IMG/VR virus record: IMGVR_UViG_3300032257_000012
Coordinates: 1 to 61,060 of that record
Length of the DNA: 61,060 nucleotides
DNA from: a virus
Taxonomy: Duplodnaviria; Caudoviricetes
Direction: 5' to 3' (one strand)
Made by a program: the position numbers and the translations under genes. Below, piece by piece: positions 1 to 61,060 of this stretch; within the stretch, counting starts at the first letter, position 1; each line of letters starts with the position of its first letter. A model generated the notes under the pieces. That model was not told where the DNA came from. It saw nothing but the letters and a program-made list of their open reading frames with translations, and made no database searches.

Positions 1-850
1 CGCACTAAACAGCTCAGTGACCGTCGTGCCTAAGTCATTAATTACTCTATGGAGAGTATCATCCGCTATGTGAGTTTGAATGTTAGCGTTCGCAGGTTCC
101 TTAGTGGCCAACCTGGCTATGATCTCTGACGCACTAAACAGCTCAGTGACCGTCGTGCCTAAGTCATTAATTACTCTATGGAGAGTATCATCCGCTATGT
201 GAGTTTGAATGTTAGCGTTCGCAGGTTCCTTAGTGGCCAACCTGGCTATGATCTCTGACGCACTAAACAGCTCAGTGACCGTCGTGCCTAAGTCATTAAT
301 TACTCTATGGAGAGTATCATCCGCTATGTGAGTTTGAATGTTAGCGTTCGCAGGTTCCTTAGTGGCTAACCTGGCTATGATCTCTGACGCACTAAACAGC
401 TCAGTGACCGTCGTGCCTAAGTCATTAATTACTCTATGGAGAGTATCATCCGCTATGTGAGTTTGAATGTTAGCGTTCGCAGGTTCCTTAGTGGCTAACC
501 TGGCTATGATCTCTGACGCACTAAACAGCTCAGTGACCGTCGTGCCTGCGTCATTTATGATTCTATGTAAGGTAGCATCACTTATATGACTTTGAATGTT
601 AGCGTTCGCAGGTTCCTTAGTGGCTAACCTGGCTATGATCTCTGACGCACTAAACAGCTCAGTGACCGTCGTGCCTGCGTCATTTATGATTCTATGTAAG
701 GTAGCATCACTTATATGACTTTGAATGTTAGCGTTCGCAGGTTCCTTAGTGGCTAACCTGGCTATGATCTCTGACGCACTAAACAGCTCAGTGACCGTCG
801 TGCCTGCGTCATTTATTATTCTATGGAGAGTAGCATCTGAGATATGACCA
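1..850. repeat. 129-bp coding tandem repeat, about 6.5 units
   Basis: cgcactaaacagctcagtgaccgtcgtgcc recurs at 1, 130, 259, 388, 517, 646 and 775. Confidence 0.97.
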
Positions 851-963
851 GTAACCGACGCGGCGTGGTTCGCCAAGGGAAGGGTATCTGTCGCTTCAAA
901 TTGTGCGAACTCGACGGGGGCGCCCGTGGGGGGGTTAACTTTAAGTGGGATTCTTTCAGCCAT
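1..963 (-). CDS. N-terminal part of a 43-aa-repeat fibre-like virion protein; runs off the left edge and continues at 61060-60617
   Basis: ATG at 963 overlaps the stop of the upstream gene (TGATG). Reads MAERIPLKVNPPTGAPVEF... then repeats of HIxDxTLHRxINDxGTTVTELFSASEIIARLATKEPANANIQ, open to base 1. Absent from the ORF track because it crosses the edge. Confidence 0.8.
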   Translation of the reverse strand, partial: MAERIPLKVNPPTGAPVEFAQFEATDTLPLANHAASVTGHISDATLHRIINDAGTTVTELFSASEIIARLATKEPANANIQSHISDATLHRIINDAGTTVTELFSASEIIARLATKEPANANIQSHISDATLHRIINDAGTTVTELFSASEIIARLATKEPANANIQTHIADDTLHRVINDLGTTVTELFSASEIIARLATKEPANANIQTHIADDTLHRVINDLGTTVTELFSASEIIARLATKEPANANIQTHIADDTLHRVINDLGTTVTELFSASEIIARLATKEPANANIQTHIADDTLHRVINDLGTTVTELFSA

Positions 964-1295
964 CAGCAAGCTCCTACTGGTATGTTGCTGATGGTAAGGT
1001 CAGCAAGGCGGAAGGGTATCTCCCCATTTATAGTGGGGATGGAGAACAATGTTCCCGCTGCGTCACGGACTGGGATACAGACATCCACAACGTTCTTCGT
1101 CCACTTGTCAGCGCCGAGCCCCACGAGCGTTTTACGGTACTCTGCCCTAGGATCAAGTTTATCATAGTACACCGCTGCTACGCTAGCGACGCCCGTGGGG
1201 GTGTCCACAGCCCCCAAAGGGGGACCATCCCCGCTCAATATTTGCACTTTGTCGATGTCAATTCCATACTGGAACTGTTCAGGACTAAGGGACAT
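963..1295 (-). CDS. hypothetical virion-accessory protein
   Basis: ORF with GAGGTG RBS before MSLSPEQ; translationally coupled to the repeat protein. Confidence 0.65.
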   Translation of the reverse strand: MSLSPEQFQYGIDIDKVQILSGDGPPLGAVDTPTGVASVAAVYYDKLDPRAEYRKTLVGLGADKWTKNVVDVCIPVRDAAGTLFSIPTINGEIPFRLADLTISNIPVGAC

Positions 1296-1318
1296 ACACA
1301 GCACCTCGCGAAATAAAG

Positions 1319-1402
1319 TTGACCATTCTAACTAAGTTAGGTATGATGTTTACCATAAACCTCTCCCGACCCCCTTTAGCCCACACTATGTGGGCATTTT
1401 TT
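1319..1402 (+). ncRNA. candidate ~50-nt small RNA: sigma70 promoter immediately followed by an intrinsic terminator
   Basis: TTGACC-N17-TATGAT at 1319-1347; hairpin gcccaca-cta-tgtgggc plus T-run at 1379-1402; no ORF between them. Confidence 0.35.
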
Positions 1403-1937
1403 ATCCAACCGTTATTTCCAAAATAGACACAACTAAATCGTTGCTGCTATTATTTTGCAGTGAAAATTCAATGTTCGACCCCACAACAACCACAAATGGC
1501 TCAAACAATAGCGGCGTCCCGGCGAAACTACCCGCCGTCGCCCCGACGCTCACGCCGTTATGTGTTGCCTTCACCGTAAAACTCTGCACATCCCCAGTCA
1601 CTTGGTCTTCGACGGCGGTATGCCAGGTGAAGTTGACAGCGGTTGTCAATGGGGTGGATCTAATTATTCCCGTGAGCGTCGGGGCGATGGGGAGCGTCGT
1701 AAACGTATGCAGCGACGTACCCGGCGGACCTTGTGGGCCAGCCTCGCACTTCTCAACAACCTGAATGTCAGTGGCTTGCTCAACAACGGTGGTTTCGGTT
1801 TGAACCTCAACAACTTCAATGACTTGCTGTTCTTCAAGGACAACTTCAGAAGGACCAGCCTCGCGCAGAATAATATCTCCGCAATCCTCGACGGTTACGA
1901 TAAATTCTTCAGTCTGAACTTCTAGTACTTCTGCCAT
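1401..1937 (-). CDS. virion-accessory protein with acidic V/E-rich N-terminus and short collagen-like GPQGPPG
   Basis: ORF track, composition and position in the minus-strand accessory operon. Confidence 0.65.
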   Translation of the reverse strand: MAEVLEVQTEEFIVTVEDCGDIILREAGPSEVVLEEQQVIEVVEVQTETTVVEQATDIQVVEKCEAGPQGPPGTSLHTFTTLPIAPTLTGIIRSTPLTTAVNFTWHTAVEDQVTGDVQSFTVKATHNGVSVGATAGSFAGTPLLFEPFVVVVGSNIEFSLQNNSSNDLVVSILEITVG

Positions 1938-1946
1938 AGGGACCCC

Positions 1947-2294
1947 CTAGATTGAATTTGTCGGGGCAACTTCGATAATCCCCTCAACCAGTAGGACAGT
2001 ATCTCCAGAGGGAAGTGTCAAAAGTAGATCTTGGGGTCCATTTTGCCACGTTAGTACCGTCGTCGCGGCTGCATCAAGATAGTAGTCAATTGCCCCAGGA
2101 ACCGCATCCAAGACTAGCGAGCCGTCATTGGTTGTGAAGGTGAGAAGTACTGTGTTAGACTTCGGCTCGGCTCTTACTTTGCTGATTGCGGAGCCTCCCG
2201 TGAGGGGTATAGGGGTGCCGGTGCTATCCTTATAAATAAGCCGTTGCCTAAAGGTGGCGCCCTGGAAGATTTTAAGATCGATATTGGCCGGCAT
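1947..2294 (-). CDS. tail-fibre adaptor-like beta-sandwich protein
   Basis: MPANIDLKIFQGATF...PIPLTG...VLLVEGIIEVAP pattern typical of small phage fibre adaptor proteins; AAGGGA RBS. Confidence 0.6.
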   Translation of the reverse strand: MPANIDLKIFQGATFRQRLIYKDSTGTPIPLTGGSAISKVRAEPKSNTVLLTFTTNDGSLVLDAVPGAIDYYLDAAATTVLTWQNGPQDLLLTLPSGDTVLLVEGIIEVAPTNSI

Positions 2295-2371
2295 TTTAAA
2301 TCCCTTAAGAATACGGTAAGTGTTTGTTTGGTAGTATATCACTTCCGAACACAACACAACAGGCATTAGAA

Positions 2372-2866
2372 ATGAAAAAACGAATAGGGTTTAAGGGGAT
2401 GGTTAAGCATCCACGGTACGGCGCTTGGAGTGTTATGATTTATCGGTGTGACAATCCAAACCGCTGGGATTACAAACACTACGGCGCCAGGGGTATCAAG
2501 GTCTGCGACGCTTGGTATGACTTTCAGACCTACCTAGACGATACCAAACACTTAGATTTCTCAGACGGTATGTCAATAGATAGGATAGACAACGACCAAG
2601 GGTACTTCCCAGAAAATGTAAGAACCACAACCAAAACACAACAAGCGATCAACCAACGGGGAAGGAAAGATAATACATCAGGGGGTAGGGGGGTGGGTTG
2701 GAGTAGGCAACACAACAAATGGCGCGCTCGGATATGGATCAACGGGAAGCGTATCCACCTAGGGCTCTTCACTGATATCGACGAGGCTAAAAAAGCAAGA
2801 ACCGCAATGTCCAACTACCGCAACCACATGTTAACCGCATACCCCACAGAAGGAGTAGACCATTGA
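2372..2866 (+). CDS. HNH-type homing endonuclease with C-terminal AP2 domain
   Basis: YGARGIKVC...SIDRIDNDQGYFPENVR, then GVGW...KWRARIWINGKRIHLGLF (AP2). Confidence 0.85.
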   Translation: MKKRIGFKGMVKHPRYGAWSVMIYRCDNPNRWDYKHYGARGIKVCDAWYDFQTYLDDTKHLDFSDGMSIDRIDNDQGYFPENVRTTTKTQQAINQRGRKDNTSGGRGVGWSRQHNKWRARIWINGKRIHLGLFTDIDEAKKARTAMSNYRNHMLTAYPTEGVDH

Positions 2867-3078
2867 ACACCCACCCAGCAATTAAACCATCACAGAAATG
2901 GGCTCACATTTCAGGCGAAGCAAGCGACGAGACGATAATGTGCCTAGCAAACCTACACCCCAACATCACCATGCCCGCCATGGTAGTGACAATGAACGAA
3001 CAAGGCTATATCATTGCTACCCCGCTGGGGGATTTCTTGAAATATATGATCGATGTGACAGAGGATATAATCTCATGA
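2863..3078 (+). CDS. hypothetical protein
   Basis: ORF track; overlapping start/stop with both neighbours. Confidence 0.5.
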   Translation: MNTHPAIKPSQKWAHISGEASDETIMCLANLHPNITMPAMVVTMNEQGYIIATPLGDFLKYMIDVTEDIIS

Positions 3079-3945
3079 GTGAGAAAATGGCAGAAACTAA
3101 AAAACGGCGTGCGCGGAGTTTCCCTAACAGTTTTCTTAATAAAATTGTGAAGGATGACTCTCTAGCTGCAATGCGTCATATGCCCGACCAGAGTGTTGAC
3201 CTTGTAATTACATCGCCCCCGTACAACCTAAAAAACTCATCAGGCAATGGGATGAAAGACGGCAGGGGAGGAAAATGGTCAAATGCAGCCCTTATCAATG
3301 GCTATGAAGAACATGACGACTGTATGCCACACGAACAATATGTTGAGTGGCAGCGTAGTTGCCTACAAGAAATGCTTCGAGTCACTAAAGATACTGGGGC
3401 AATATTCTATAACCACAAATGGCGGGTACAAAAAGGGCTTCTACAGGATAGGCAAGACATTGTATCTGGCTTTCCTGTACGACAAATAATTGTTTGGAAA
3501 AGAAAAGGGGGTATAAACTTTAACCCCGGCTATTTCTTACCTACCTTTGAGGTCATTTATTTAATAGCCAAAAAAGATTTTAAACTTGCTCCTAAAGCGA
3601 ATGCGCTAGGTGACGTTTGGGAAATACCTCAAGAATTTAAAAACGAACACCCCGCACCATTTCCTATAGAGCTTACCGATAGAATAGTAACTTCTTGCCT
3701 AGGTGATACCGTACTTGATCCATTTATGGGATCTGGAACAACCGCTATATCTGCCATTAATCACGGTTGGAATTATATAGGCATTGAATTATCAGATAGC
3801 TACTGCAAAATGGCTAGGCAACGGGTTCAAAACCATAAAAAGAGCTAAACAAATCAGGAGGAAGGCCATATCATTGCCACCCCGCTGGGGGATTTCTTGA
3901 AATATATGATCGATGTGACAGAGGATATAATCTCATGAGTGAGAA
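3002..3945. repeat. 84-bp direct repeats (3002-3085 and 3862-3945, 2 mismatches) flanking the methyltransferase
   Basis: atatcattgcYaccccgctgggggatttcttgaaatatatgatcgatgtgacagaggatataatctcatgagtgagaa occurs twice, offset 860. Confidence 0.95.
3075..3848 (+). CDS. DNA amino-methyltransferase, beta class (N4-C or N6-A)
   Basis: DLVITSPPY catalytic motif, HPAPFP, and VLDPFMGSGTT SAM-binding motif in beta order. Confidence 0.92.
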   Translation: MSEKMAETKKRRARSFPNSFLNKIVKDDSLAAMRHMPDQSVDLVITSPPYNLKNSSGNGMKDGRGGKWSNAALINGYEEHDDCMPHEQYVEWQRSCLQEMLRVTKDTGAIFYNHKWRVQKGLLQDRQDIVSGFPVRQIIVWKRKGGINFNPGYFLPTFEVIYLIAKKDFKLAPKANALGDVWEIPQEFKNEHPAPFPIELTDRIVTSCLGDTVLDPFMGSGTTAISAINHGWNYIGIELSDSYCKMARQRVQNHKKS

Positions 3946-4129
3946 TGCAAATGAAGAACGAATAGCGGAGTTGGAAAGGTTGATTAAGATCACCAACAAT
4001 AGAGCCATATATTTAGAAGGGCTACTGGCAGACGCGGCAAAACTTCTGGTGGAGGTTTGTCAGAGGGTTGACACACTTACCCACGACGTGGCGGAGCTAA
4101 CACGATTGATGGGGGATGATGGGAAATGA
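3935..4129 (+). CDS. small coiled-coil hypothetical protein
   Basis: ORF starts inside the second repeat copy with a GAGGA RBS. Confidence 0.55.
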   Translation: MSENANEERIAELERLIKITNNRAIYLEGLLADAAKLLVEVCQRVDTLTHDVAELTRLMGDDGK

Positions 4130-4207
4130 TTGGCTTCTGGTTAAGTACAATAAGTATTGGGGCGGTATTGGCATGGATATTTTACATGCATTTCAAAGGA
4201 GGCAGCG

Positions 4208-4522
4208 ATGGCGATAAGAGTTGATTCAGAATATGGGGTGCGACTTAAGCTTAGGCGTGAGGAAACTAACATAAGTCTCTTCGCAGTTTCCAGATACCTA
4301 GGAAAGTCTCCACAGTACGTGCGTGAGTTGGAGGCGGGGAATATCGATGTGATATCCAAGAAAACAAGTAATTGCCTTGACGCAATCTTCAATCCAGATC
4401 TCCCAGAAATACTTCGTAAATTTATGGAGCTTCCAGCGAAAGAATTTTCGGAGATAAAAACTCTCATAGACGACATTCATACGGTGAAACATGGGCCACC
4501 CCCGCCAAAAAAAGATGACTGA
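4208..4522 (+). CDS. XRE-like helix-turn-helix protein
   Basis: GVRLKLRREETNISLFAVSRYLGKSPQYVRELEAG; AAGGAGG RBS. Confidence 0.7.
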   Translation: MAIRVDSEYGVRLKLRREETNISLFAVSRYLGKSPQYVRELEAGNIDVISKKTSNCLDAIFNPDLPEILRKFMELPAKEFSEIKTLIDDIHTVKHGPPPPKKDD

Positions 4523-4994
4523 AGAAGAGAGAATGTCCCCACCCATCATCAACTTGGTGGGGGTATGGGTTGGCATCCTTGAAGTGTGTGAGTTTGCGGG
4601 GCGAGATCAAGTGGGGCGTGTGCTGTACAAAGTTCGCTGCAAATGTGGTTCAGTGCGAACACTCCACGGGTTTCTGTTGGCGCGAAAAAAAGTATCCGAC
4701 TGCGGGTGCTTGTCCAGCCGACGCGCAAAGTACGAAGCGGCGCAGCGTCGTGTCGAAGCATTTGACACAACCACCCCCATCTCCGATCTCGGAATTTGGG
4801 AGAGCTATGTTTCGGATCGAACGCTTATCGCCTCTTGGAATGCTGAGTTTGGAGAGGATCGCAGCGACGTAAGGGAGGCACAAGATTGGATAGCTAAAGT
4901 TCGTAGATGCCAGGAGCTGCTTAACAGCGGAGATGCACACCTTCAACACCAAACAAAAAAGAAACTATTTAAACTTTTGGAGAAAATAAAATGA
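4516..4994 (+). CDS. hypothetical protein with a CxCG...CGC module like the N-terminus of HNH/AP2 proteins
   Basis: NLVGVWVGILEV...RCKCG...DCGC. Confidence 0.5.
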
Positions 4995-5464
4995 ACGTAC
5001 AAATAATATCTCACTTCACCAACCCAGCGCATAAGATTCCAAAGTACGCAACACCTATGAGCGCTGCGGTGGACCTTCGTTTATATTTGGTAGAGGACGG
5101 GGCTACAAAAACATTAGAGCCTGGAGAATCTTCGATGGCTAGCTTAGGAATCCAACTAAACATGACGCGTGACATTGCCGCCTTTATCTTCCCCCGATCG
5201 GGGCTAGGATCAATAGGGGTAAGTGAGTACGGCGAAGGTGCCGGGCTAGTGATCACCAACGGGGTGGCGGTGATTGACGCAGACTATCACAGGGTGCTAT
5301 TCGCTCCACTAGTAAACCGCACCGCCGAGCCGTTGGTGCTGGCGCACGGGGATCGTATTTTGCAATTAGTTTTTATGCCGGTCGTGCGTGCGGAATTAGA
5401 AGAGGTTGATAGTTTTGACAACCCGTCGGCACGTGGCGGGCTAGGCTCGACGGGGATAAAATGA
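4991..5464 (+). CDS. dut: trimeric dUTPase
   Basis: Five motifs present: AAVDL, PRSGLG, VIDADY, GDRILQL, RGGLGSTG. Confidence 0.93.
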   Translation: MNVQIISHFTNPAHKIPKYATPMSAAVDLRLYLVEDGATKTLEPGESSMASLGIQLNMTRDIAAFIFPRSGLGSIGVSEYGEGAGLVITNGVAVIDADYHRVLFAPLVNRTAEPLVLAHGDRILQLVFMPVVRAELEEVDSFDNPSARGGLGSTGIK

Positions 5465-5865
5465 TGGACGCTGACAAAGACGATCTTTTGAAAAGCCTGT
5501 GGGCGCTGATGCAGGCATGTAAAAAGTACCCAATAAAAGTAACCATAGGTGGGCTTGAGAGATCCTACATCCCACTGGCGGTAGGGGAGCTAAACAAAAG
5601 AGTGTTGGAGATCGCAACACACAAAGCGCTACTACTGCCCATCCTCTACCACCAAGCTAATACGGTTCTGGAGGTACGCCACGACGAGCACGACGCAAAT
5701 AAAGTAGTCCAGGCAATGACTGATAGGATTATCTTAATAAAGAATATATTCTTCCCAGCGATAGACATCATCAAGAATTCAGAGGACGAACAGCACATAG
5801 CTGAGATAGCGGAGAAGTGTGTCTTGGGAGCAAAAAAACTATTAGAGGACTACGTAAATGATTAA
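5461..5865 (+). CDS. hypothetical protein
   Basis: ORF track; coupled overlaps. Confidence 0.55.
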   Translation: MMDADKDDLLKSLWALMQACKKYPIKVTIGGLERSYIPLAVGELNKRVLEIATHKALLLPILYHQANTVLEVRHDEHDANKVVQAMTDRIILIKNIFFPAIDIIKNSEDEQHIAEIAEKCVLGAKKLLEDYVND

Positions 5866-6172
5866 GAGAGAAGATATACAAGTGATAGAGACCACCGACG
5901 AAGTGACGGGGGATGTTACCGTAAAAGCCGCATTGGCATTTACCTGTATGAAACATCTATCAGGCACAAGTGTTACAGCGGCGAATATTGACGTGGTGAA
6001 TATCGCTAAAGAAGAGGCTGTCAGCAACATACAAAACCACATTCACGAGGATATTATTCGCAGACTATTAGACATCCGAAATCTAGTGCTACAAATGCCA
6101 ACACACACTAATGCGGATAAACTAACAACTATACAAACCATTCGTGTCCTAATCAAAGAGTTAGAGGAATGA
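5858..6172 (+). CDS. hypothetical protein
   Basis: ORF track; GAGGA RBS. Confidence 0.55.
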   Translation: MIKREDIQVIETTDEVTGDVTVKAALAFTCMKHLSGTSVTAANIDVVNIAKEEAVSNIQNHIHEDIIRRLLDIRNLVLQMPTHTNADKLTTIQTIRVLIKELEE

Positions 6173-6332
6173 CTGAGAGAAGAAAATTCGTGAAGATCGG
6201 CGCGGCGACGATAGCGACGTTGCTCAGCAAACCCGTACTGGGAGGCAATACCTGCTCCCCATCCGAAATGTTGTCGGGGAATCTTTCTTCCCCGACTCAA
6301 CAATGCCAACGACAAGCCAAAGGGGGTGGTGT

Positions 6333-6974
6333 ATGGAAATTATAGAAGTGTGTGGGCACGCAGGGGGCGGGAAAGATTATTGGGCAGCACGACAAATAGA
6401 AAAGGACGCAGAGCGAGGCATTAAGAGTGTACGGTGTGGCTTCGCGGATGGAGTTAAGGATTATTGCTCCACTTATTTTGGTATAACTAAGGAGGATGTT
6501 ATATGGGTAAATTTTAGTTATGACGTGTTTTTGATGGTGAAAGACGAGCTGTGCGACATGGATGATCGGTTCTACGGGGTGGAGCCAGTTACTTGGCGCA
6601 AGCTATTTGACAGAGTTATGGCTGCATACAAAAACCCAACCCCAGAAAACCTACGCCAAGTGTTGGTGTATTTCGGCACAAACGTGGTGCGAAATGAGGT
6701 GTGTGGCGGATATTGGGTAGATGAGTTGTGTGGTGTGTTGAAGTACATGACAGCCCAAGGGGGCATCGACAAAGTTTACATCGCGGATTGGCGCTTTCCC
6801 AATGAAGATCTTACGAAATTTGGTAGCGTAGCACACTTGGGAATCCATCGCGTTCGAGTCAACACACCACTTGACGTGCGGATTCAGCGCCTAGGGTACG
6901 ACGCTAGCGGCGCCCCGTCGGAACAATTTATCGACCAGTTGGAAGTTGACGAAGAGGTGAGTGGAAATGAATAA
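6333..6974 (+). CDS. deoxynucleoside monophosphate kinase
   Basis: P-loop GHAGGGKD, FADGVK, LRQVLVYFGTNVVR, IADWRFPNE. Confidence 0.8.
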   Translation: MEIIEVCGHAGGGKDYWAARQIEKDAERGIKSVRCGFADGVKDYCSTYFGITKEDVIWVNFSYDVFLMVKDELCDMDDRFYGVEPVTWRKLFDRVMAAYKNPTPENLRQVLVYFGTNVVRNEVCGGYWVDELCGVLKYMTAQGGIDKVYIADWRFPNEDLTKFGSVAHLGIHRVRVNTPLDVRIQRLGYDASGAPSEQFIDQLEVDEEVSGNE

Positions 6975-7446
6975 TACAATATTCTGGACAGTACTGGCGC
7001 TCATAGAAGGGGGGATTGCCATCTGGTTTTTATGTATGGGGAGCGTGGGGGGGTATGTAGCAGCATCGATAATGTATTTTACCTTCGGCACCTTCGCCGC
7101 AGTTCAGTATCATGTGAACGTCCATGGACTGGAATGGCATAACCGACGTCGAAGTGGAGCCAGCGATGATTCCTGGGTTCTTTACATTGGGGGAGGCTAT
7201 GCGAATCCACAGCATCCCCCTCTCTCTAAAAAAGTTATTAAGGAGGTGGTAAGCCAGTACGATATAGAGTGGAGGTACGTCTGGAGGGAGTTCGGAAAGG
7301 TGAAAGTGTATGACGTCGCTGACGTCGCTCACGTCGCTCAGTGGGTATTGATAACTGCCCAGCCAACGAAGCCCGGAGGGAAATATTTCACCTCCCCATT
7401 GTTGGTTGGGATTCGATTTAAAATTATAAGAGAGGTTGAGAAATGA
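6967..7446 (+). CDS. membrane protein, two N-terminal TM segments
   Basis: Hydrophobic N-terminus in the ORF track; GAGGTG RBS. Confidence 0.5.
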   Translation: MNNTIFWTVLALIEGGIAIWFLCMGSVGGYVAASIMYFTFGTFAAVQYHVNVHGLEWHNRRRSGASDDSWVLYIGGGYANPQHPPLSKKVIKEVVSQYDIEWRYVWREFGKVKVYDVADVAHVAQWVLITAQPTKPGGKYFTSPLLVGIRFKIIREVEK

Positions 7447-7742
7447 GAACACAAACTTTCAATATGTGCGATGATTGCTACCACCTTGTGGGCGAAATGT
7501 GCCACGAACCAGAGTGCATCTTCTGTCGCAAAACTATGAAAGAGGTCAGTAAAATTTTAGACGTGCTGTACATCAGACCGATCATGGACGGGGTGCAACG
7601 AGATTTTGAAATGGAAGACCGTAGAGATTTTGGGAAGTCACAGAAATGATCCTAACAAAACTAACTCCGTTACTGGTATGGGCCGTGGGTCTTATTTTAT
7701 GCATCGTAGTGGCGTACCTCGCGGCGACGTGGAGAGATTGAA

Positions 7743-8051
7743 ATGCGGAAACGATTTAGAAGACCAAAAGTCACGAAGAACCAACTAAAGGTGTGGTGGG
7801 GGAGGGGTCACACAGATGCCGCCCCAGATTTACAGGCAGGTTGGGGTGCTAAGATCTGCGTACAAGACGCACATCTCATAATGAACTCATTGGCGGGGCC
7901 ACGTTATGGGGCTGGTACTGGAGAGCAAAGACCGAGCCTACTTGATGAATTGCGTGAAAGAGGATATGATCTAGAGACGATTAAGTTCTCTATTGAAAAA
8001 CTACCATCCGACGAGGTGCCCGATGAAACCGACTACTTTAAACTGTCATAG
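7743..8051 (+). CDS. hypothetical phage protein
   Basis: ORF with GGAG RBS; ends SLLDELRERGYDLETIKFSIEK. Confidence 0.55.
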   Translation: MRKRFRRPKVTKNQLKVWWGRGHTDAAPDLQAGWGAKICVQDAHLIMNSLAGPRYGAGTGEQRPSLLDELRERGYDLETIKFSIEKLPSDEVPDETDYFKLS

Positions 8052-8282
8052 GTATGGAAAAATAACATTTGGCACAGGGAGGTATGTGGAGGTCTCTATG
8101 GGCCACTGGAACACATCGGTGGAGGTTAAATATGTCAAAACTCTTTTGGAAGGGGTTGACTTTATGTTGGAGCACCTACACAAGAGTGGGGTGTTCGACC
8201 ACGACGACCGCCGAACACACTCTGGGCTTTTAGTCTTTCGAGCTAACGTCGTACAGAAGATGGGGGGGTCGATTGTGGCGCT

Positions 8283-8627
8283 TCAATCCTCTGGAGAACG
8301 TCTTGTGTTGCCATGCTCTGCGGCCAACTGAACCTGTATCTTTGATATTTTCTCTAAGAGCGCGGAATTGTTGGTATTTATTTCTCCAAGTATGATCCGA
8401 TAGTCGGCGCTCTGAGTCTCCCGAATGTCCTCTATTTTATCCATAATATCTTTATGATTTTTGTTAAGCTCTTCTCTAGAGGCAAACGTCTTAGATATGA
8501 GCTTAACATCTTCTAAGACGTTTGATGTGATATACCCCCCAACACTGACCAGACCAATCCCTAAGAAACTCAGCCCAGCTTTTACCGCTATCTCTCCCGT
8601 TGTCACAAGCATCCCCCACCCCATCAA
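8283..8627 (-). CDS. single-TM plus coiled-coil protein, holin-like candidate
   Basis: TM segment then coiled coil, directly downstream of the DUF5675-like gene. Confidence 0.45.
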   Translation of the reverse strand: MMGWGMLVTTGEIAVKAGLSFLGIGLVSVGGYITSNVLEDVKLISKTFASREELNKNHKDIMDKIEDIRETQSADYRIILGEINTNNSALLEKISKIQVQLAAEHGNTRRSPED

Positions 8628-8659
8628 GTAATATTAGTAGTTAATACTATACTTAATTA

Positions 8660-9148
8660 CTAGTCTATTATCAAAATATTTGGTATACCTTTTGCAAAAT
8701 CCCGTGCCAAATGCCCATGTAGCTTGGTTTGGGCGACCCCACTGCTCACCACCCCCACACTATCTAAATTCCCAGCCAGATATTTGTGCTCTCCCAACCC
8801 AATAGCCACGCACCCTTGGAGCTGAGAGGCGACGTTAGCGACGTGAACCAGGCAAGCAAATCGACTCTCTTCTTTGAAATAATCAGGGATTTCATATTGA
8901 TGTTGAAAAACTTTAAGGCGGTGGTTGACGATTGCCCAGGCATTTCTCTTCGATCCGTTGTGGGACACCAAGGTGTAAGTGCCGGTGGGGATGCAGGATA
9001 TATATTTTTGGTTGTCGCGCCAGGGCTGCTCTACGCTTGCGAAGTTCTCCACTTCCGTAATGTGTGTTGGGAGACATTCACATACAGACAACCTACCGAG
9101 GGTGCCAAATTTATCGGTTGAGAACTGTCTTTTTAAGGTAAGTAACAT
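8660..9148 (-). CDS. DUF5675-like protein, candidate endolysin (L,D-peptidase-like)
   Basis: LTLKR...TLGRL...VEQPWRDNQKYISCIPTGTY...VHVAN...LQGCVAIG pattern. Confidence 0.7.
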   Translation of the reverse strand: MLLTLKRQFSTDKFGTLGRLSVCECLPTHITEVENFASVEQPWRDNQKYISCIPTGTYTLVSHNGSKRNAWAIVNHRLKVFQHQYEIPDYFKEESRFACLVHVANVASQLQGCVAIGLGEHKYLAGNLDSVGVVSSGVAQTKLHGHLARDFAKGIPNILIID

Positions 9149-9442
9149 AGCATTGACCTTTGTGGTTGTTGTGTGGTATTGTGCGGGTATGAAAATAACA
9201 GTAGATACAAGCGATACCATGGCAGCTTCCATTTTAGCTTTACTGGAGCGGCAAATCAATTGCAATGAGATATATGTCGAGGCGGTCCTATATGACTACA
9301 TTCGGTACATCTGGTGTGGCGATCCTTTTTGCGAGACTGGAATTAGGCTCACTGGCAGCACAATGTCCTACCATAAGATCCCAGTGATTAAGGTTAAAAA
9401 GAAACACCAAAATGTAGATGTTGTGAGGATGGGGGATTTGGA

Positions 9443-10051
9443 ATGAGCAAACCTAAACGAACAGGATTTAGGGGGATGGGGAAGCATCCACGATACGGCG
9501 TTTGGAACGATATGATCAATCGGTGTGACAATCCAAAGTGCTGGAATTATAAACACTACGGCGGCCGAGGGATTAAAGTGTGCGACGGATGGTATGATTT
9601 TTCAACATACCTCAAAGACACAGAGCGTTTAGATTTCTCAAATGGGCGAACGATTGATCGCATAGAGAATGATCAAGGGTATTTTTCAGAGAACGTAAGG
9701 ACGGCCACACAAACCCAACAAGTGACCAACCAACGAATGAAGAAGTCAAACTCCTCAGGGGCTGAAGGCGTGTATTGGGACGAGCACGCCAACAAATGGC
9801 GTGCTCGGATAAGCATCAACGGAAAGCGCACCAACCTCGGGCTCTTCACCGACCTCGACGACGCGACGAAAGTGCGTCACGCATGGGAATACTACCGCCA
9901 CTACCTAATACACCCAGACGCCACACCGCCAACTAAACCAATGAGTACTTCGACACCTTGTCTTGGTATTGAACCATCGAATGATTCTTTATCGTCGGAT
10001 ATTGACTCTGAAATCCAGCTCGTACCCAATCCCAAGCCGACGGATACTTAA
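9443..10051 (+). CDS. HNH-AP2 homing endonuclease, paralog of 2372-2866
   Basis: YGGRGIKVC...TIDRIENDQGY...KWRARISINGKRTNLGLF; clear similarity to the first copy. Confidence 0.85.
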   Translation: MSKPKRTGFRGMGKHPRYGVWNDMINRCDNPKCWNYKHYGGRGIKVCDGWYDFSTYLKDTERLDFSNGRTIDRIENDQGYFSENVRTATQTQQVTNQRMKKSNSSGAEGVYWDEHANKWRARISINGKRTNLGLFTDLDDATKVRHAWEYYRHYLIHPDATPPTKPMSTSTPCLGIEPSNDSLSSDIDSEIQLVPNPKPTDT

Positions 10052-10637
10052 CGATTTTGTTTTTAAGAATCAACCTAGGCTTAGCAATATGTTTAAAAAG
10101 CGATAGCCGGAAGGGGAGCCTTGGCACAGGGTCGAGTAAATTTACGTACCGGACGAATTCGATATCCGAATTTTCCATGATTTCATCAGCACTATCCTGG
10201 TGAAAAACTCTTGGACTGCCATAGGAATAAACCCGTGAAACAGACACCCCCTCAGATTCCAACGCTAGGCCAGCGATCTGCGCGAGTGCGCCGCCCAATG
10301 AATGACCAGACAGAACAAATGGTCTGTCTGGCATCTTGGAAATAAACTGCCACATGTGACGCTTCACGGATTCGAACGCATTAATAAAACCTTGGTGCCC
10401 GAGGTACGGACCAAACTCTCCAAAACTAGAATCCAGATTTGTACGCCAATCTTTAATGTTCGCCTCCGACCCACGGAAAATGATCTGATGATAGTCAAAC
10501 CCATCAACCGCCGAAAATATAAAACCTTGGGTATCTGTGGATCTGTTCTCAATAAGCTTACCGCCAATCTGCTGAAGAAGATTATCTTCATACGACAAAT
10601 TTGCTAAAGTACTCATGCGGATGGTAACATAGCTCAT
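9933..10637 (-). CDS. class 3 lipase (alpha/beta hydrolase)
   Basis: FRGSE, HQGF, GHSLGGALA nucleophile elbow, YGSPRV, DPVPRLP and a C-terminal catalytic His (NHSM). Confidence 0.88.
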   Translation of the reverse strand: MSYVTIRMSTLANLSYEDNLLQQIGGKLIENRSTDTQGFIFSAVDGFDYHQIIFRGSEANIKDWRTNLDSSFGEFGPYLGHQGFINAFESVKRHMWQFISKMPDRPFVLSGHSLGGALAQIAGLALESEGVSVSRVYSYGSPRVFHQDSADEIMENSDIEFVRYVNLLDPVPRLPFRLSLFKHIAKPRLILKNKIVKYPSAWDWVRAGFQSQYPTIKNHSMVQYQDKVSKYSLV

Positions 10638-10705
10638 CCTAAATCTCCATTTAATACTCGTGTGGGATCATTTTACCACAAACAATAATTCCACAGGACA
10701 ATTTT

Positions 10706-12781
10706 ATGACTGAGGTTTCACAACAGCTAACCGTGATCACGCAAGATTGGCAAACCACAATACTAGAAGATTTAGAGAAACGGAAGATACCACCTACCAA
10801 ATTAACAACCACGTGCCGGATGGTGTCCCCTGAAGAGACCAAAGAGATCACCAACTTCAAACACCCGTCGCTAGAATTTATCTACCGAGATTTCAACGGC
10901 CTGGAAATCCCTAGTGGGAATAGATACAAACTATATATCCCCGACGAAGTGCGGGCAAAGTCAAAGAAACGCCTCCCAAAATATATGGGGGTGAAAGACG
11001 CGGAGCCGCAGCTATATCTTTCTCCACTACTTTCACAAAAAACTACCTGGGAAGAAGTCTCTAAGGATGTTTCCAAAGACATAATTATTTCAGAGGGAGA
11101 GTTCAAAGCAATAACAGCAACGATGTTTGATTTTATCGTTGTATCTATCTCGGGGGTGTGGTCGTTCATGTCCACCAAACATGAGATGCCATTTCTTCCA
11201 GCACTGAATGAAATAACTTGGGCGGATGGATCTAGCCGACGGGCGGTGTATTTGTCGTTTGACGCCGACATCCACACAAATGCTAATGTGTACAAAGCGC
11301 TTCATACGTTGGCCTCTCAGCTCACGGCAAGAGGGGCGAACGTTTATATCTCGGTCGTGCCGGTGCTGGATGGGGATAAAGGGACTGGGCTAGATGATTT
11401 CCTAATCCACCCATCCGGCGGACCTGACAAATACGAGAAGATGTTGGCGGAAGCTCCCGCGTTTGCGTGCTGCGAAACGTTGATCCAGCTCAATCAGGAA
11501 GTTAGCTACTTACAAAACCCCGGTCTGGTCATCCGCCGGGACACAGATAGAATGGCCAAGGCTTGGGATTTTTGCGGACACCAATACTCAAACAGATACT
11601 ACTACGAAACGACGCAAAAAGGCGCACTGATAAAAAAGAAAGCGGCGCCAGCGTGGCTGGATTGGGAGGGAAGAAGTGAGCTGGCTGGGCTAACATACGC
11701 CCCAGGAAAGGATAAAATCCTACCTGGCAAACATTGGAACCTATGGAGTGGGTGGGGGGTGGAGCCGGTACAGGGGTCAATAGCGCCCTGGACTAAGCTG
11801 CTTGATTCGGTGTTCAAAGGGAGCGTGCGCCATCGTACTTGGTTCGAGCAGTGGGCGGCGTTTCCTCTACAAAATCCGGGTATTAAACTGTTTACTGCTG
11901 TGGTAATATGGGCAGCTCAGCAGGGGAACGGCAAAACATTGATCGGCAACACATTGGGAATGCTCCACGGGGCGTCGGGCACGACGCACAATTACATCGA
12001 AGTTGGTAATGCGGAATTACACTCGTCATTCAATCAGTGGGCCAAAAATAAAACACTAATTCACTGCGACGAGATAACCGGCACCGACAACATGACCCGC
12101 CATGATCGATTCAAAAAACTTATCACACAAACAAAACAACAAATAAACGAAAAAGGTATTGGGGGATACGAAATTCCAGACTGCGCCGCGTGGTACTTCA
12201 CGTCAAACAACCCAAACGCACTCTACTTGGAGGCTATGGATCGTCGATTCTTTATTTGGGAGTTGATCGGCGCGTTGCCTGAAGAATTTTTCTTCGAAGA
12301 ATATGGGCCGTGGTTGGAAGGTGGAGGGCCATCGCACCTAATGTACCACCTAATGAACCTAGATTTAACAGGGTTCAACCCCCATGCTCGTGCTCCACAC
12401 ACCGCGTTTAAACAAGCAATGATCGAAGACTCCAAAGGCATCGCAGCCAATTGGATAATCAGGCTAGGAAATTTAGATAACGACCTTCTGAGTGGCGTAC
12501 CGCCAGAGTGCGACCTATTTACCGCCCACCAGCTACTTACCGTGTTCAAAGCGACGGTGGATGACAGCGACCATGTTCACGCAGTCACGTTTTCTAATCT
12601 TCTGAAAAAGACAGGCTTTAGGCAATTGCCCCCCATCTTGATGCACGGCCACCCAACTAGATTGTACGCCGTAAGGCAGCCACAATATTGGTCGAGTAGA
12701 GTAGAAGCTGATATAGATACTGCGAAAAAAGAAATAAAAGCGCACTTCACACTTCATTTCCCAGACCATGGGAGAGCTTAG
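10706..12781 (+). CDS. primase-helicase (TOPRIM-like DUF3854 plus SF3/D5-like NTPase)
   Basis: IISEGEFKA, FDAD and GLDDFL primase motifs; Walker A QQGNGKT, Walker B HCDE, DRRF. Confidence 0.85.
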   Translation: MTEVSQQLTVITQDWQTTILEDLEKRKIPPTKLTTTCRMVSPEETKEITNFKHPSLEFIYRDFNGLEIPSGNRYKLYIPDEVRAKSKKRLPKYMGVKDAEPQLYLSPLLSQKTTWEEVSKDVSKDIIISEGEFKAITATMFDFIVVSISGVWSFMSTKHEMPFLPALNEITWADGSSRRAVYLSFDADIHTNANVYKALHTLASQLTARGANVYISVVPVLDGDKGTGLDDFLIHPSGGPDKYEKMLAEAPAFACCETLIQLNQEVSYLQNPGLVIRRDTDRMAKAWDFCGHQYSNRYYYETTQKGALIKKKAAPAWLDWEGRSELAGLTYAPGKDKILPGKHWNLWSGWGVEPVQGSIAPWTKLLDSVFKGSVRHRTWFEQWAAFPLQNPGIKLFTAVVIWAAQQGNGKTLIGNTLGMLHGASGTTHNYIEVGNAELHSSFNQWAKNKTLIHCDEITGTDNMTRHDRFKKLITQTKQQINEKGIGGYEIPDCAAWYFTSNNPNALYLEAMDRRFFIWELIGALPEEFFFEEYGPWLEGGGPSHLMYHLMNLDLTGFNPHARAPHTAFKQAMIEDSKGIAANWIIRLGNLDNDLLSGVPPECDLFTAHQLLTVFKATVDDSDHVHAVTFSNLLKKTGFRQLPPILMHGHPTRLYAVRQPQYWSSRVEADIDTAKKEIKAHFTLHFPDHGRA

Positions 12782-12782
12782 A

Positions 12783-13148
12783 ATGAACATCCAAGAAATG
12801 ATAGAGGCATTGGCCGCTAAAAAAGAAGCATTAGACGCCAATGTTAAGGCGGGGAAAATATTACAAGAGGAATATAACGAGCTGGAAACGAAGCTAGTGG
12901 GCGCAATGCTCCGCGCTGGCGTCGATACGGCGGGTAGTGGGGGGTTGACGTTCAAGAGGACTATTAAATTTCAACCGAAGACAACTAGCTGGGAGGATCT
13001 ATACACACACGTGGCCGCGACAGGGGAGTTTGATTTGTTGCACAAACGCCTAAGTTCAACGGCCTGCAACGCACGATGGGGGGAAGAACATGAAATACCT
13101 GGAGTAGAGAAGTACCGGATGGAGAAGTGGGAATTGTCTAACAAATGA
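12783..13148 (+). CDS. conserved replication-module protein
   Basis: Coiled coil plus FDLLHKRLS...EIPGV; typical position before SSB and PolA. Confidence 0.6.
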   Translation: MNIQEMIEALAAKKEALDANVKAGKILQEEYNELETKLVGAMLRAGVDTAGSGGLTFKRTIKFQPKTTSWEDLYTHVAATGEFDLLHKRLSSTACNARWGEEHEIPGVEKYRMEKWELSNK

Positions 13149-13159
13149 GGAATCAAAAA

Positions 13160-13429
13160 ATGTCTGAAGAAATCGTAGCCATACGTGACATAGAGAGTGT
13201 CGTGGAAAGTGAGTTTTACTTCCAGCCAGGCGGCACAACATTGACTATCTGCGTACTAACGACTGTGGCAGGGTTTCATGTGACAGGGGAGAGTGCTTGT
13301 GTTTCCCCTAGTAATTTCGACAAGAAAGAGGGGGAGGGCTTATCTAGGAAAGATGCAATACGGAAGTTGTGGGAGTTGGAAGGGTATTTACTAACAAACA
13401 AACTGCATGAGGAATCAAAAAATGTCTGA
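13160..13429 (+). CDS. N4 Gp49/Sf6 gp66-family protein, candidate nucleotide-signal sponge
   Basis: TLTICVLTTVAGFHVTGESACVSPSNFD...KLWELEGYLL family signature. Confidence 0.8.
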   Translation: MSEEIVAIRDIESVVESEFYFQPGGTTLTICVLTTVAGFHVTGESACVSPSNFDKKEGEGLSRKDAIRKLWELEGYLLTNKLHEESKNV

Positions 13430-14207
13430 AGAAATCGAAATGAAAAGTCAAGTAGTAGCAATTGAAGACGCACCAATAAACGACGCGGCGGCGTGGGGAG
13501 CGGCGGCACCTGCGGATGCCATTGTTAAAGAAGAATCGTTTACCAAGATCACTATCAAGAACGGCAACCTACGTTTCGACGATACTGTGTTGGGCAATGA
13601 TGTTAAGTTTGTGGTAGTGGCAGATCGAATTGAGCGTGCGTATTTCTCTGGAAGCTACGATCCCAAGGAAACGTCGGCACCAGAGTGCTTCGCCATCGGG
13701 ATGACAGAAGTGGGCCTTAGTCCACACGAAAACTCTTCTGACAAACAACACGACTCATGCGAAACATGTCCAATGAACCAATGGGGTAGCGGTGATGGGG
13801 GGGAAGGTAAAGCGTGTAAAGAGCGTCGCCGATTGGCGCTTGCACCCCCTCCAGGCGACCGTCCACTCAATGGATTGGAGGCACTGATCGGGATGACACT
13901 CCCCCCAACCAACTTGAAATATTTTCGCAAGTACAAAACAACGCTCAACAGCATCCATCAGCGCCAGATGTTCAGTGTTGTGACTAGCTTCAAAGTCATT
14001 GAAGAAGGCACCTGGGAAGTCGTCGAGCCGTCGCTTGCAGGGGGTTTGTCCCAGGAAAATATCGCGGGGGTTGTAAAACTGATCGAGCGTTCGAAGGAAA
14101 TGTTGGATCAGCCATACCAACCAAAAGAAGCCGGTGCCACTAAGAAGCCAAAGAGCGACGATGCGCCGATCACTGGGTCGCGTCGTAAACTAAACGCCCG
14201 CGCCTAA
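13422..14207 (+). CDS. putative ssDNA-binding/annealing protein
   Basis: CETCPMNQWGS...GKACKERRRLA motif; immediately upstream of PolA. Confidence 0.55.
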   Translation: MSEEIEMKSQVVAIEDAPINDAAAWGAAAPADAIVKEESFTKITIKNGNLRFDDTVLGNDVKFVVVADRIERAYFSGSYDPKETSAPECFAIGMTEVGLSPHENSSDKQHDSCETCPMNQWGSGDGGEGKACKERRRLALAPPPGDRPLNGLEALIGMTLPPTNLKYFRKYKTTLNSIHQRQMFSVVTSFKVIEEGTWEVVEPSLAGGLSQENIAGVVKLIERSKEMLDQPYQPKEAGATKKPKSDDAPITGSRRKLNARA

Positions 14208-14247
14208 CAATCAACCGGACAGGGACGTCCATTTTTAGGAGAGGTTT

Positions 14248-16131
14248 GTGAGCAGAACACTAATAACAGCAACCGTAGATTTCGAAACCTTCAAAATAGA
14301 AGGTAGAGAACATCCTGCCCCCATCCCAGTGGGGGTGGCTATTTATGCGCCGTTGGAAGATCCGGTGTATTATTCTTGGGGACATCCTTATGGCAACAAC
14401 TCAACTAAAGAGGAGGCATACGAAGCACTTAAGGCGGTCTACGACCGTTGGCCCATACTTTGCCACAATACTAAATTCGACTTCGACGTGGCAAACGCCC
14501 ACATGGGGATGCCACTCCTACCGAAGCATGGGTACCACGAAACGATGTTCTTGGCGTTCGCCAACAACCCACACGAACTAACTTACAGCTTAAAACCTTT
14601 GGCAGATAGATATCTAGACATGCCACCGGAAGAACAAGCCGCGGTCTATGAGTACATCAACAACCACGTATTCACCTCCGAACCCAAGGGGGAGGGGGAA
14701 GTTCAGGTGTGCCAAATGGGTAAGCCAGAAGGTTGGCACCACATCCCCCCATCCATGAATGGCGCTTTTATCGCATACGCTCCAGGGGATTTAGTTGGGC
14801 AATATGCGGTTGGCGACGTTGTTCGAACATCGGACCTGTTTGATCTTTGGTGGCCTGAAATAATCGCTAAAGGGATGGGTGCGTGGTATCAGATGGAGCT
14901 TGATTTGATGCCTATTCTCTTGGAGAATGAGCGTGAAGGAGTGCGCGTCGATGCGTCGGGGCTACGCGACGAAGTGGTGCGACTAGAGACAGATCTTGAA
15001 ATCGTAAATAAATGGCTTCTCAATCGGCTAGGTGACATCAATCTTGATTCTGGCAATCAAGTTGCCGACGCGATGGAGAAACTTGGTGTCGTATCGGAAT
15101 GGAAACGTACCCCGAAGGGGAAGCGCAGCACGAAGAAGGATGATCTAGTTGAGTGTTGTTCTGACATTGACTTGGTTAACGTATTCCGCCATCGAAATAT
15201 CCTAATCTACAACCTTCGAACGTTCTGTCGTCCTTGGCTGGCCCAGCTCGAAACAACGGGAGATAGAATCCACACGAGTTGGAATCAAATCAGGGGTGAA
15301 GGCGGGGGCGCTCGGACAGGACGCTTGTCGGGGAATCCAAACTTCTTAAACGTACCTAACCCAGCTAAAGCCCCTACACTACCGGAAGACCTTAAATCCC
15401 AGGGAGTTGCGCATCTACCCTTCCTACGAAACCAAATAATCCCGGATGATAGCGACAGTGTTTTATTAGGCGTTGATTTTTCCGCACAAGAGATACGTAT
15501 CTTAGCACATTTCGAAAAAGGTAGTTTACTGGATGGGTATCTAGCGAACCCAGGACTCGACGTGTACCAAGATAGCGCAGATCAATTGAAGGCTAAGGAT
15601 GGGGTGGTAGTATCTAGGAAAGAAATGAAGGTGATATTCCTAGCAGTTCTCTACGGTATGGGGCTGGCGTCACTAGCGAAGGCCCTTGGCACCACAAAGG
15701 ATATTGCTAAAGGGTTTATGGATGCGTTTCTAAGCTCACGCCCCGACGTGGCGGCGTTGAAGAAGCGCACGTCGAGAGGTCGAGAGATTATTACAATGGG
15801 GGGAAGGATTCATCCGGTTGAGAAGCCTAAAATGATTGACGGAAAGATGCGGACGTTCGAGTATAAGTTGTTGAATGCGCTAATTCAGGGGTCCGCCGCC
15901 GTGATGACTAAGTGGGCCATGATACAGTATTGTAGGAATAAACAGCACGGAAGGTTGGTGTTGAGCATACACGATGAGTTGATGATCAGCGTTCCAAAAT
16001 CTAATTGGGAAAGTGAGTTAGTTATTTTGAAGGATGCCATGGAAGATATGAGCGCGTTCGAGTTCTCTGTGCCGGTTACAACCGATGCGGCGATGAGTGA
16101 TAAATCCTGGGGGGAGATGGTTGAGCTATGA
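14248..16131 (+). CDS. polA: family A DNA polymerase with 3'-5' exonuclease
   Basis: Exonuclease DFET and HNTKFD; RTGRLS; motif A DFSAQEIRILAH; motif B RKEMKVIFLAVLYG; motif C IHDE. Confidence 0.95.
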   Translation: MSRTLITATVDFETFKIEGREHPAPIPVGVAIYAPLEDPVYYSWGHPYGNNSTKEEAYEALKAVYDRWPILCHNTKFDFDVANAHMGMPLLPKHGYHETMFLAFANNPHELTYSLKPLADRYLDMPPEEQAAVYEYINNHVFTSEPKGEGEVQVCQMGKPEGWHHIPPSMNGAFIAYAPGDLVGQYAVGDVVRTSDLFDLWWPEIIAKGMGAWYQMELDLMPILLENEREGVRVDASGLRDEVVRLETDLEIVNKWLLNRLGDINLDSGNQVADAMEKLGVVSEWKRTPKGKRSTKKDDLVECCSDIDLVNVFRHRNILIYNLRTFCRPWLAQLETTGDRIHTSWNQIRGEGGGARTGRLSGNPNFLNVPNPAKAPTLPEDLKSQGVAHLPFLRNQIIPDDSDSVLLGVDFSAQEIRILAHFEKGSLLDGYLANPGLDVYQDSADQLKAKDGVVVSRKEMKVIFLAVLYGMGLASLAKALGTTKDIAKGFMDAFLSSRPDVAALKKRTSRGREIITMGGRIHPVEKPKMIDGKMRTFEYKLLNALIQGSAAVMTKWAMIQYCRNKQHGRLVLSIHDELMISVPKSNWESELVILKDAMEDMSAFEFSVPVTTDAAMSDKSWGEMVEL

Positions 16132-16298
16132 AAATTGAGATCCCAGATAACGACGTGCTCGCCGTGACTAAGTTTCTACAACTGCCCCCCGTTAAAAGAG
16201 AGGTGCTATCCAACAGAATTTTTGAAGTATGGGATGATCTTTACTATTGGAAAGATCCCCCACAACAACGTCTTGATTTCACCCAAGGAGAAAACTAA

Positions 16299-16982
16299 AT
16301 GCAAAAATTAACTGCGTGGTCCTATTCTGCATACAATACATATCAGACATGCCCACGACAACTAGCGTACAACAAAGACAAGTCGCTCAAGAAGCCTAAA
16401 AACGTACATCTACAGAGAGGCATCGACGTTCACAAAGAGTGTGAAGATTACTTGAAAGGCATACTACCAGAGCCGTCCGACTCTATGGCGCAGTTAGATA
16501 GAGACTTTAAGAAACTGAAAGAGTTGGAGCCTTTGTCAGAAATTCAATGGGCAGTGGACGAGAATTGGAACGAGACTTCTTGGTTTGATAAGAGCACTTG
16601 GTGCCGTAGTATCGCCGATGCGGCGTATGAAGTAGATGATACCACACTTACGATTATTGACTTCAAGACCGGCAAGATTCGTGACTCATATGTTCTTCAA
16701 CTGGACCTAATGGCGACGGTAGCTATGTCTATCATCGACGTTGAGTTTGTGCGCCCTGAGCTTTGGTTCCTAGACCAAGGGGAAATACGCAAAGGGCGGG
16801 GGGAAGGCAAAGTCGCGGTGTTTTCCCACAAAGAGTTGGGAGAGTTGCGAGAACAATGGGAAGAACGGGTAGAGCCGATGATGAACGATACAACGTTTGA
16901 TCCTAAACCTAACTTCCTTTGTGGTTGGTGTGATTATTCAAAGGACAAGGGTGGGCCGTGCCAGTTTGGTGGGGGCAAGTGA
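16299..16982 (+). CDS. PD-(D/E)XK exonuclease (Cas4/RecB-like)
   Basis: WSYS..CP, RGIDVH, IIDFKTG and C-terminal CGWCDY...C. Confidence 0.85.
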   Translation: MQKLTAWSYSAYNTYQTCPRQLAYNKDKSLKKPKNVHLQRGIDVHKECEDYLKGILPEPSDSMAQLDRDFKKLKELEPLSEIQWAVDENWNETSWFDKSTWCRSIADAAYEVDDTTLTIIDFKTGKIRDSYVLQLDLMATVAMSIIDVEFVRPELWFLDQGEIRKGRGEGKVAVFSHKELGELREQWEERVEPMMNDTTFDPKPNFLCGWCDYSKDKGGPCQFGGGK

Positions 16983-17078
16983 TGGGATACTTACTAATCG
17001 CTTGTCTTCTCGCCTATGTCATAGGCACTGGGTTTATTTTTTGGTATGTTTGGCACGCGATGCGGGACGTCCTAAACC

Positions 17079-17405
17079 ATGGCGATAAGAGAATCTAAAA
17101 TTGAAAAGGATTTCGGTGCGTATATAGAGTCTTATGGGGGGATGTTCTTGAAATGGAAATCCCCCGGCTTAGCGGGTGTGCCGGACCGTATCATACTGCT
17201 CGACGGTCGCGTTGCCTTCTTCGAGATGAAAGCAATAAACGGGGTGCGCAGCCCCATGCAGATCTATGTACACAAAGAAATGCGAAAGCGTGGTATCGTC
17301 GTGTACGTACCCACGTCGCTCGCGGAGGCAATTGAAATGTTTGGGAGGTTTCGTGCAGAAAATACCACAAATAAATTTTCACAAATACCAAGAGAAGGCG
17401 ATTAG
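17079..17405 (+). CDS. VRR-NUC nuclease
   Basis: RESKIE...GVPDRI...FFEMK...PMQ. Confidence 0.85.
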   Translation: MAIRESKIEKDFGAYIESYGGMFLKWKSPGLAGVPDRIILLDGRVAFFEMKAINGVRSPMQIYVHKEMRKRGIVVYVPTSLAEAIEMFGRFRAENTTNKFSQIPREGD

Positions 17406-18750
17406 TTTTCTTCTTGGGCAGGGGTGTGGGGGGTTGTTTCTTTCCCCAGGACTGGGCAAGTCGCCTATTACGTTGGAAGTTATTGCAGAGCTTCTTGACA
17501 AGAAAAAAATACGTAAGACTTTAATAATCGCCCCTCTTAGGGTGGTGTATTCCACGTGGCCAACGGAGATAAAAAAATGGCTAGACTTTGAGGATCTAAC
17601 CTACACTATTTTACATGGGACACAAAAAGACAAAAACTTAGAGAAGGATGTTGATATCTACCTCATGAACCCAGATGGGCTCTCGTGGCTCATACGCACA
17701 CTAGACCCGACGGGGAAGAAGAAAGAAATCGAGCACAAATTCGATATGCTCGTTATCGATGAGTCAAGCCAGTTCAAACACACCAACACCGCACGGTTCA
17801 AACTTCTTAAGAAAATACTAAACGACTTTAGAAGGAAAACAATCCTAACCGGCTCCCCCGTGGCCAATGGATATCTTGGTATTTTCGGCCAAATTTACAT
17901 ACTTGATCAAGGACTAAGCTTGGGTCGATATATAACCCATTTCAAAAACAAGTACTTCACGCCATCAGGATATGAAGGATATACATGGACGATTCAGCCC
18001 GATGGGGAGGGAAGGATTTTAAAAGCGATCGAGCCTTACGTGATGCATATGTCGGCAGAGGATTTTTTGGAAATGCCGGAACTCATCTATGTAGACCGCA
18101 AAGTTGACCTACCTCCCGCCGCGATGAAGATCTACCAGGAAGTTAAGAAAGAGCTGATATCCTCCATAGGGGAGGAAGATCTCGTCGCTGGCTCAGCAAG
18201 CGTCGCGTCGATGAAATGTCGTCAGATCGCAAATGGGGGTGTGTATTTAGTGTCTGGTGATGTGGAATCCGTGCGCCATATCCACGACGAGAAGACGAAA
18301 GAACTTCGCTCGTTGATCGACGAACTCGAAGGTAGCCCCGCTCTCGTCGCTTACGAGTTTAAGCACGATTTGGCACGCATTAGGAAGGAGTTTGGAGAAG
18401 ATATCCCCCATATTGGCAGTGGAGTGTCGCCGAAAGATACAATGCAGATTGTGGATGATTGGAATGCGGGCAAGATCTCCGTGTTGGTTTGTCACGGAAA
18501 GTCCATGGCGCATGGGTTGAACATGCAACAAAGCGGAAACGCTGTTATTTTTTATTCAATCCCGTGGGATTTGGAAACCTACGAGCAATTGATACGTCGT
18601 GTGTATCGTCAGGGGCAAAAGAACAGAGTTTTTGTGTATCATATTGCGGCAAGAAATACCGTCGATACTACGATACTGAGATCACTTAAGGAGAAGGACA
18701 ACACCCAGAAGGGATTCTTAAATTGGTTGAAAGAAGAGATTGAGGAGTGA
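17353..18750 (+). CDS. SNF2-family helicase
   Basis: PGLGKS, IDES, LTGSP, HGLNMQ, RVYRQGQ; GTG start behind GGAGG. Confidence 0.9.
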   Translation: MQKIPQINFHKYQEKAISFLLGQGCGGLFLSPGLGKSPITLEVIAELLDKKKIRKTLIIAPLRVVYSTWPTEIKKWLDFEDLTYTILHGTQKDKNLEKDVDIYLMNPDGLSWLIRTLDPTGKKKEIEHKFDMLVIDESSQFKHTNTARFKLLKKILNDFRRKTILTGSPVANGYLGIFGQIYILDQGLSLGRYITHFKNKYFTPSGYEGYTWTIQPDGEGRILKAIEPYVMHMSAEDFLEMPELIYVDRKVDLPPAAMKIYQEVKKELISSIGEEDLVAGSASVASMKCRQIANGGVYLVSGDVESVRHIHDEKTKELRSLIDELEGSPALVAYEFKHDLARIRKEFGEDIPHIGSGVSPKDTMQIVDDWNAGKISVLVCHGKSMAHGLNMQQSGNAVIFYSIPWDLETYEQLIRRVYRQGQKNRVFVYHIAARNTVDTTILRSLKEKDNTQKGFLNWLKEEIEE

Positions 18751-18756
18751 TATTAG

Positions 18757-19071
18757 ATGAAAGAAAACTACTTTGTGTACAACGCGCCCTACGGAGAATA
18801 TAACTTCCACGCCACACTTGCTGATGCGCTAGCTGACGCACGTGTGTGCGTAATCGACTGTCTCGACGTAGGTGAGTGGGATGAGGAAGTTGGCAATATT
18901 TATGTGGGAGAGGTTTCCCATCGTGTAGTCCCCGTAAATGTCACTGAGCGTCCCCCGGAAGAAGAGCTAGATGAAGAAGGATATGATGAGGAAGGTGACT
19001 ATTGGGGGGATGGCATTAGTCACCGATGTAATTATGTGCTTGAGGGGGTTGAAAGTGAAAAGAGAACATAA
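18757..19071 (+). CDS. acidic hypothetical protein
   Basis: ORF track; very D/E-rich. Confidence 0.6.
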   Translation: MKENYFVYNAPYGEYNFHATLADALADARVCVIDCLDVGEWDEEVGNIYVGEVSHRVVPVNVTERPPEEELDEEGYDEEGDYWGDGISHRCNYVLEGVESEKRT

Positions 19072-19236
19072 TACTGAAAACACACAGTTTGCCGGTGGAT
19101 TTTGCGAAGTCTGCGAACTCCCCCCTGAGCAATTTACTACTGACTGTCTAGGGAGCGTCGTACCCGACGTTTACAAAGATTTGGTAGTATGGGGTGGACT
19201 AGATTACGTCGCTGGCGAATGGGTGAGGATAGATAA

Positions 19237-19914
19237 ATGAAAAAGAAACAAATGATAGAGACCGCTACAGTCTGCGGGAAAACGATTACAATTGACGTCG
19301 CTGCTTTGGTGTCTGGGGAGTCGATGTACTTTAACGCGACTGAGATTGCTAAGGAGTTTGGTGTAAGGCTTGATAATTTTATGGTTATGCAATCCACACT
19401 TGAATATATAACCCTACTTTCTAACTCCCTAGATAGTAGTGATTTAGAAATTGTGGTTACTAAGAAGGGAAAATATGGAGGGACATGGTTGCATCAAGGA
19501 TTAGCTCTTAAGTTTGCGCGATGGATTAGTGTTGCGTTTGAGTTCCATCTTGATCGGTGGATCGAAGCACGCCTAAAGGAAGAGCAACTGAGATCTGATG
19601 ATCGACAAGCGTCTCGCCTAGAATGGCCAGAAATGACGGCTGCCATCACTGCGGCACATAGTGAGCCAAAGTTTTATCACTACAGTACGGAAGCTGACTT
19701 GATTAATAGAATCGCACTTGGTATGACATCTAAGCAGTTTAAGGCTCTGATGGAGTGTGGCAACGTGCGGGATGTCTTAGATGCCGTACAAATTAAGAAA
19801 GTCAAGGCACTTCAACGGCTGAACACTTCCATGATTGAGCTAGGAATGAGCTACCAAGATCGGAAGTTGAAACTTAAAGAAAGATTCCCTACCCCCATGG
19901 AGTCCCAGGAATGA
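19237..19914 (+). CDS. KilA-N domain protein
   Basis: YFNATEIAKEFG...GGTWLHQGLALKFARWIS. Confidence 0.88.
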   Translation: MKKKQMIETATVCGKTITIDVAALVSGESMYFNATEIAKEFGVRLDNFMVMQSTLEYITLLSNSLDSSDLEIVVTKKGKYGGTWLHQGLALKFARWISVAFEFHLDRWIEARLKEEQLRSDDRQASRLEWPEMTAAITAAHSEPKFYHYSTEADLINRIALGMTSKQFKALMECGNVRDVLDAVQIKKVKALQRLNTSMIELGMSYQDRKLKLKERFPTPMESQE

Positions 19915-20192
19915 ATCCACATATCTTAAACGTAACAAACGGGGATTATACCAAACTAAAACACATGCTTGGCGTATCCACTCACACACCAAAGAGCCAA
20001 TGGGGGTATCGAAATAGATATTGTGCGCCCAACACGGGCCAAGACTTCTTATCGATGCAGCGACTACTTCTCGCTGGATTTGTTGAGCGTGGTTCGGTGG
20101 GGGAGAAGAATACTTTCTTCCACGCTACTATAGAAGGGTGTAAAGCAATTGGGCTCAATGAGAAACAAATTAAAAATGCGATGGAGAGTTAA
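19911..20192 (+). CDS. hypothetical phage protein
   Basis: HMLG...YRNRY...FHATIEG pattern. Confidence 0.6.
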   Translation: MNPHILNVTNGDYTKLKHMLGVSTHTPKSQWGYRNRYCAPNTGQDFLSMQRLLLAGFVERGSVGEKNTFFHATIEGCKAIGLNEKQIKNAMES

Positions 20193-20274
20193 CGATATTT
20201 TAATATACACCTCTCATAATGATCACACTTACTTAGAACAAGTAAGCAACTAACCCAAAAAAGGCAATTTAAAA

Positions 20275-20982
20275 ATGAACAAAGCAACACTCGCAGTAGC
20301 AGGTATCGCATTAGCAACTTCAATGTCAGCCGTAGCAACGCCAGTCACCGTCGCCGGGATCACATGGGATCCCGACGCTTTTTTGGACTTCAGTTCACAA
20401 AACACGTTGTTTGTGAACGACCTTACAAATGTGGGCGACGTGGCGACGGGCACCGGGAAAGTAACAAACATCAACGGAGGGTCGAACTTTGGCACAAACG
20501 AACTGACGTACCAATTCGGCGGGTATCAAATAGCCACACTGACAGGGAACAATGCAACTTTTATAGGTGGGTGGGTAAATTTCTACTCGGACGCCAGCAA
20601 CAATTTCGATTTCCAAAACGCGGGCACTGCGACAGACGGTTCCCTATTCCTATCATTAGTGGCCCGCAACACCGGTTCAAGTACGCTGACTGGCACCCTT
20701 GCCACCTTGAATCAGGACGGGAACGCACAAGGCGTCTTAGATGTAGTTGGTGGCTTGGCTAGTACTTACTTTGATACTAACTCAATGTTCTCCGGCGGTG
20801 ACTTAGAGTTTACAGCGTCCTGGAATAAATTCCCAAACGGTGGCACTACCCCCGATGGATTCTCACACCTTGGAACCACAGAAATGATTGGCAATACTGT
20901 CAACGTCCCTGAGCCAGCGTCGCTAGCGTTGTTAGCGTTGGGTCTTGGTTTGATCGGTGTTTCTCGAATCCGCAGTAAATAA
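20275..20982 (+). CDS. PEP-CTERM (exosortase-substrate) surface protein
   Basis: Sec signal peptide; T/G/N/S-rich body; C-terminal VPEPASLALLALGLGLIGVSRIRSK (VPEP, TM helix, basic tail). Confidence 0.92.
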   Translation: MNKATLAVAGIALATSMSAVATPVTVAGITWDPDAFLDFSSQNTLFVNDLTNVGDVATGTGKVTNINGGSNFGTNELTYQFGGYQIATLTGNNATFIGGWVNFYSDASNNFDFQNAGTATDGSLFLSLVARNTGSSTLTGTLATLNQDGNAQGVLDVVGGLASTYFDTNSMFSGGDLEFTASWNKFPNGGTTPDGFSHLGTTEMIGNTVNVPEPASLALLALGLGLIGVSRIRSK

Positions 20983-20990
20983 TTCACAGA

Positions 20991-21011
20991 GCCCTCTTCG
21001 GAGGGCATTTT
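20991..21011 (+). terminator. intrinsic terminator after the PEP-CTERM gene
   Basis: gccctc-ttcg-gagggc followed by atttt. Confidence 0.75.
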
Positions 21012-21026
21012 AAGAGAGGAAGTGAA

Positions 21027-21386
21027 ATGAAAATAGAAGACATAGCAATGATAGCGCACGAAGCAAACAGAGCATATTGTGAAAGTGTTGGGGACGCAAC
21101 ACAAGTGGCGTGGACAGAGGCGGAAGGTTGGCAAAAAGAAAGTTCGATTGCAGGAGTTAGGTTTCTCCAAACCAACACATCCGCTACGCCGGCACAAACG
21201 CACGAAAGTTGGATGCAAGAGAAATGGGATATTGGATGGAGGTGGGGGGATTTTAAAGATGTCGAGAGAAAATTACACCCTTGTATGGTGTCCTACGATA
21301 GATTGCCAGAATTTCAACGTGTAAAAGATGTTTTATATGCTGGTGTAGTACGCGCACTACTTCCATACGTTGAGGAACTAAAATGA
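21027..21386 (+). CDS. RyR-domain protein
   Basis: HESWMQEK..GWRWG..KD...KLHPCMVSYDRLP...KD signature. Confidence 0.8.
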   Translation: MKIEDIAMIAHEANRAYCESVGDATQVAWTEAEGWQKESSIAGVRFLQTNTSATPAQTHESWMQEKWDIGWRWGDFKDVERKLHPCMVSYDRLPEFQRVKDVLYAGVVRALLPYVEELK

Positions 21387-21679
21387 AAATAGAAATCAGT
21401 GAAGATGAATACCAAACACTAAAAAGATCCGCCACCAAACTCCACGCGCTAGAAGTGGGTGGGGTGGATAATTGGGATTTTTATGGTGAGGCGATGGAAA
21501 AAGTTTTTGAGGAAGAAGAAAAGGAGCGTGCGATAGATTCTCTATTGGATGATTTGGAGTGTGCGCTTTTAATAGGGGCGTATGAACCCGCTGGGCGTGG
21601 CTGCGGATTTTCTTCTTCGGACGATGGGCGGCGTGCTGCGTTGAAGATTCTTACCTCATTTATTGGGGAGCTAAAATGA
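21383..21679 (+). CDS. hypothetical phage protein
   Basis: LHALEVGGVDNWDFYGEA motif common in small phage proteins. Confidence 0.6.
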   Translation: MKIEISEDEYQTLKRSATKLHALEVGGVDNWDFYGEAMEKVFEEEEKERAIDSLLDDLECALLIGAYEPAGRGCGFSSSDDGRRAALKILTSFIGELK

Positions 21680-21993
21680 AAACAACAACCGCAGAAAAAA
21701 TAAAAGTAATGCAGGCATTTGAGGATGGGAGAGACATCCGATTTGTGATTCAAGGTGGGGGTTGTGGGGTGATAAGCAAGTGTCGGCAAGGCGACAATCC
21801 GGGGTGGAATTGGGAGGAAATCACATATACCATCGTAACACCATCTCCCCCACCCCTGTACGTAAATGTATACTATGATGGTTGCGGAGAGTTGTATTGT
21901 CGTACATATCCGAGCCGAGATGTGGCGAGGCAGAGAGCATCTGATACCGCTGTTCACATAGCCATCGAATACCGGTGGATTGACAAAGACTAA
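21676..21993 (+). CDS. hypothetical protein
   Basis: ORF track; coupled overlap. Confidence 0.55.
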   Translation: MKTTTAEKIKVMQAFEDGRDIRFVIQGGGCGVISKCRQGDNPGWNWEEITYTIVTPSPPPLYVNVYYDGCGELYCRTYPSRDVARQRASDTAVHIAIEYRWIDKD

Positions 21994-22056
21994 ATAGTTT
22001 GTTCTAATCGCACGACGACTCACCCTTAGCTTTTGAACACATAAGCATAGGGCTCA

Positions 22057-22139
22057 AAAACGCCTCATACAGAAATGTGTGGGGCGTTTTTGGTTTTGGC
22101 GGTTTTAAAGGGTACTCACGGGGTGAGTGCCCTTTATTT
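22057..22139 (+). terminator. two consecutive terminator-like hairpins
   Basis: aaaacgcctcataca-gaaa-tgtgtggggcgtttt, and aaagggtactcac-gggg-tgagtgcccttt. Confidence 0.65.
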
Positions 22140-22235
22140 CAAGGAATGCGAAAGAATCAACGAGTTAGTGCTTAATGGGTATTTAAGTTGTGTAAGACAT
22201 AATAAGTCTTCTTTTAACAAGTAGGAAATATAAAA

Positions 22236-22964
22236 ATGAACACAGCAAAAGTTTTACAGTTCGAGGCCCATAGGATTAGAACTGTTGAGAAAGATGGTAA
22301 TGTTTGGTGGGTGCTGTCCGACGTGGCAAAAGGTCTTGGGTATCGTGATGCTAGAGATTTTTCTAGGAATATCAAAGACAAATACCTTCATACGCACATT
22401 ATGCGTATGAACCTTTCGGACGGTAGATCGCAAGAAAGGGATATGCTCTGTTGTAGCGAACCTGGGCTTTACCAAGGACTGGCCGTTTGTCGGAAAGAAG
22501 CTGCTGAGCGGTTCCAAGATTGGGTGTTTGAAGAAGTTCTGCCACAAATACGCAAGACGGGAAGTTACCAAGATTCGGAGGTGAGCAGCTTACGCACAAA
22601 GACATTGGAGAACCTAACCGACTTTGTGCTGGAGCAAGCTTCGCACACTGGGAAGCTGTCAAAGCGCGTGGCGATGGTAGAAGCTTCCTTAGAATCCCTA
22701 CCAGCGATTGAGCACGACGAAGAGTTGTATACCGTATCTGCGTTGGGGAAGATGTGCTCTCCGCCGCGTGGTGGCGTCTCAATTAATCGTTTATTGGACA
22801 AAGCGGGGCTCCAAAGGAGCTACCCCAACGGGAAAGACCCCTCTCACGAGCTTTTGCCCGCAGGAGAGCCCTATGGCGAGGTGATCCGCGTACACTATAA
22901 GCATACGGGTCTGAAGGATGAGATCGTTCGGTGGAAGGCGTCTGTGCTGGGCGTTATTTTGTAG
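22236..22964 (+). CDS. BRO-N domain antirepressor-like protein
   Basis: IRTVEKDGNVWWVLSDVAKGLGY...SEPGLYQ...FQDWVFEEVLPQIRKTGSY. Confidence 0.88.
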   Translation: MNTAKVLQFEAHRIRTVEKDGNVWWVLSDVAKGLGYRDARDFSRNIKDKYLHTHIMRMNLSDGRSQERDMLCCSEPGLYQGLAVCRKEAAERFQDWVFEEVLPQIRKTGSYQDSEVSSLRTKTLENLTDFVLEQASHTGKLSKRVAMVEASLESLPAIEHDEELYTVSALGKMCSPPRGGVSINRLLDKAGLQRSYPNGKDPSHELLPAGEPYGEVIRVHYKHTGLKDEIVRWKASVLGVIL

Positions 22965-22993
22965 CACCTTCCCTCTCCGCAGTGGGGAGGGAT

Positions 22994-23899
22994 TTAAAAT
23001 TGGAAGTTAAGCCACCGTCCTGATCCGCCATTTACTCCCGCCGAGCCTCCTAAGAATCCCGCCGAGCCGACACCACCCCCAATAAAAGTAGTTGCGCCAG
23101 CGACTTCTGTGTAGTTTTGGCTGGCAAACACAATCACACCTCCCCCCGCGCCTCCAGACCCGCCCATGAACGCCGGACCCGGTGCAGCGGCGGGACTTTC
23201 CCCCGACGCATTGACGACACCTGTTGCGTTAAATGTGATAGTGGGGGCAGTGAACACAATGATGCCGCCTCCTTTTGCACGAGGATTTGGGTTTGTTGAA
23301 TCCTTCCCGCCCTGAGAGCCTCCGAGCAGCGCGTTACCTAGCATCCCACGAATGACAGCGATCCCATTGCCGTTTGTATTTGCGATGCCACGGTTGAGGG
23401 ATGGGGTCAGTGTGCCTATTGGATATATTGGCTGTGGGTCTAAGCCGTGAGCGCCGAGTCCGCCGCCGCCCCCGATGGCATATTGATGTATGGGTCTCGT
23501 CGCTGCGGCGCTGGCGTCGTACTCTATTGGATCGTCGGTGGTTTCTGTTCTAAGACCGCCAGCAATACTAACTGCGCCTGTAATTGTGATGGATGTTGTG
23601 GCGTGGAAAAAGAAGAAGGGGCCAACGATATCTACTGCACAACCAGACTGAAAATCAATTGTCGTTGCATGTATTGCGCCGCTTTTAAGGGTCGTCGTGC
23701 CCGCCGCAAACGTTTGCGGCCCGTCCTGTCCGGTACCAAACCAACGAAGGAATGGGGGGATTTCTACAAATCTTTTGGTTAGATCGTTTGGGCCTTGTGT
23801 GGCGGTGTTTATTGGGTTGTCTCGAAGCCGTTTCTGCAAGCTTTCTGTGACGATTGCCCCCGCCGCTTTTTCGCTGGTCGCTATTGGGCTGTATGCCAT
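22994..23899 (-). CDS. glycine-rich tail fibre/spike protein (paralog 3)
   Basis: GGxGGG-rich C-terminus; N-terminal LRDNPI anchor shared with its neighbours. Confidence 0.7.
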   Translation of the reverse strand: MAYSPIATSEKAAGAIVTESLQKRLRDNPINTATQGPNDLTKRFVEIPPFLRWFGTGQDGPQTFAAGTTTLKSGAIHATTIDFQSGCAVDIVGPFFFFHATTSITITGAVSIAGGLRTETTDDPIEYDASAAATRPIHQYAIGGGGGLGAHGLDPQPIYPIGTLTPSLNRGIANTNGNGIAVIRGMLGNALLGGSQGGKDSTNPNPRAKGGGIIVFTAPTITFNATGVVNASGESPAAAPGPAFMGGSGGAGGGVIVFASQNYTEVAGATTFIGGGVGSAGFLGGSAGVNGGSGRWLNFQF

Positions 23900-24744
23900 T
23901 AGTAAAATTTCCTTGCGATGTGTACCACCGTACCATCTCCGCCCTTGCCGCCCGACGGAGATGTGGCTTTTGCTCCCCCAGAAACATCTAATGTTCCAGT
24001 GAATGTGCTTAGCCCGTTGTCTGAATAGGTCAACATAATAACACCTCCCCCAGACCCGCCAGTAGTTGATGTGCCGGGGAATCCTGACACATCAATAGTT
24101 CCGGTGATGTTAATAGTTGGCGCAATAAGCGATACATTCCCACCTCCATTTGAAGTATACATGCGATTGTGGAACATTGATGATATGGCTTCGCGCCCTA
24201 CAAATGCGGCGGGAGAGCCAGACCTATCTTGTCCGTCGGACCCGTCGAGGCCAGGCCCCGTCGCTTTCGCGCCGCCCGCCAGTCCCAATGTGGATACTCC
24301 ATCAAACCCCGTAGCGTCGTCGCCACCTTCTGAGGCCCCTAATTTTAAGTGTTGATAGTTTTGTGGGTATAGTTTATACCACGGGTTGCCTCCGGCCTTT
24401 GCCGATATGTTTATTTCCCCTTCAATTGTGATCGATTCGGTTGCACGAATAATTAGGAAGGGGGAAACCGGGTATAGCAAGACGGATGAGTGAAGAGAGA
24501 ATGTTCTACATTCAACGATACTACCATAGACAACAGTTCCGCCCCCCATCCCAAAGTCGATATCTTCTACACTATCTTCCCCCGTGTATGCGATGTCGTG
24601 TCCATATTTCACATACTGGGTGGGGGCTGAGGCGTCTTGCTCCATGATCGCAGTAATATTGTCTGCCATCCTTCTTGGTACGGTGTCAACAACGCCACTA
24701 CCAACGTCGATCTCAGAGTCATTTATTGTTATGAAGGTTGTCAT
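23899..24744 (-). CDS. glycine-rich tail fibre/spike protein (paralog 2)
   Basis: Same architecture: MADNITAI, IIRATESITIEG, APTINITG. Confidence 0.7.
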   Translation of the reverse strand: MTTFITINDSEIDVGSGVVDTVPRRMADNITAIMEQDASAPTQYVKYGHDIAYTGEDSVEDIDFGMGGGTVVYGSIVECRTFSLHSSVLLYPVSPFLIIRATESITIEGEINISAKAGGNPWYKLYPQNYQHLKLGASEGGDDATGFDGVSTLGLAGGAKATGPGLDGSDGQDRSGSPAAFVGREAISSMFHNRMYTSNGGGNVSLIAPTINITGTIDVSGFPGTSTTGGSGGGVIMLTYSDNGLSTFTGTLDVSGGAKATSPSGGKGGDGTVVHIARKFY

Positions 24745-24745
24745 A

Positions 24746-25672
24746 TCATATCACCAAGTCAATAATCCCGCCAAATCCGCCAGACCCTCCGTCACCACCG
24801 GTCGTAGCAGTACCACCAACTCCGCCTGCCACAGATATCGTACCACCACCCGCAGTCAATCCATTTTCAGAGCAAGCTATAATAATACCACCGCCACCTC
24901 CGCCTCCACCTCCGTGACCTGATCCGGTAGTTACTCCGCTCTCTCCCGCCATGTTCAATGTTCCAGTTATTGTGATGGTAGGCGCCACCAACACAACACA
25001 ACTCCCACCTCTCCCGCCCAAACCTCCCCCGGCACCTTCATCTTGGCCATTACCTCCGTTCGCTCCGCCATACCAAGAAAGAGATCCCGCAGACAATACA
25101 AGTTTTATGTTTTCTGGGAGGGCAGACCCAACGCCTGGCCGACTTCCTCCGACGCTTCCATTTGTTGAAGAGGGTCCGCCAGCGCCGCCCGTGAGTTGGT
25201 ACGTCCCGGCGCCACTGCGTCCCGTCGCTCCCGCAGCATCTTTGCCTCCGCCCCCACCACCCGACCCACCCATTTGGATCATCATACCTTCCGACTCTCC
25301 GGCACTAACTCCAGTGGTCGGATTAGACAGGGGTCTAAGCCCTCGCAGTGTCCCAGCGATGATAATTTCAGTGGTGGCTCGGATGACTAGTTGTTCGCCC
25401 ACAAAATCCAGTAGAACACCGGCCTCAACTTCAAAAGTTGAGACATTTAGATATCCATCACCAATAGAATCGTTAGAAGTGTATACCAAGTCCCCTGCTT
25501 CTCCTTCCCCTCTATCCAACAAGATGGGAGGTGCTGCTAAGATGTGGGAGGGGAGGGTTGGATCATCTTCTGCCCAAGCGCGCACATTATTATCAAGGTC
25601 CGTCAGTAGATCTTCTGAGTAGGGGGAGTTTGGGTCTGTTCTTGTTGAATCTATAAAGACGTAGGCTGTCAT
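24746..25672 (-). CDS. glycine-rich tail fibre/spike protein (paralog 1)
   Basis: Same architecture: LDNNVRA, VIRATTEIIIAG, APTITITG. Confidence 0.7.
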   Translation of the reverse strand: MTAYVFIDSTRTDPNSPYSEDLLTDLDNNVRAWAEDDPTLPSHILAAPPILLDRGEGEAGDLVYTSNDSIGDGYLNVSTFEVEAGVLLDFVGEQLVIRATTEIIIAGTLRGLRPLSNPTTGVSAGESEGMMIQMGGSGGGGGGKDAAGATGRSGAGTYQLTGGAGGPSSTNGSVGGSRPGVGSALPENIKLVLSAGSLSWYGGANGGNGQDEGAGGGLGGRGGSCVVLVAPTITITGTLNMAGESGVTTGSGHGGGGGGGGGIIIACSENGLTAGGGTISVAGGVGGTATTGGDGGSGGFGGIIDLVI

Positions 25673-27663
25673 TAGTACACCTTATATGCTGTCCTACCAT
25701 CTGCGAAAACGCCGCTTGATGGTGCGATGAATGCGTTGTTTTCCTTTATTGTATCATCCGCTATCTCATAATCAACAGTACCTGCCGGCGCGACCCGAGC
25801 AATTCCAATGGAAGATACATTTAATTGATGTGCAAGATATCCAAAAGTTGTTCCAGTAATTATCTCACGTTTTTCTATTATTATTAAATCAATGGGGAGT
25901 ATTTCACCGAACACATCGACGACGTTTCGCATATAGGCTCGAACGTTATCCCCTAGGTTTATCTCATCTTTGGCGTCCAGCTCAAACTCTACGATGTATG
26001 GGGCATCCCCGAATACTGTGACGTGGCGGTTTGCGGTTTGCGATGCTAGCGCATCGTTTGTATCGTCGAACCATCGAGATTGTACGCGCACGATCTTATC
26101 TTCCCCATATTTATCTGGGCCGGACAAAGTAGTTGCCGCCGAAATAAACAATTTGCGATATAAGTTCTCATCTCCTTGCTGAGTTTGGTCGCTTACTGCG
26201 TATCGCATTTGATATTCTGAAATCCTACCAGACAAATCGACATTGGCGCCCGCCGAGCCGGAGAGAATATTTATTGAATCATTAAGTGTTTTCGTGGGCA
26301 CTTCTGGTACGATAGCTTTTATCCGCAGCAACGCCCCACGGTCATCCCACCACATAAATAAGAAATTTTCTTTGGATATCTCAGTCAACAGTGTGTTGAT
26401 GCCTGTCGGTTCTGATATGACAGTGGTGAGATTGTTGCCTGCCAACAGACCAACTTTCTCGACCGCAAACGAAACTGTGTCAATGAAACTCGTGGACAAC
26501 CCACCACCTTGTGTGACAAGTGTTTGGATGATGTCCGTAACATTTTCTTGCTGAAATACCGCGCACTTCTGAACTGTGTCGCCTACCTCGTGGGCACTTG
26601 CGATACTCCCCCACACACCACGTGTGATGGCTGAGGCAGTGTCGCCAGCGATTGTGACAATTTCAATAAGCTCTTCACCAATACGCACGACATCCCCATT
26701 TGCGTATTGCGCCCCTGCGCCTACTTGTAAAGTAAAAGCCCCTGCGCCAGCGGAGATCCCGGCGTCCAATTCCCCCGTCGATGGTTTGGGCCACTGAGCA
26801 CGATCATCATCAAGCTTCCTAATAATATCTTGACAGCTTATGGTGACAGATTCTTTTTTATCTGGGCCAAGTATTTTCTCAATAAAGAACGTTTGCGACG
26901 TAAAATTGGTGGCGTCGTACTCGCCGTCTACTAAGTACCCGGAGTAGAGCACGGCTTTTCGCCCTAAAAAATAAGGATTTCTCGCCAAAAATTTTCTAAA
27001 AAAAGTACTTCTAGTCGATGGGTCGTAGTTTCTTTGAGAGACGTATTTATCTACCCCACGATCGTGGTGGGGGAAGTCTGAACATACTACGGATAAATTT
27101 GCTCGATGCCCCAACCCCTTGGCCAACGTAATTTTAGAGGGTGCGGTATTAATTTTATTTATACATGGCAACACCACCATTGCGTCCGCTTCTTGTTTAA
27201 GTTTCTGCGGAACTACTTCGGTTTTTTCTGTTAGATATATGACATTTGTGTCTGGGTCGGCGTTGTAGTTAGTAGTGTCCTGGCAAGTAGCCCGTGTGTT
27301 GTGGCATTCTGCGTTTCCATTGGGGATTATGTATGAATTTGCAGGCGCTGGTGTGCTGGAAAACGCAGAAGCTATTGTTGCAGTTTTAGTCGATCCGACG
27401 TAATCTGTGATTACGCGCTCTTCTCCGGCGGCTGGGCCATCTAACATTCGCAACGTGTATCCATTGAATATATCGTCCGTGGTAAGCTCTGATCCGCTTA
27501 ATACAATAGCCGTACCAAGCGCAGACGTGATGAGGTTGCCTTGGTTTATCTTCCCGGCTGCACATGGGGAGGTAGAATATGTGTTTTGGCAATAATCAAT
27601 GTGGAGTTTCACAAACCTAAAAGGTTGCCTCCCCACGCGTTTGCGCTCTACCTCAAATGTCAT
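25672..27663 (-). CDS. tail tip/hub protein
   Basis: 663 aa, two genes after the tape measure; N-terminal CQNTY..PC...CHNTRATCQD cysteine cluster. Confidence 0.7.
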   Translation of the reverse strand: MTFEVERKRVGRQPFRFVKLHIDYCQNTYSTSPCAAGKINQGNLITSALGTAIVLSGSELTTDDIFNGYTLRMLDGPAAGEERVITDYVGSTKTATIASAFSSTPAPANSYIIPNGNAECHNTRATCQDTTNYNADPDTNVIYLTEKTEVVPQKLKQEADAMVVLPCINKINTAPSKITLAKGLGHRANLSVVCSDFPHHDRGVDKYVSQRNYDPSTRSTFFRKFLARNPYFLGRKAVLYSGYLVDGEYDATNFTSQTFFIEKILGPDKKESVTISCQDIIRKLDDDRAQWPKPSTGELDAGISAGAGAFTLQVGAGAQYANGDVVRIGEELIEIVTIAGDTASAITRGVWGSIASAHEVGDTVQKCAVFQQENVTDIIQTLVTQGGGLSTSFIDTVSFAVEKVGLLAGNNLTTVISEPTGINTLLTEISKENFLFMWWDDRGALLRIKAIVPEVPTKTLNDSINILSGSAGANVDLSGRISEYQMRYAVSDQTQQGDENLYRKLFISAATTLSGPDKYGEDKIVRVQSRWFDDTNDALASQTANRHVTVFGDAPYIVEFELDAKDEINLGDNVRAYMRNVVDVFGEILPIDLIIIEKREIITGTTFGYLAHQLNVSSIGIARVAPAGTVDYEIADDTIKENNAFIAPSSGVFADGRTAYKVY

Positions 27664-28445
27664 GTTCTAATACCTTGTAGCGTTAGTGTAGTAGACAGTG
27701 TGGTGTGATTGCCGTCGTAGGTGGGGGTGTTTGGGCGGCCTTTTAACCACACATACACCACATCTTCTGGGTAATCTTCATTCCAAAGGAACCAAAAAGG
27801 TCTTTCAAGCGCGTAGTCGATGAAAGTCTGCCAGTCGCCGCGCATAAATGCCAAGGACTCGACGCTCACTGAGATGCTAAATTCCACCCCTCGCTTTATT
27901 ACTGAACGCCCAATAAATTCCCCATTGACGCTCATCGAGTTTGTTATAGTATCCATAACCGCCCCTCTGGGCAGTTGACCGCCCGACCTTACCGCCTTTG
28001 GAAGTCTGAACACCTCTCCAATAGTTGCGCCCGCCACTCTCAACGGCTCCGTTGGCGTACCGATTGGATCAAACAATAGCCTAAAATACCTGTCTTGTTG
28101 TGCTGCCCCCGGCTCGATCCAAATGAAGGGGGAGTCATCCGCAAGTACTTGGTAGCTCGACACGTCGGTGGGCGTGGTAAATGCTTGCGCGGAGTCTCGT
28201 TGTAATTTCACTTGATACCCGGCGCTGGCTAAGTTGTGTCTCGCCAGCGCAAAATAGTCCACTGGAATTATGGACCCACTTCCAGCCAAGATGTAGTGTT
28301 GTACCGCCGGAGTGGGGGGCTGCCAATAGTCGTAGGTGTTTCCGTTGTACGAATTTTGATACTCAAACCCCAGCGCATCTTCGTCGGTCTCTGTGTTTGG
28401 TAGGGTGTTGAAGAAGTTATCAAACCCTATAACTGGCTTTCCCAT
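27660..28445 (-). CDS. distal tail protein
   Basis: Directly follows the tape measure; DYFALARHNL, PFWFLWN. Confidence 0.65.
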   Translation of the reverse strand: MGKPVIGFDNFFNTLPNTETDEDALGFEYQNSYNGNTYDYWQPPTPAVQHYILAGSGSIIPVDYFALARHNLASAGYQVKLQRDSAQAFTTPTDVSSYQVLADDSPFIWIEPGAAQQDRYFRLLFDPIGTPTEPLRVAGATIGEVFRLPKAVRSGGQLPRGAVMDTITNSMSVNGEFIGRSVIKRGVEFSISVSVESLAFMRGDWQTFIDYALERPFWFLWNEDYPEDVVYVWLKGRPNTPTYDGNHTTLSTTLTLQGIRT

Positions 28446-28446
28446 G

Positions 28447-30744
28447 CTATCCTACCTTTAATCCGGTTACGTTGCCGCTTCGTATTTCTTCATCAATACG
28501 CTGTAATAATCTTCGTACCCCACGACTACTAACCAACTCGTCCTCGTCGTCTGCTAGATTCACCGTCACCTCAGTGCCCGACGCTGCGGCGCCCTCGAAG
28601 GTAGGCTGTGACACAGAAGATGGGCCACTTACTCCGCCTCCAGAACCCCTAGACCCTGCGCCCGTCGATCCACCAGAACTTCCATAGGTAGTGGCGGCGA
28701 TAGAGGCTACATTAGCCGCCGTCGCTATGCCTGTAGCAATGGCAAGTGGGAAGCCACCTTCCGCATATGCTTTCTGGACCGCTAAATATCCTTCTACTAG
28801 TGCAATAGATCCCGTCGTCGCCTTCGCAACATTAAATCTTCCACGCCCTTCGTTTTGGGCTAACCCCATAATCGTGGAAGATGCAGACGCAAGCTGTGAA
28901 ACAATGGCTTGGCTTGATGCAATTTCGATGCTTCTAAGTTGTTTGGCCGATTTTGATTTAATCGCAGCTATCGCCTGCGCCCCTTGCGCCTCCGAGGTTT
29001 GCTTTCTACGCACGGCCTCTTCAACAATCGCAATCTCTTCCTCTTTTGCCCTATTTATGGCCTCTACTTCATTGTCGAGAGAGGAAACCAGCGCATCGAA
29101 ATTTTCTTTCGCCGCGTCGTCGAGCATTTTTTTCTTATCATCTATTGCTTTTTTCGCCTTCTCAGCTTCGATTTCTTCTTTAGTTTTGAAATCTCCAGGG
29201 TCCGGCGCTAGCTCCAATTTTATAGCATCGAAAGCGTCCGCAGATATCTTCCCTTCGTCGAGTTTCTTCTTGAAAATGGCTATCGCTTCGGCGGATTCGC
29301 GGAACGCCGCTTCGACGGGGAAGATCTTATCTAATAGTCGTTGGTAGGTTGCTTCGTCTTTTTTAAGCTGTGCGGCCGCTTTTTTCCTTGCGGCTTCCGC
29401 TTCTTCTTCAGCATCCACCTCTTTTTGAAGCGCGGCGATACGTCGTCGCTGCGCTTCCTTGGTGCGCTCTTCCGCGCCTTCTAGAAACTCAAGTGCGGCC
29501 GTAGCTCCTTTCAAACTTTGGCGGAGCCTTGGAAGTTCTTTGTTTGCTCGCGCAACTCGCGTCACGAATCCTGGGAGGGTGGAGTCTCCTAACACACTTA
29601 TTGCGGATTCATTTTCTTCGATGGATTGGGTGAGCAGCCCAATGTCTATTTTCAACTCTTGGACTTGGCGGGTGTCACTCACTGCCACCCCATATTCTTT
29701 TAGTCGGGCAATAAGATGGTCTGCGGCGTTTGCTTGGTCTTCTATGTTTGTGGAGGTAGTGCCGAGTGCGATTCCCCAGCTTGCAAGCTGTTGTAGGTTT
29801 GGCTGTACGAGATCTTGAAAGGTTTTCACCTTCGCCGACATAGCCTCTAGTGGTGCGAGTATTTCTAAGATTTTATCTGATGCGAACCCTAGCACAACTG
29901 AGACGGCTTTTAGTGCGTCGGATTTTCCGAGCTGGATCATCAACCGTTCCCAGCGCTCGCCGAGAGTGTCTACCACCCCCGCGAATCCAGACGCAGCCTG
30001 GGTGGCGACGCCCCCAACTTGCCCTGCTACTACGTCGAGGATGACGCTTTGGGCTTCTTGTAGTCGGTTTGTTTTCTCTAACAGTTTAATTAAGTTTTCT
30101 TGTTCCGCAGAAAACGACACACCTTGTCGTGTGAGAGACTTCAATCCTTTGCTTGGGAGTTCTAATACCTTAGCAAGCTGTGTTGCTGCGTTGGTTACTG
30201 TTCCAAACCCGGTGCTTGCTAGATCTTGTGCAGCTCTTAGGGTTTGGTCGAAAGCATCTCCAGTGATGCTTTTGAAAGTCAGTACTTTGGTGGCAGCCCT
30301 CTCAATCTCTGACGTAGATGCAAGTGTAGCCTCGCCAATGTCTCTAGCCAACACCTGAATGTCTTCCACCGTTTTGCCAGCCGCGCCCCCTGTGGCTTTT
30401 AGGACGCCTTCCATCGCACCTAGCCTAACTTCGGCCTCGCTCACCGCATTCGACACGTTGCGGAATCCAGCAGCGACACCCGCCATGGTGACGGATAACA
30501 GCGCCGCAGCCAGGTTCCCCTTCTCCACCAACGTAGTAAAAGAGTTTATCCTACCTGCCACACTCCCTAGCGGCCCGTCGAGGACTGCTACGGAGGTTGC
30601 CATCCTTCGTAGGTTAGCAACAAAAGAGCTCGACGTTTTCTTGGTAGTTTTTTTCACCCTATTAACCACGTTAGCTGCGCGATTAATATTTTTCACAAAA
30701 TCGGCAACGTCGGCAGTAAGTTGTACGTCAATTCGTTCCGTCAT
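28447..30744 (-). CDS. tape measure protein
   Basis: 765 aa, Ala-rich and helical; QLAKVLELP..GLKSLTRQGVSFS; follows the chaperone genes. Confidence 0.9.
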   Translation of the reverse strand: MTERIDVQLTADVADFVKNINRAANVVNRVKKTTKKTSSSFVANLRRMATSVAVLDGPLGSVAGRINSFTTLVEKGNLAAALLSVTMAGVAAGFRNVSNAVSEAEVRLGAMEGVLKATGGAAGKTVEDIQVLARDIGEATLASTSEIERAATKVLTFKSITGDAFDQTLRAAQDLASTGFGTVTNAATQLAKVLELPSKGLKSLTRQGVSFSAEQENLIKLLEKTNRLQEAQSVILDVVAGQVGGVATQAASGFAGVVDTLGERWERLMIQLGKSDALKAVSVVLGFASDKILEILAPLEAMSAKVKTFQDLVQPNLQQLASWGIALGTTSTNIEDQANAADHLIARLKEYGVAVSDTRQVQELKIDIGLLTQSIEENESAISVLGDSTLPGFVTRVARANKELPRLRQSLKGATAALEFLEGAEERTKEAQRRRIAALQKEVDAEEEAEAARKKAAAQLKKDEATYQRLLDKIFPVEAAFRESAEAIAIFKKKLDEGKISADAFDAIKLELAPDPGDFKTKEEIEAEKAKKAIDDKKKMLDDAAKENFDALVSSLDNEVEAINRAKEEEIAIVEEAVRRKQTSEAQGAQAIAAIKSKSAKQLRSIEIASSQAIVSQLASASSTIMGLAQNEGRGRFNVAKATTGSIALVEGYLAVQKAYAEGGFPLAIATGIATAANVASIAATTYGSSGGSTGAGSRGSGGGVSGPSSVSQPTFEGAAASGTEVTVNLADDEDELVSSRGVRRLLQRIDEEIRSGNVTGLKVG

Positions 30745-31354
30745 TTCTTGAGCTTCCTTTTCAATTCCTCAAACTCAGATCTGTCCATCGTCTCCGCAGG
30801 TTTGACAGGTGCGTTCGATTTGCGGATGCCCTCATTTGCCGCCAACAATTCGTGTTGGGTGGACTTCCAGAAAGTATCTGGCGTCCACTTCAACACTCCC
30901 AGCGCAAATTCTAGGTGGGGGGTGAAGTTGGTATGGTCGAGGGCTTGTGCTTTTTTGCCTCTTCAAGCTCTTTATCGGTGGGGGCCGTCTCTTCCTGCGC
31001 TAGGTCGCTTCCAAGTACGGCGTTCGTTAGTAACATTGTGAGCGTACTAAGAGACCCTTCATCATCCGCCTTCATACCTTGGGTTAAGACGATCCCTGGA
31101 CCATCTTTGAAGATCATTTGTTGGATGTCTTTGAGAGACAGTTTAGTGGTTGGGTCCGCTGCCTTGTGCGCGGTATACACTAACGCTGCCACGTGATCAA
31201 TTGGAACGTCGCCATTTAGGCATTTGCCATACACCTTGAGAAGCGAAGTTCCGGCTAGTGCCTCAAAATGCACCATCATTTCATACGTGGGGCGAAGCAC
31301 TAATTGCTGCCCGCCCAATTCCAACATTACTTCGCCGCGCTGTTTGTTATGCAT
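30741..31354 (-). CDS. tail assembly chaperone (30911-31354) with a -1 frameshift extension to 30741
   Basis: Slippery A AAA AAG at 30950-30956 (minus strand). The -1 frame reads ...FALGVLKWTPDTFWKSTQHEL...* and ends in an ATGA overlap with the tape measure start. Confidence 0.85.
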
Positions 31355-31362
31355 AAAATCCT

Positions 31363-31776
31363 CTAATTTCTAGTAAGCGTAACCTGTCCTGAACTAGACA
31401 TTGATGCGCTAAATGTTTGTTCTCCAAGATGTTCCCCGCCGTACTCAAAAGAGTTTACGAGGAAAAATCCTTGGATTTCATCTAAATTTTCGAAAATCAA
31501 TTTGAACTCGCGCAAGGTTCCATCGAACGCCAAATCTTCCAAAGTATTCGCGCCGAGCACGTCATCTTGGAATACCCCAGAACCACTTAGAGATACGGCA
31601 CGGGCGCCCGTGTCACCAAGCAACGTCGTCCACGGCGCCTCGTCGGAGGTTGTGATGTCAACACCATCGTTGGTTATTGACAACGTTCTTGATCGAATCC
31701 CAGCGACAGTGGTAAACACTGGGCTACCGCCGCCATCTGAAACCTGTACCAAAATATTTCTTCCCTTTTGCGCCAT
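31363..31776 (-). CDS. major tail tube protein (TP901-1/GTA-like)
   Basis: MAQKGRNILVQV...VAGIRSRTLSI...VDIT...SLSGSGVF...FEYGGEH. Confidence 0.9.
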   Translation of the reverse strand: MAQKGRNILVQVSDGGGSPVFTTVAGIRSRTLSITNDGVDITTSDEAPWTTLLGDTGARAVSLSGSGVFQDDVLGANTLEDLAFDGTLREFKLIFENLDEIQGFFLVNSFEYGGEHLGEQTFSASMSSSGQVTLTRN

Positions 31777-31804
31777 GGTATAAACTCCTTAATGTATGGA
31801 AATA

Positions 31805-32146
31805 TTAACTCTTGATTGTAATCAACTTGGTGAGTGTTGTATAGTTTATTGTCGGTAGTAATCGTCCTGGATATTTTCTACTAACCCATTTCCCACCTAC
31901 CACCTCTACTTTTGTCTTCTCAAACGCCAACAACACCTCCCTAATACCCGCCAATCCATAGCATTTTCTTAGACGTGGGTTGTTGTTTACTAAATATTCT
32001 ACGGTACAACACTCTTTACAAGCAGCATCGAGTTCTTTTATTAGTATATTTTTCGGTAAATTTGTCTGCAAATATTCGTGTACGTTCTTTCTGGACACAT
32101 ATCCGGGGGGAATTTCTGCGTAGTAATTTTGTATCGTATTATCCAT
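31805..32146 (-). CDS. hypothetical protein, AT-rich insert
   Basis: ORF track. Confidence 0.45.
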   Translation of the reverse strand: MDNTIQNYYAEIPPGYVSRKNVHEYLQTNLPKNILIKELDAACKECCTVEYLVNNNPRLRKCYGLAGIREVLLAFEKTKVEVVGGKWVSRKYPGRLLPTINYTTLTKLITIKS

Positions 32147-32525
32147 TTTTCATCGTCTTAAAGTTAAGCACGAGTTCTGGGCGATTATCTTGTGCGTCGG
32201 AACGGAGGAACATGGGGGCAGAATCAATGGGGTAGATGTAGGTGTACCCTGCGATGTTTGCATTGTTTAGGATCGTCATTATTTCATCCATTTTTATTTG
32301 CAGCTCCTGTAGCCCAAACGCTACCCCGCGAGCACGCACTTGAAACTCTGGATATGAGTTGGTAGTCACTGTCGATTGGTCGGGGGGTATTCCAGGGCTT
32401 TGTATCAATGTGACACATTTATCCGGGGTTGGGGGCTGATATTCCTCAAAACAAGCCCAACCGCTCACCCCATCGACTGCGCCGTTTGTTGACAAATGCG
32501 TTAATATGTCTGCTAAAAATGCCAT
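32139..32525 (-). CDS. tail terminator/completion protein
   Basis: Position; PxxPD..V, YPEFQVRARG, DNRPELVLNF. Confidence 0.7.
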   Translation of the reverse strand: MAFLADILTHLSTNGAVDGVSGWACFEEYQPPTPDKCVTLIQSPGIPPDQSTVTTNSYPEFQVRARGVAFGLQELQIKMDEIMTILNNANIAGYTYIYPIDSAPMFLRSDAQDNRPELVLNFKTMKNG

Positions 32526-32528
32526 ACA

Positions 32529-32909
32529 TCACCCCGTGTTGGTAAATGCCATTCTCATGGCCTTTGTCAGATCCTCTAGCAATATTCTTTGATTCCGTCG
32601 CAGCGGTATTACTAAGTACTTGGCTTGTCCATTGCGATGTATAACAAACAGATCCTCATGTACTGCTAGCGCGTAGTCAACTTTGTCATTCCCAAATGAG
32701 ATGGTCACTACGCGCTTGCTTCCTTCCTTGGTCAACGCCACCCGTCCACTGTCATGTAGTGCGCCAGTATCAATTGGCACTAAATCTTTAGCTTCTGTTA
32801 AGATTTTGTTGGCAGACTTTAGTAATTGTCTGTCCATTTCAAAGGGTATTTTTCGGGCAGCTCTCCCAAGAAATGCCTTAAACTTGTCAAGCCCTTTGAA
32901 TTTTATCAT
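32529..32909 (-). CDS. HK97 gp10-like neck protein
   Basis: VPIDTGALHDSG...YALAVHE...QAKYL. Confidence 0.8.
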   Translation of the reverse strand: MIKFKGLDKFKAFLGRAARKIPFEMDRQLLKSANKILTEAKDLVPIDTGALHDSGRVALTKEGSKRVVTISFGNDKVDYALAVHEDLFVIHRNGQAKYLVIPLRRNQRILLEDLTKAMRMAFTNTG

Positions 32910-33223
32910 TATCCGAACATTATTTTTGTGTGGCTGAAGCCAGTTTCATCGTGAAATTCGTCGGCGGAGAGGATCGGTGGGGTAGTGCCGTCTGGAAGTG
33001 TTATCTGGTCCACTTCTTGTACGTCGGCGGCGCCACACCAAATCATTCCTTTGGCCAATTTCTCGCTCCCGTCGCTGCGTCGTATCAGAGTGCGCTTATA
33101 TATAACCCGCGCAGGATACGATACCGCCGTTCCGTAGGTTGGGGCAGAGTATTTATCCCTTGATGCAAATGGCGCTATAGTTATCGACGCAGCGGCGCAG
33201 TCCGTGAATTCATCAAAAAACAT
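32909..33223 (-). CDS. head closure protein
   Basis: Position; DKYSAPTYG...QITLPDG. Confidence 0.65.
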   Translation of the reverse strand: MFFDEFTDCAAASITIAPFASRDKYSAPTYGTAVSYPARVIYKRTLIRRSDGSEKLAKGMIWCGAADVQEVDQITLPDGTTPPILSADEFHDETGFSHTKIMFG

Positions 33224-33287
33224 AATGCACCTTCATGCGGTTTTAATTGCTTGATTATAACATTATTACAACACTTAAAACAGAGGG

Positions 33288-33674
33288 CTAAGAAACCTTA
33301 AACGTTGGTTTTACAAGATCAGCGGTATTTTCTACAGTTTTTTTGCGGCTGACAGAAATTCCGCCCGCGTAGGGTCCGGCGAGAGCGACGTTCGCACGGT
33401 CCTCAAGGGTTTGTAGTACCTCTAAATAATTCTTGTACCTGGTGGACGCAGAGATCTTTAGATCGCCAACTTGCTTATCGACCTCTCGACCGAGCTTCAT
33501 TGCGATGGATTTTGCGACAACGACGGCTGCAAGCAGCGTCGTCGCTTCGGTGCCCAGCACATAGAGAATTTCCTCATCCTGTACCAATGGGGTGGTTGTG
33601 GTTGTGTCTCCGATTAGGAAGCGTACTTCGTCCACCGGGGTATCTCGGGGATCATGTGTGTACGACCATGTCAC
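33288..33674 (-). CDS. head-tail adaptor protein
   Basis: MTWSY..DP....DEVRFLIGDT.....QDEEI. Confidence 0.75.
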   Translation of the reverse strand: MTWSYTHDPRDTPVDEVRFLIGDTTTTTPLVQDEEILYVLGTEATTLLAAVVVAKSIAMKLGREVDKQVGDLKISASTRYKNYLEVLQTLEDRANVALAGPYAGGISVSRKKTVENTADLVKPTFKVS

Positions 33675-33889
33675 AAATGGTTTCTCCTATTGTCGTAAGT
33701 GTGTGGTAATTTTATCTTGGTATATTTTAGCACTATACCACAACAAAGGAAATATATAATGTCAGCAGCAATGCGCCTTGTCAATATTAAAATAAATTAT
33801 CTTTTCACTTGTCTCGCAAGACGCATGGCGCTAATATTGTTTCCGTAGCAACAAGAAACACAATTTAATGACCACAATGGAGAAACGAA

Positions 33890-34696
33890 ATGAAGTCCCC
33901 TGAAGAACTATCAGAAAACAAGTTGATGACAATTGGAGGGTATACCACGAGGGAAATAGTTTGGTTTTCATGCGGGGTGGCGTCTGCTGTTGCTGCAAAG
34001 TTAGCTTCTGAGCAATACCCCAATTGCGAAATAGTTTATTGCGATACTTTAAAATATGAACATTCTGATAATGCTAGGTTTATGAAAGATGTTGAAAAAT
34101 GGACGGGTAAGGAAATAAAAATAATAAAATCAGAAAAGTTTAACGACATTTATGATGTCTTTAATAGGACTAAGTGGTTGGCAGGGGTAGCTGGGGCTAG
34201 ATGCACTCTTGAGTTAAAATCCAGGGTTAGAAAAGCTTACCAGGAAGTTGGTGATTTGCATATATTCGGGCTTACTTTTGATGAGCAAAAAAGAATAGAT
34301 CGTTTCGAAAGATCCAATCAAGATATTGAACTTTGCTGGATTCTAAAAGAAGCAGGTGTGACAAAATCTGATTGCTATAATATTATTCGTAATGCTTGCA
34401 TTGAAATTCCGGCAATGTATAAGCTTGGGTACAATAACAACAATTGCATTGGATGTGTAAAAGGAGGGGCAGGGTATTGGAATAAGATTAGAACTGACTT
34501 CCCTGATACTTTCGAGAGGATGTCAAAAATGGAGCGAACATTAAATGTTGCAATAAATAAATCATATGCAGGAGACGGAAAAAGGAAAAGAGTATTTCTT
34601 GATGAGCTTCCTGTAGATGCAGGTCGGTTCAGTAAGAATGAAGACATAGAGTGCGGCGTCATGTGTATTAACCCGACGTTAGATTTAACTGGCTAG
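33890..34696 (+). CDS. PAPS-reductase-like (adenine nucleotide alpha hydrolase) protein
   Basis: WFSCGVASA PP-loop variant, HSDNARF, GYNNNNCIGCVKGG; noticeably AT-rich; own promoter-like TTGTCT-N17-TAATAT at 33809-33837. Confidence 0.8.
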   Translation: MKSPEELSENKLMTIGGYTTREIVWFSCGVASAVAAKLASEQYPNCEIVYCDTLKYEHSDNARFMKDVEKWTGKEIKIIKSEKFNDIYDVFNRTKWLAGVAGARCTLELKSRVRKAYQEVGDLHIFGLTFDEQKRIDRFERSNQDIELCWILKEAGVTKSDCYNIIRNACIEIPAMYKLGYNNNNCIGCVKGGAGYWNKIRTDFPDTFERMSKMERTLNVAINKSYAGDGKRKRVFLDELPVDAGRFSKNEDIECGVMCINPTLDLTG

Positions 34697-34713
34697 AAAT
34701 TTGGAGAAACGAA

Positions 34714-34932
34714 ATGAAACTTACACTTATTAGATATAAAGAGGAAAAGCAGCCAGGAACAGGCGACGTGGTAACTCCAGGGTTGGTTAGCGCCGATATT
34801 GATGGCGCTAACCCTATTGATTTAGTTACGCTTGAGGCCGCATGGTATAACAATAAACGTGGGATTTCATGCTTGCCACCGGGGTATCTCGGGGGTCTCC
34901 ACTATATGTCCAGGTCATGTGCCGGTCCTTAA
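34714..34932 (+). pseudogene. truncated DUF5675-like gene fragment
   Basis: LTLIR...TLEAAWYNNKRGISCLPPG matches the N-half of 8660-9148 and breaks at the 19-bp repeat. Confidence 0.6.
34876..34918 (-). pseudogene. orphan second 5' end of the head-tail adaptor gene
   Basis: AAGGA RBS then MTWTYSGDPRDTPV versus MTWSYTHDPRDTPV at 33674; 19 bp identical (33632-33650 = 34876-34894). Confidence 0.75.
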
Positions 34933-34988
34933 TGTTGGTTTAATTGTTTGATTATACCATGTTTGTTCTACTTAATTTGGAGAAATTT

Positions 34989-35357
34989 ATGAGCGAAGAA
35001 TACCCGTTGTACCCAAGTCTTTCTGAGCAAGGAAAAGTTGAAGCGCAGAGAATAATGGACAGCTTTAAGCCCAAAATATCCGCGATGATTGAGGATTTGA
35101 TGCGGGAATTGTACATGGATGTGAGTTTTTACGTTGAAAGTGATCATTGGTGCAACTATAGAAATGCACTTATGGACGGCCTCAAAGGATATGGAGACGG
35201 TGGGAGTGCGCACGCCAGCGAGTTTAAAGAGCTTAGGCAAGCTATCTACACCGCCAACAAAGATGAGATCAATAAAGATTTGAACCAAGACCTTGTGAAG
35301 GAGAATGCCGCCTTAGAGCAGCGGATACGAGATATGGAAAGCACGCTTTGGAGATAG
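34989..35357 (+). CDS. hypothetical protein
   Basis: GGAG RBS; ORF track. Confidence 0.6.
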   Translation: MSEEYPLYPSLSEQGKVEAQRIMDSFKPKISAMIEDLMRELYMDVSFYVESDHWCNYRNALMDGLKGYGDGGSAHASEFKELRQAIYTANKDEINKDLNQDLVKENAALEQRIRDMESTLWR

Positions 35358-35386
35358 CCCCCAACACTAAACATTTGGAGAAATTT

Positions 35387-35644
35387 ATGTCCGTACTACA
35401 AGCTGTTTCAATTTTATCGCCACTATCTAGCCAGGAGTTGTCCATTTTAACAGGGATTCACGATAGGTACACCGGTATGGAGATCGCCGACAAGATGTGT
35501 CTCTCCCCCAAGACAGTATGTACCTATCGGTATCGTATGTACGCCAAACTCGTGGTGCGTACCGACGCTGCTGCTGCGGTACTTTATGCACGTCGTCTCG
35601 TCGGGGCGGGGAAATCTCTTGTTGACGTTGTGCCTATTTGTTGA
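35387..35644 (+). CDS. stand-alone LuxR-type HTH resembling the GacA/UvrY C-terminal domain
   Basis: LSSQEL...EIADKMCLSPKTVCTYRYRMYAKL; no receiver domain. Confidence 0.8.
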   Translation: MSVLQAVSILSPLSSQELSILTGIHDRYTGMEIADKMCLSPKTVCTYRYRMYAKLVVRTDAAAAVLYARRLVGAGKSLVDVVPIC

Positions 35645-35680
35645 TATATTGATCACTCTATCACTTACTAGGAAATTTAC

Positions 35681-36304
35681 ATGGAAAACTACGTTTCGCC
35701 TACCCAAGAGATATCCACTACTACAACTTTGGAAATCGCAAAAGGAGTGGGGACTAACCATAAATATGTAATGGCATTACTCGACAAATACCGAGAAGGA
35801 CAAAACTTTCTAAATGCGCCATGTGAAATATTGACGAAGAAAACGGCGTCCGGCGGAGGGCGCCCGACGCGGTATGCCGTTCTCACAGAGCCGCAAACAA
35901 GTTTCTTACTTATGTTAATGGCCAATTCTCCTGCGGTTATGGAGTTTAAACGAAAATTTATGGAAAACTTTCGTAGGGTAGGGGGGAGGGTGGGTATGCC
36001 GGTTGTGTTTGGAGAGGTGTCCGAGCGGGTTGGGCATCTTTATGTTTTGGAAAACCCAACAAACAGCCTATGTAAAATAGGTCGGTCGGTAAATCCAGAA
36101 GTTCGCATGTCCGGAATTGCCACCCAGGCTGGATTCTCCCCCACTAGGACGTGGATCTCCCCTCCGCTGCTGGAATATGGAAAATTCGAAGCGCTACTTC
36201 TACTTGCATTTGAAGATTGTCGTGGCGTTGGTGAGTGGGTGGTTGCTGATTTCGACGCTGTTGTCAAAAAGGGCGTCGAAATCAGCAAGCAGTTTGTTGT
36301 GTAG
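35681..36304 (+). CDS. Rha-like N-terminus fused to a GIY-YIG (T5orf172-like) domain
   Basis: TTLEIAKGVGTNHKYV...GGRPTRYAVLTEPQ, then LYVLEN...CKIGRSVNPEVR; promoter TTGACG-N17-TATATT at 35622-35650. Confidence 0.75.
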   Translation: MENYVSPTQEISTTTTLEIAKGVGTNHKYVMALLDKYREGQNFLNAPCEILTKKTASGGGRPTRYAVLTEPQTSFLLMLMANSPAVMEFKRKFMENFRRVGGRVGMPVVFGEVSERVGHLYVLENPTNSLCKIGRSVNPEVRMSGIATQAGFSPTRTWISPPLLEYGKFEALLLLAFEDCRGVGEWVVADFDAVVKKGVEISKQFVV

Positions 36305-36372
36305 AAACTTTGATACCAGCTCTACCGGTGTGATTCAAAAGAGAAAGCCCCCCGCAATAGGGGGCTCAATCC

Positions 36373-36624
36373 CTACTCTTCTGTCGCAGCTTCGGCTTTA
36401 GGTTTCTTTCCGCGTCTAAAAGTAGGCGCCTCCGCAACGGGGGGTGCTACCGGGTCAGGGGTCGAAATCGGGGTGACTACAATATCCCCCCGTGCGACCA
36501 TACATTTCAGATTGGTAGGGTGGATTTTTGATAAAACATCATCAACAATCACCATGCCAGGCTTGTACGGTTTCCCGTGGATCGTTAAGATCCGACGGGC
36601 CGTGTGCTCATACGAAATCGCCAT
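36373..36624 (-). CDS. small head-associated protein
   Basis: Immediately after the major capsid gene. Confidence 0.55.
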   Translation of the reverse strand: MAISYEHTARRILTIHGKPYKPGMVIVDDVLSKIHPTNLKCMVARGDIVVTPISTPDPVAPPVAEAPTFRRGKKPKAEAATEE

Positions 36625-36625
36625 A

Positions 36626-37600
36626 CTACGCTACCGCAGATGCGAAGAAGTATCCTAAGTCAGCGCCTACAACTTTATCAACATAGGCATACTCTCCTTC
36701 GATACGGTCGGATTTCAAATGCTCCATTGGGAAGTTGCGCATTGCAACCCCTGGCGTACCTTGGCCAGAAATGCCAGACCAAACAAACGTGTAGCCAGCC
36801 GCAGGCTCCATCAATCCAGCCGAAGCCGGGGAGTACGTCAACAGTGCGTTGTTGCCCGCCACCATTGCGTTAGCGACCGTTACACCTTTGGGAGATGTCA
36901 CGTAACTTGCTTTGGAGACTAAGATCTCGCCGATATCCAAGAACTTAGCAATCATATCAGTCGTAATAGACTCCGAAGAAGTGTATTTGAACTGGTCCCG
37001 GATAAGGGGGTGGTTGGTTAATGTTTGGAACACTTTGAAACCGAGGGTCAGTTTGTTCGGCTCAAACCCAGTCTCTAACAGGAATTGAAACTTGGCCGCG
37101 TCGATGTCCGCTTTAGGATCACTTGCGCCATCGTTCCATTGTAAGAATTGCCCAGCACCAGGTGCCGCCGCAACGCCGGTCACGTCGGTGGACCATACGC
37201 CAGTGGTGAAGTATTTGGATACCCAAGCACGCTCACGATTCAACAAGAACAAACGAGAAACAAATTCTGTTGCTGTTGATTCCAAATCTAATTGAGGATC
37301 AGAGTTATCAACTAATTCCCAATCAAGATCTTTGTGGTACGCGTAAGTTTGTGTTAAGTACACGTCGGTCGAAATGTCGAACCCGCTGCCCGCAGATTCA
37401 GCTCCGGATTTACGCGGCAACACTAAGTCACGTCGGCCCATTTCCTTTTCGAAAATGTAGTACTCGTCGCTCTTGTGTTCCACTGAGACGGAGGGAAACA
37501 CTCTCTCCGCGATGAAATGCGAATCATCTTGAAGATAGGCGATTGAAATGTTCGTCAATGCCTGGTCAATATGGACACGACGGTTATTTGGTGATGGCAT
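36626..37600 (-). CDS. major capsid protein
   Basis: HIDQALTNISIAY...FIAERVFPSVSV...; 324 aa; AAGGAG RBS; position. Confidence 0.88.
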   Translation of the reverse strand: MPSPNNRRVHIDQALTNISIAYLQDDSHFIAERVFPSVSVEHKSDEYYIFEKEMGRRDLVLPRKSGAESAGSGFDISTDVYLTQTYAYHKDLDWELVDNSDPQLDLESTATEFVSRLFLLNRERAWVSKYFTTGVWSTDVTGVAAAPGAGQFLQWNDGASDPKADIDAAKFQFLLETGFEPNKLTLGFKVFQTLTNHPLIRDQFKYTSSESITTDMIAKFLDIGEILVSKASYVTSPKGVTVANAMVAGNNALLTYSPASAGLMEPAAGYTFVWSGISGQGTPGVAMRNFPMEHLKSDRIEGEYAYVDKVVGADLGYFFASAVA

Positions 37601-37650
37601 TTTAACTACTCCTTAAGTTTAGAGGGGGAGAATATTCTCCCCATTCCGTT

Positions 37651-38043
37651 TTACAATGCGCCTGAATGTGGTTGCATACCGATAGTCACCGCGACATACT
37701 CACCTGCGCCAGCGGCGGGAGTAAGTACCTTACCGCAGATGACATCTGTTGCGGCGGGAGCGTTGTTAGCGACGATAGCGCCGTTCGCGTCGGTGCTCCA
37801 ATAGTCATTGACGGCGAGAACGCCGCCAGCGATGCCACGACTAATGCCGGTCATCATGATGTGGGCACTTTCGCCCGCCCGTGGTTCGTCTTGTAAAATA
37901 GCGAAGACGGCTTCGCTTGCGACGGTGCAGGCAGTAATCTCGCCTGAGTTTGCCGTCAATTTAACACACGTGTATTGGTTGCCCGCCATGTCAGCGTCGG
38001 CAACAAATACGCCCGGTTGAAAACCTGGGATTTCGAATGACAT
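37651..38043 (-). CDS. capsid decoration/cement protein
   Basis: 130 aa, Ala/Gly-rich, between scaffold and capsid genes. Confidence 0.7.
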   Translation of the reverse strand: MSFEIPGFQPGVFVADADMAGNQYTCVKLTANSGEITACTVASEAVFAILQDEPRAGESAHIMMTGISRGIAGGVLAVNDYWSTDANGAIVANNAPAATDVICGKVLTPAAGAGEYVAVTIGMQPHSGAL

Positions 38044-38074
38044 TGCTTTACTCCTTTAAAGTTGTTGCTTCCAG

Positions 38075-39106
38075 TTATTTAGACTTGCGTTGCGCAGCCC
38101 ATAAGTCAGGGTTGCGATTCTTAGCCAGCACAAACGCTTTTGCCTTTGTCACTTTCTCTTCTTTCTCAATAACATCCGCTTTTGCTACCAATTGCTCATA
38201 CGCATCCGCGATGTCCTCTGAGCCAGCGCCGCCCGCTTCGTGGCCAAGTGACTTCGCCATCGCAGCGTTCCCAGCAATCAAAAGTTCTTCGATCTTTTTG
38301 GCGGCGTCGGGTGCGGCCTTGGCGATGTCATGGATCGACTTCGCAATGTCATCAGCTTCTCCCGGTAAATTGCCCATCGTAGCTGATACTCGCTTAGCGA
38401 TATCCGCCAGCTCGGTCTGTTCCTTCATTTTAGCAATGACTTGTGCTTGCACATTAATTAAGTCATTTTGCTTTTTGATCTCTTCGTCTTGCGCAGTGAA
38501 TCGTTTGGCCAATTCTTTGTCCATCTCCTCGTCTTCCTCTGGTGGAGTAGGTGGCTCGTCTTCCATTTTAGCCGCTGGAGGCATTACTTCCTCTGGTGGG
38601 GTAGGGGGTTTGTCTTCCATTTTCCCCATCCCTTCGATCATGGCTTTAACATCAGCCATGGCGTTGTCGATCATTGCTTGCACTTCTTCTGGGGTCATCT
38701 CAATTTCTCCGGTTCGTTTAAGGATTTCTGGTATATTTTCTTCATCTGGGTGCAACTTCTTCCATGCCGCCAACACCTTGTCTTTCACTCCAGGCAAATC
38801 CTTAGCCGGTATCTGTACAGGGTTTCCCCTAAATCCATTTGGTCCAAGTGCCGCCAGCGCCGCACCTACCACATTCGGATCAACGTCGCCGCCTGGCGAT
38901 GATGTCAATCTTAGTTTCCAACTCTTTGGGTGTGCAGGATCGCCTACATAGGCGTAATCCTTCATTGGATATTGCACACCATGTTCTGTTTTAAATCCTT
39001 CTTTTGGCGTCTGACGTTTAAATAAGATTATTTTAGCATCTTCGTTGGCACCTTCATCGACGAAAGATACTTCCTTTACTAGTAGATTCGTCAATTTAGT
39101 TGTCAA
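38075..39106 (-). CDS. capsid scaffold/maturation protein
   Basis: EVSFVDEGAN N-terminus, Pro/Glu linker and coiled coil. Confidence 0.7.
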   Translation of the reverse strand: MTTKLTNLLVKEVSFVDEGANEDAKIILFKRQTPKEGFKTEHGVQYPMKDYAYVGDPAHPKSWKLRLTSSPGGDVDPNVVGAALAALGPNGFRGNPVQIPAKDLPGVKDKVLAAWKKLHPDEENIPEILKRTGEIEMTPEEVQAMIDNAMADVKAMIEGMGKMEDKPPTPPEEVMPPAAKMEDEPPTPPEEDEEMDKELAKRFTAQDEEIKKQNDLINVQAQVIAKMKEQTELADIAKRVSATMGNLPGEADDIAKSIHDIAKAAPDAAKKIEELLIAGNAAMAKSLGHEAGGAGSEDIADAYEQLVAKADVIEKEEKVTKAKAFVLAKNRNPDLWAAQRKSK

Positions 39107-39507
39107 ACTTCCTCCCTCGTGGCTGAGCCACCGATGCTAAACGCCGTTATTTCACCATTCTTAATTCTATCAAACACATCCTTGTCGGCCCTAAATCCAA
39201 TCCACCATCCAACTGGTAGTATTCCTTGGGGGATTCCTAGCGCTTCTTGCTTTTCCTTGGAAAACACCATGGACTCGACCAACGTTCCAACTCCGGTAAA
39301 CTCATGCATGTCGCCTGCGTCTCGGTACTCTTCAACATATAGATACGCTGTCTCTTCCAATGTATCTATTTCTATGATATCTCCCTGAAGATCTTCTACC
39401 ACATTTCCCTGAAGGTCCTCTATCACACTTGCCCAGCCGAAAACTAGTCTTTTTTCAAGTTCTACGTTACTGATTTTACCAACGATTGTAAAGTTTTTAG
39501 TTGACAT
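39103..39507 (-). CDS. XkdF-like prohead protease domain protein
   Basis: RLVFGWASV...DLQGD...MHE...GWWIGF...FSIGG. Confidence 0.78.
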   Translation of the reverse strand: MSTKNFTIVGKISNVELEKRLVFGWASVIEDLQGNVVEDLQGDIIEIDTLEETAYLYVEEYRDAGDMHEFTGVGTLVESMVFSKEKQEALGIPQGILPVGWWIGFRADKDVFDRIKNGEITAFSIGGSATREEV

Positions 39508-39511
39508 TTTA

Positions 39512-40942
39512 TTATTCCCCAGAAGTATCCGCCGATGGTTGGTCAAAGCTCTCCCCAGCTTCGGGGGGCTCTCCTTCCGCCGCTCGCGTCGGCGCCTGTG
39601 GGGATGGGGGTGTGTCTTCCGGTGGGCCGCCAAGCGAAACCACCTTAGTTGGGAGGTTTGCAGCTTCCATTAGTGTGTCTTGTAGATCGTCGTCGGGGAA
39701 CAGGCTTGCCCCTGAAGAGGCTAAGTTTCTAATATATGCTCCAAGCTCTTTTAGATCCGGCGTTTCTACGTCAACGTGTGTTATCCTTGGCAAGTCGCCC
39801 GACACATTTCCATTTAAAGCAAATAGTTGGGGCACCGCATGTTCTGTCATTTTGTCGGTCACTTCGTCCAACATCACTCCCAACGTTTGCCCGAAAATAG
39901 ATGTTTTAGAATCTGCCAAACTCAGCGAGCCAACTTTATCAGATCCAAGGAGAATGAAATCCGCCAAAAAACTCATCGTAATTCGTTGGTCGTATCGATT
40001 GATAATTTCCGAAGTGTCAAACTGTTTCTGTCCGCCCGTACTCAACAGCTCGAAAGAGTATAGATTGTTCCCTGATCGGTCAGTGTCGCCGGGAAGGATA
40101 AGACCCGCTTGTTCATCGTTGCGGATGTTTTCTATAATATTTTTAGCTTCTTCATATATTAATTTCTCTGATGGTGTCGCATTCTCTGACATCACCCGCG
40201 ACGGCAGCCGCATAAATGGTAGGCCAGCCAGATCTCGCTCCAACCCAATCCCCTCAATTTCCTCTACGCGTCTTTTAAAGGTGTGGGGGCGAAGGCAATT
40301 CCGTAGCGCACTTTTGCCTTCCGGGTTGTCGTTGTATGTGTCTATTTTGTAGTGGATAAATTCACTTGCTGGGATGAATACTCGGCCCGTTTTTTTATTC
40401 CGTCGAGTGTTGTAGTAAAGATTTTGCCAAACGCCGAGCACGTCGTCATGGGGGGAGATATCCCATTCTTCTATCGTGTGCTGCGCTCGCGGCGCAAATT
40501 TCGCCCATCCGATGCGACCGTCGTTGAATTTTGAGTTGAACATTTTCAACGGGTGTCGCCCGTTTCTCTTTTTCAGCACGACTTCTTGGATCGCAAACCC
40601 ATAGGGTATGAAGGACAACGCTTGCGCGACCGTGCTTTTCATAGGGGTTTGCATGTCTTCCAAACATGTTTCCAGAAACTCGGCGTCTGCACGGTGCCGG
40701 GGGAGGTCTGAGTAGGGCTCGACCTTAATTTTAACTCCCTTCAGAATGTTTATTATGGCATACAGAATCGCACCAACGACGGGATCGTCGTCCGTCATCT
40801 CTTTTATTTTTTTGTACTTATTCTGTCCCGAAAAATCCGGGTTGTCCTCTTCAAAAATCCGTCGGCCAGAATGTTTTAGTCCAGTACCACCACGCTCAGT
40901 GTAGAGGGATGGTGTGATGAATGTTTCTTTGTTATCTGCCAT
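39512..40942 (-). CDS. portal protein (DUF935-like)
   Basis: YGFAIQE, NPEGKSALR, EGIGLERDLAGLP. Confidence 0.88.
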   Translation of the reverse strand: MADNKETFITPSLYTERGGTGLKHSGRRIFEEDNPDFSGQNKYKKIKEMTDDDPVVGAILYAIINILKGVKIKVEPYSDLPRHRADAEFLETCLEDMQTPMKSTVAQALSFIPYGFAIQEVVLKKRNGRHPLKMFNSKFNDGRIGWAKFAPRAQHTIEEWDISPHDDVLGVWQNLYYNTRRNKKTGRVFIPASEFIHYKIDTYNDNPEGKSALRNCLRPHTFKRRVEEIEGIGLERDLAGLPFMRLPSRVMSENATPSEKLIYEEAKNIIENIRNDEQAGLILPGDTDRSGNNLYSFELLSTGGQKQFDTSEIINRYDQRITMSFLADFILLGSDKVGSLSLADSKTSIFGQTLGVMLDEVTDKMTEHAVPQLFALNGNVSGDLPRITHVDVETPDLKELGAYIRNLASSGASLFPDDDLQDTLMEAANLPTKVVSLGGPPEDTPPSPQAPTRAAEGEPPEAGESFDQPSADTSGE

Positions 40943-42330
40943 TATATCGCCTCGGATATCACAACCGTGTGGCTGCTTACCATCATTATGTTATTGTAGA
41001 TGTCGCAAATTGACGGATAATTCCCCGTCGTACCCGTCGCAACGACGTTATCAACCCATGTCGCTCCGTCGTCATTTGATACCAATAATTTTATTTCCGC
41101 GATAGCGGCACCACTTCGGGTAGGCGACATCACAATTCCGATGTTTGTTAGATATCCACCACAGCGCATGTTCAACGCCCATCCGGCGATGGGGGATTGT
41201 ACTAACGTCGGGGCGACGGTGCCGAGGCCCGCGTCGGACAGTCTCCAAATTTCCCCGCCATTTCCTCCAAACATCCAATATCCATTTCTATGCGCGACCG
41301 TTGTGTAGGCGCCTGGTGTCGCCGCTTCGGTGCGAGCGTTCCACGTGGAACCCCCATCAGTTGAGTAGCAGTACCCAATGTCCCCTGTGTTATTTGTGTC
41401 TTGTCCGACCGCAACAATTATCAGCGGGTCAGTGTTAGACTCTGCGATTGCATGTATGTCCCAATCTCCTGCGGTCCCCGGCAATGCTACGGTCGCCCAT
41501 GTCTGCGCCCCGACGTCCCGACGCGCCAAAGATACTGTCCCAAGATCTTTCGACCCTATAAACACATCTCCGGTCGAGTGGAGTAATGGGGTGGTGAGAG
41601 TAGATACTCCGCCGGGAAGGGTTTCTCCGGTAGCGTCCCATACATCAGTGTCGCCACGATATTTAAGTACGGCGTTTGATAGGTCGAACACTAAAAAATC
41701 GTACACAGACGCATCTTTCAATTCTACGATGTTCACGGGGGTGTACGCCGACATTTCTTGTGTGCCCACCGCCCAAGTCTGCCCTTCGTCCGTTGATTTA
41801 TATGGTGTGGATGTACTATCCAAGACGTACCACCCCAAATTCTTAGTGGAGTGTACGACCAATGACTCCGGTCCCATAACCACGGACCCTGGTGCAAACT
41901 TCTCTACCCAGTTCACTCCGTTTGCGTTAGGTGGCAGCAAGAAGGTGGGAATACCCGTTACCAACAAAGTGAACGTCGCTGCGACGGCATCTAAGTGCTC
42001 GGCGGCTATTTCAAATCCAGACACAAAGCAAGCACCTGTCAGCTCTTTAGAATTTGGAAATATAATTTTCAGGTCAATGGGGGCATTGCTAAGTGCTGCA
42101 TCCTGAATGATCTCAAGGCTCGCGGCGTCTGAGAACACGGCGCCCCCTGAGATGGTAAGTGCCCGCAGCCCCGTATCCCCTAAGAGAGTTATCCACCCGT
42201 TGTCATCGTCGGTAGTGATGTCAGCACCGTCGTTCGATATTGAGATGGTACGGGTGCGCATGAGCGCAATGGTCGTCCAAACCGTAGCGACCTCAACCTG
42301 TAATTTTATGTCTCTTCCTCGAAACGCCAT
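40942..42330 (-). CDS. tail-tube-like domain fused to an Asp-box beta-propeller (fusion B)
   Basis: First ~130 aa align with 31363-31776; then STDEGQTW, STDGGSTW, SNDDGATW. Confidence 0.85.
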   Translation of the reverse strand: MAFRGRDIKLQVEVATVWTTIALMRTRTISISNDGADITTDDDNGWITLLGDTGLRALTISGGAVFSDAASLEIIQDAALSNAPIDLKIIFPNSKELTGACFVSGFEIAAEHLDAVAATFTLLVTGIPTFLLPPNANGVNWVEKFAPGSVVMGPESLVVHSTKNLGWYVLDSTSTPYKSTDEGQTWAVGTQEMSAYTPVNIVELKDASVYDFLVFDLSNAVLKYRGDTDVWDATGETLPGGVSTLTTPLLHSTGDVFIGSKDLGTVSLARRDVGAQTWATVALPGTAGDWDIHAIAESNTDPLIIVAVGQDTNNTGDIGYCYSTDGGSTWNARTEAATPGAYTTVAHRNGYWMFGGNGGEIWRLSDAGLGTVAPTLVQSPIAGWALNMRCGGYLTNIGIVMSPTRSGAAIAEIKLLVSNDDGATWVDNVVATGTTGNYPSICDIYNNIMMVSSHTVVISEAI

Positions 42331-42336
42331 GGCTGG

Positions 42337-43728
42337 TTATCCGTATGTGAACAATTTATTTACATTGGTGCCAACGCCTGAGAAGTATAGTTTGCCTCCT
42401 ACCTCCATAATATCCTTCATCACATCTGCTGTACCTCCGGCGGGCCGATGTACCACACTCCACGACACACCTTCATCCTGTGAGGTCACAAACACCGCTC
42501 GATTTGACGCTCCGGTGTCACTGCCCACCCCGTAGATAAAATTATCTCTTGATGTGAACGGCGACATTCTGTGTACTGTCAATGTGCCGGCGCTTTGCAC
42601 TTTCGTAAATGTCACACCATCATCCACGCTCTTGTATGTTACACTGGGGGCCGAGCCACCTGCTATCGGAGCTGTTGCGTACCACACCCCGTTGACATAT
42701 GTCATAGACCCATAGATAAGTTGGCTACTAGAAGAAATCATCTCCCCCGCGCCCGCAAAATGATGTGCCCATGTCGCGCCTTCGTCTGTTGATCTCCAGA
42801 AACTCGCCCCTTCCGTCCCTGCGATATACCCACCTACGGCACATATCGTGGTACCGTTATTTCCAAATGCAAGTGGGTTCCGGCTGGTAACGGCGGGGGT
42901 AGATACAAACGCATTGTATGGGGTGGAATCCGCTAGAAATTCTCCGGGGAAAGTCTGTGACCCAACTAGTATCTTATTCGCGCCAGGTTGTATAAGGTTG
43001 CTTAGCAAGCTGTTCGTCAACACCGACGCCCAAGTCACCCCGTCGTCCAACGACCGCGACACCACGTTGGCGTTGTGGACGGCCAACATAATACCGTCGT
43101 CGGTTCTCAGTATCGAGTGTTGTGGGGTGCTGTTTCCCGTCGAAAGTGTGTTTCCCACCAGCGCCCACGACACACCTTGGTCGGTGGACACGGCGAATCT
43201 ATGCGCACTTCCAACGAGCACCAGCGCGTACATTGTGGTTGGGATTGTTGGGTGTACAGACAGTGCAACGACGCTCACGACGCTCGCGTCTAAAGTGGTA
43301 AAATCAAACAGCTCAGTCAGCACGGCGGGAGGCAGGGTAATTGCCTGCGCTGCCGTACTTGCCAAAGTGAACGTCGCTGCGACGGCATCTAAGTGCTCGG
43401 CGGCTATTTCGAAGTTAGAAACGTGAAAAAACCCAGTCAGCTCAGTCACGTTCGGGAATACCAACTTAATCTCAACGGGGGTGTCAGAGTATGAAGCATC
43501 CTGAAGGATCTCAAGGCTCGCGGCGTCTGAGAACACGGCGCCCCCTGAGAGCCCGACGGCTCTAGCCCCCGTATCTCCTAACAGAGTTGTCCATCCTAGT
43601 GCATCATCTGAGGTAATGTCCACTGCGTCATTAGAAATACTTATGGTTCTAGATCGCATGAGCGCAACGGTCGTCCAAACCGTAGCCACCTTAACCTGTA
43701 ATTTTATATCTCTTCCTCGAAATGCCAT
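42337..43728 (-). CDS. tail-tube-like domain fused to an Asp-box beta-propeller (fusion A)
   Basis: MAFRGRDIKLQV...TTLLGDTGARAV; then STDQGVSW, SLDDGVTW, STDEGATW, SVDDGVTF, SQDEGVSW. Confidence 0.85.
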   Translation of the reverse strand: MAFRGRDIKLQVKVATVWTTVALMRSRTISISNDAVDITSDDALGWTTLLGDTGARAVGLSGGAVFSDAASLEILQDASYSDTPVEIKLVFPNVTELTGFFHVSNFEIAAEHLDAVAATFTLASTAAQAITLPPAVLTELFDFTTLDASVVSVVALSVHPTIPTTMYALVLVGSAHRFAVSTDQGVSWALVGNTLSTGNSTPQHSILRTDDGIMLAVHNANVVSRSLDDGVTWASVLTNSLLSNLIQPGANKILVGSQTFPGEFLADSTPYNAFVSTPAVTSRNPLAFGNNGTTICAVGGYIAGTEGASFWRSTDEGATWAHHFAGAGEMISSSSQLIYGSMTYVNGVWYATAPIAGGSAPSVTYKSVDDGVTFTKVQSAGTLTVHRMSPFTSRDNFIYGVGSDTGASNRAVFVTSQDEGVSWSVVHRPAGGTADVMKDIMEVGGKLYFSGVGTNVNKLFTYG

Positions 43729-43778
43729 GTATTTTCCTTGGTTGGTGGTCAATTTCCACTAATTATATAGATAGCCGA

Positions 43779-45281
43779 CTACTTAAACAAATTTTTCTTC
43801 TTAATACTCGTCGGTGAAACCGTAAAAACTTGTGAATCTTCCCGAATATACTTCAAAAACTGCGACAACGCGTCGATTGGGTCCCACAATGGGGGGGCAG
43901 GGAAGTGAGCTAGGCACTTTGTGAACATCTCCATCCAAGGAAATCGGTCAAAATCCTCTTCTGGGATCGTTAAAAACCCCCTTTCTAAGAGGTTTGTCTG
44001 ATTATCCATACGAATTATCTTTGGTTCTCTGGGTATCATACCCACCACAGGGAGGTTTGTGTTCTCAATCAGGTCTTGTAGGAGGGATGTGCCGCTTGAT
44101 TTGTCCTCAATAATGATCGTGGATGGGGCGTAATGTTCGTCCATATTGATTATTTTGGCCTGTAAGTCGGGGTATTTGACCCTTTCCAGCCACATATCCA
44201 CCAATCTCCACTGTAGTATGCGCGTATCGTCCGTATATGGTCTCTGAAACACCAATCCAACACTAGGATCGTGTATTTCAGAGTCTTTTTGCGCTGTATC
44301 GAACGATATTATCGTTTCTGAGACATCTTCGGGGGCTAAGTGCTCTTTCCATCTCGGGAACCAGTCCAAAACGATCCGCCCACCGCCTTTTGGTGATGGG
44401 TTTTGCTGCATTTGTCCCTCGAACCCGTAAGATCCAAGTCGATGGCGCATTGCTTGCACCTCTTCTGGTCCGTTTCTTGCTGGATTTAGTAGGTGGCCCT
44501 CTTCGCGCACCCATTCTTTGCCAGAGATGGGGAATATGAATATCGTCTTCTTCTCGGCGACCCGTGGAATCTTCAAAAGCTCCCACGAAGCATGGTCCTT
44601 GCTGTCTAAAATATGCCCGCAGGGGTCATTTACGGCCAACCTTTGCATTACCAGCACTTCGTGTGCGGTTTTTGGGTTGTTTTTGCGTGTAGAGTACGTC
44701 TCATCAAGCCATATGTTGGCGGCTTCACGGGCCGCTCCCGACGCCGCCTGCGTTGGATCCACCAAATCATCAGATATTAGTACCTGGCCTCCCATCCCGA
44801 TGCACGACGCCCCGACGCTCGTCGCAATGCGATGGCCACGCCTGGTTGTGGCGAATTGCGCTTTTTCGTTCTGTGCTTGCGCAATTATTGTCTCCGGGAA
44901 GAGTTGACGATACCACTCCGCCTCGATCACTGAGCGTGTGTCTACGCTATGTCCCGTACTCAACTTCGCGGCGTAGCTCGCGGCGAGAATCTGCTCACTC
45001 GGATTATGCCCCAGCAAAAATGCTGGCCACGCCACCGTCACAGATATCGATTTCAACTCACGGGGGGGAATATTTACGATGAGATTCTTAATTTGGTTGT
45101 TCGATACCGCTACAAGGTATTCCGCAATCAAATCAATATGCGGGCTGTGCATATATTCGGTGCCAGGATTGAGATGTTGGAACACCCGTCGTATGAAAGC
45201 GCCTAAGTCGTCACGCGTTCTGCGGCGATCTAACAAAGCTTGGGCGGCCCGACGACGGATTATATCACTCATCTGCGTCAT
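43779..45281 (-). CDS. terL: terminase large subunit
   Basis: NIPPRELKS Walker A, ISDDLVDP Walker B, VMQRL, nuclease SFDTA and IEDKSSG, DPIDALSQ. Confidence 0.93.
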   Translation of the reverse strand: MTQMSDIIRRRAAQALLDRRRTRDDLGAFIRRVFQHLNPGTEYMHSPHIDLIAEYLVAVSNNQIKNLIVNIPPRELKSISVTVAWPAFLLGHNPSEQILAASYAAKLSTGHSVDTRSVIEAEWYRQLFPETIIAQAQNEKAQFATTRRGHRIATSVGASCIGMGGQVLISDDLVDPTQAASGAAREAANIWLDETYSTRKNNPKTAHEVLVMQRLAVNDPCGHILDSKDHASWELLKIPRVAEKKTIFIFPISGKEWVREEGHLLNPARNGPEEVQAMRHRLGSYGFEGQMQQNPSPKGGGRIVLDWFPRWKEHLAPEDVSETIISFDTAQKDSEIHDPSVGLVFQRPYTDDTRILQWRLVDMWLERVKYPDLQAKIINMDEHYAPSTIIIEDKSSGTSLLQDLIENTNLPVVGMIPREPKIIRMDNQTNLLERGFLTIPEEDFDRFPWMEMFTKCLAHFPAPPLWDPIDALSQFLKYIREDSQVFTVSPTSIKKKNLFK

Positions 45282-45711
45282 CCATCAAAGCGCTGTAGTT
45301 GGCTACGTCTTCTTCGGATGCTGTGCCGTGTGCTATCTTCTCTAGTAGGTCGTCTGGGATAGTTGTCAACGATCCGCCGTCCCAGGTGGGGGGCGCTGCA
45401 ATCGCCTTCTTATCTGGTAGCACTTTATTCAAGCACCTAAACAGTAGCTCGGAACGGAGTTTCAACACACCGACTTGGGTCTGAGCTGTGGCGGTGAGCG
45501 TTATCGCGGCGTCTAAATTATCTACGTCCTTCAAATCCTCATATATAGTAGTTAGCTCTTGATCTATGCCGACCACTTCATCTATGATAGCGGTCGGAGA
45601 TAGGCCGCTGGCTGGGTCGGCGTCGCTGCCTCGGAGGTGCTCTTGTTGTGTGGGGGTAGCTCGCGAGGGTTGAACTCGGCCCCGGCGAACGATTAGTGTT
45701 TGTTTTGACAT
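45265..45711 (-). CDS. probable terminase small subunit
   Basis: Overlaps the terL start; helical; LNKVLPDKKA. Confidence 0.6.
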   Translation of the reverse strand: MSKQTLIVRRGRVQPSRATPTQQEHLRGSDADPASGLSPTAIIDEVVGIDQELTTIYEDLKDVDNLDAAITLTATAQTQVGVLKLRSELLFRCLNKVLPDKKAIAAPPTWDGGSLTTIPDDLLEKIAHGTASEEDVANYSALMDDADE

Positions 45712-45807
45712 GCCGTTATCCTCGTGTCAGTAACCTGAAGTATATCACTAAGCTTCGCTTAAGACTAGATCGTTAGTATGACGTCATTAATTAACGAGGG
45801 AAACAAA

Positions 45808-46095
45808 ATGAGTAAAAAACGAGATAAAGAAATACAAACCCTTATCCGAGCGTTTGTTGGGGTGGATGCCCTAATCGGCGAGAAGCCCGTCCGATCTTTT
45901 TCGGTTGATGCGGATGGGGGGGTGTATGCCTGTAATGCCCCTCCGTGGGAGCAAGCGTCTGGTGGTGGTGGGCAGTGGTATGCCAGAGCGTGGTCCTTTG
46001 CGAAGGTTGGATTTGTTAAGCCTTTCAAACATGGTGGGTGGAGGAAGCACTTGTATAACTCAGATGGTAGGTTGTATTGTGGGGAAACAAAATGA
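45808..46095 (+). CDS. early small protein, DxDG family (paralog of 54153-54461)
   Basis: SFSVDADG...VKPFKHGGWRKHLY versus SFSVDGDG...VKPFKGNGWKKHLY. Confidence 0.7.
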   Translation: MSKKRDKEIQTLIRAFVGVDALIGEKPVRSFSVDADGGVYACNAPPWEQASGGGGQWYARAWSFAKVGFVKPFKHGGWRKHLYNSDGRLYCGETK

Positions 46096-46403
46096 GTAAA
46101 GAACAATTCGACATAATATGTAAATCACATGGGAAGCCTGGATATTATCGGATGGATAAATGGGGGGAGGTGTATTGGTACTCGGCCCCTCCCATCCGTG
46201 GGACTATGTGTTGGTGGAGCGCTGAAGGTGGGGCGTTTCGTAATATTGGGTACGTGAATTGCGCCGACGTGGATGAGTGGAAAAACATGGAGCACGTTAT
46301 TATCCCGAAGCCTTTTCGGTGGGGGGTTGCTCTTATTGCCGTCGCGAGCGTCGTGACGTCGTATGCTCTGGCTTGGCTAACAACGACTGTGTTGGGGTGG
46401 TGA
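46092..46403 (+). CDS. early small protein, DxDG family, with C-terminal TM
   Basis: KPGYYRMDKWGEV resembles 56753-57238 and the second half of 54923-55555. Confidence 0.6.
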   Translation: MSKEQFDIICKSHGKPGYYRMDKWGEVYWYSAPPIRGTMCWWSAEGGAFRNIGYVNCADVDEWKNMEHVIIPKPFRWGVALIAVASVVTSYALAWLTTTVLGW

Positions 46404-46595
46404 TGCGGGATATCCTTGTTGTTGGTGTCCTTGGGGTGTGGATTGCGCTCCTCTCTTTGGTGGGGTGGATGCTTCGGCATCCCTGGTGCGTCGCTAGCGT
46501 CGTTGGTTTGGGTATTTTGTGGGTGCTCTCCTAAGTGCCGTTTGTAAAGTCACTTCTGCGTTTTGAATGCGGAAGTGAATACCCCGATCCGACGC

Positions 46596-46624
46596 TTGCG
46601 TCGAAACGAAGTGGATGTTATAAT
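46596..46624 (+). promoter_or_regulatory. sigma70 promoter for the Rha gene
   Basis: TTGCGT-N17-TATAAT with extended TG; the -35 overlaps cgacgcttgcgtcg. Confidence 0.7.
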
Positions 46625-46656
46625 CTAGATCCTAACATCTAATAGAGCATTAAAAA

Positions 46657-47349
46657 ATGTCACTTGTAGAACTTATAAAGAATGAACCTACCACCACAAG
46701 CCTAGTAATCGCGGAGGGGGTGGGCACTGTCCACAAGAACGTTATGGCTTTGCTTACAGCGCATTTTGTCGATGATCCAGAACTCGCTTTTAAGACTCGA
46801 TTTCTAAAAAACCCTCAAGGGCAAGACACAAAGTACGCCTTGCTCAACGAAGACCAGACTTTGTATCTCATAACATTGATGCGAAATTCCGACACTGTTA
46901 AGAAGTTTAAGAGAGCATTGGTGAAAGATTTTCTGCGGATGCGTGACCATCTCGAATGCCGGTCCAGCGGAAAGGGTATTTACCGACAAAAAACTGCTGT
47001 CATCGCTGACTTCGTGAGCTACGCCACGTCGCAGGGGAGTACCAGTGCTAAAATGTATTTCTCAAACTTAGCCAACATGGAGAACCGAGCGCTATTTCTG
47101 TTGGAGCAGAAGTACCCGAACGTACGGGATGTGTTAAACACGAAGCAGCTCATGTGCGTCGCTGTCGCGGACGATATCGTCGAGAAAGCCTTACTAGAAG
47201 GGATGGAGCGAGGGATGGCCTACAAGGAAATCTATCTGTTGGCAAAGGATAGAATCGTTCAGTACGGCACTCTGATTGGTCGTAGCCCCGTTGCGTCGTT
47301 TTTTGAAAATCCTGAAAATTCGGAAAATTTGAAATTACCAAAAATCTGA
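46657..47349 (+). CDS. Rha-family regulatory protein
   Basis: TTSLVIAEGVGTVHKNVMAL...LNEDQTLYLITLMRNS...FKRALVKDF. Confidence 0.85.
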   Translation: MSLVELIKNEPTTTSLVIAEGVGTVHKNVMALLTAHFVDDPELAFKTRFLKNPQGQDTKYALLNEDQTLYLITLMRNSDTVKKFKRALVKDFLRMRDHLECRSSGKGIYRQKTAVIADFVSYATSQGSTSAKMYFSNLANMENRALFLLEQKYPNVRDVLNTKQLMCVAVADDIVEKALLEGMERGMAYKEIYLLAKDRIVQYGTLIGRSPVASFFENPENSENLKLPKI

Positions 47350-47440
47350 GGCTGTGGTTGGTGCGTAGCTATCGATTGGCGGCGCCCCCGATGAGAAATT
47401 TTCCTTAGCGCCACGAAGCATGCCAAAAAATCTCCACAAC

Positions 47441-47467
47441 AAAAAAAGCCCCGATATTCGGGGCTCA
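47441..47467 (-). terminator. intrinsic terminator ending the leftward early operon
   Basis: aaaaaaagcccc-gatattcg-ggggct; the T-run is on the minus strand. Confidence 0.7.
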
Positions 47468-47491
47468 TCAAAACTTTATTATAGAATTATT

Positions 47492-47764
47492 TTATAACAA
47501 TGAAGCTGTAACAATAACTATGCCAACAATAACCATGCCAACAATCAATATCCGCTTGACCTCCTCGCGGTCGTCGTGGCGTCGTCCCCACTTGCCGGCC
47601 CACTTAACTTCTCCGGTGCGACGATCCACGATCCCTAGCTCATCGTAGCGCGGTTTTTCCTCCATTTTTGGTGGAGCATATCGACCCATCTTTTCAAGGG
47701 TGACAGGGGCTTTACGTTCGCCCCGCGCCATGGCAATTGCGACTGCATTTTTTAAGTGGATCAT
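47492..47764 (-). CDS. small protein with C-terminal TM
   Basis: ORF track; coupled to the ardA stop. Confidence 0.55.
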   Translation of the reverse strand: MIHLKNAVAIAMARGERKAPVTLEKMGRYAPPKMEEKPRYDELGIVDRRTGEVKWAGKWGRRHDDREEVKRILIVGMVIVGIVIVTASLL

Positions 47765-48234
47765 CAGACGGCTCCCATGTAGTATGTAGCCCCCTCGAAC
47801 TCAAATTCCGCGTAGTCACCACCTAAGATCAAGTCTCGACCGAACGCCTCGTAGTCGATGTATCGCGCCACATATTCCGGCAAATCTCTCACATCGTCCT
47901 CCACACGCTCTCTAGCTAGCTCTTCTATATCTCCGGCGTACATGAGCACGTCCCTCGCGCAGTCCACCAAATCATCCTGAACGCAATACCCGCACTGCTC
48001 GACCAGATAGTGAGCTATCACTCTGTCATCCCCCTCAAGGTCGTTCAGTTGTTCAAGCCAGATACCTATCGTCGAACCGTCGATCGCTAAGAGGTCAAAC
48101 AGCTCAGAATTGTCGCTGGCTAGGCATTCGACTTTGTGGTCGTTGTTGCCGCCTTGCTCCAAAAATCCGTCAATGTCGTCGAATTCAAAAGTCGTGCCAG
48201 TTTTTAAATTAGTTGCTCTATAGTCAAAACTCAT
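47764..48234 (-). CDS. ardA: ArdA-family antirestriction (DNA mimic) protein
   Basis: Highly acidic; C-terminal LPEYVARYIDYEAFGRDL signature. Confidence 0.85.
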   Translation of the reverse strand: MSFDYRATNLKTGTTFEFDDIDGFLEQGGNNDHKVECLASDNSELFDLLAIDGSTIGIWLEQLNDLEGDDRVIAHYLVEQCGYCVQDDLVDCARDVLMYAGDIEELARERVEDDVRDLPEYVARYIDYEAFGRDLILGGDYAEFEFEGATYYMGAV

Positions 48235-48411
48235 TTTAGTTCACCTCTATATGGAATATCCAAAAAATTGTCACGACGGTGGTATGTATTATACAGCTCA
48301 CCGCCTGTGGCGCGGCCATATACTCTAGTCCTTTACCGGGCTCCACCAGCAACACAACTGCGGTCAAGTAGGCCGTCGTGAGCGCCGTGCTCGTCGCTAG
48401 CCCGACTAACT

Positions 48412-48549
48412 TCATTTGTTGACCACTTTAGTCGCGTGGTAAGCGGCGCTAGCGTCTGCCATGGCTGCATTGCCACCATCTACTAGCTGGGGCAGCACTG
48501 CGTATTGAAAGACCAAACCTAATGCGATGATGATGGCTAATTTTTTCAT
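48412..48549 (-). CDS. 45-aa membrane or secreted peptide
   Basis: MKKLAIIIALGLVFQYAVLPQL... behind a GAGGA RBS and a sigma28 promoter; below the ORF-track cutoff. Confidence 0.6.
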   Translation of the reverse strand: MKKLAIIIALGLVFQYAVLPQLVDGGNAAMADASAAYHATKVVNK

Positions 48550-48584
48550 TTTTAAATCCTCATGTTGGTTGCTGTATACTTAGT

Positions 48585-48611
48585 TTATCGGCGTCCCTGC
48601 CGGAACCTTTA
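48585..48611 (-). promoter_or_regulatory. sigma28 (FliA) consensus promoter 1
   Basis: Minus strand reads TAAA-ggttccggcagggac(15)-GCCGATAA. Confidence 0.85.
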
Positions 48612-48815
48612 GGGTTTATTTAAATTAAAGTTGAGATAGTGATTGCTTGTGTGTACGTCACTGGCGCACATAGGGCACGTGGGTCGTTGCCTTCTAGAAT
48701 CTCAACGAGCGTCGCTAGCGTCGCGTGCGTCGGTGGGGAGGGTACTATTGATAGTGTGGCTGCGTGGGCTAGTATGTACATTTTAAATCCTCATGTTGGT
48801 TGCTGTATACTTAGT

Positions 48816-48842
48816 TTATCGGCCCCCCGGCGGGGACCTTTA
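48816..48842 (-). promoter_or_regulatory. sigma28 (FliA) consensus promoter 2
   Basis: Minus strand reads TAAA-ggtccccgccggggg(15)-GCCGATAA; precedes a 53-aa ORF starting at 48781. Confidence 0.85.
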
Positions 48843-48851
48843 GGGTTTATT

Positions 48852-49061
48852 TCAATATGCCGAAACTATTTTTTCGGCGGTTATGATGAGGGTCGAACCG
48901 TCGTCCATGATGTGGCAAACTTCGCCTGGTCTGTCCTGCGTGGAGTCCGCGTTGTGAGCGGCGCAGTCAAGCAGTTCAGTGAATGAGATATGACCTTGTT
49001 CGAAAGCGTACTCAACTAGCTCAGCGGTGGTCATATTTAAGAGTGCTTCGACTTCGATCAT
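48852..49061 (-). CDS. small acidic early protein
   Basis: GAGGA RBS; first gene after promoter 3. Confidence 0.6.
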   Translation of the reverse strand: MIEVEALLNMTTAELVEYAFEQGHISFTELLDCAAHNADSTQDRPGEVCHIMDDGSTLIITAEKIVSAY

Positions 49062-49096
49062 GGCTGTTTCCTCATAATGTTTCGTTGTTACTTAAT

Positions 49097-49123
49097 ATAT
49101 CGGCGGTAAAACTCATACCTTTA
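49097..49123 (-). promoter_or_regulatory. sigma28 (FliA) consensus promoter 3
   Basis: Minus strand reads TAAA-ggtatgagttttacc(15)-GCCGATAT. Confidence 0.8.
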
Positions 49124-49279
49124 GTCTTTTTTTCAAAAATATTCACTTAATTTCCGGTGGGCATAATGGGGACAATTAATGTAAAGCGTCGTCCCGGCGC
49201 TAGCGACGCCCCCGTAGCTAGCATAAGGGTCTGGGTTTTCCGCGCTATATGCTCTTTAAAAATTAAATGAAAAAAGTCC

Positions 49280-49306
49280 TCAAGGTATTTTTTGAGAGGC
49301 CGATAT
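49280..49306 (+). promoter_or_regulatory. sigma28-type promoter 4, pointing into the repeat array
   Basis: TCAA-N15-GCCGATAT. Confidence 0.7.
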
Positions 49307-49359
49307 ATTAAGTACCGGGGGGATAGGAGCCTGGCCCCTGGGCGACATTCCAGTGAGAC

Positions 49360-49678
49360 TGCAAGATCTAGGCCAGGGCAGATGGCACGGTGTTTGCTAT
49401 TGCAAGATCTAGGCCATCGGGTTTGGCACTGATCTTGCTTATGCACTAAGTGTGCCATCGGGTTTGGCACTGATCTTGCTTATGCACTAAGTGTGCCATC
49501 GGGTCTGGCACTGATCTTGCTTATGCACTAAGTGTGCCATCGGGTTTGGCACTGATCTTGCTTATGCACTAAGTGTGCCATCGGGTTTGGCACTGATCTT
49601 GCTTATGCACTAAGTGTGCCATCGGGTTTGGCACTGATCTTGCTTATGCACTAAGTGTGCCATCGGGTTTGGCACTGA
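49360..49678. repeat. 41-bp tandem array; each unit carries two convergent sigma54 -24/-12 consensus sites
   Basis: Unit catcgggtttggcactgatcttgcttatgcactaagtgtgc. TGGCAC-N5-TTGCT on + at 49383+41n (n=0-6); TGGC-N8-TGCA on - at 49360+41n (n=0-7). Confidence 0.92.
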
Positions 49679-49794
49679 GCGTCTTCACTGGCTGGCCCAC
49701 TGAGCTCCTTCACTGGCTGGCCCACTGAGCTCCTTCACTGGCTGGCCCACTGAGCTCCTCCACTGGCTGGCCCACTGAGTGTCTCCACTGGCTG
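49673..49794. repeat. 25-bp tandem array, about 5 units
   Basis: cactgagctccttcactggctggcc or variants at 49673, 49698, 49723, 49748 and 49773. Confidence 0.92.
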
Positions 49795-50629
49795 CTAGGA
49801 TCAGCATACAAAAAAATTGGAGACTTTCCTAGCATGGATTTTATTGAAAGTCAACCCCCTACATATCTGCGCGCCCGTGTCAATAGTATAAAAATTTTTG
49901 GAGGGGTTGTAATTTTGTCTCAAATGTGCAACGTGAGCGTCGTGAGCGTCGTTACTACAAGAGACATGGTACCTTTTGGTGGTTTTTCTGAAATTTCGCT
50001 GTATATCTATGAAGATATTTTATCGTCCTAATCCTTTCCACTCCCAAAATAGCAATGTTGGGATAGGCAGGCGCCAAGGTACCCACCCCCTATGGTATCG
50101 CTCTCGCTTCGTGTGAGAGCCGTCAGGAGGATTTCGGGTTCTCGCACATATCCGTGGCCAGGTTTGACAGGGATCGTCGCTTGCGTCGGGCTCTCAGGCG
50201 CCCTCGTTTGATTTGGGGGGTAACTACAGCCGCTTTATCGCCGTTGGGATTGGGTTTGCGTCGTCTCTGAGTGTCCACGCTACTAGCGAGCGATCAGGCT
50301 ATCAGTCGTAGGGCTTAAAATGGGGAGATGGGGGGCATCTATACGGATCAGAGGGTTAGAGAGTTAGCTTTTCTTAATAACTCTTATATAAAAAGAAGTC
50401 AGGAAAAATAGAATAATAATATATAATATTATCTTAATAGATAGGATAGGAAAGTAATAATATGATTCATAAAAGGGGAAGTAAATTTTCTCGGCCCCGA
50501 CGCCCCGACGCGAGCGACGTAACCCATTGATTCATATAGAACGTATAGGACGGTAGGCTATCGTCCTTGAGCACAAAACATACAAAATCACAACGCCACA
50601 CAGAAGTCAACAATTATATCGCCTAATGT

Positions 50630-50725
50630 GTAGGACAGCTACGCCAGATTAGTATGACGTATACCTAGATATACAGAAGGTATACGTAAGGTATACGTCA
50701 TACTAATCTGGCGTAGCTGTCCTAC
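50630..50725. repeat. perfect 37-bp inverted repeat with a 22-bp loop
   Basis: gtaggacagctacgccagattagtatgacgtatacct (50630-50666) and its exact reverse complement (50689-50725). Confidence 0.95.
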
Positions 50726-50857
50726 CTAAAAACGACGTGAGCGACGTGCCGGCGCACGCAACGCCTCCAAAAATTAATTGTAAATAAAACAAATTAATCT
50801 ACAAAATACCCAAATATCCCACGTTTCAACGTCCATTTTAAAAATATATTTTTCATA

Positions 50858-50886
50858 TTGACACCACAACACAACAATGATATTGT
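50858..50886 (+). promoter_or_regulatory. sigma70 promoter of the rightward early operon
   Basis: TTGACA-N17-TATTGT with extended TG and an AT-rich upstream element. Confidence 0.75.
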
Positions 50887-50916
50887 ATTACATCACAACA
50901 ACAGAGGAATACTATC

Positions 50917-51372
50917 ATGATAGATCCATTCGCAATTGCGACGATCACGACGCGCACGACGCCAGCGACGATCCCCAAGCGTCCACGTCGGCCCGTCGCC
51001 TACCACATGACAATCCCAGAAGAGTTCGTCACCGAACATGAAGAGGTCGAGTATGTGTGGACTGCTTTGTTCCTGAAGTACGTAGGGTTCACAAATCCCT
51101 ATACCACATTGGCACCTTATAATTACGACCTAACAATCCTCCCCCATCCTGATGCCCCCCCATCCTCAAAGGGAAGAAGTGCGATGCGAGCGACGGACGC
51201 TATGGAGTTTATTTGCCAAGCACTCCCCAGTACGTACCGCAAAATACACGTCCTCATTGAGAAACTACCTCGGGAGCAGCAGCGCACCATGTTGGATGCC
51301 TATAAAATGTACTTACAATATGAAATAGATTACGCATCAAGCGAAATCTCACAGTTGGAGAAAAAACGATGA
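50917..51372 (+). CDS. early protein with a degenerate BRO-N-like segment
   Basis: EYVWTALFLKYVGFTNP; GAGGA RBS. Confidence 0.55.
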   Translation: MIDPFAIATITTRTTPATIPKRPRRPVAYHMTIPEEFVTEHEEVEYVWTALFLKYVGFTNPYTTLAPYNYDLTILPHPDAPPSSKGRSAMRATDAMEFICQALPSTYRKIHVLIEKLPREQQRTMLDAYKMYLQYEIDYASSEISQLEKKR

Positions 51373-51572
51373 AGAGAAGTATGGATAAGAAGATGTACAA
51401 CGCCATCGTTGCGTTGGCAGACCTCCCCGTGGAGGGGGTTGGAAGATTGATGACCCTGTATTACCACGACATTCCACATCTTAAAGTTTGGATGGATGCA
51501 CATGTGGCGGAGGTCGTCACCCCATTAACTGAAGAAATAGAAGAATTAAAGAAGAAACTGGAGAAGCAGTGA
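51369..51572 (+). CDS. small early protein (paralog of 57574-57765)
   Basis: AIVALADL...YYHDIPHLKVW versus AITAISKL...YSKDIPELNTW. Confidence 0.6.
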   Translation: MKRSMDKKMYNAIVALADLPVEGVGRLMTLYYHDIPHLKVWMDAHVAEVVTPLTEEIEELKKKLEKQ

Positions 51573-52267
51573 TGGCGTACACCCCACTACAAAACATTTT
51601 CCCACTACACAATAGATACGCTCGCGATGTGTGGGCTGCCCTTCCCCCCCGCGCCCCTATAACACCTAATCTTTTGCGGGACCAAGATGTTATCGAGGTG
51701 TTAGCTGACTCTTTTATACATAGCATTGGAGGTATATCGGTAGAGGACGTTGTCAAGGTAGTCAACCAGGATGGAATTGTTCCGCCAATTAAAATTAGAT
51801 ATGTATACTCTGCGTACGGCGGCGCTCTTATACGGCGCCGAACCTTTTCACTTAGGGACGCATTAGGCATCTTAACAATACCAGAGATACGTGGAGACTC
51901 TTCGGCGACGAGGTTCGGTGGATGGGACCCTGTGGATCTTTTCAAAAGATTTGGCCACGAGAAAACCCCAGAACAGGCAATTCTAATGTGGATTGCTATT
52001 GGGGAGCTATCGTACCGTGAAGTTTGGCTCTCTCCAGAGGGCGCATGGAAGATGAGCCTCTACCGAATAGATGAGATTTTGGAACAGGAAGAGCATGACT
52101 ATGTGTGTGACGCGTTCGTCGGAAGTAAAAAACCTTTGGAGCGCGAAGTACCAAGCGTCGCAATTCCAACACTTATGTACCACAAACCACATGGATCAAC
52201 CGCGCAACCACATATAGAGGCTGCAAAGTCTCGACTATATATGAAATACATAGAGGCAATCAAATGA
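51569..52267 (+). CDS. hypothetical early protein
   Basis: ORF track; coupled overlaps. Confidence 0.6.
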   Translation: MMAYTPLQNIFPLHNRYARDVWAALPPRAPITPNLLRDQDVIEVLADSFIHSIGGISVEDVVKVVNQDGIVPPIKIRYVYSAYGGALIRRRTFSLRDALGILTIPEIRGDSSATRFGGWDPVDLFKRFGHEKTPEQAILMWIAIGELSYREVWLSPEGAWKMSLYRIDEILEQEEHDYVCDAFVGSKKPLEREVPSVAIPTLMYHKPHGSTAQPHIEAAKSRLYMKYIEAIK

Positions 52268-53526
52268 ACAACGAATACACACACGAAGAGAAAATGGCCG
52301 CACTAGAAGCACTACAGTTGACTGGATGGACAGACCGCGAGCTGGCCGAGCAGGGCATAGAGTGGGAGAACGTCGCACAAATCATTCGAGACAGACCGCC
52401 TAGACCTACACCTGAGCCTGAGCCCTATCAAGCGCTTGACAACACAGCGGAATCCGCCGAAGCACACGAACAGCGTGTGTTTGCGCAACTTGGAATGACT
52501 AAGGACAACATCATCGGTATGACCGACGAGCCCGACGCCAGCGACGAGCCCTTGGCGTACAACGACTCCTTCATCCACACCGATGGCCAGGAGTGGGTAT
52601 ATGCCACCCCATTCTTAAAAGAGATAGGACACGCAAACCCATCCAGGTCTTTGAAGCAAATGATGGAACGGGGGACATTATCCGAGAGCGACGTGAGCGA
52701 CACATCGAAGCCAGGTTCCGTTCAGATTGCTAAGATCCTCACATTGGACGCGGCCATGAGGATACGTGGGTCAGGTACGTCGTTGGTGGTAGCTCCCAGC
52801 AACCGCATGACTCGGAAGGAAATGAAGGTGGTTGATTTCGTAGAGACTGCGCTAGCGACGCCCGCCTCAAAGTTGTGTTCGATGATGGCCTTCCGGGAGC
52901 TTAATGTGATGCTGTTTAAAGGGGAGATCCCAACAAGATACCTAAAGCCTTTGTTCGCCTTGGCCAACCAGATCGCCATCATCGAACACAACAAGGCAAT
53001 GCCGAAAGGGTATCACGCGTACACCACCAACTCACAGAACAGCTACATGTCCCGCCCATTGTGTTTTAGGATTGGATGTGACTCAGACCCCAGCCTACCA
53101 AGCGTAGGAGAGCCCGACTTAAAGCGTTCGCTAGAAGCAATCGCCCCCCAACTTCGAAAGGGGGACATCTTAGTGCGCTCATCTTGCGACTCCCTGTACG
53201 CGATCCCACGTGAGGTCGTGAGCGGCGAGTACTTCAAGTGGAAAGAGATCCCGGGGATCGCCGGGGACTTAGCAAGCGCCGCACACGTCGTGGGCGACGA
53301 TGCGAAGCAGATGGTGTTGGAAGAGAGTCGTCTGTCGGCGTTCACTCGCATGGAGAGTGCGTTCGTCAATCAGGGGAATGGGTCGTGGCACAAGCGGGCG
53401 CGGATGTACACCCCGGAACAAATGATCGATCAGTTGTGTGACCCGTCGATCCGGTTCAGCGACGGGGCGTCGCCGCGTCGTGTGCTCAAGATCGAAGGGG
53501 CGCGCCCCGACGCAAGCGACGTTTAA
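52264..53526 (+). CDS. multidomain early protein with a BRO-N-like segment
   Basis: DGQEWVYATPFLKEIGHANPSRSLK. Confidence 0.6.
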   Translation: MNNEYTHEEKMAALEALQLTGWTDRELAEQGIEWENVAQIIRDRPPRPTPEPEPYQALDNTAESAEAHEQRVFAQLGMTKDNIIGMTDEPDASDEPLAYNDSFIHTDGQEWVYATPFLKEIGHANPSRSLKQMMERGTLSESDVSDTSKPGSVQIAKILTLDAAMRIRGSGTSLVVAPSNRMTRKEMKVVDFVETALATPASKLCSMMAFRELNVMLFKGEIPTRYLKPLFALANQIAIIEHNKAMPKGYHAYTTNSQNSYMSRPLCFRIGCDSDPSLPSVGEPDLKRSLEAIAPQLRKGDILVRSSCDSLYAIPREVVSGEYFKWKEIPGIAGDLASAAHVVGDDAKQMVLEESRLSAFTRMESAFVNQGNGSWHKRARMYTPEQMIDQLCDPSIRFSDGASPRRVLKIEGARPDASDV

Positions 53527-53561
53527 GAGACAGTAGGGTTTCAATTTAGAGAGGATTTGAG

Positions 53562-53864
53562 ATGAGTAAAGAGATCGAGGCTGGGTGTTTGGTGCTGATA
53601 GTGCGCGCGTATCACAACTCCGAGGTTGGGAAGACATTCACAGTGATAGGTAAACCATCCACCCTACGACTTTGCGCTAAAGAAGTGTGGTGGGAGGTGG
53701 ATGGGACAGTGCTACTACCCTTACGTGACCCACAAAGTGTTGTGAGAGGCTCGATACAATTAAATTATTTATGTGAATCTATGGTGATTAGGATAGACGA
53801 CCCAGACTTGGAGAATGAGAACGACCTGGCGCAAGAGACGGTTAAGGAAGGGGTGGTACAGTAG
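53562..53864 (+). CDS. hypothetical protein flanked by a ~26-bp direct repeat
   Basis: acagtagggtttcaaYttagagagga at 53530 and 53858. Confidence 0.6.
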   Translation: MSKEIEAGCLVLIVRAYHNSEVGKTFTVIGKPSTLRLCAKEVWWEVDGTVLLPLRDPQSVVRGSIQLNYLCESMVIRIDDPDLENENDLAQETVKEGVVQ

Positions 53865-53889
53865 GGTTTCAACTTAGAGAGGAAACGAG

Positions 53890-54135
53890 ATGAGAGACAA
53901 AATAGAAGAACTTGAAAAAGAACGAGAAACTGCGATGGACTTAGCCCAAGAAAAGATCTCAGCTAAGTATGACCTACTTATCGCCGAAGAGAAAGTGCGC
54001 CGTGCTAAAGATAAGCTGAATAAGATTGAAGGCAGTGTTTATGTGCCAAAACCTTCTAGCCCAACCCCCTCCAAGAGAGAGGATATCTCTGAGGAAGATG
54101 CTTGGAATGGGAATGACAGTGGTCGCAGTTGGTAA
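53890..54135 (+). CDS. coiled-coil hypothetical protein
   Basis: GAGGA RBS. Confidence 0.55.
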   Translation: MRDKIEELEKERETAMDLAQEKISAKYDLLIAEEKVRRAKDKLNKIEGSVYVPKPSSPTPSKREDISEEDAWNGNDSGRSW

Positions 54136-54152
54136 ACAGAGAGGAAAACTAG

Positions 54153-54461
54153 ATGAGCAACAAACGAAACAAAGTGATTCAAGAAGTGATTCGGAAGGCG
54201 ATTGAGGATGGGATTGTGGTAGATGGGAAGGAGGTTCTGTCTTTCTCAGTTGATGGGGATGGGACAATCAATGCGTACTCGATGCCGTCGAGGGAGCAAT
54301 CAAACGACGCATCCCCCACACACCCGAGGGTCTGGGACTATACGATTAGACCTTTGAAAAATTATACCTGGGTAGGATGTGTGAAACCATTCAAAGGAAA
54401 TGGTTGGAAGAAACATCTATACGACGCGAGCGGCGCTCGCTACATAGGGGATAAGAAATGA
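54153..54461 (+). CDS. DxDG-family early protein
   Basis: Paralog of 45808-46095. Confidence 0.7.
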   Translation: MSNKRNKVIQEVIRKAIEDGIVVDGKEVLSFSVDGDGTINAYSMPSREQSNDASPTHPRVWDYTIRPLKNYTWVGCVKPFKGNGWKKHLYDASGARYIGDKK

Positions 54462-54916
54462 GCGTATCAACCGATGGACAACTTTGCTTTGGGAGTATGT
54501 TTGATGAGGGATATGAGTTCCCGTGGGACGAGGACAGGTTTGGTGGGGAGATTGAGTATTGGTGGCTGGAAGAGCTTGGCTGGAAGCCCCCCGTTGAGGT
54601 ATATGATGAGGGCGGTAGACGGATTGACGGGGTGGAAGATTCAGACATTGCCAAATACTACGGGGATCGGCGAGCCATCCTAAAGGCCAACCCCCTCCCA
54701 GTGCAGCCAGTCAACTACTGTAGTGGGGAGTGCCCCATGTATATTTTAGCGGTGCCATCCACGTGTTTGTCGGCGTATCGAGGATATCCGAAGAGTCTTA
54801 GCCCAGGGGAGTTTACAGTGGATGATGCAGATTTGGAGTCGTTCAACATCTTTTGCAGAAACTACGACCTTCTTGAAGGTCCCACCACCTGGTGGCTAAG
54901 TAGTTACACGGGATAG
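54458..54916 (+). CDS. acidic hypothetical protein
   Basis: ORF track. Confidence 0.6.
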   Translation: MSVSTDGQLCFGSMFDEGYEFPWDEDRFGGEIEYWWLEELGWKPPVEVYDEGGRRIDGVEDSDIAKYYGDRRAILKANPLPVQPVNYCSGECPMYILAVPSTCLSAYRGYPKSLSPGEFTVDDADLESFNIFCRNYDLLEGPTTWWLSSYTG

Positions 54917-54922
54917 AGAGGA

Positions 54923-55555
54923 ATGACAGTGAGCAAAAAACGAAACGAACAAATAGCAGGTATCATTCTATCAAACCCAGAATATGACTTCTGGACAGCG
55001 GACAAATGTGGGGCGTTGTGGGGGTGGATGGGAACCATGCCAGAAACAAAAGGAGACATTTGGCAGTTTAAAGAGGTATGGAACCTTGACCCCGACGCGA
55101 GCGGCGCCACTCAGTTAGGGCAGGTCATACCGTTCAGAGGGTATGGGTGGGCGTGCCACCTATATGCCGGCGCATTGATATGGGGGCGCCAACAAACCAT
55201 ATCCACAGTACAGAACTCCCGCGTAATATGTATGAATGACCCAGCAATAGCACCACCTCCGCGTCGTGTCATACGGCCACCGGAGTTTAAGAAGATATGC
55301 AATTGCAATGCGATAGGGGCTCCGGGGCACTATCACATCGACTACGACAGTCGAATCATTGTAACAGACCGTAAACTCTCGACGGAATATGATATCAGCG
55401 GGACTGATCTATTCTGGAGTAGGCAGGCACCCCATAAAGTACACCACAAAGTGTACCCAGAAACTTGGGGTTGGAGGTGGGTGTCTGAGCTGGGATGCGT
55501 TGGAAAAGATGTGGTACAAAATTGGCGGCACCTTCACTGTGAGGTAAAGAAATGA
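54923..55555 (+). CDS. two-domain DxDG-family early protein
   Basis: N-half resembles 45808 (SKKRN...PFRGYGWACHLY); C-half resembles 46092 (FKKIC...PGHYHID). Confidence 0.6.
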   Translation: MTVSKKRNEQIAGIILSNPEYDFWTADKCGALWGWMGTMPETKGDIWQFKEVWNLDPDASGATQLGQVIPFRGYGWACHLYAGALIWGRQQTISTVQNSRVICMNDPAIAPPPRRVIRPPEFKKICNCNAIGAPGHYHIDYDSRIIVTDRKLSTEYDISGTDLFWSRQAPHKVHHKVYPETWGWRWVSELGCVGKDVVQNWRHLHCEVKK

Positions 55556-55917
55556 ACAAAGTACCACTGGCATTCCAACACAGCGTAGGTGGCGACGTGT
55601 ACGTCGAGATCTTGCCCTATCTCCAACATCTGGGATACGGTAGCTTAGTGGCCACGTACCAAGGGCTATTGGACGATGGGACTATCCTACCTGGCCATTT
55701 ACATGTATCAGAGAAATGGGGAGAGTATAGAACACAAGTGTTGTTGTCTGCCGCCCAACAAATCCCTCCCCCATCGGCAGAGGATGACATCGCTACGCTA
55801 GCTAAGCGGTTGAAGGAAGCTCGGCAAAGAAGCAAAGAGCTTAAGGAGGCGCTAACCAAAGCAGAGGATACTTGTTCGCAGTTGATAGCTAAACTACAAA
55901 AGGCGATAGGAATATGA
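55552..55917 (+). CDS. early protein, BRO-N-like segment plus coiled coil
   Basis: GGDVYVEILPYLQHLGY. Confidence 0.5.
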   Translation: MNKVPLAFQHSVGGDVYVEILPYLQHLGYGSLVATYQGLLDDGTILPGHLHVSEKWGEYRTQVLLSAAQQIPPPSAEDDIATLAKRLKEARQRSKELKEALTKAEDTCSQLIAKLQKAIGI

Positions 55918-56198
55918 GAACATTTAAACAAGTAGTAGAAGGGATTGGGAATGAAGGTATATATACACTGGACAAGGACGGTGAGATCTGGCACTGCCCA
56001 GACTTTGATTCTCCAGAGTTTCTAGTTGCTGACAAAACTCAGTTTGATTGTTGGCTGCCATACCCCCGCACACCCCTCCACATAGTAAGAACATATACCT
56101 TGGCGGAGGACCTTGAAGATTTAGTGGATACAAGCGAATGGGATACTTCCATCGCACAAATCTACGAAGGGCGGTTTGAGATGCTCGAGCATGAGTAG
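55914..56198 (+). CDS. DxDG-family early protein
   Basis: GIYTLDKDGEIW. Confidence 0.55.
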   Translation: MRTFKQVVEGIGNEGIYTLDKDGEIWHCPDFDSPEFLVADKTQFDCWLPYPRTPLHIVRTYTLAEDLEDLVDTSEWDTSIAQIYEGRFEMLEHE

Positions 56199-56312
56199 AG
56201 TGCTTCCTTGGATAGCAATTGTGGTTTTCGCAATTGCTTTGATCACGATGTTCCAGCTAGGGCTGCACTTCCTGGCTGGAGTGGTTAGACTTTTAACATA
56301 GGAGGCAGAGGG

Positions 56313-56756
56313 GTGAAATTAGAGGATATTAAAGAAATATATGGAATAAGAAAAAATAGCCATGAGAAATACCAACAGAAAGTTGCCAACGACGCGAGCG
56401 ACGTGGTTAAGTTAAAAAAATTCTCCACATCGAAGTTCACTTCGGGGGGCGTAACCCAAACCGGCGAGCAATGGGCCACCGAGTTGGGGACGACACCTAA
56501 AAAGCTGGAGGCAAGGGTGCGCAATATGGCGCGCCAGTATTCGTGCGCGACCTTTGAGGATATAATAACGACGCACCGAAGTGGGTTAGCTAGGAAGGCA
56601 CACCTAGTATTCGGCAGTCCAGAGTCGATCAACAGCGCGGTATGTAAGTACCGACTACCGATAAAGGATGTGACCGAGCGGTTTAAAAGAAACGGGGATT
56701 TGGAAGCGTCAATCGCCGTGCTTCTGCTGACCAAGCACTGGGAGATAGATAAATGA
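56313..56756 (+). CDS. hypothetical protein
   Basis: GGAGG RBS; ORF track. Confidence 0.55.
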   Translation: MKLEDIKEIYGIRKNSHEKYQQKVANDASDVVKLKKFSTSKFTSGGVTQTGEQWATELGTTPKKLEARVRNMARQYSCATFEDIITTHRSGLARKAHLVFGSPESINSAVCKYRLPIKDVTERFKRNGDLEASIAVLLLTKHWEIDK

Positions 56757-57238
56757 AAAAAGAACGCGAAGTTTATAAGGACACGACGCAAGCGGCGTTG
56801 CTTAAAGAAGGGGGCAAGCAAGGAGCCGTCGCTAGCGCCGTCCTTTCCACGATGATGGAAGGTGTTGGACCACCAAGAATCCCCCTGACGCAATGGAAAG
56901 AGTTTGTGGCGATGGCTATTGAATGCCGAAAGCCTGGGCAGTATACCGTAGACAGAGATGGCACGGTATGTTGGTGGTCACTGACCGCCGATGTGGTTGC
57001 GATAGACGCTCAACCATGGGAAGAAGGTTGGCAGAATAGCAACCCCCCATATGAGGCAGCGGAAATAGGATGCCTCTCTCCGTTCGATGGCTGTGAGTGG
57101 ATCGCATACCACATTGTTGCACCGGATGGGTGCGCATGGAAAACGTTTCCCGAACCCGAATGGGATGTGCGGGATCAGATTGACGCGGCGTATCACCAAG
57201 AATCTTTGGAAAAACAATGGAGTAAAGATCATGAGTAA
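56753..57238 (+). CDS. DxDG-family early protein
   Basis: KPGQYTVDRDGTV...IGCLSPFDG. Confidence 0.55.
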   Translation: MKKEREVYKDTTQAALLKEGGKQGAVASAVLSTMMEGVGPPRIPLTQWKEFVAMAIECRKPGQYTVDRDGTVCWWSLTADVVAIDAQPWEEGWQNSNPPYEAAEIGCLSPFDGCEWIAYHIVAPDGCAWKTFPEPEWDVRDQIDAAYHQESLEKQWSKDHE

Positions 57239-57305
57239 AAGAACTGGGTTTAAGGGGATGAGGAAGCACCCACGGTATGTTGTTTGGAATTTAATGTTAA
57301 CATAA
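57231..57305 (+). pseudogene. 5' remnant of a third HNH-AP2 gene
   Basis: MSKRTGFKGMRKHPRYVVW* matches the N-termini at 2372 and 9443. Confidence 0.7.
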
Positions 57306-57365
57306 GCAAAGCTTGGCAACATACACCACCTCCCATCACAAAGCAGATAGTTATAGAGGATTGAC

Positions 57366-58039
57366 ATGAAAATAAAAATCGGATTTGAAACCATCCAAGA
57401 TTACTTAGAGTTCATCGACGAAGAACTTATAACCATCCTAGAGAACGACGCGAGCGACGTTGATTTTGAAGATCAAATGATGTGTGTCGTTTTGGAGTTC
57501 AAGGCAACCCCCGACGTGGCCACGCTGCGTAGTATCGAGGACACTGTGAAAATCCATGGGGGAGTGATGTCAAATGAATAAGGAGATACTAGACGCGATT
57601 ACCGCGATAAGCAAACTAGACAAAAGAGCCATGGACAGAGTTATGTCAGAGTACTCAAAAGACATTCCGGAATTAAATACTTGGCTGCTAGAGTTTGGAA
57701 ATCTGCAAAAACAGGAAGGATATAACTCAGGCAAGGCAGCCGCCAAGGACCACTCACATGATTGATGACAACGTGAGCGACGTCCCGCCGAGCGCGAAGT
57801 TTATTTTTTCCATCGGTGATTTCGATGACTTCGCAATCACCGATGGGGAGGACGTAGTATACCCCCTCATCCCCATCATCGACAAACTTGAGTTACATAA
57901 CCACGAGAAAATCGTTGAAATTTTCAGACCTGAGTTATATGCAAAAGGAGAGGACTACCCCGATAGGTATGAATTTACGTTGTGCCTAACACGGGCGCAA
58001 TTGGTATACATCTTACAAACAGTTCGACCACTAAACTAG
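57366..58039 (+). CDS. three small early ORFs (57366-57581, 57574-57765, ~57758-58039)
   Basis: ORF track; overlapping start/stop codons. Confidence 0.5.
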
Positions 58040-58048
58040 GAGATTGAT

Positions 58049-58336
58049 ATGACCAAAACTTTACACAACTCGGATGCGTCCGGCGCAAGAAAAAATGTCA
58101 AAGATATAAAAATTGTAGGTGATGGCGATATGTTTCGTTTGCTTTGCAAAGCTTCCAGCGAAAAAGAAGGATGGATGAAAAGCACAAAAGCGCTAGAAGT
58201 CCCTGGCGGTTGTTTAGTACAGGTGACTACACAACAGCGAAATGAGGATGGTAGCTACGCTGTCGCAGAGGCGTTAAGTTTTGTACCAAACGTAGGGATA
58301 ATTAATGATATTAATGGTGGGAGGAGATTGAAATGA
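58049..58336 (+). CDS. hypothetical phage protein of unknown function
   Basis: KASSEKEGWMKSTKALEVPGGCLVQVTTQQ; AGGAG RBS. Confidence 0.65.
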   Translation: MTKTLHNSDASGARKNVKDIKIVGDGDMFRLLCKASSEKEGWMKSTKALEVPGGCLVQVTTQQRNEDGSYAVAEALSFVPNVGIINDINGGRRLK

Positions 58337-58632
58337 TAAACCGAGTCACACTAAATGGAATAATGGGAGAGTACAAGTGTGACGAACTAAACGGTTGACA
58401 TCCTAATCAGCCCCTAAGGATGGGGGCACATACTAGTCACTTACTTCAAAGAGGAAACGATATGAATAAAACAGCGAGTTTTTCGAGAGGATTTATTTGG
58501 GCAGGCGTAGCCAAGATTTCACGCAACAGGGAGTGGAGTAGAGGCGCACATAATCCCATGTTATCACGCAAGAGAATTCAATACCTAAAACGAGAGTGGG
58601 AGATACAATCCCCCACCCACTACTGTATAGTA

Positions 58633-59424
58633 TTAGAGCGCTAGCTTCTTCAACACATACGAAGCAATGAACGTAACATTTACAGTGCCAGTGGCGACGT
58701 TAGCGTTGACCCATACATCCGTCTTCTCTCCGAGAGCGACGCTCGCGTCGAACACGCGCTCCACATCGCCACTGGAGTCGTCAACTTTGAAGAACTCGAA
58801 CGTTCCTGCGAATGGGGCAGTGACGATGTCCGCCCCTCCACGCACCATAAACTCTGACATGACAGTCTTACTAGCATCGTGGTTTAGTTTGGAATTCTGA
58901 AATTTCATAGAAAACCCACGCGGTACAGTGAACACCGCCTGTTGGGAGAACCCAATGTCTGGGTTAATCACATCAAGCAACGTCCCACCCGTAGTTTCTA
59001 TGTTGATCGTACCTACATTCCTCCCCCCGTAGGTGCCGGTTAGAATGCATGTTGCGCCATTGATCCGGTTGATAGTGATAGCGGAATCAGCAGAGGCCGC
59101 AGCTCCGGCGGTAGACAAGAGTATAAATTGTCGATCCCAGTTTGAGTCCAGAACATCCAAGGCTACGACGCGGGCGCCGGACCCCGCCACGTCGTCAGCG
59201 GCGTTCCCTCCGGCACGAATTCTCACCGCAGTGGGGGCCAATAGGAAAGGATAGATAAGAGATTCCCCCGCCCCTCCCCATACTGTTTGGGTGGTAGTTC
59301 CAATCCCTGTCTGTCGAGCATTGATGAGCCCAGTAGTAAATTGGCCATTGTCCCCAAAAGTGGAAGTAACGAAGAAGTCTTCAGCTACCGATACCAAATC
59401 GATTTGCTTCTTGCCGTATAGCAT
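58633..59424 (-). CDS. beta-rich virion-accessory protein
   Basis: Last gene of the accessory operon; DDVAGSGAR, QQAVFTVPRG. Confidence 0.65.
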   Translation of the reverse strand: MLYGKKQIDLVSVAEDFFVTSTFGDNGQFTTGLINARQTGIGTTTQTVWGGAGESLIYPFLLAPTAVRIRAGGNAADDVAGSGARVVALDVLDSNWDRQFILLSTAGAAASADSAITINRINGATCILTGTYGGRNVGTINIETTGGTLLDVINPDIGFSQQAVFTVPRGFSMKFQNSKLNHDASKTVMSEFMVRGGADIVTAPFAGTFEFFKVDDSSGDVERVFDASVALGEKTDVWVNANVATGTVNVTFIASYVLKKLAL

Positions 59425-60620
59425 TATATTTTCTCCATCACTGAACCAGTTACGTGGATAGCATCAGGGGTTGTAGGGGTAATGACTAGGTAGTCCCCGC
59501 CCTCAAGGGACCACTTCCCCGGTAGGGGGAACGCGTCGGTGGGTGTGATTTCTAAAGATTCGACGATAGTGAAGAATGCGTTCTCACTGCTATCGTATAG
59601 GTCTACTTTACAGTAGACCGTGTTCGATGTTTTGTTGGCGATGTTGATACTGGATACCACCGCTTCGGCGCCGGCAGGGACGACATATGGAACGGCTGAG
59701 ATAAATCCCGAAAATACATCCCCACTTAGGGACGTTCCTATGAACAATGTCCCATTCCGAGAAAGTAGGCTCAAGACCTCAGTAGCCCCCGCCAAAACCC
59801 CCGTATCATTCCAGGTAACTCCTAGATCAATAGAAGAAAAAACCTTTCCTCCAGGGGCGGTTCCGGCGTATAGTGTGCCGTCTACTTCCAACAAGCTCCA
59901 CACGTCAGTAGCCCCCGCCAAAACCCCCGTATCATTCCAGGTAACTCCTAGATCAATAGAAGAAAAAACCTTTCCTCCAGGGGCGGTTCCGGCGTATAGT
60001 GTGCCGTCTACTTCCAACAAGCTCCTAACATCAGTAGCCCCCAACAAATTCCCAGTGTTATTCCAGGTAACCCCTAGATCGGCAGAAGAAAAAACATCCC
60101 CACTAGGGGATGTCCCTGCGTACAAAGTGCCGCCCACTGCTAATAAGCTCCATACCAACCCCGCTCCCGCCAGGGTCCCAGTGGCATTCCAGGTGGCCCC
60201 CAAATCGACAGAAGAGAAGACATTCCCACCAGGGAGAGTACCTGCGTATAACACACCCCCATCCTCTATTAGGCTTAAGACGTGTGAGGCCCCCAACAAA
60301 TTCCCAGTGGCATTCCAGGTAACCCCTAAATCGGCAGAAGAAAAAACATCCCCAGCAAGCGACGTCCCGGCATATATCACACCGTTAAAATAGATCAACG
60401 CAAACACCTCAGTGGCCCCTGCCAAAGCCCCAGTATCGACCCAAGTGGTTCCCATATCGGTAGAAGAAAAAACTTTCCCGCTAGAGGATGTCCCGGCGAA
60501 TAGTATACCGTCTACCTCTAGTAGACTCCACACAGCGACAGCCCCAACCAAGTCTCCTGTGCCGGAGAAGACTTGGTTGGTGGGGAGATTTCCATTAAAT
60601 GTTCTATAGGTTACTGTCAT
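59424..60620 (-). CDS. seven-bladed Asp-box beta-propeller inserted in a small beta-sandwich virion protein
   Basis: 42-aa repeats (six SSxDxGxTW Asp boxes, seven blades); ATG at 60620 overlaps the stop of the repeat protein (ATGA). Confidence 0.85.
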   Translation of the reverse strand: MTVTYRTFNGNLPTNQVFSGTGDLVGAVAVWSLLEVDGILFAGTSSSGKVFSSTDMGTTWVDTGALAGATEVFALIYFNGVIYAGTSLAGDVFSSADLGVTWNATGNLLGASHVLSLIEDGGVLYAGTLPGGNVFSSVDLGATWNATGTLAGAGLVWSLLAVGGTLYAGTSPSGDVFSSADLGVTWNNTGNLLGATDVRSLLEVDGTLYAGTAPGGKVFSSIDLGVTWNDTGVLAGATDVWSLLEVDGTLYAGTAPGGKVFSSIDLGVTWNDTGVLAGATEVLSLLSRNGTLFIGTSLSGDVFSGFISAVPYVVPAGAEAVVSSINIANKTSNTVYCKVDLYDSSENAFFTIVESLEITPTDAFPLPGKWSLEGGDYLVITPTTPDAIHVTGSVMEKI

Positions 60621-61060
60621 ATTCCTAGTGCCCCATTCATATGAAGCACGCACAACTCTTCTTGCACTGCGGCCTCTGATGTTAAAATTCTGTCCGCACT
60701 AAACAGCTCAGTGACCGTCGTGCCTAAGTCATTAATTACTCTATGGAGAGTATCATCCGCTATGTGAGTTTGAATGTTAGCGTTCGCAGGTTCCTTAGTG
60801 GCCAACCTGGCTATGATCTCTGACGCACTAAACAGCTCAGTGACCGTCGTGCCTAAGTCATTAATTACTCTATGGAGAGTATCATCCGCTATGTGAGTTT
60901 GAATGTTAGCGTTCGCAGGTTCCTTAGTGGCCAACCTGGCTATGATCTCTGACGCACTAAACAGCTCAGTGACCGTCGTGCCTAAGTCATTAATTACTCT
61001 ATGGAGAGTATCATCCGCTATGTGAGTTTGAATGTTAGCGTTCGCAGGTTCCTTAGTGGC
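60617..61060 (-). CDS. C-terminal part of the 43-aa-repeat fibre protein
   Basis: Same 129-bp units at 60695, 60824 and 60953; frame continuous with 1-963 when 60953-61060 is overlapped on 1-108. Confidence 0.8.
   Translation of the reverse strand, partial: ATKEPANANIQTHIADDTLHRVINDLGTTVTELFSASEIIARLATKEPANANIQTHIADDTLHRVINDLGTTVTELFSASEIIARLATKEPANANIQTHIADDTLHRVINDLGTTVTELFSADRILTSEAAVQEELCVLHMNGALGI

Follow-up and report, generated by a model that had tools for sequence, protein, structure and literature searches.

Several phages mount host-binding modules on the tail tube. In lambda gpV, T5 pb6, SPP1 gp17.1* and TpeX of the lactococcal 936 phages, the tube subunit bears a module, either an adhesin or a carbohydrate-binding domain, that faces outward and promotes host binding; these modules are small (Ig, as in gpV and pb6, FN3 or BppA-like) and sit on the major subunit or its frameshift product. 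The TpeX module is reported to bind host cells specifically (PMC6669499). In the 'evolved' Dit of lactococcal and Lactobacillus phages, and with the insertion in the Dit of RcGTA, the tail tip is described as displaying six sugar-binding modules on a hexameric tube-fold ring (PMC6669499, PMC7296036). T5 p140 is described as a tube paralog whose ring separates the last tube ring from Dit; the same account takes the position of its gene to suggest a baseplate component, and names T4 gp54 as a parallel (PMC10038345). Canonical tube proteins of Pfam family PF06199 are about 130-140 aa long and are encoded by one copy per genome, upstream of the chaperone and tape measure (TMP) genes.

Here we analyze two adjacent genes, fusA and fusB, in which a tube domain precedes a large propeller. 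The stretch of DNA analyzed, hereafter the window, is the whole record of an uncultured phage, a complete genome of 61,060 bp. The N-terminal 130 aa of both products resemble the TP901-1/RcGTA g9-type tube proteins (PF06199; Rcc01691, PDB 6TBA) above the Pfam cut-off, whereas, relative to canonical tubes, fusA and fusB are extra copies, are sited elsewhere and have gained a propeller of ~330 aa. They differ from gpV, pb6, gp17.1* and TpeX in that the family to which they belong comprises separate paralogous genes with apparently exchangeable modules of ~35 kDa, for example propellers with six to seven blades. In the 'evolved' Dit the module is an internal insertion; here the Dit-like gene is separate, and the module sits at the C-terminus of a close tube copy. 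The likeness to T5 p140 and T4 gp54 is that a tube-gene duplicate is kept beside the real tube gene and, in relatives, occupies the slot after TMP and before Dit. However, p140 is described as decoration-less, a trimer of tandem domains and 9% identical to pb6 (PMC10038345), whereas fusA and fusB have a single tube domain, 41-50% identical to the phage's own tube, and a large propeller, and lie apart from the Dit gene in the window.

The fusion pair and its tube-fold anchor

The earlier note had described two tube-propeller fusions between terminase and portal, and we verified both open reading frames, their PF06199 domains and their flanks (Table 1). The two genes are adjacent on the minus strand, bracketed by the large terminase and the portal: six nucleotides separate the fusA stop from the fusB start, and the fusB stop overlaps the portal ATG (TAATG). 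Both frames are intact and are packed tightly against late structural genes on the same strand. An AAGGA sequence lies 8 nt 5' of the fusA ATG. Because fusA has this ribosome-binding site of its own and the pair and the portal gene are packed closely together, its expression may be independent of that of the tube gene.

Table 1. Coordinates of the fusion pair, its flanks and the tail genes of the window.
Feature	Position	Strand	Description
Large terminase	43779-45281	-	phrog_38, 2.2e-75; upstream flank of fusA/fusB
fusA	42337-43728	-	ORF; 463 aa counted from ATG
fusA tube domain	about 43330-43728	-	aa 1-133
fusA linker		-	low confidence; ~aa 134-150
fusA Asp-box propeller		-	~aa 150-463
fusB	40942-42330	-	ORF; 462-aa fusA paralog; tube domain aa 1-133 (about 41932-42330), then divergent Asp-box propeller
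Mu-type portal	39512-40942	-	PF06074 1.9e-21, phrog_113 2.4e-70; downstream flank of fusA/fusB
Repeat block	43363-43410 = 41965-42012		48 nt, exact; end of both tube domains
Repeat block	43507-43550 = 42109-42152		44 nt, exact; middle of both tube domains
Stand-alone major tube gene	31363-31776	-	137 aa; PF06199 106 bits, 1.9e-30; phrog_1407
Chaperone-like ORF	30911-31354		between stand-alone tube and TMP
TMP	28447-30744	-	PHROG TMP matches; directly abuts Dit-like gene
Dit-like gene	27660-28445	-	directly abuts TMP

The N-termini of both proteins match PF06199 (Phage_tail_2) above its cut-off of 23.8 bits: fusA over residues 3-126 (77.5 bits, 1.3e-21) and fusB over residues 3-130 (77.3 bits, 1.5e-21). 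Across the whole 61,060-bp record, PF06199 matches occur in exactly three places, the third being the stand-alone tube gene. This gene is preceded by AAGGAG and occupies the canonical location, upstream of a chaperone-like gene and then TMP; its product is 63% identical to the tube of a relative (L046). A PHROG search gave no match for the chaperone-like ORF, and homologs of this ORF fill the same slot, tube to TMP, in relatives.

The homology that the earlier note had claimed between the fusion N-domains and the stand-alone tube was borne out: fusA is about 50% identical to it (BLASTP 49%, E 3e-35) and fusB 45% (E 9e-29), and the segment WTTLLGDTGARAV is exact in both fusA and the tube. The anchor is 133 aa long vs 137 aa for the tube, and large indels are absent. 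Residues 31-62 of fusA, a putative long loop, are 75% identical to the tube, vs 50% overall; 'long loop' here denotes, by position, the part of the model that connects its second strand to its third, with the register relative to the RcGTA structure assumed. In RcGTA, the long loop is described as making disc-to-disc and tube-to-Dit contacts (PMC7296036). An AF2 model of fusA, built from a 59-row alignment (mean pLDDT 72.6), reaches a pLDDT of about 90 in the N-domain (most 10-residue blocks 87-96) and matches the RcGTA tube 6tba in Foldseek with a TMt of 0.74, while a PDB profile search with the family profile aligned to the RcGTA tube Rcc01691 along the entire domain at 4e-31. These results confirm that the N-domains of fusA and fusB have the TP901-1/GTA-type tube fold and are paralogous to the phage's own tube.

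A divergent Asp-box propeller

The C-terminal halves, in which SxDxGxTW repeats had been pointed out, contain five (fusA) and three (fusB) strict Asp-box motifs. Their BNR-type Pfam matches fall mostly under the curated cut-offs, in fusB without exception and in fusA with the sole exception of PF02012 (32.2 bits vs 27), so the propeller assignment rests also on a PDB profile search and a fold search. In the former, the propeller profile gave values of 1e-16 to 1e-22 for GH74 propellers and Ycf48: GH74 xyloglucanases down to 7.6e-22, and Ycf48 at about 1e-16 along its entire propeller, profile residues 161-422 pairing with chain residues 36-297. GH33 sialidases were weaker (2.6e-9 and above) and covered the Asp-box stretch alone. 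The propeller model is of medium confidence (most 10-residue blocks pLDDT 47-85); its Foldseek matches range from TMt 0.56 to 0.64, with GH74 enzymes among the top ones and 0.64 reached against Ycf48 (5ojr), and the best whole-domain fits are the non-enzymatic single propellers Ycf48 and DAIP. These searches and the model support the predicted nature of the ~330-aa C-domain, an Asp-box propeller of the Ycf48/GH74/sortilin kind, such as is found in Ycf48/HCF136, DAIP and the single propellers of GH74 and sortilin Vps10. What the C-domains share with Ycf48/HCF136 is the fold and the type of repeat; a functional link to photosystem assembly is absent.

As the earlier note had stated, the propellers are far more divergent than the tube halves: between fusA and fusB, identity is 72% for the N-domain and 29% for the propeller. 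A second pair, P0054 and P0034, gave 87% and 34%, respectively. Judged by these identities, a stable anchor (72-87%) joined to a fast-diverging propeller (29-34%) is a pattern like that of receptor-binding proteins. The exact DNA block that had been noticed in both tube halves proved to be 48 nt long, with a match that extends neither way, and a further exact block of 44 nt is present (Table 1). Both copies of the 48-nt block carry a terminator-like flag: a small GC hairpin followed by a T-rich run.

Gene position in relatives and the wider family

The junction between TMP and the Dit-like gene is empty in the window, whereas relatives hold a single tube-propeller gene at that junction. In L046-L049, L054-L056 and L059, a fusion gene lies between homologs of TMP (~1e-56) and of dit261 (~1e-52), and four of six Dit-homologous contigs have a fusion gene between TMP and Dit. 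These four belong to two phage types (G001 = G002 and G003 = G004), each with exactly two PF06199 matches, and probably reflect one ancestral insertion. As the unrelated contig L004 has a second tube-domain gene directly after its TMP, independent 'after TMP' events would number about two. Near TerL, no tube-domain ORF was found at any of 47 TerL-related loci, and in the relatives L060, L061 and L053 the terminase stop abuts the portal start with no gene between. A closer relative, L107, has a tandem fusion pair at a third genome position, after the head and head-tail genes, and one partner of this pair carries a different module. These differing sites mark the fusion gene as an accessory, mobile tail gene; given the window site and the L107 site, gene position varies and says little about location in the virion. 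In relatives, the TMP-to-Dit position suits a defined distal ring no less than it suits scattered minor subunits.

The fusA ortholog on L107 is 46-50% identical over at least 442 aa (46% in the propeller) and is free of stops over that length, which indicates a real, conserved gene. A homolog of fusA or fusB in a cultured phage was looked for and not found. For the wider family, we assembled 155 sequences: the top 150 matches from an exhaustive search, three window proteins and two locus tubes. A tube domain was present in 133 of these, and in 26 an N-terminal tube domain was followed by more than 120 aa. Twenty-three of the 26 come from outside this window; a Pfam scan placed PF06199 at the N-terminus of all 23, and at 50% identity they fall into at least 23 clusters. 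Their C-terminal modules were BNR/Sortilin-like (8), Laminin_G_3 (5; Laminin-G/ConA lectin type), FG-GAP (1; a propeller), SPRY (1, weak) or weak/none (8). In a tree whose backbone is weak (66 of 129 inner branches open), fusA and fusB cluster with P0003, P0013 and P0008 (SH-aLRT 98) and the window tube with the tubes of relatives (SH-aLRT 94). The search for tube-plus-BNR architectures that the earlier note had proposed thus shows that a wider family exists, with C-terminal modules that, by their profile matches, appear to be exchangeable and of lectin type. Of the 'display cassette outside the tail operon' that it had envisaged, the swappable part fits the varied modules of the outside fusions and of the L107 partner; the position outside the tail operon holds for this genome only, as in relatives the fusion lies inside the operon, between TMP and Dit.

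Possible places and roles on the virion

We tentatively favor, at somewhat less than even confidence, the reading that fusA and fusB are tail-anchored auxiliary adhesins, most likely in one or two distal rings beside Dit. They would be accessory siphovirus genes of the late structural class, supplying an N-domain, a working copy of the phage's tube fold, that serves as an anchor built into the tail's stack of hexameric tube-fold rings, with the ~330-aa Ycf48/GH74-like propeller pointing outward via a short linker. The propeller would act as an auxiliary, probably glycan-binding, adhesin that aids contact of the tail with the host surface. The likeliest site would be the distal end of the tube, where one or two defined rings adjoining the Dit ring would bear six propellers (or 3+3, or 6+6) as a collar close to the tail tip. 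This site is proposed because T5 p140 and T4 gp54 occupy the equivalent place and because relatives have the order TMP, fusion, Dit. We infer virion incorporation, the distal position, sugar binding and a benefit to adsorption for both proteins. In this window, fusA and fusB are not beside the Dit gene, which runs counter to a distal site, and decorated paralogs 41-50% identical to the tube suit simple co-polymerization equally well.

Such co-polymerization, which the earlier note had inferred, would make the fusions scattered or whole-tail minor subunits whose propellers decorate the length of the tail, so that separate genes achieve what a frameshift gives in SPP1 (gp17.1*) and the 936 phages (TpeX). 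The identity to the phage's own tube, the absence of large indels and the 75% conservation of the putative long loop are consistent with this, as is the report that sub-stoichiometric tube subunits with carbohydrate-binding modules bind host cells specifically (PMC6669499). Moreover, fusion genes at three different genome positions do not imply a fixed assembly order, and the fusA ribosome-binding site and portal packing may allow expression separate from the tube gene. We nonetheless consider this arrangement possible but rather unlikely: frameshift anchors equal the major subunit exactly, whereas the fusion anchors form lineages apart from their cognate tubes (SH-aLRT 98 for the fusion group, 94 for the tube group), use of the TMP-to-Dit slot by at least two lineages speaks for a specific distal location, and six 35-kDa propellers per ring would, by a rough estimate, be crowded. 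Head-proximal assembly, in which the proteins would form a neck or collar ring below the connector and display propellers like the 936 neck-passage structures, seems very improbable, although the window genes lie between terminase and portal and are translationally coupled to the latter, the L107 fusions come after head and head-tail genes, and 936 phages are reported to have neck-borne carbohydrate-binding modules (PMC6669499). Relatives put the fusion gene after TMP and none of the 47 TerL-related loci has a tube-domain gene near TerL; the RcGTA neck rings (stopper and terminator) are described as very divergent tube-fold proteins, less than 19% identical to the tube (PMC7296036), rather than near copies of it.

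The propellers had also been suggested to be glycosidases. Sialidase-like or GH74-like enzymes on the tail, degrading capsule or exopolysaccharide, would fit the GH74 (7.6e-22) and weaker GH33 (2.6e-9) matches and the presence of GH74 among the top Foldseek matches. However, GH74 enzymes span 700-790 aa with two propellers, and the active site lies between them; each fusion has a single propeller of ~310-330 aa. The closest whole-domain fits are non-enzymatic (Ycf48, DAIP), the sialidase matches are limited to the Asp-box stretch, the FRIP and R[IVL]P motifs, when looked for, were found in neither protein, and sister fusions bear the lectin-type modules Laminin_G_3 and SPRY. The adhesin part of that suggestion is therefore the one we retain, and the glycosidase part appears improbable. 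We give least credence to a role outside the virion, as soluble ring-forming lectins, decoys against tube-sensing host defenses or decaying duplicates. The unusual site outside the tail operon and the missing cultured-phage homolog would accord with it; against it stand the intact frames, the full-length conservation of the fusA ortholog (46-50% identity), a family of 23 or more clusters (50% identity) whose members are tail-operon genes in relatives, and the tight packing of the pair on the same strand as late structural genes.

If fusA and fusB are indeed tail-anchored auxiliary adhesins, then the tube-fusion family would represent an apparently undescribed way of mounting host-binding modules on phage tails.

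Late gene order and the tube-domain anchors

The window record is complete (61,060 bp, with direct terminal repeats), and its late genes are all read off the minus strand apart from two plus-strand inserts. The plus-strand genes, at 33890-36304, break up the structural module of the minus strand, with the capsid gene on one side of them and the head-tail genes on the other. The best PHROG match of the likely head maturation protease is phrog_1530, labelled 'DNA methyltransferase' (1.4e-22), which ranks above the protease family phrog_3017 (7.7e-14); a fused or mislabelled PHROG family is probably the cause. The closest cultured capsids, from Arthrobacter, Roseobacter and Rhizobium phages, share at most 43% identity with that of the window, and the closest tail proteins (~26-31% identity) come from phages of marine gammaproteobacteria and cyanobacteria.

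Late genes of the window and the plus-strand genes among them
Feature	Position	Strand	Basis or remark
Small-terminase-position ORF, 148 aa	45265-45711	-	position; without PHROG match
Large terminase (TerL)	43779-45281	-	phrog_38, 2e-75
fusA	42337-43728	-	AAGGA 8 nt upstream of ATG
fusB	40942-42330	-	start 6 nt past fusA stop; stop overlaps portal ATG
Mu-type portal	39512-40942	-	PF06074
Likely head maturation protease	39103-39633	-	PHROG
Scaffold-like genes	between protease and major capsid gene	-	
Major capsid protein	36626-37600	-	
Rha/anti-repressor-like protein with homing-endonuclease-like C-terminal part	35681-36304	+	
PAPS-reductase-like gene	33890-34696	+	phrog_424, 1.5e-48
Head-tail genes	between plus-strand inserts and tube gene; include 33288-33674 and 32909-33223	-	
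Stand-alone tube, 137 aa	31363-31776	-	PF06199
Chaperone-like gene	between tube and tape measure gene	-	
Tape measure gene	28447-30744	-	
Dit-like (distal tail) gene	27660-28445	-	abuts tape measure gene
663-aa tail protein	past Dit-like gene, end of listed late gene order	-	

Both fusion proteins carry an N-terminal tube domain, as the earlier note had proposed. In Pfam, PF06199 (Phage_tail_2; cut-off 23.8 bits) scored 77.5 bits in fusA, over positions 2-128 of its 132-position profile, 77.3 bits in fusB, over positions 2-132, and 106 bits in the stand-alone tube. A genome-wide scan of the window gave 80 bits for each fusion, and PF06199 matches nowhere else in the genome than in these three genes. 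By BLASTP, fusA is 49% and fusB 45% identical to the stand-alone tube; alignment of the anchors (the tube domains) with it gave 41-50%, without large indels, and the exact stretch reported as common to fusA and the stand-alone tube, WTTLLGDTGARAV, was verified. The canonical TP901-1/GTA-type tube gene immediately precedes those for the tail chaperone and the tape measure. In the window this place is held only by the 137-aa gene, and fusA and fusB sit between the large terminase and portal genes.

An AF2 model of fusA built from a 59-row alignment reached a mean pLDDT of 72.6 (32 in a single-sequence run), with 11 of the first 13 ten-residue blocks, which make up the tube domain, at 87-96 and block 1 at 75. 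In Foldseek the N-domain matched the RcGTA tube (6tba_50, TMt 0.74, rmsd 3.7; 6toa_G, TMt 0.73), and the model matched tube proteins in BFVD at TMt 0.80-0.88. Similarly, a profile of 17 family members matched the RcGTA tube protein Rcc01691 at 4e-31 in a PDB profile search. The N-domain is thus confidently predicted to take the tube fold, on which the earlier proposal of minor tube subunits depends. In fusA, the segment taken as the long loop shares 75% identity with the stand-alone tube; this loop in RcGTA makes disc-to-disc and tube-to-Dit contacts, according to the accessible part of PMC7296036. Its conservation in this anchor is only suggestive of hexameric ring assembly around the tape measure.

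Propeller modules and their possible exchange

Behind the tube domain, the Asp-box repeats described earlier are present as five strict motifs (S-x-D-x-G-x-T-W) in fusA, at residues 181, 226, 313, 367 and 416, and three in fusB, at residues 179, 323 and 418. For fusA, PF02012 scored above its Pfam cut-off (32.2 against 27), PF13088 fell just below (30.8 against 31.4) and PF15902 fell below (26 against 33); the propeller-type matches of fusB were all under cut-off. The fusA model places 26 strands in the C-domain (residues 153-449), a number compatible with six to seven blades, at a pLDDT of only ~47-85. Foldseek matched this domain to Ycf48 (TMt 0.60-0.64) and DAIP (TMt 0.56), and also to GH74 and sortilin propellers. 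When compared with the PDB, the A2 family profile of 17 members matched GH74 proteins down to 7.6e-22 and Ycf48 at about 1e-16 to 2e-17, the latter spanning the whole propeller.

The earlier note had left open that these propellers are glycosidases. GH33 sialidases, whose active site consists of a FRIP motif and an arginine triad, matched the A2 profile weakly (2.6e-9 and weaker in the PDB) and over the Asp-box stretch only, and a FRIP-type motif ([FYW]R[IVL]P or R[IVL]P) is absent from both the fusA and fusB sequences; a sialidase reading was rejected on both grounds. In GH74 xyloglucanases the catalytic cleft is formed by two tandem seven-bladed propellers. The GH74 chains that we matched are 696-789 aa long, and fusA and fusB each contain one propeller of ~310-330 aa instead of two, so the GH74 enzyme reading was rejected as well. 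Because each protein has a single propeller whose best whole-domain fits, in the fusA model, are to non-enzymatic proteins, the glycosidase option loses ground, and the comparison points to binding, not catalysis, as the role of the module.

The contrast drawn by the earlier note between shared tube halves and highly divergent propellers held: fusA and fusB are 72% identical in their N-domains and 29% in their C-terminal parts. Two homologous fusions from related phages, P0054 and P0034, are 87% identical in their anchors and 34% in their modules. A conserved anchor with a fast-diverging module is a pattern typical of receptor-binding proteins. The 48-nt DNA block common to the two tube halves was verified as an exact match, and a second exact block, of 44 nt, is also shared. 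The 48-nt block closes the tube domain; judging from the sequence, this is where a swap junction would be expected. In both copies of this block a GC hairpin of 5 bp stands before a T-rich run (43372-43384 and 41974-41986, minus strand), and both were flagged as terminator-like; the feature may have arisen by chance, act as an RNA element or mark the domain border as a site of recombination.

Kinship of the two halves of fusA does not agree. Its propeller is nearer to that of its ortholog on the metagenomic contig L107 (46%) than to that of fusB (29%), whereas its anchor is nearer to that of fusB (72%, with the 48-nt and 44-nt blocks in common) than to the anchor on L107 (50%). This mismatch implies one of two histories: either gene conversion would have made the window's anchors alike, or fusB would stem from the grafting of another propeller onto a copy of the fusA anchor. 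Both alternatives are compatible with a system of exchangeable modules.

The fusion family and its genomic positions

An exhaustive HMMER protein search gave 559 matches with E up to 1e-3, and we examined 155 sequences, namely the best 150 of the 559 and five that were added. The tube domain is present in 133 of these 155; 103 are plain tubes shorter than 200 aa, and 26 have an N-terminal tube domain with over 120 aa of further sequence behind it. Of these 26, 23 come from outside the window. PF06199 is N-terminal in all 23 outside fusions. Their C-terminal modules are BNR/Sortilin/PSII_BNR-like in eight, Laminin_G_3 in five, FG-GAP in one and SPRY in one (weak), with weak or no match in the other eight. 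The tube-plus-BNR architecture therefore recurs beyond the window among the best 150 of 559 matches, and the fusion family is wider than the sequence of the window alone could show. One metagenomic protein, P0008 (670 aa), has ~260 aa with repeat character inserted past the first strand, which splits the tube domain, and its C-terminal part gave weak SGL, WD40 and PD40 propeller-repeat matches; it is a second way to decorate the same anchor.

In a tube-domain tree whose backbone is poorly resolved and whose sample is skewed to fusA-like sequences, 22 of 25 fusions fell within one 33-row clade (SH-aLRT 95) that also contains the window's tube. The latter clusters with the tubes of relatives (SH-aLRT 94), fusA and fusB with the homologs P0003, P0013 and P0008 (SH-aLRT 98), and P0054 and P0034 with other fusions (SH-aLRT 90). 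From this it can be said that the carriers arose before these phages diverged; they are not recent duplicates of the tube found in the respective phage.

Other searches differed in what they recovered. A word-index homolog search with fusA matched fusB only; the A2 query returned mostly cellular BNR proteins, with P0023, P0101 and fusB as the only fusions. The ESM Atlas contains viral 'Ycf48-like' clusters of 492-519 aa with 53-95 members (scores 0.92-0.94); these are leads only, and suggest that the class is sizeable and annotated by its propeller alone. Whole-length BFVD matches to the fusA model include A0A1P8DJ39 (497 aa), A0A6J5T2L5 (440 aa) and the Vibrio phage VP2 'outer capsid protein' Q6RCF0 (460 aa, TM 0.51); at an rmsd of 12-20, these proteins of similar size might have the two-domain plan in common with fusA. 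Against 50,697 GenBank phage records (tblastn, 1e-5), fusA gave no match. The stand-alone tube matched 16 records, each at a single place only, and at that sensitivity no second tube copy was seen in any cultured phage in these records.

The placement of the fusions between terminase and portal, reported in the earlier note, was confirmed in the window but is peculiar to this genome: none of 47 TerL-related loci has a tube-domain ORF near TerL (flanks up to 6 kb). P0054 and P0034 are encoded on four IMG/VR contigs representing two phage types (G001=G002 and G003=G004), which are kin to the window phage in TerL (1e-135), portal (1e-119), capsid (3e-92), tube (4e-55) and the 663-aa tail protein (1e-143). 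In all four, TerL directly abuts the portal gene, there are exactly two PF06199 matches per record, and the gene order is tube, chaperone, tape measure, fusion, Dit, tail protein. With the Dit-like protein as query we found six contigs, four with a single fusion gene between the tape measure and Dit genes and two with no fusion. On L004, an unrelated viral contig, tube, chaperone and tape measure genes are followed by another gene with a tube domain, which the end of the contig truncates. The L004 tape measure region (4899-7172) reads as two successive ORFs of 342 and 404 aa, corresponding to the N- and C-terminal parts of tape measure families, and may be split, frameshifted or the result of a sequencing error.

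The sole metagenome match, L107, is from a closer relative of the window phage (capsid 1e-124) and carries a tandem pair, P0003 (tube domain and a 370-aa part) followed by the fusA ortholog, past the head genes and a Sak4-like insert. The ortholog is 50% identical to fusA in the anchor and 46% in the propeller; given its full-length conservation, the reading of the fusions as chance ORFs or decaying duplicates was rejected. The insert (3715-5047, minus strand), which lies between a head-tail gene and the tandem fusions and on the strand opposite to them, encodes a Sak4-like or phrog_1366 ATPase (301 aa, 2e-93) and a 146-aa ORF. Separately, the relatives have an ~8-kb insertion of about ten same-strand ORFs of 120-494 aa (L052, ~1475-9923, in G002; L053, ~9343-17000, in G001), which splits homologs of the window head-tail genes 33288-33674 and 32909-33223; the window is without it. 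Contig searches gave no match for the portal, P0004 or P0014 in viral contigs, or for alignment A5 in genome contigs; the longest contig recorded for the homologs P0004 and P0026 is 102,618 bp in each case.

The contexts in the window, in G001-G004 and on L107 differ: across related genomes the cassette has three distinct locations. Close relatives may have or lack it, and it comes singly or as a pair.

Place in the tail and meaning

Known decorations of siphovirus tails are small modules, Ig-like or carbohydrate-binding, that the major tube protein or its frameshift product bears. The extension of SPP1 gp17.1* and of TpeX in 936 phages arises from the major tube gene by programmed frameshift, and the anchor is identical to the major subunit. 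In contrast, fusA and fusB are separate genes with anchors 41-50% identical to the tube, and the tube gene itself closes with a stop, the chaperone-like ORF coming next. The accessible text of PMC6669499 describes gp17.1* and TpeX as minority tube subunits with adhesin or carbohydrate-binding modules along the tail, the TpeX module binding specifically to host cells. In T5, as far as the available part of PMC10038345 goes, the tube duplicate p140 is encoded between the tape measure and Dit genes and forms a ring between tube and Dit, and T4 gp54 is similar. The p140 gene position is not matched in the window, where the tape measure gene abuts Dit, but is matched in G001-G004 and probably on L004. 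As a known kind, fusA and fusB belong with decorated tube subunits or extra tube-fold rings; they join both ideas, being separate tube paralogs, as in the extra tube-fold rings of T5 and T4, with modules of ~35 kDa.

We propose that fusA and fusB would be built into the tail via the intact tube-fold anchor, and that the outward module, with its binding-type fold, would act as an auxiliary adhesin. Where they sit may be read in several ways. It is quite possible that the fusions form a defined ring next to Dit, in line with the residence of the fusion gene in the tail operon of relatives; however, this gene-order argument counts only about two independent events, and the window and L107 contradict it. 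That they are instead minority subunits scattered along the tail, as the earlier note proposed and as described for gp17.1* and TpeX, is somewhat less likely. A complex prediction of the stand-alone tube with the fusA N-domain, run without controls, scored 0.01 and weighs neither way. An enzymatic role, a location in the neck and a role outside the virion are each very improbable.

A further reading for siphoviruses of GTA/TP901 type, unlikely when taken whole, is a plug-in platform in which a dedicated carrier lineage would have a fixed dock in the tail and its modules would be swapped by recombination. The carrier ring would perhaps be a mixed A3B3 ring or two successive rings, docking at the same place in the tail regardless of the gene's position in the genome, and BNR/FG-GAP propeller, LamG and SPRY modules would be exchanged at conserved border blocks such as the 48-nt block. 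If true, this would define a new class of anchor for receptor-binding proteins, distinct from Dit, Tal and fibre attachment, in which module swaps on a tube ring reprogram host range.

The domain architecture is a solid observation. Our literature search on tail tubes with BNR, beta-propeller or second tube proteins found no published description of a tube-plus-propeller protein; where propellers appear in the accessible portions of related phage papers (one is PMC7296036), they belong to receptor-binding or fibre proteins and not to the tube. The three genome positions of one cassette in related phages provide an example of structural accessory genes moving within the late operon. If present in the virion, the fusions would be a modular class of auxiliary adhesins, easily recognised by a PF06199 domain with over 120 aa behind it. 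They would then help to predict the host range of uncultured phages and could serve as a natural scaffold on which binding domains are displayed on phage tails.

Follow-up and report, generated by a model that had tools for sequence, protein, structure and literature searches.

Why a phage genome should carry, packed into 319 bp, fifteen elements that resemble recognition sites of the bacterial sigma factor sigma-54 (RpoN) is the question raised by an array of 41-bp units at positions 49360-49678 of the virus record analysed here. The window, by which the whole analysed stretch of 61,060 bp is meant, is a complete-looking, siphovirus-like virus record that harbors genes for a terminase large subunit, a portal, a major head protein, a tape measure, a DNA polymerase I, a primase and a helicase, together with a methyltransferase, Rha, Rha-like and BRO DNA-binding regulators, and an ArdA-like anti-restriction protein; no tRNA genes were found in it. 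Its cultured relatives, all of which are phages of Proteobacteria, are remote (at most 33% identity for the terminase and at most 38% for the polymerase), and the best uncultured terminase homologues reach 54% identity. Through an alignment of terminase homologues (identity at most 54%), 80 viral and 72 genomic loci were found, which have only structural genes in common with the window. No match to cultured phages was obtained by a DNA search with the non-coding region 49062-49834, and searches with single proteins (a 420-aa protein; the terminase) returned no related loci. A 16-mer of the repeat unit gave single, scattered matches in 24 viral contigs, which indicates that near relatives are lacking.

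The array is composed of eight units, of which two are diverged (starting at 49360 and 49401) and 5.8 are near-identical (49442-49678); Tandem Repeats Finder reported the stretch 49413-49678 with a period of 41, 6.5 copies and 99% matches. Each unit is built from two elements of the -24/-12 type that face each other across 2 bp. On the plus strand, seven exact copies of TGGCAC-N5-TTGCT occupy 49383-49644 (starts 49383, 49424, 49465, 49506, 49547, 49588 and 49629) and are directed to the right, with the terminase operon behind them; their spacer is GGTGT at 49383 and TGATC in the remaining six. On the minus strand, eight imperfect elements (49360-49662) point leftward and keep the GG and the GC in all eight cases; two of them, TGGCCTAGATCTTGCA at 49360 and 49401, bear two mismatches, while six, TGGCACACTTAGTGCA at 49442, 49483, 49524, 49565, 49606 and 49647, bear one, in the first T of TTGC (GTGCA for TTGCA). 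The GG and the GC are thus exactly 10 bp apart in 15 of 15 elements (seven exact, six with one mismatch and two with two mismatches). TGGCAC-N5-TTGCW is the -24/-12 consensus of sigma-54. All of the coordinates and sequences that an earlier note had assigned to the fifteen elements are correct, and so is its distance of 2 bp between convergent partners. A coding role of the unit was ruled out, given the stops in all frames and a length of 41 that is not a multiple of three, and no Rfam family accounts for the array. The folding of three units as single-stranded DNA (z = -5.4), which is expected of any palindromic repeat, was set aside.

The elements are confined to this place. All seven exact matches to TGGCAC-N5-TTGCW in the 61,060-bp window are located inside the array, with 0.06 expected, and none of 100 shuffles of the window gave seven; no sigma-54-type site was found elsewhere in the 61 kb, as the earlier note had anticipated in proposing that hits of a motif scan should cluster here. 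Because the six near-identical units go back to one event, they carry no independent evidence, which leaves the diverged unit A (49360-49400) as the real internal test of motif retention. Measured against the consensus unit, unit A has the same base at 19 of 22 motif positions but at only 4 of 19 positions outside the motif (p = 3e-5, one-sided Fisher test), with all eight GG/GC core bases retained, and in the right half units A and B are identical at 11 of 11 motif bases and at 2 of 14 others. What is retained selectively in the window is the motif rather than the sequence surrounding it, which bears out the claim that the diverged units on the left reflect selection on the motif.

The number of copies calls for more reserve, since recent slippage could produce it without selection, six of the eight units being 99% identical. 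In three public runs that contain the phage and are labelled microbial mat metagenome, the contigs include both flanks and the unit and none spans the array, so that the copy number rests on one assembly; the runs listed as containing the phage include none of RNA. The depth of a 71-nt record of the unit (X1, 255 against 46-52 in the flanks; X3, 12.6 against 7) is not a copy number.

The array is embedded in the largest non-coding stretch of the genome, a gap of 1.85 kb (49062-50916) between divergent gene blocks. It is adjoined at 49673-49794 by a 25-bp tandem repeat (4.9 copies by Tandem Repeats Finder, consensus CACTGAGCTCCTTCACTGGCTGGCC), in which no GG-N10-GC element was found and which probably serves another binder. 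Farther to the right, an AT-rich stretch at about 50370-50470, 700 bp from the array, is followed by a 99-bp near-perfect palindrome (50628-50726) and by a sigma-70-like promoter (TTGACA-17-TATTGT with a TG extension, 50858-50886) directly before the ORF at 50917. Sub-threshold Rfam matches of microRNA families to this palindrome, which lies outside the array, were taken as spurious. Between the array and the first leftward gene, an imperfect inverted repeat (49089-49314) has 47-nt arms that are 74% complementary and 132 nt apart.

Leftward on the minus strand, an operon at 47492-49061 contains a 69-aa ORF, small ORFs, the ArdA-like protein (47764-48234; PF07275 ArdA, E 3.7e-8; phrog_2059) and a 90-aa ORF, and this arm continues, all leftward, into the terminase and structural genes. 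The terminase large subunit (43779-45281, minus strand; phrog_38) is preceded by a 148-aa ORF (45265-45711, minus strand). The array is 4.08 kb upstream of the terminase start and 3.6 kb from the candidate small subunit, with the ArdA and Rha genes in between. The right arm runs rightward through early genes without assigned function to replication genes past the contig junction, and no replication initiator was recognised among the ORFs neighbouring the array. The remark of the earlier note that no ORF follows the elements holds for the 1.85 kb of non-coding DNA, but genes do begin on both sides, leftward at about 300 bp and rightward at 1.24 kb from the array; counted from the leftmost minus-strand element, the leftward gene begins at about 290 nt, and the 1.24 kb to the rightward gene also holds for the last plus-strand element.

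Elements of this kind are by no means peculiar to the window. The contigs of IMG/VR were scanned for a tandem pattern, in which two exact TGGCAC-N5-TTGCW elements lie on one strand 10-40 bp apart, and such same-strand pairs were encountered in at least 120 contigs, while the same pattern gave 8 contigs with an inner spacing of N6 and 2 with N4. Among the matches listed, these loci form 69 nucleotide-level clusters, which are not phylogenetically independent of one another. In 87 of the 119 analysable N5 loci among the matches listed, no more than 50% of the non-motif bases agree between neighbouring sites, and plain tandem copies make up 7 of these 119 loci and all 8 N6 controls; the background of chance motifs therefore amounts to about 7-8 contigs, and the excess is specific to the N5 spacing of sigma-54. 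Neighbouring elements with differing non-motif bases are present in the window as well, in unit A against units B and C. The commonest same-strand spacing among the matches listed is 26 bp (23 cases), and the elements of the class are arranged in tandem at 26-60 bp, face to face or dispersed, with the inner N5 kept strictly. Four whole array-bearing records possess 9-12 exact sites each, against 0-1 for a reversed-pattern control. In the 80 terminase relatives, sigma-54-like matches are at chance level overall (24 in 905 kb), except in one clade (L032, L033 and L051). A crude ORF-based test put 159 of 421 sites into the 19% of sequence taken as intergenic and is too rough to use.

The face-to-face arrangement of the window also recurs. 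A second scan of the IMG/VR contigs, for an exact element followed after 0-6 bp by an inverted exact element, retrieved at least 120 contigs, which among the matches listed form 49 clusters that are likewise not phylogenetically independent. Counted by clusters among the matches listed, the gap between partners is 2 bp in 19, 3 bp in 18, 4 bp in 11 and 5 bp in 5, with rarer gaps of 1 bp in 3, of 6 bp in 2 and of 0 bp in none, so that the 2-bp gap of the window is the modal one (19 of 49). Two loci contain window-like arrays with other spacers, namely L280 with four pairs at a 42-51-bp period and a 2-bp gap, and L267 with three pairs at a 43-bp period and a 1-bp gap. The search for GG-N10-GC arrays with different spacers that the earlier note had recommended has thus been positive on a large scale, in at least 120 contigs. 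The exact pair was found neither in five named-record genomes nor in 401 genomes of one class, comparisons that have little power given its low density in viral contigs.

The character of the elements across the class resembles that of sigma-54 sites. In known sigma-54 sites, TGGCAC tends to be preceded by a pyrimidine and followed by G or A. Among the 381 distinct class sites listed, the preceding base is T at a frequency of.63 and C at.20, and the first spacer base is G at.68, A at.29 and C or T at.02. The mismatches are equally telling: among 151 distinct one-mismatch elements listed within 120 bp of an exact site, TGGCAT accounts for 104, a changed C4 for 10 and a changed first T of TTGC for 14, and in none of the 151 is G2, T13 or G14 altered. 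The Salmonella ChIP-chip table, as far as its intergenic sites are shown, has G or A after TGGCAC in 29 of 29, alternates between TGGCAT and TGGCAC, and accompanies a description of sigma-54 sites by a "conserved GG and TGC" (PMC3844500), which the fixed G2, T13 and G14 of the class fit. The sites shown in that table also share with the class the tolerance for a change in the first T of TTGC (PMC3844500), and the tolerance spectrum of the class is sigma-54-like. The elements of the window are less typical of this class: the base before TGGCAC is T in its plus-strand elements, but the base after is G only at 49383 and T in the six amplified copies, a choice seen in about 1% of the class among the matches listed and in 0 of the 29 Salmonella intergenic sites shown, and the free positions of its elements score at the 20th-35th percentile of the class, that is, of the matches listed.

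The clusters also keep a constant position. A terminase linked by BLAST to that of the window accompanies 57 of the 120 tandem loci among the matches listed, and the cluster precedes the start of that gene in 57 of 57, at 0.8-5.9 kb (median about 1.3 kb). The pair search contributed 102 further loci, 45 of which have a linked terminase, with the pair upstream in 45 of 45 among the matches listed; taken together, the cluster is upstream of a related terminase in 102 of 102 listed cases, over a range of 0.7-7.6 kb into which the 4.08 kb of the window falls, on the same side. Of the 56 listed loci that have 3 kb or more of flanking sequence on each side, 28 contain the terminase family of the window. 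Ten proteins were checked from seven of the other 28 loci. Three of them are terminases, each downstream of its cluster (L238, phrog_38, the family of the window below the BLAST threshold; L179, phrog_2/3717; L359, phrog_9), and three, from L318 and L338, are head-module proteins, the clusters there being situated within the module of head genes. Among the 57 loci listed, at least 20 families are represented by the gene that immediately precedes the terminase. Exact sites facing away from the terminase number 107 and those facing towards it 76 among the matches listed, and the perfect elements of the window likewise face away. Beyond the array of L195, and likewise in L267, there is a sigma-70-like promoter directed into the terminase operon; the L195 region gave no match in a DNA search against cultured phages. 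As an argument, the constant position is weakened by the fact that the control region is the main non-coding space of such genomes.

The explanation that we put first, though tentatively, is that the array provides docking sites for the host sigma-54 holoenzyme, which would be held there without firing and would act either as a decoy or locally. Host sigma-54, alone or in the holoenzyme, is most likely the binder, because one motif is kept across many unrelated backgrounds and because we know of no other protein that reads GG-N10-GC with such a tolerance spectrum. Sigma-54 is, to our knowledge, the one bacterial sigma factor whose holoenzyme stays on DNA indefinitely without transcribing. The array would then be a block in which recognition elements for the RpoN holoenzyme have been amplified in tandem. 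Polymerase or free sigma-54 bound to one element would cover the start site of the facing element, and the complexes would remain closed and silent if no phage-encoded activator ATPase were supplied. That sigma-54 is the binder, that the host possesses it, that docked complexes do not fire and what benefit the phage would draw from them are points that we infer. Silent docking is favoured because the start sites fall inside the partner elements, no right-hand gene appears to lie at promoter distance, and no activator is encoded: neither the activator domain PF00158 nor the sigma-54 DNA-binding domain PF04552 was detected in the window, which upholds the statement of the earlier note that no activator could be recognised there. 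PF00158 was also absent from five terminase relatives, and neither domain was present in five array-bearing records.

Such a block may be regarded as a parking place that keeps host sigma-54 or its holoenzyme on phage DNA, with two conceivable consequences. Sigma-54 could be withdrawn from host regulons as copies of the phage DNA accumulate, in the manner of a decoy, for which the multiplicity of the sites, the dense 26-bp packing in the class and the recent amplification in the window speak. Alternatively, the block, covered with protein, could mark or obstruct the divergent control region beside the terminase operon, and a local effect of this kind, or promoters, is spoken for by the constant place near that operon and the one-way orientation in some phages. 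A pure decoy would need no fixed place, yet the clusters listed always lie upstream of the terminase operon, which tells against it. The titration of sigma-54 that the earlier note had proposed is accordingly upheld in part: what is seen looks like true sigma-54-type elements that are selected for their motif, but a role in cis or as promoters fits at least as well as a decoy acting in trans. It is possible, if doubtful, that many phage lineages carry sigma-54 polymerase traps of this sort, often as face-to-face arrays in which the bound enzyme would be kept from ever firing, in the control region beside the terminase operon, and whose outcome might be a shutdown of sigma-54-dependent regulons for stress, repair, defence and receptors (Psp, Rtc, cas, flagella, pili) or a silent polymerase that serves as a fixed landmark or barrier for phage late transcription or packaging.

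Foremost among the competing explanations, and in our judgement a rather unlikely one, is that the elements are real sigma-54-dependent promoters fired by a host enhancer-binding protein or by an unrecognised phage activator. The seven perfect plus-strand elements would then drive the rightward early or replication operon and the weaker minus-strand elements the leftward arm from ArdA to the terminase, while multiplicity would speed the capture of polymerase. Several other phage records lend it substance. In three whole records nearly all exact sites lie on one strand, most of them within 2-4 kb (11 of 12 in G007, 9 of 9 in G006 and 10 of 10 in G009), which suggests a directional function such as promoters, and in L210 about 12 co-oriented elements take up 1.1 kb of non-coding sequence that precedes the first gene of their strand. 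L280 contains a lone exact site with a ribosome-binding site about 70 bp downstream and four copies of a palindrome upstream, an arrangement typical of activator-dependent promoters. In L032 and L033, the nearest terminase relatives with sites, 1-2 near-consensus elements lie ahead of a sigma-70-like promoter, about 185 bp from the first of the divergent early genes, towards which they point. The window itself is less accommodating, inasmuch as each start site falls within the partner element 2 bp away, the nearest rightward gene at 1.24 kb has a sigma-70-like promoter of its own, and no other sigma-54-type site exists in the genome. No repeated palindrome like that of L280, nor any recognisable upstream activator site, was found beside the array. 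PF00158 is absent from the window and from ten other records, although a host activator could stand in for it. To judge from published footprints, the commonest same-strand spacing of the class, 26 bp, would be too tight for neighbouring holoenzymes side by side.

It is improbable, in comparison, that some other protein binds and that the elements merely resemble sigma-54 sites. Candidates would be the small terminase subunit on an array like cosB or pac, a replication initiator on origin iterons, or a Rha or BRO regulator, and the window does encode Rha, Rha-like and BRO DNA-binding proteins. A tandem dimer could read the half-elements TGGCA and TTGCA, which are almost the same sequence repeated directly at a distance of one helical turn. 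In lambda, cosB lies upstream of the terminase operon, as do the clusters in all 102 listed loci and in L179 and L359, where the terminases belong to other PHROGs; the gap, with its second 25-bp repeat, AT-rich stretch and long palindrome, may recall an origin. Several observations run counter to such a binder. The gene before the terminase falls into at least 20 unrelated families among the 57 loci listed, no phage protein family tracks the clusters beyond one large clade, and a phage binder that co-evolves with its sites would not keep one motif across unrelated phage backgrounds. The mismatch spectrum is asymmetric in the manner of sigma-54 rather than symmetric between the half-elements, and the arrangement of the elements is free while the inner N5 is strict. 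The clusters of L318 and L338 within the head gene module, and the 3.6 kb that separates the array of the window from its small-subunit candidate, count against it as well.

A neutral minisatellite, whose unit contained the consensus by chance and was expanded by slippage, is very improbable, for although six units are 99% identical, plain copies with a chance motif exist (8 contigs for N6, 2 for N4 and 7 of the 119 N5 loci listed) and some chance cases are expected from the roughly 250,000 windows scanned (an estimated 4e-5 per 41-bp unit), unit A is different in sequence and has nevertheless retained the motif (in the right half, 11 of 11 motif bases agree as against 2 of 14 others), a second element occurs on the other strand at the modal gap of the class, and in both placement and structure the array agrees with an independent class that numbers at least 49 clusters.

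Returning to the docking of host sigma-54 as the preferred explanation, it would fail if the host were a cyanobacterium or belonged to another lineage without rpoN. The clues to the host are mixed. The named terminase-related records come from Planctomycetota, Alpha- and Gammaproteobacteria, Rickettsiales and others and do not resolve it; the homologues of the BRO protein give mixed indications, two of the named ones being cyanobacterial; and no HIP1 palindrome was found in the window. Many 6-bp palindromes are avoided in the window, a pattern that points to no named host.

Several known systems resemble the array in part. Bacterial sigma-54 promoters have the exact TGGCAC-N5-TTGCW in common with it, and the Salmonella sites shown share the G or A after the -24 element that prevails in the class. 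In contrast to such promoters, the fifteen elements of the window are crowded into 319 bp, face to face and 2 bp apart, with no apparent gene at promoter distance, no activator gene and no recognisable activator site, and TGGCAC is followed by T in the amplified element. Sites at which sigma-54 binds silently or within genes have been described by ChIP in E. coli and Salmonella (PMC4591121, PMC3844500). They resemble the proposed docking in that inactive holoenzyme occupies sites that are not ordinary promoters, binding that for the phage is a prediction; the sites described there are single and scattered in host genes, whereas those of the phages form dense non-coding arrays in a conserved place.

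Titration arrays, exemplified by datA for DnaA and the incA iterons of P1, offer a second likeness, as they too consist of many tandem sites of high affinity, and the array of the window could similarly lower the pool of free protein with a capacity that rises with copy number. Repeated decoy sites titrate transcription factors (PMC3322331, PMC7826281), and in the literature searched no natural decoy for a sigma factor, nor one carried by a phage, was found. A search of published full text likewise found, in the main texts, no arrays of sigma-54 sites in phages. What appears to be new here is sigma-54 recognition elements in a new arrangement and setting. If the proposed docking is true, sites loaded on phage DNA would capture host polymerase or sigma-54 without any phage protein: a decoy would be a device for host takeover or counter-defence made of DNA only, a local action would amount to a novel means of regulating or marking the late and packaging region, and either outcome would represent a new type of phage-host interaction through DNA sites alone. 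The class itself, with at least 69 plus at least 49 IMG/VR clusters that are not phylogenetically independent of one another and with its specificity for N5, is a lead for phage genomics and host prediction, and the short elements and the universal consensus make it directly testable.

Two phage systems complete the comparison. The terminase recognition arrays of the cosB or pac type and the origin iterons of phages are repeated non-coding sites, and as in the window, repeats in both orientations are placed upstream of the terminase operon with AT-rich DNA and further repeats nearby; the window differs from cosB and pac arrays in that one motif is common to phages with at least 20 terminase-proximal gene families and follows a sigma-54 mismatch spectrum. 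In T7-like genomes, early promoters for the host polymerase, A1-A3, are clustered at the leading end. These promoters depend on sigma-70, are active at once and are all directed into the genome. They resemble the array in that polymerase sites are packed in a non-coding control region, whereas the sites of the window are of the sigma-54 type and lie in both orientations; the ArdA gene near the array, for its part, parallels the anti-restriction gene that T7 expresses first.

The 41-bp array at 49360-49678 of the window is directly abutted by a 25-bp tandem repeat (49673-49794, 4.9 copies), within which no sigma-54-type element was found and which harbors all four GAGCTC sites of the genome. 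Unrelated repeats were also observed beside the sigma-54-type elements of other array-bearing loci, for example at 640-900 of L280, a locus whose array is built like that of the window. On the other side, an imperfect inverted repeat (49089-49314), with 47 nt repeated around a loop of 132 nt, separates the array from the first gene of the ArdA-encoding arm. Hairpin promoters precede ardA in the leading regions of plasmids, and we take the layout in the phage to be reminiscent of them. Farther to the right, a near-perfect palindrome of 99 bp with arms of about 40 bp is located at 50628-50726, near an AT-rich stretch (50370-50470) and 130 bp ahead of the rightward operon's sigma-70-like promoter. 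The palindrome could act as part of an origin, as a terminator, or as a site of processing or resolution. The only Rfam matches to the palindrome were microRNA families, all of them below threshold, and we ascribe them to its hairpin shape.

In three whole records of array-bearing phages, exact sigma-54-type elements are also arranged in one-strand banks, located at G007:C1:16674-18802, G006:C1:23176-25146 and G009:C1:100523-104404, each of which comprises 7-10 exact elements packed into 2-4 kb that is mostly non-coding. These banks look like co-oriented promoters, despite the absence of an activator gene from all three records. In two terminase relatives of the phage, the direct repeats GTGTTCCACGG and GTGTTTCACGG crowd a non-coding region adjoining the terminase operon (positions 6700-7100 of L032 and 230-560 of L033, shown on the minus strand), where paired CCCGACGAACGGTA repeats precede a sigma-70-like promoter. 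The former two repeats resemble half-sites of parS, the bacterial centromere, and the repeats may constitute a second type of array, in the same region, for a DNA-binding protein of the host or the phage.

Among the matches listed, the 5-bp spacer was GANTC, the sequence recognized by the alphaproteobacterial methyltransferase CcrM, in 69 of the 634 distinct exact sites (loci L178-L409), while the spacers of the window's elements contain GATC rather than GANTC. It is conceivable that binding at the sigma-54-type elements would be methylation-sensitive. In the window as a whole, a number of 6-bp palindromes are strongly avoided relative to the Markov-expected counts, including GTCGAC (0 observed versus 16 expected), CAGCTG (0 versus 9.5), CTGCAG (0 versus 5.2), GTGCAC (0 versus 4.2), CCGCGG (1 versus 10), GGATCC (2 versus 10.5) and CTCGAG (1 versus 7.5). 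This avoidance suggests that the host has many restriction systems, which agrees with the presence of ArdA and methyltransferase genes in the phage.

Both ends of the window carry a 129-bp tandem repeat (1-837 and 60695-61060; 6.5 and 2.8 copies, matching at 97-100%), which is contained in a minus-strand ORF encoding 43-aa protein repeats. The "direct terminal repeat" of the record may be an assembly overlap inside this repeat instead of a physical terminal repeat, in which case the repeat number of the gene would be uncertain. Among the three public microbial mat metagenome runs holding the phage, the contigs of X2 over 48700-50500 reached a depth of about 15,000, versus 46-52 in X1 and 7 in X3, indicating a bloom of the phage, or of close variants of it, in the X2 sample. 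A variant junction at 48781-48856 was common to all three runs.
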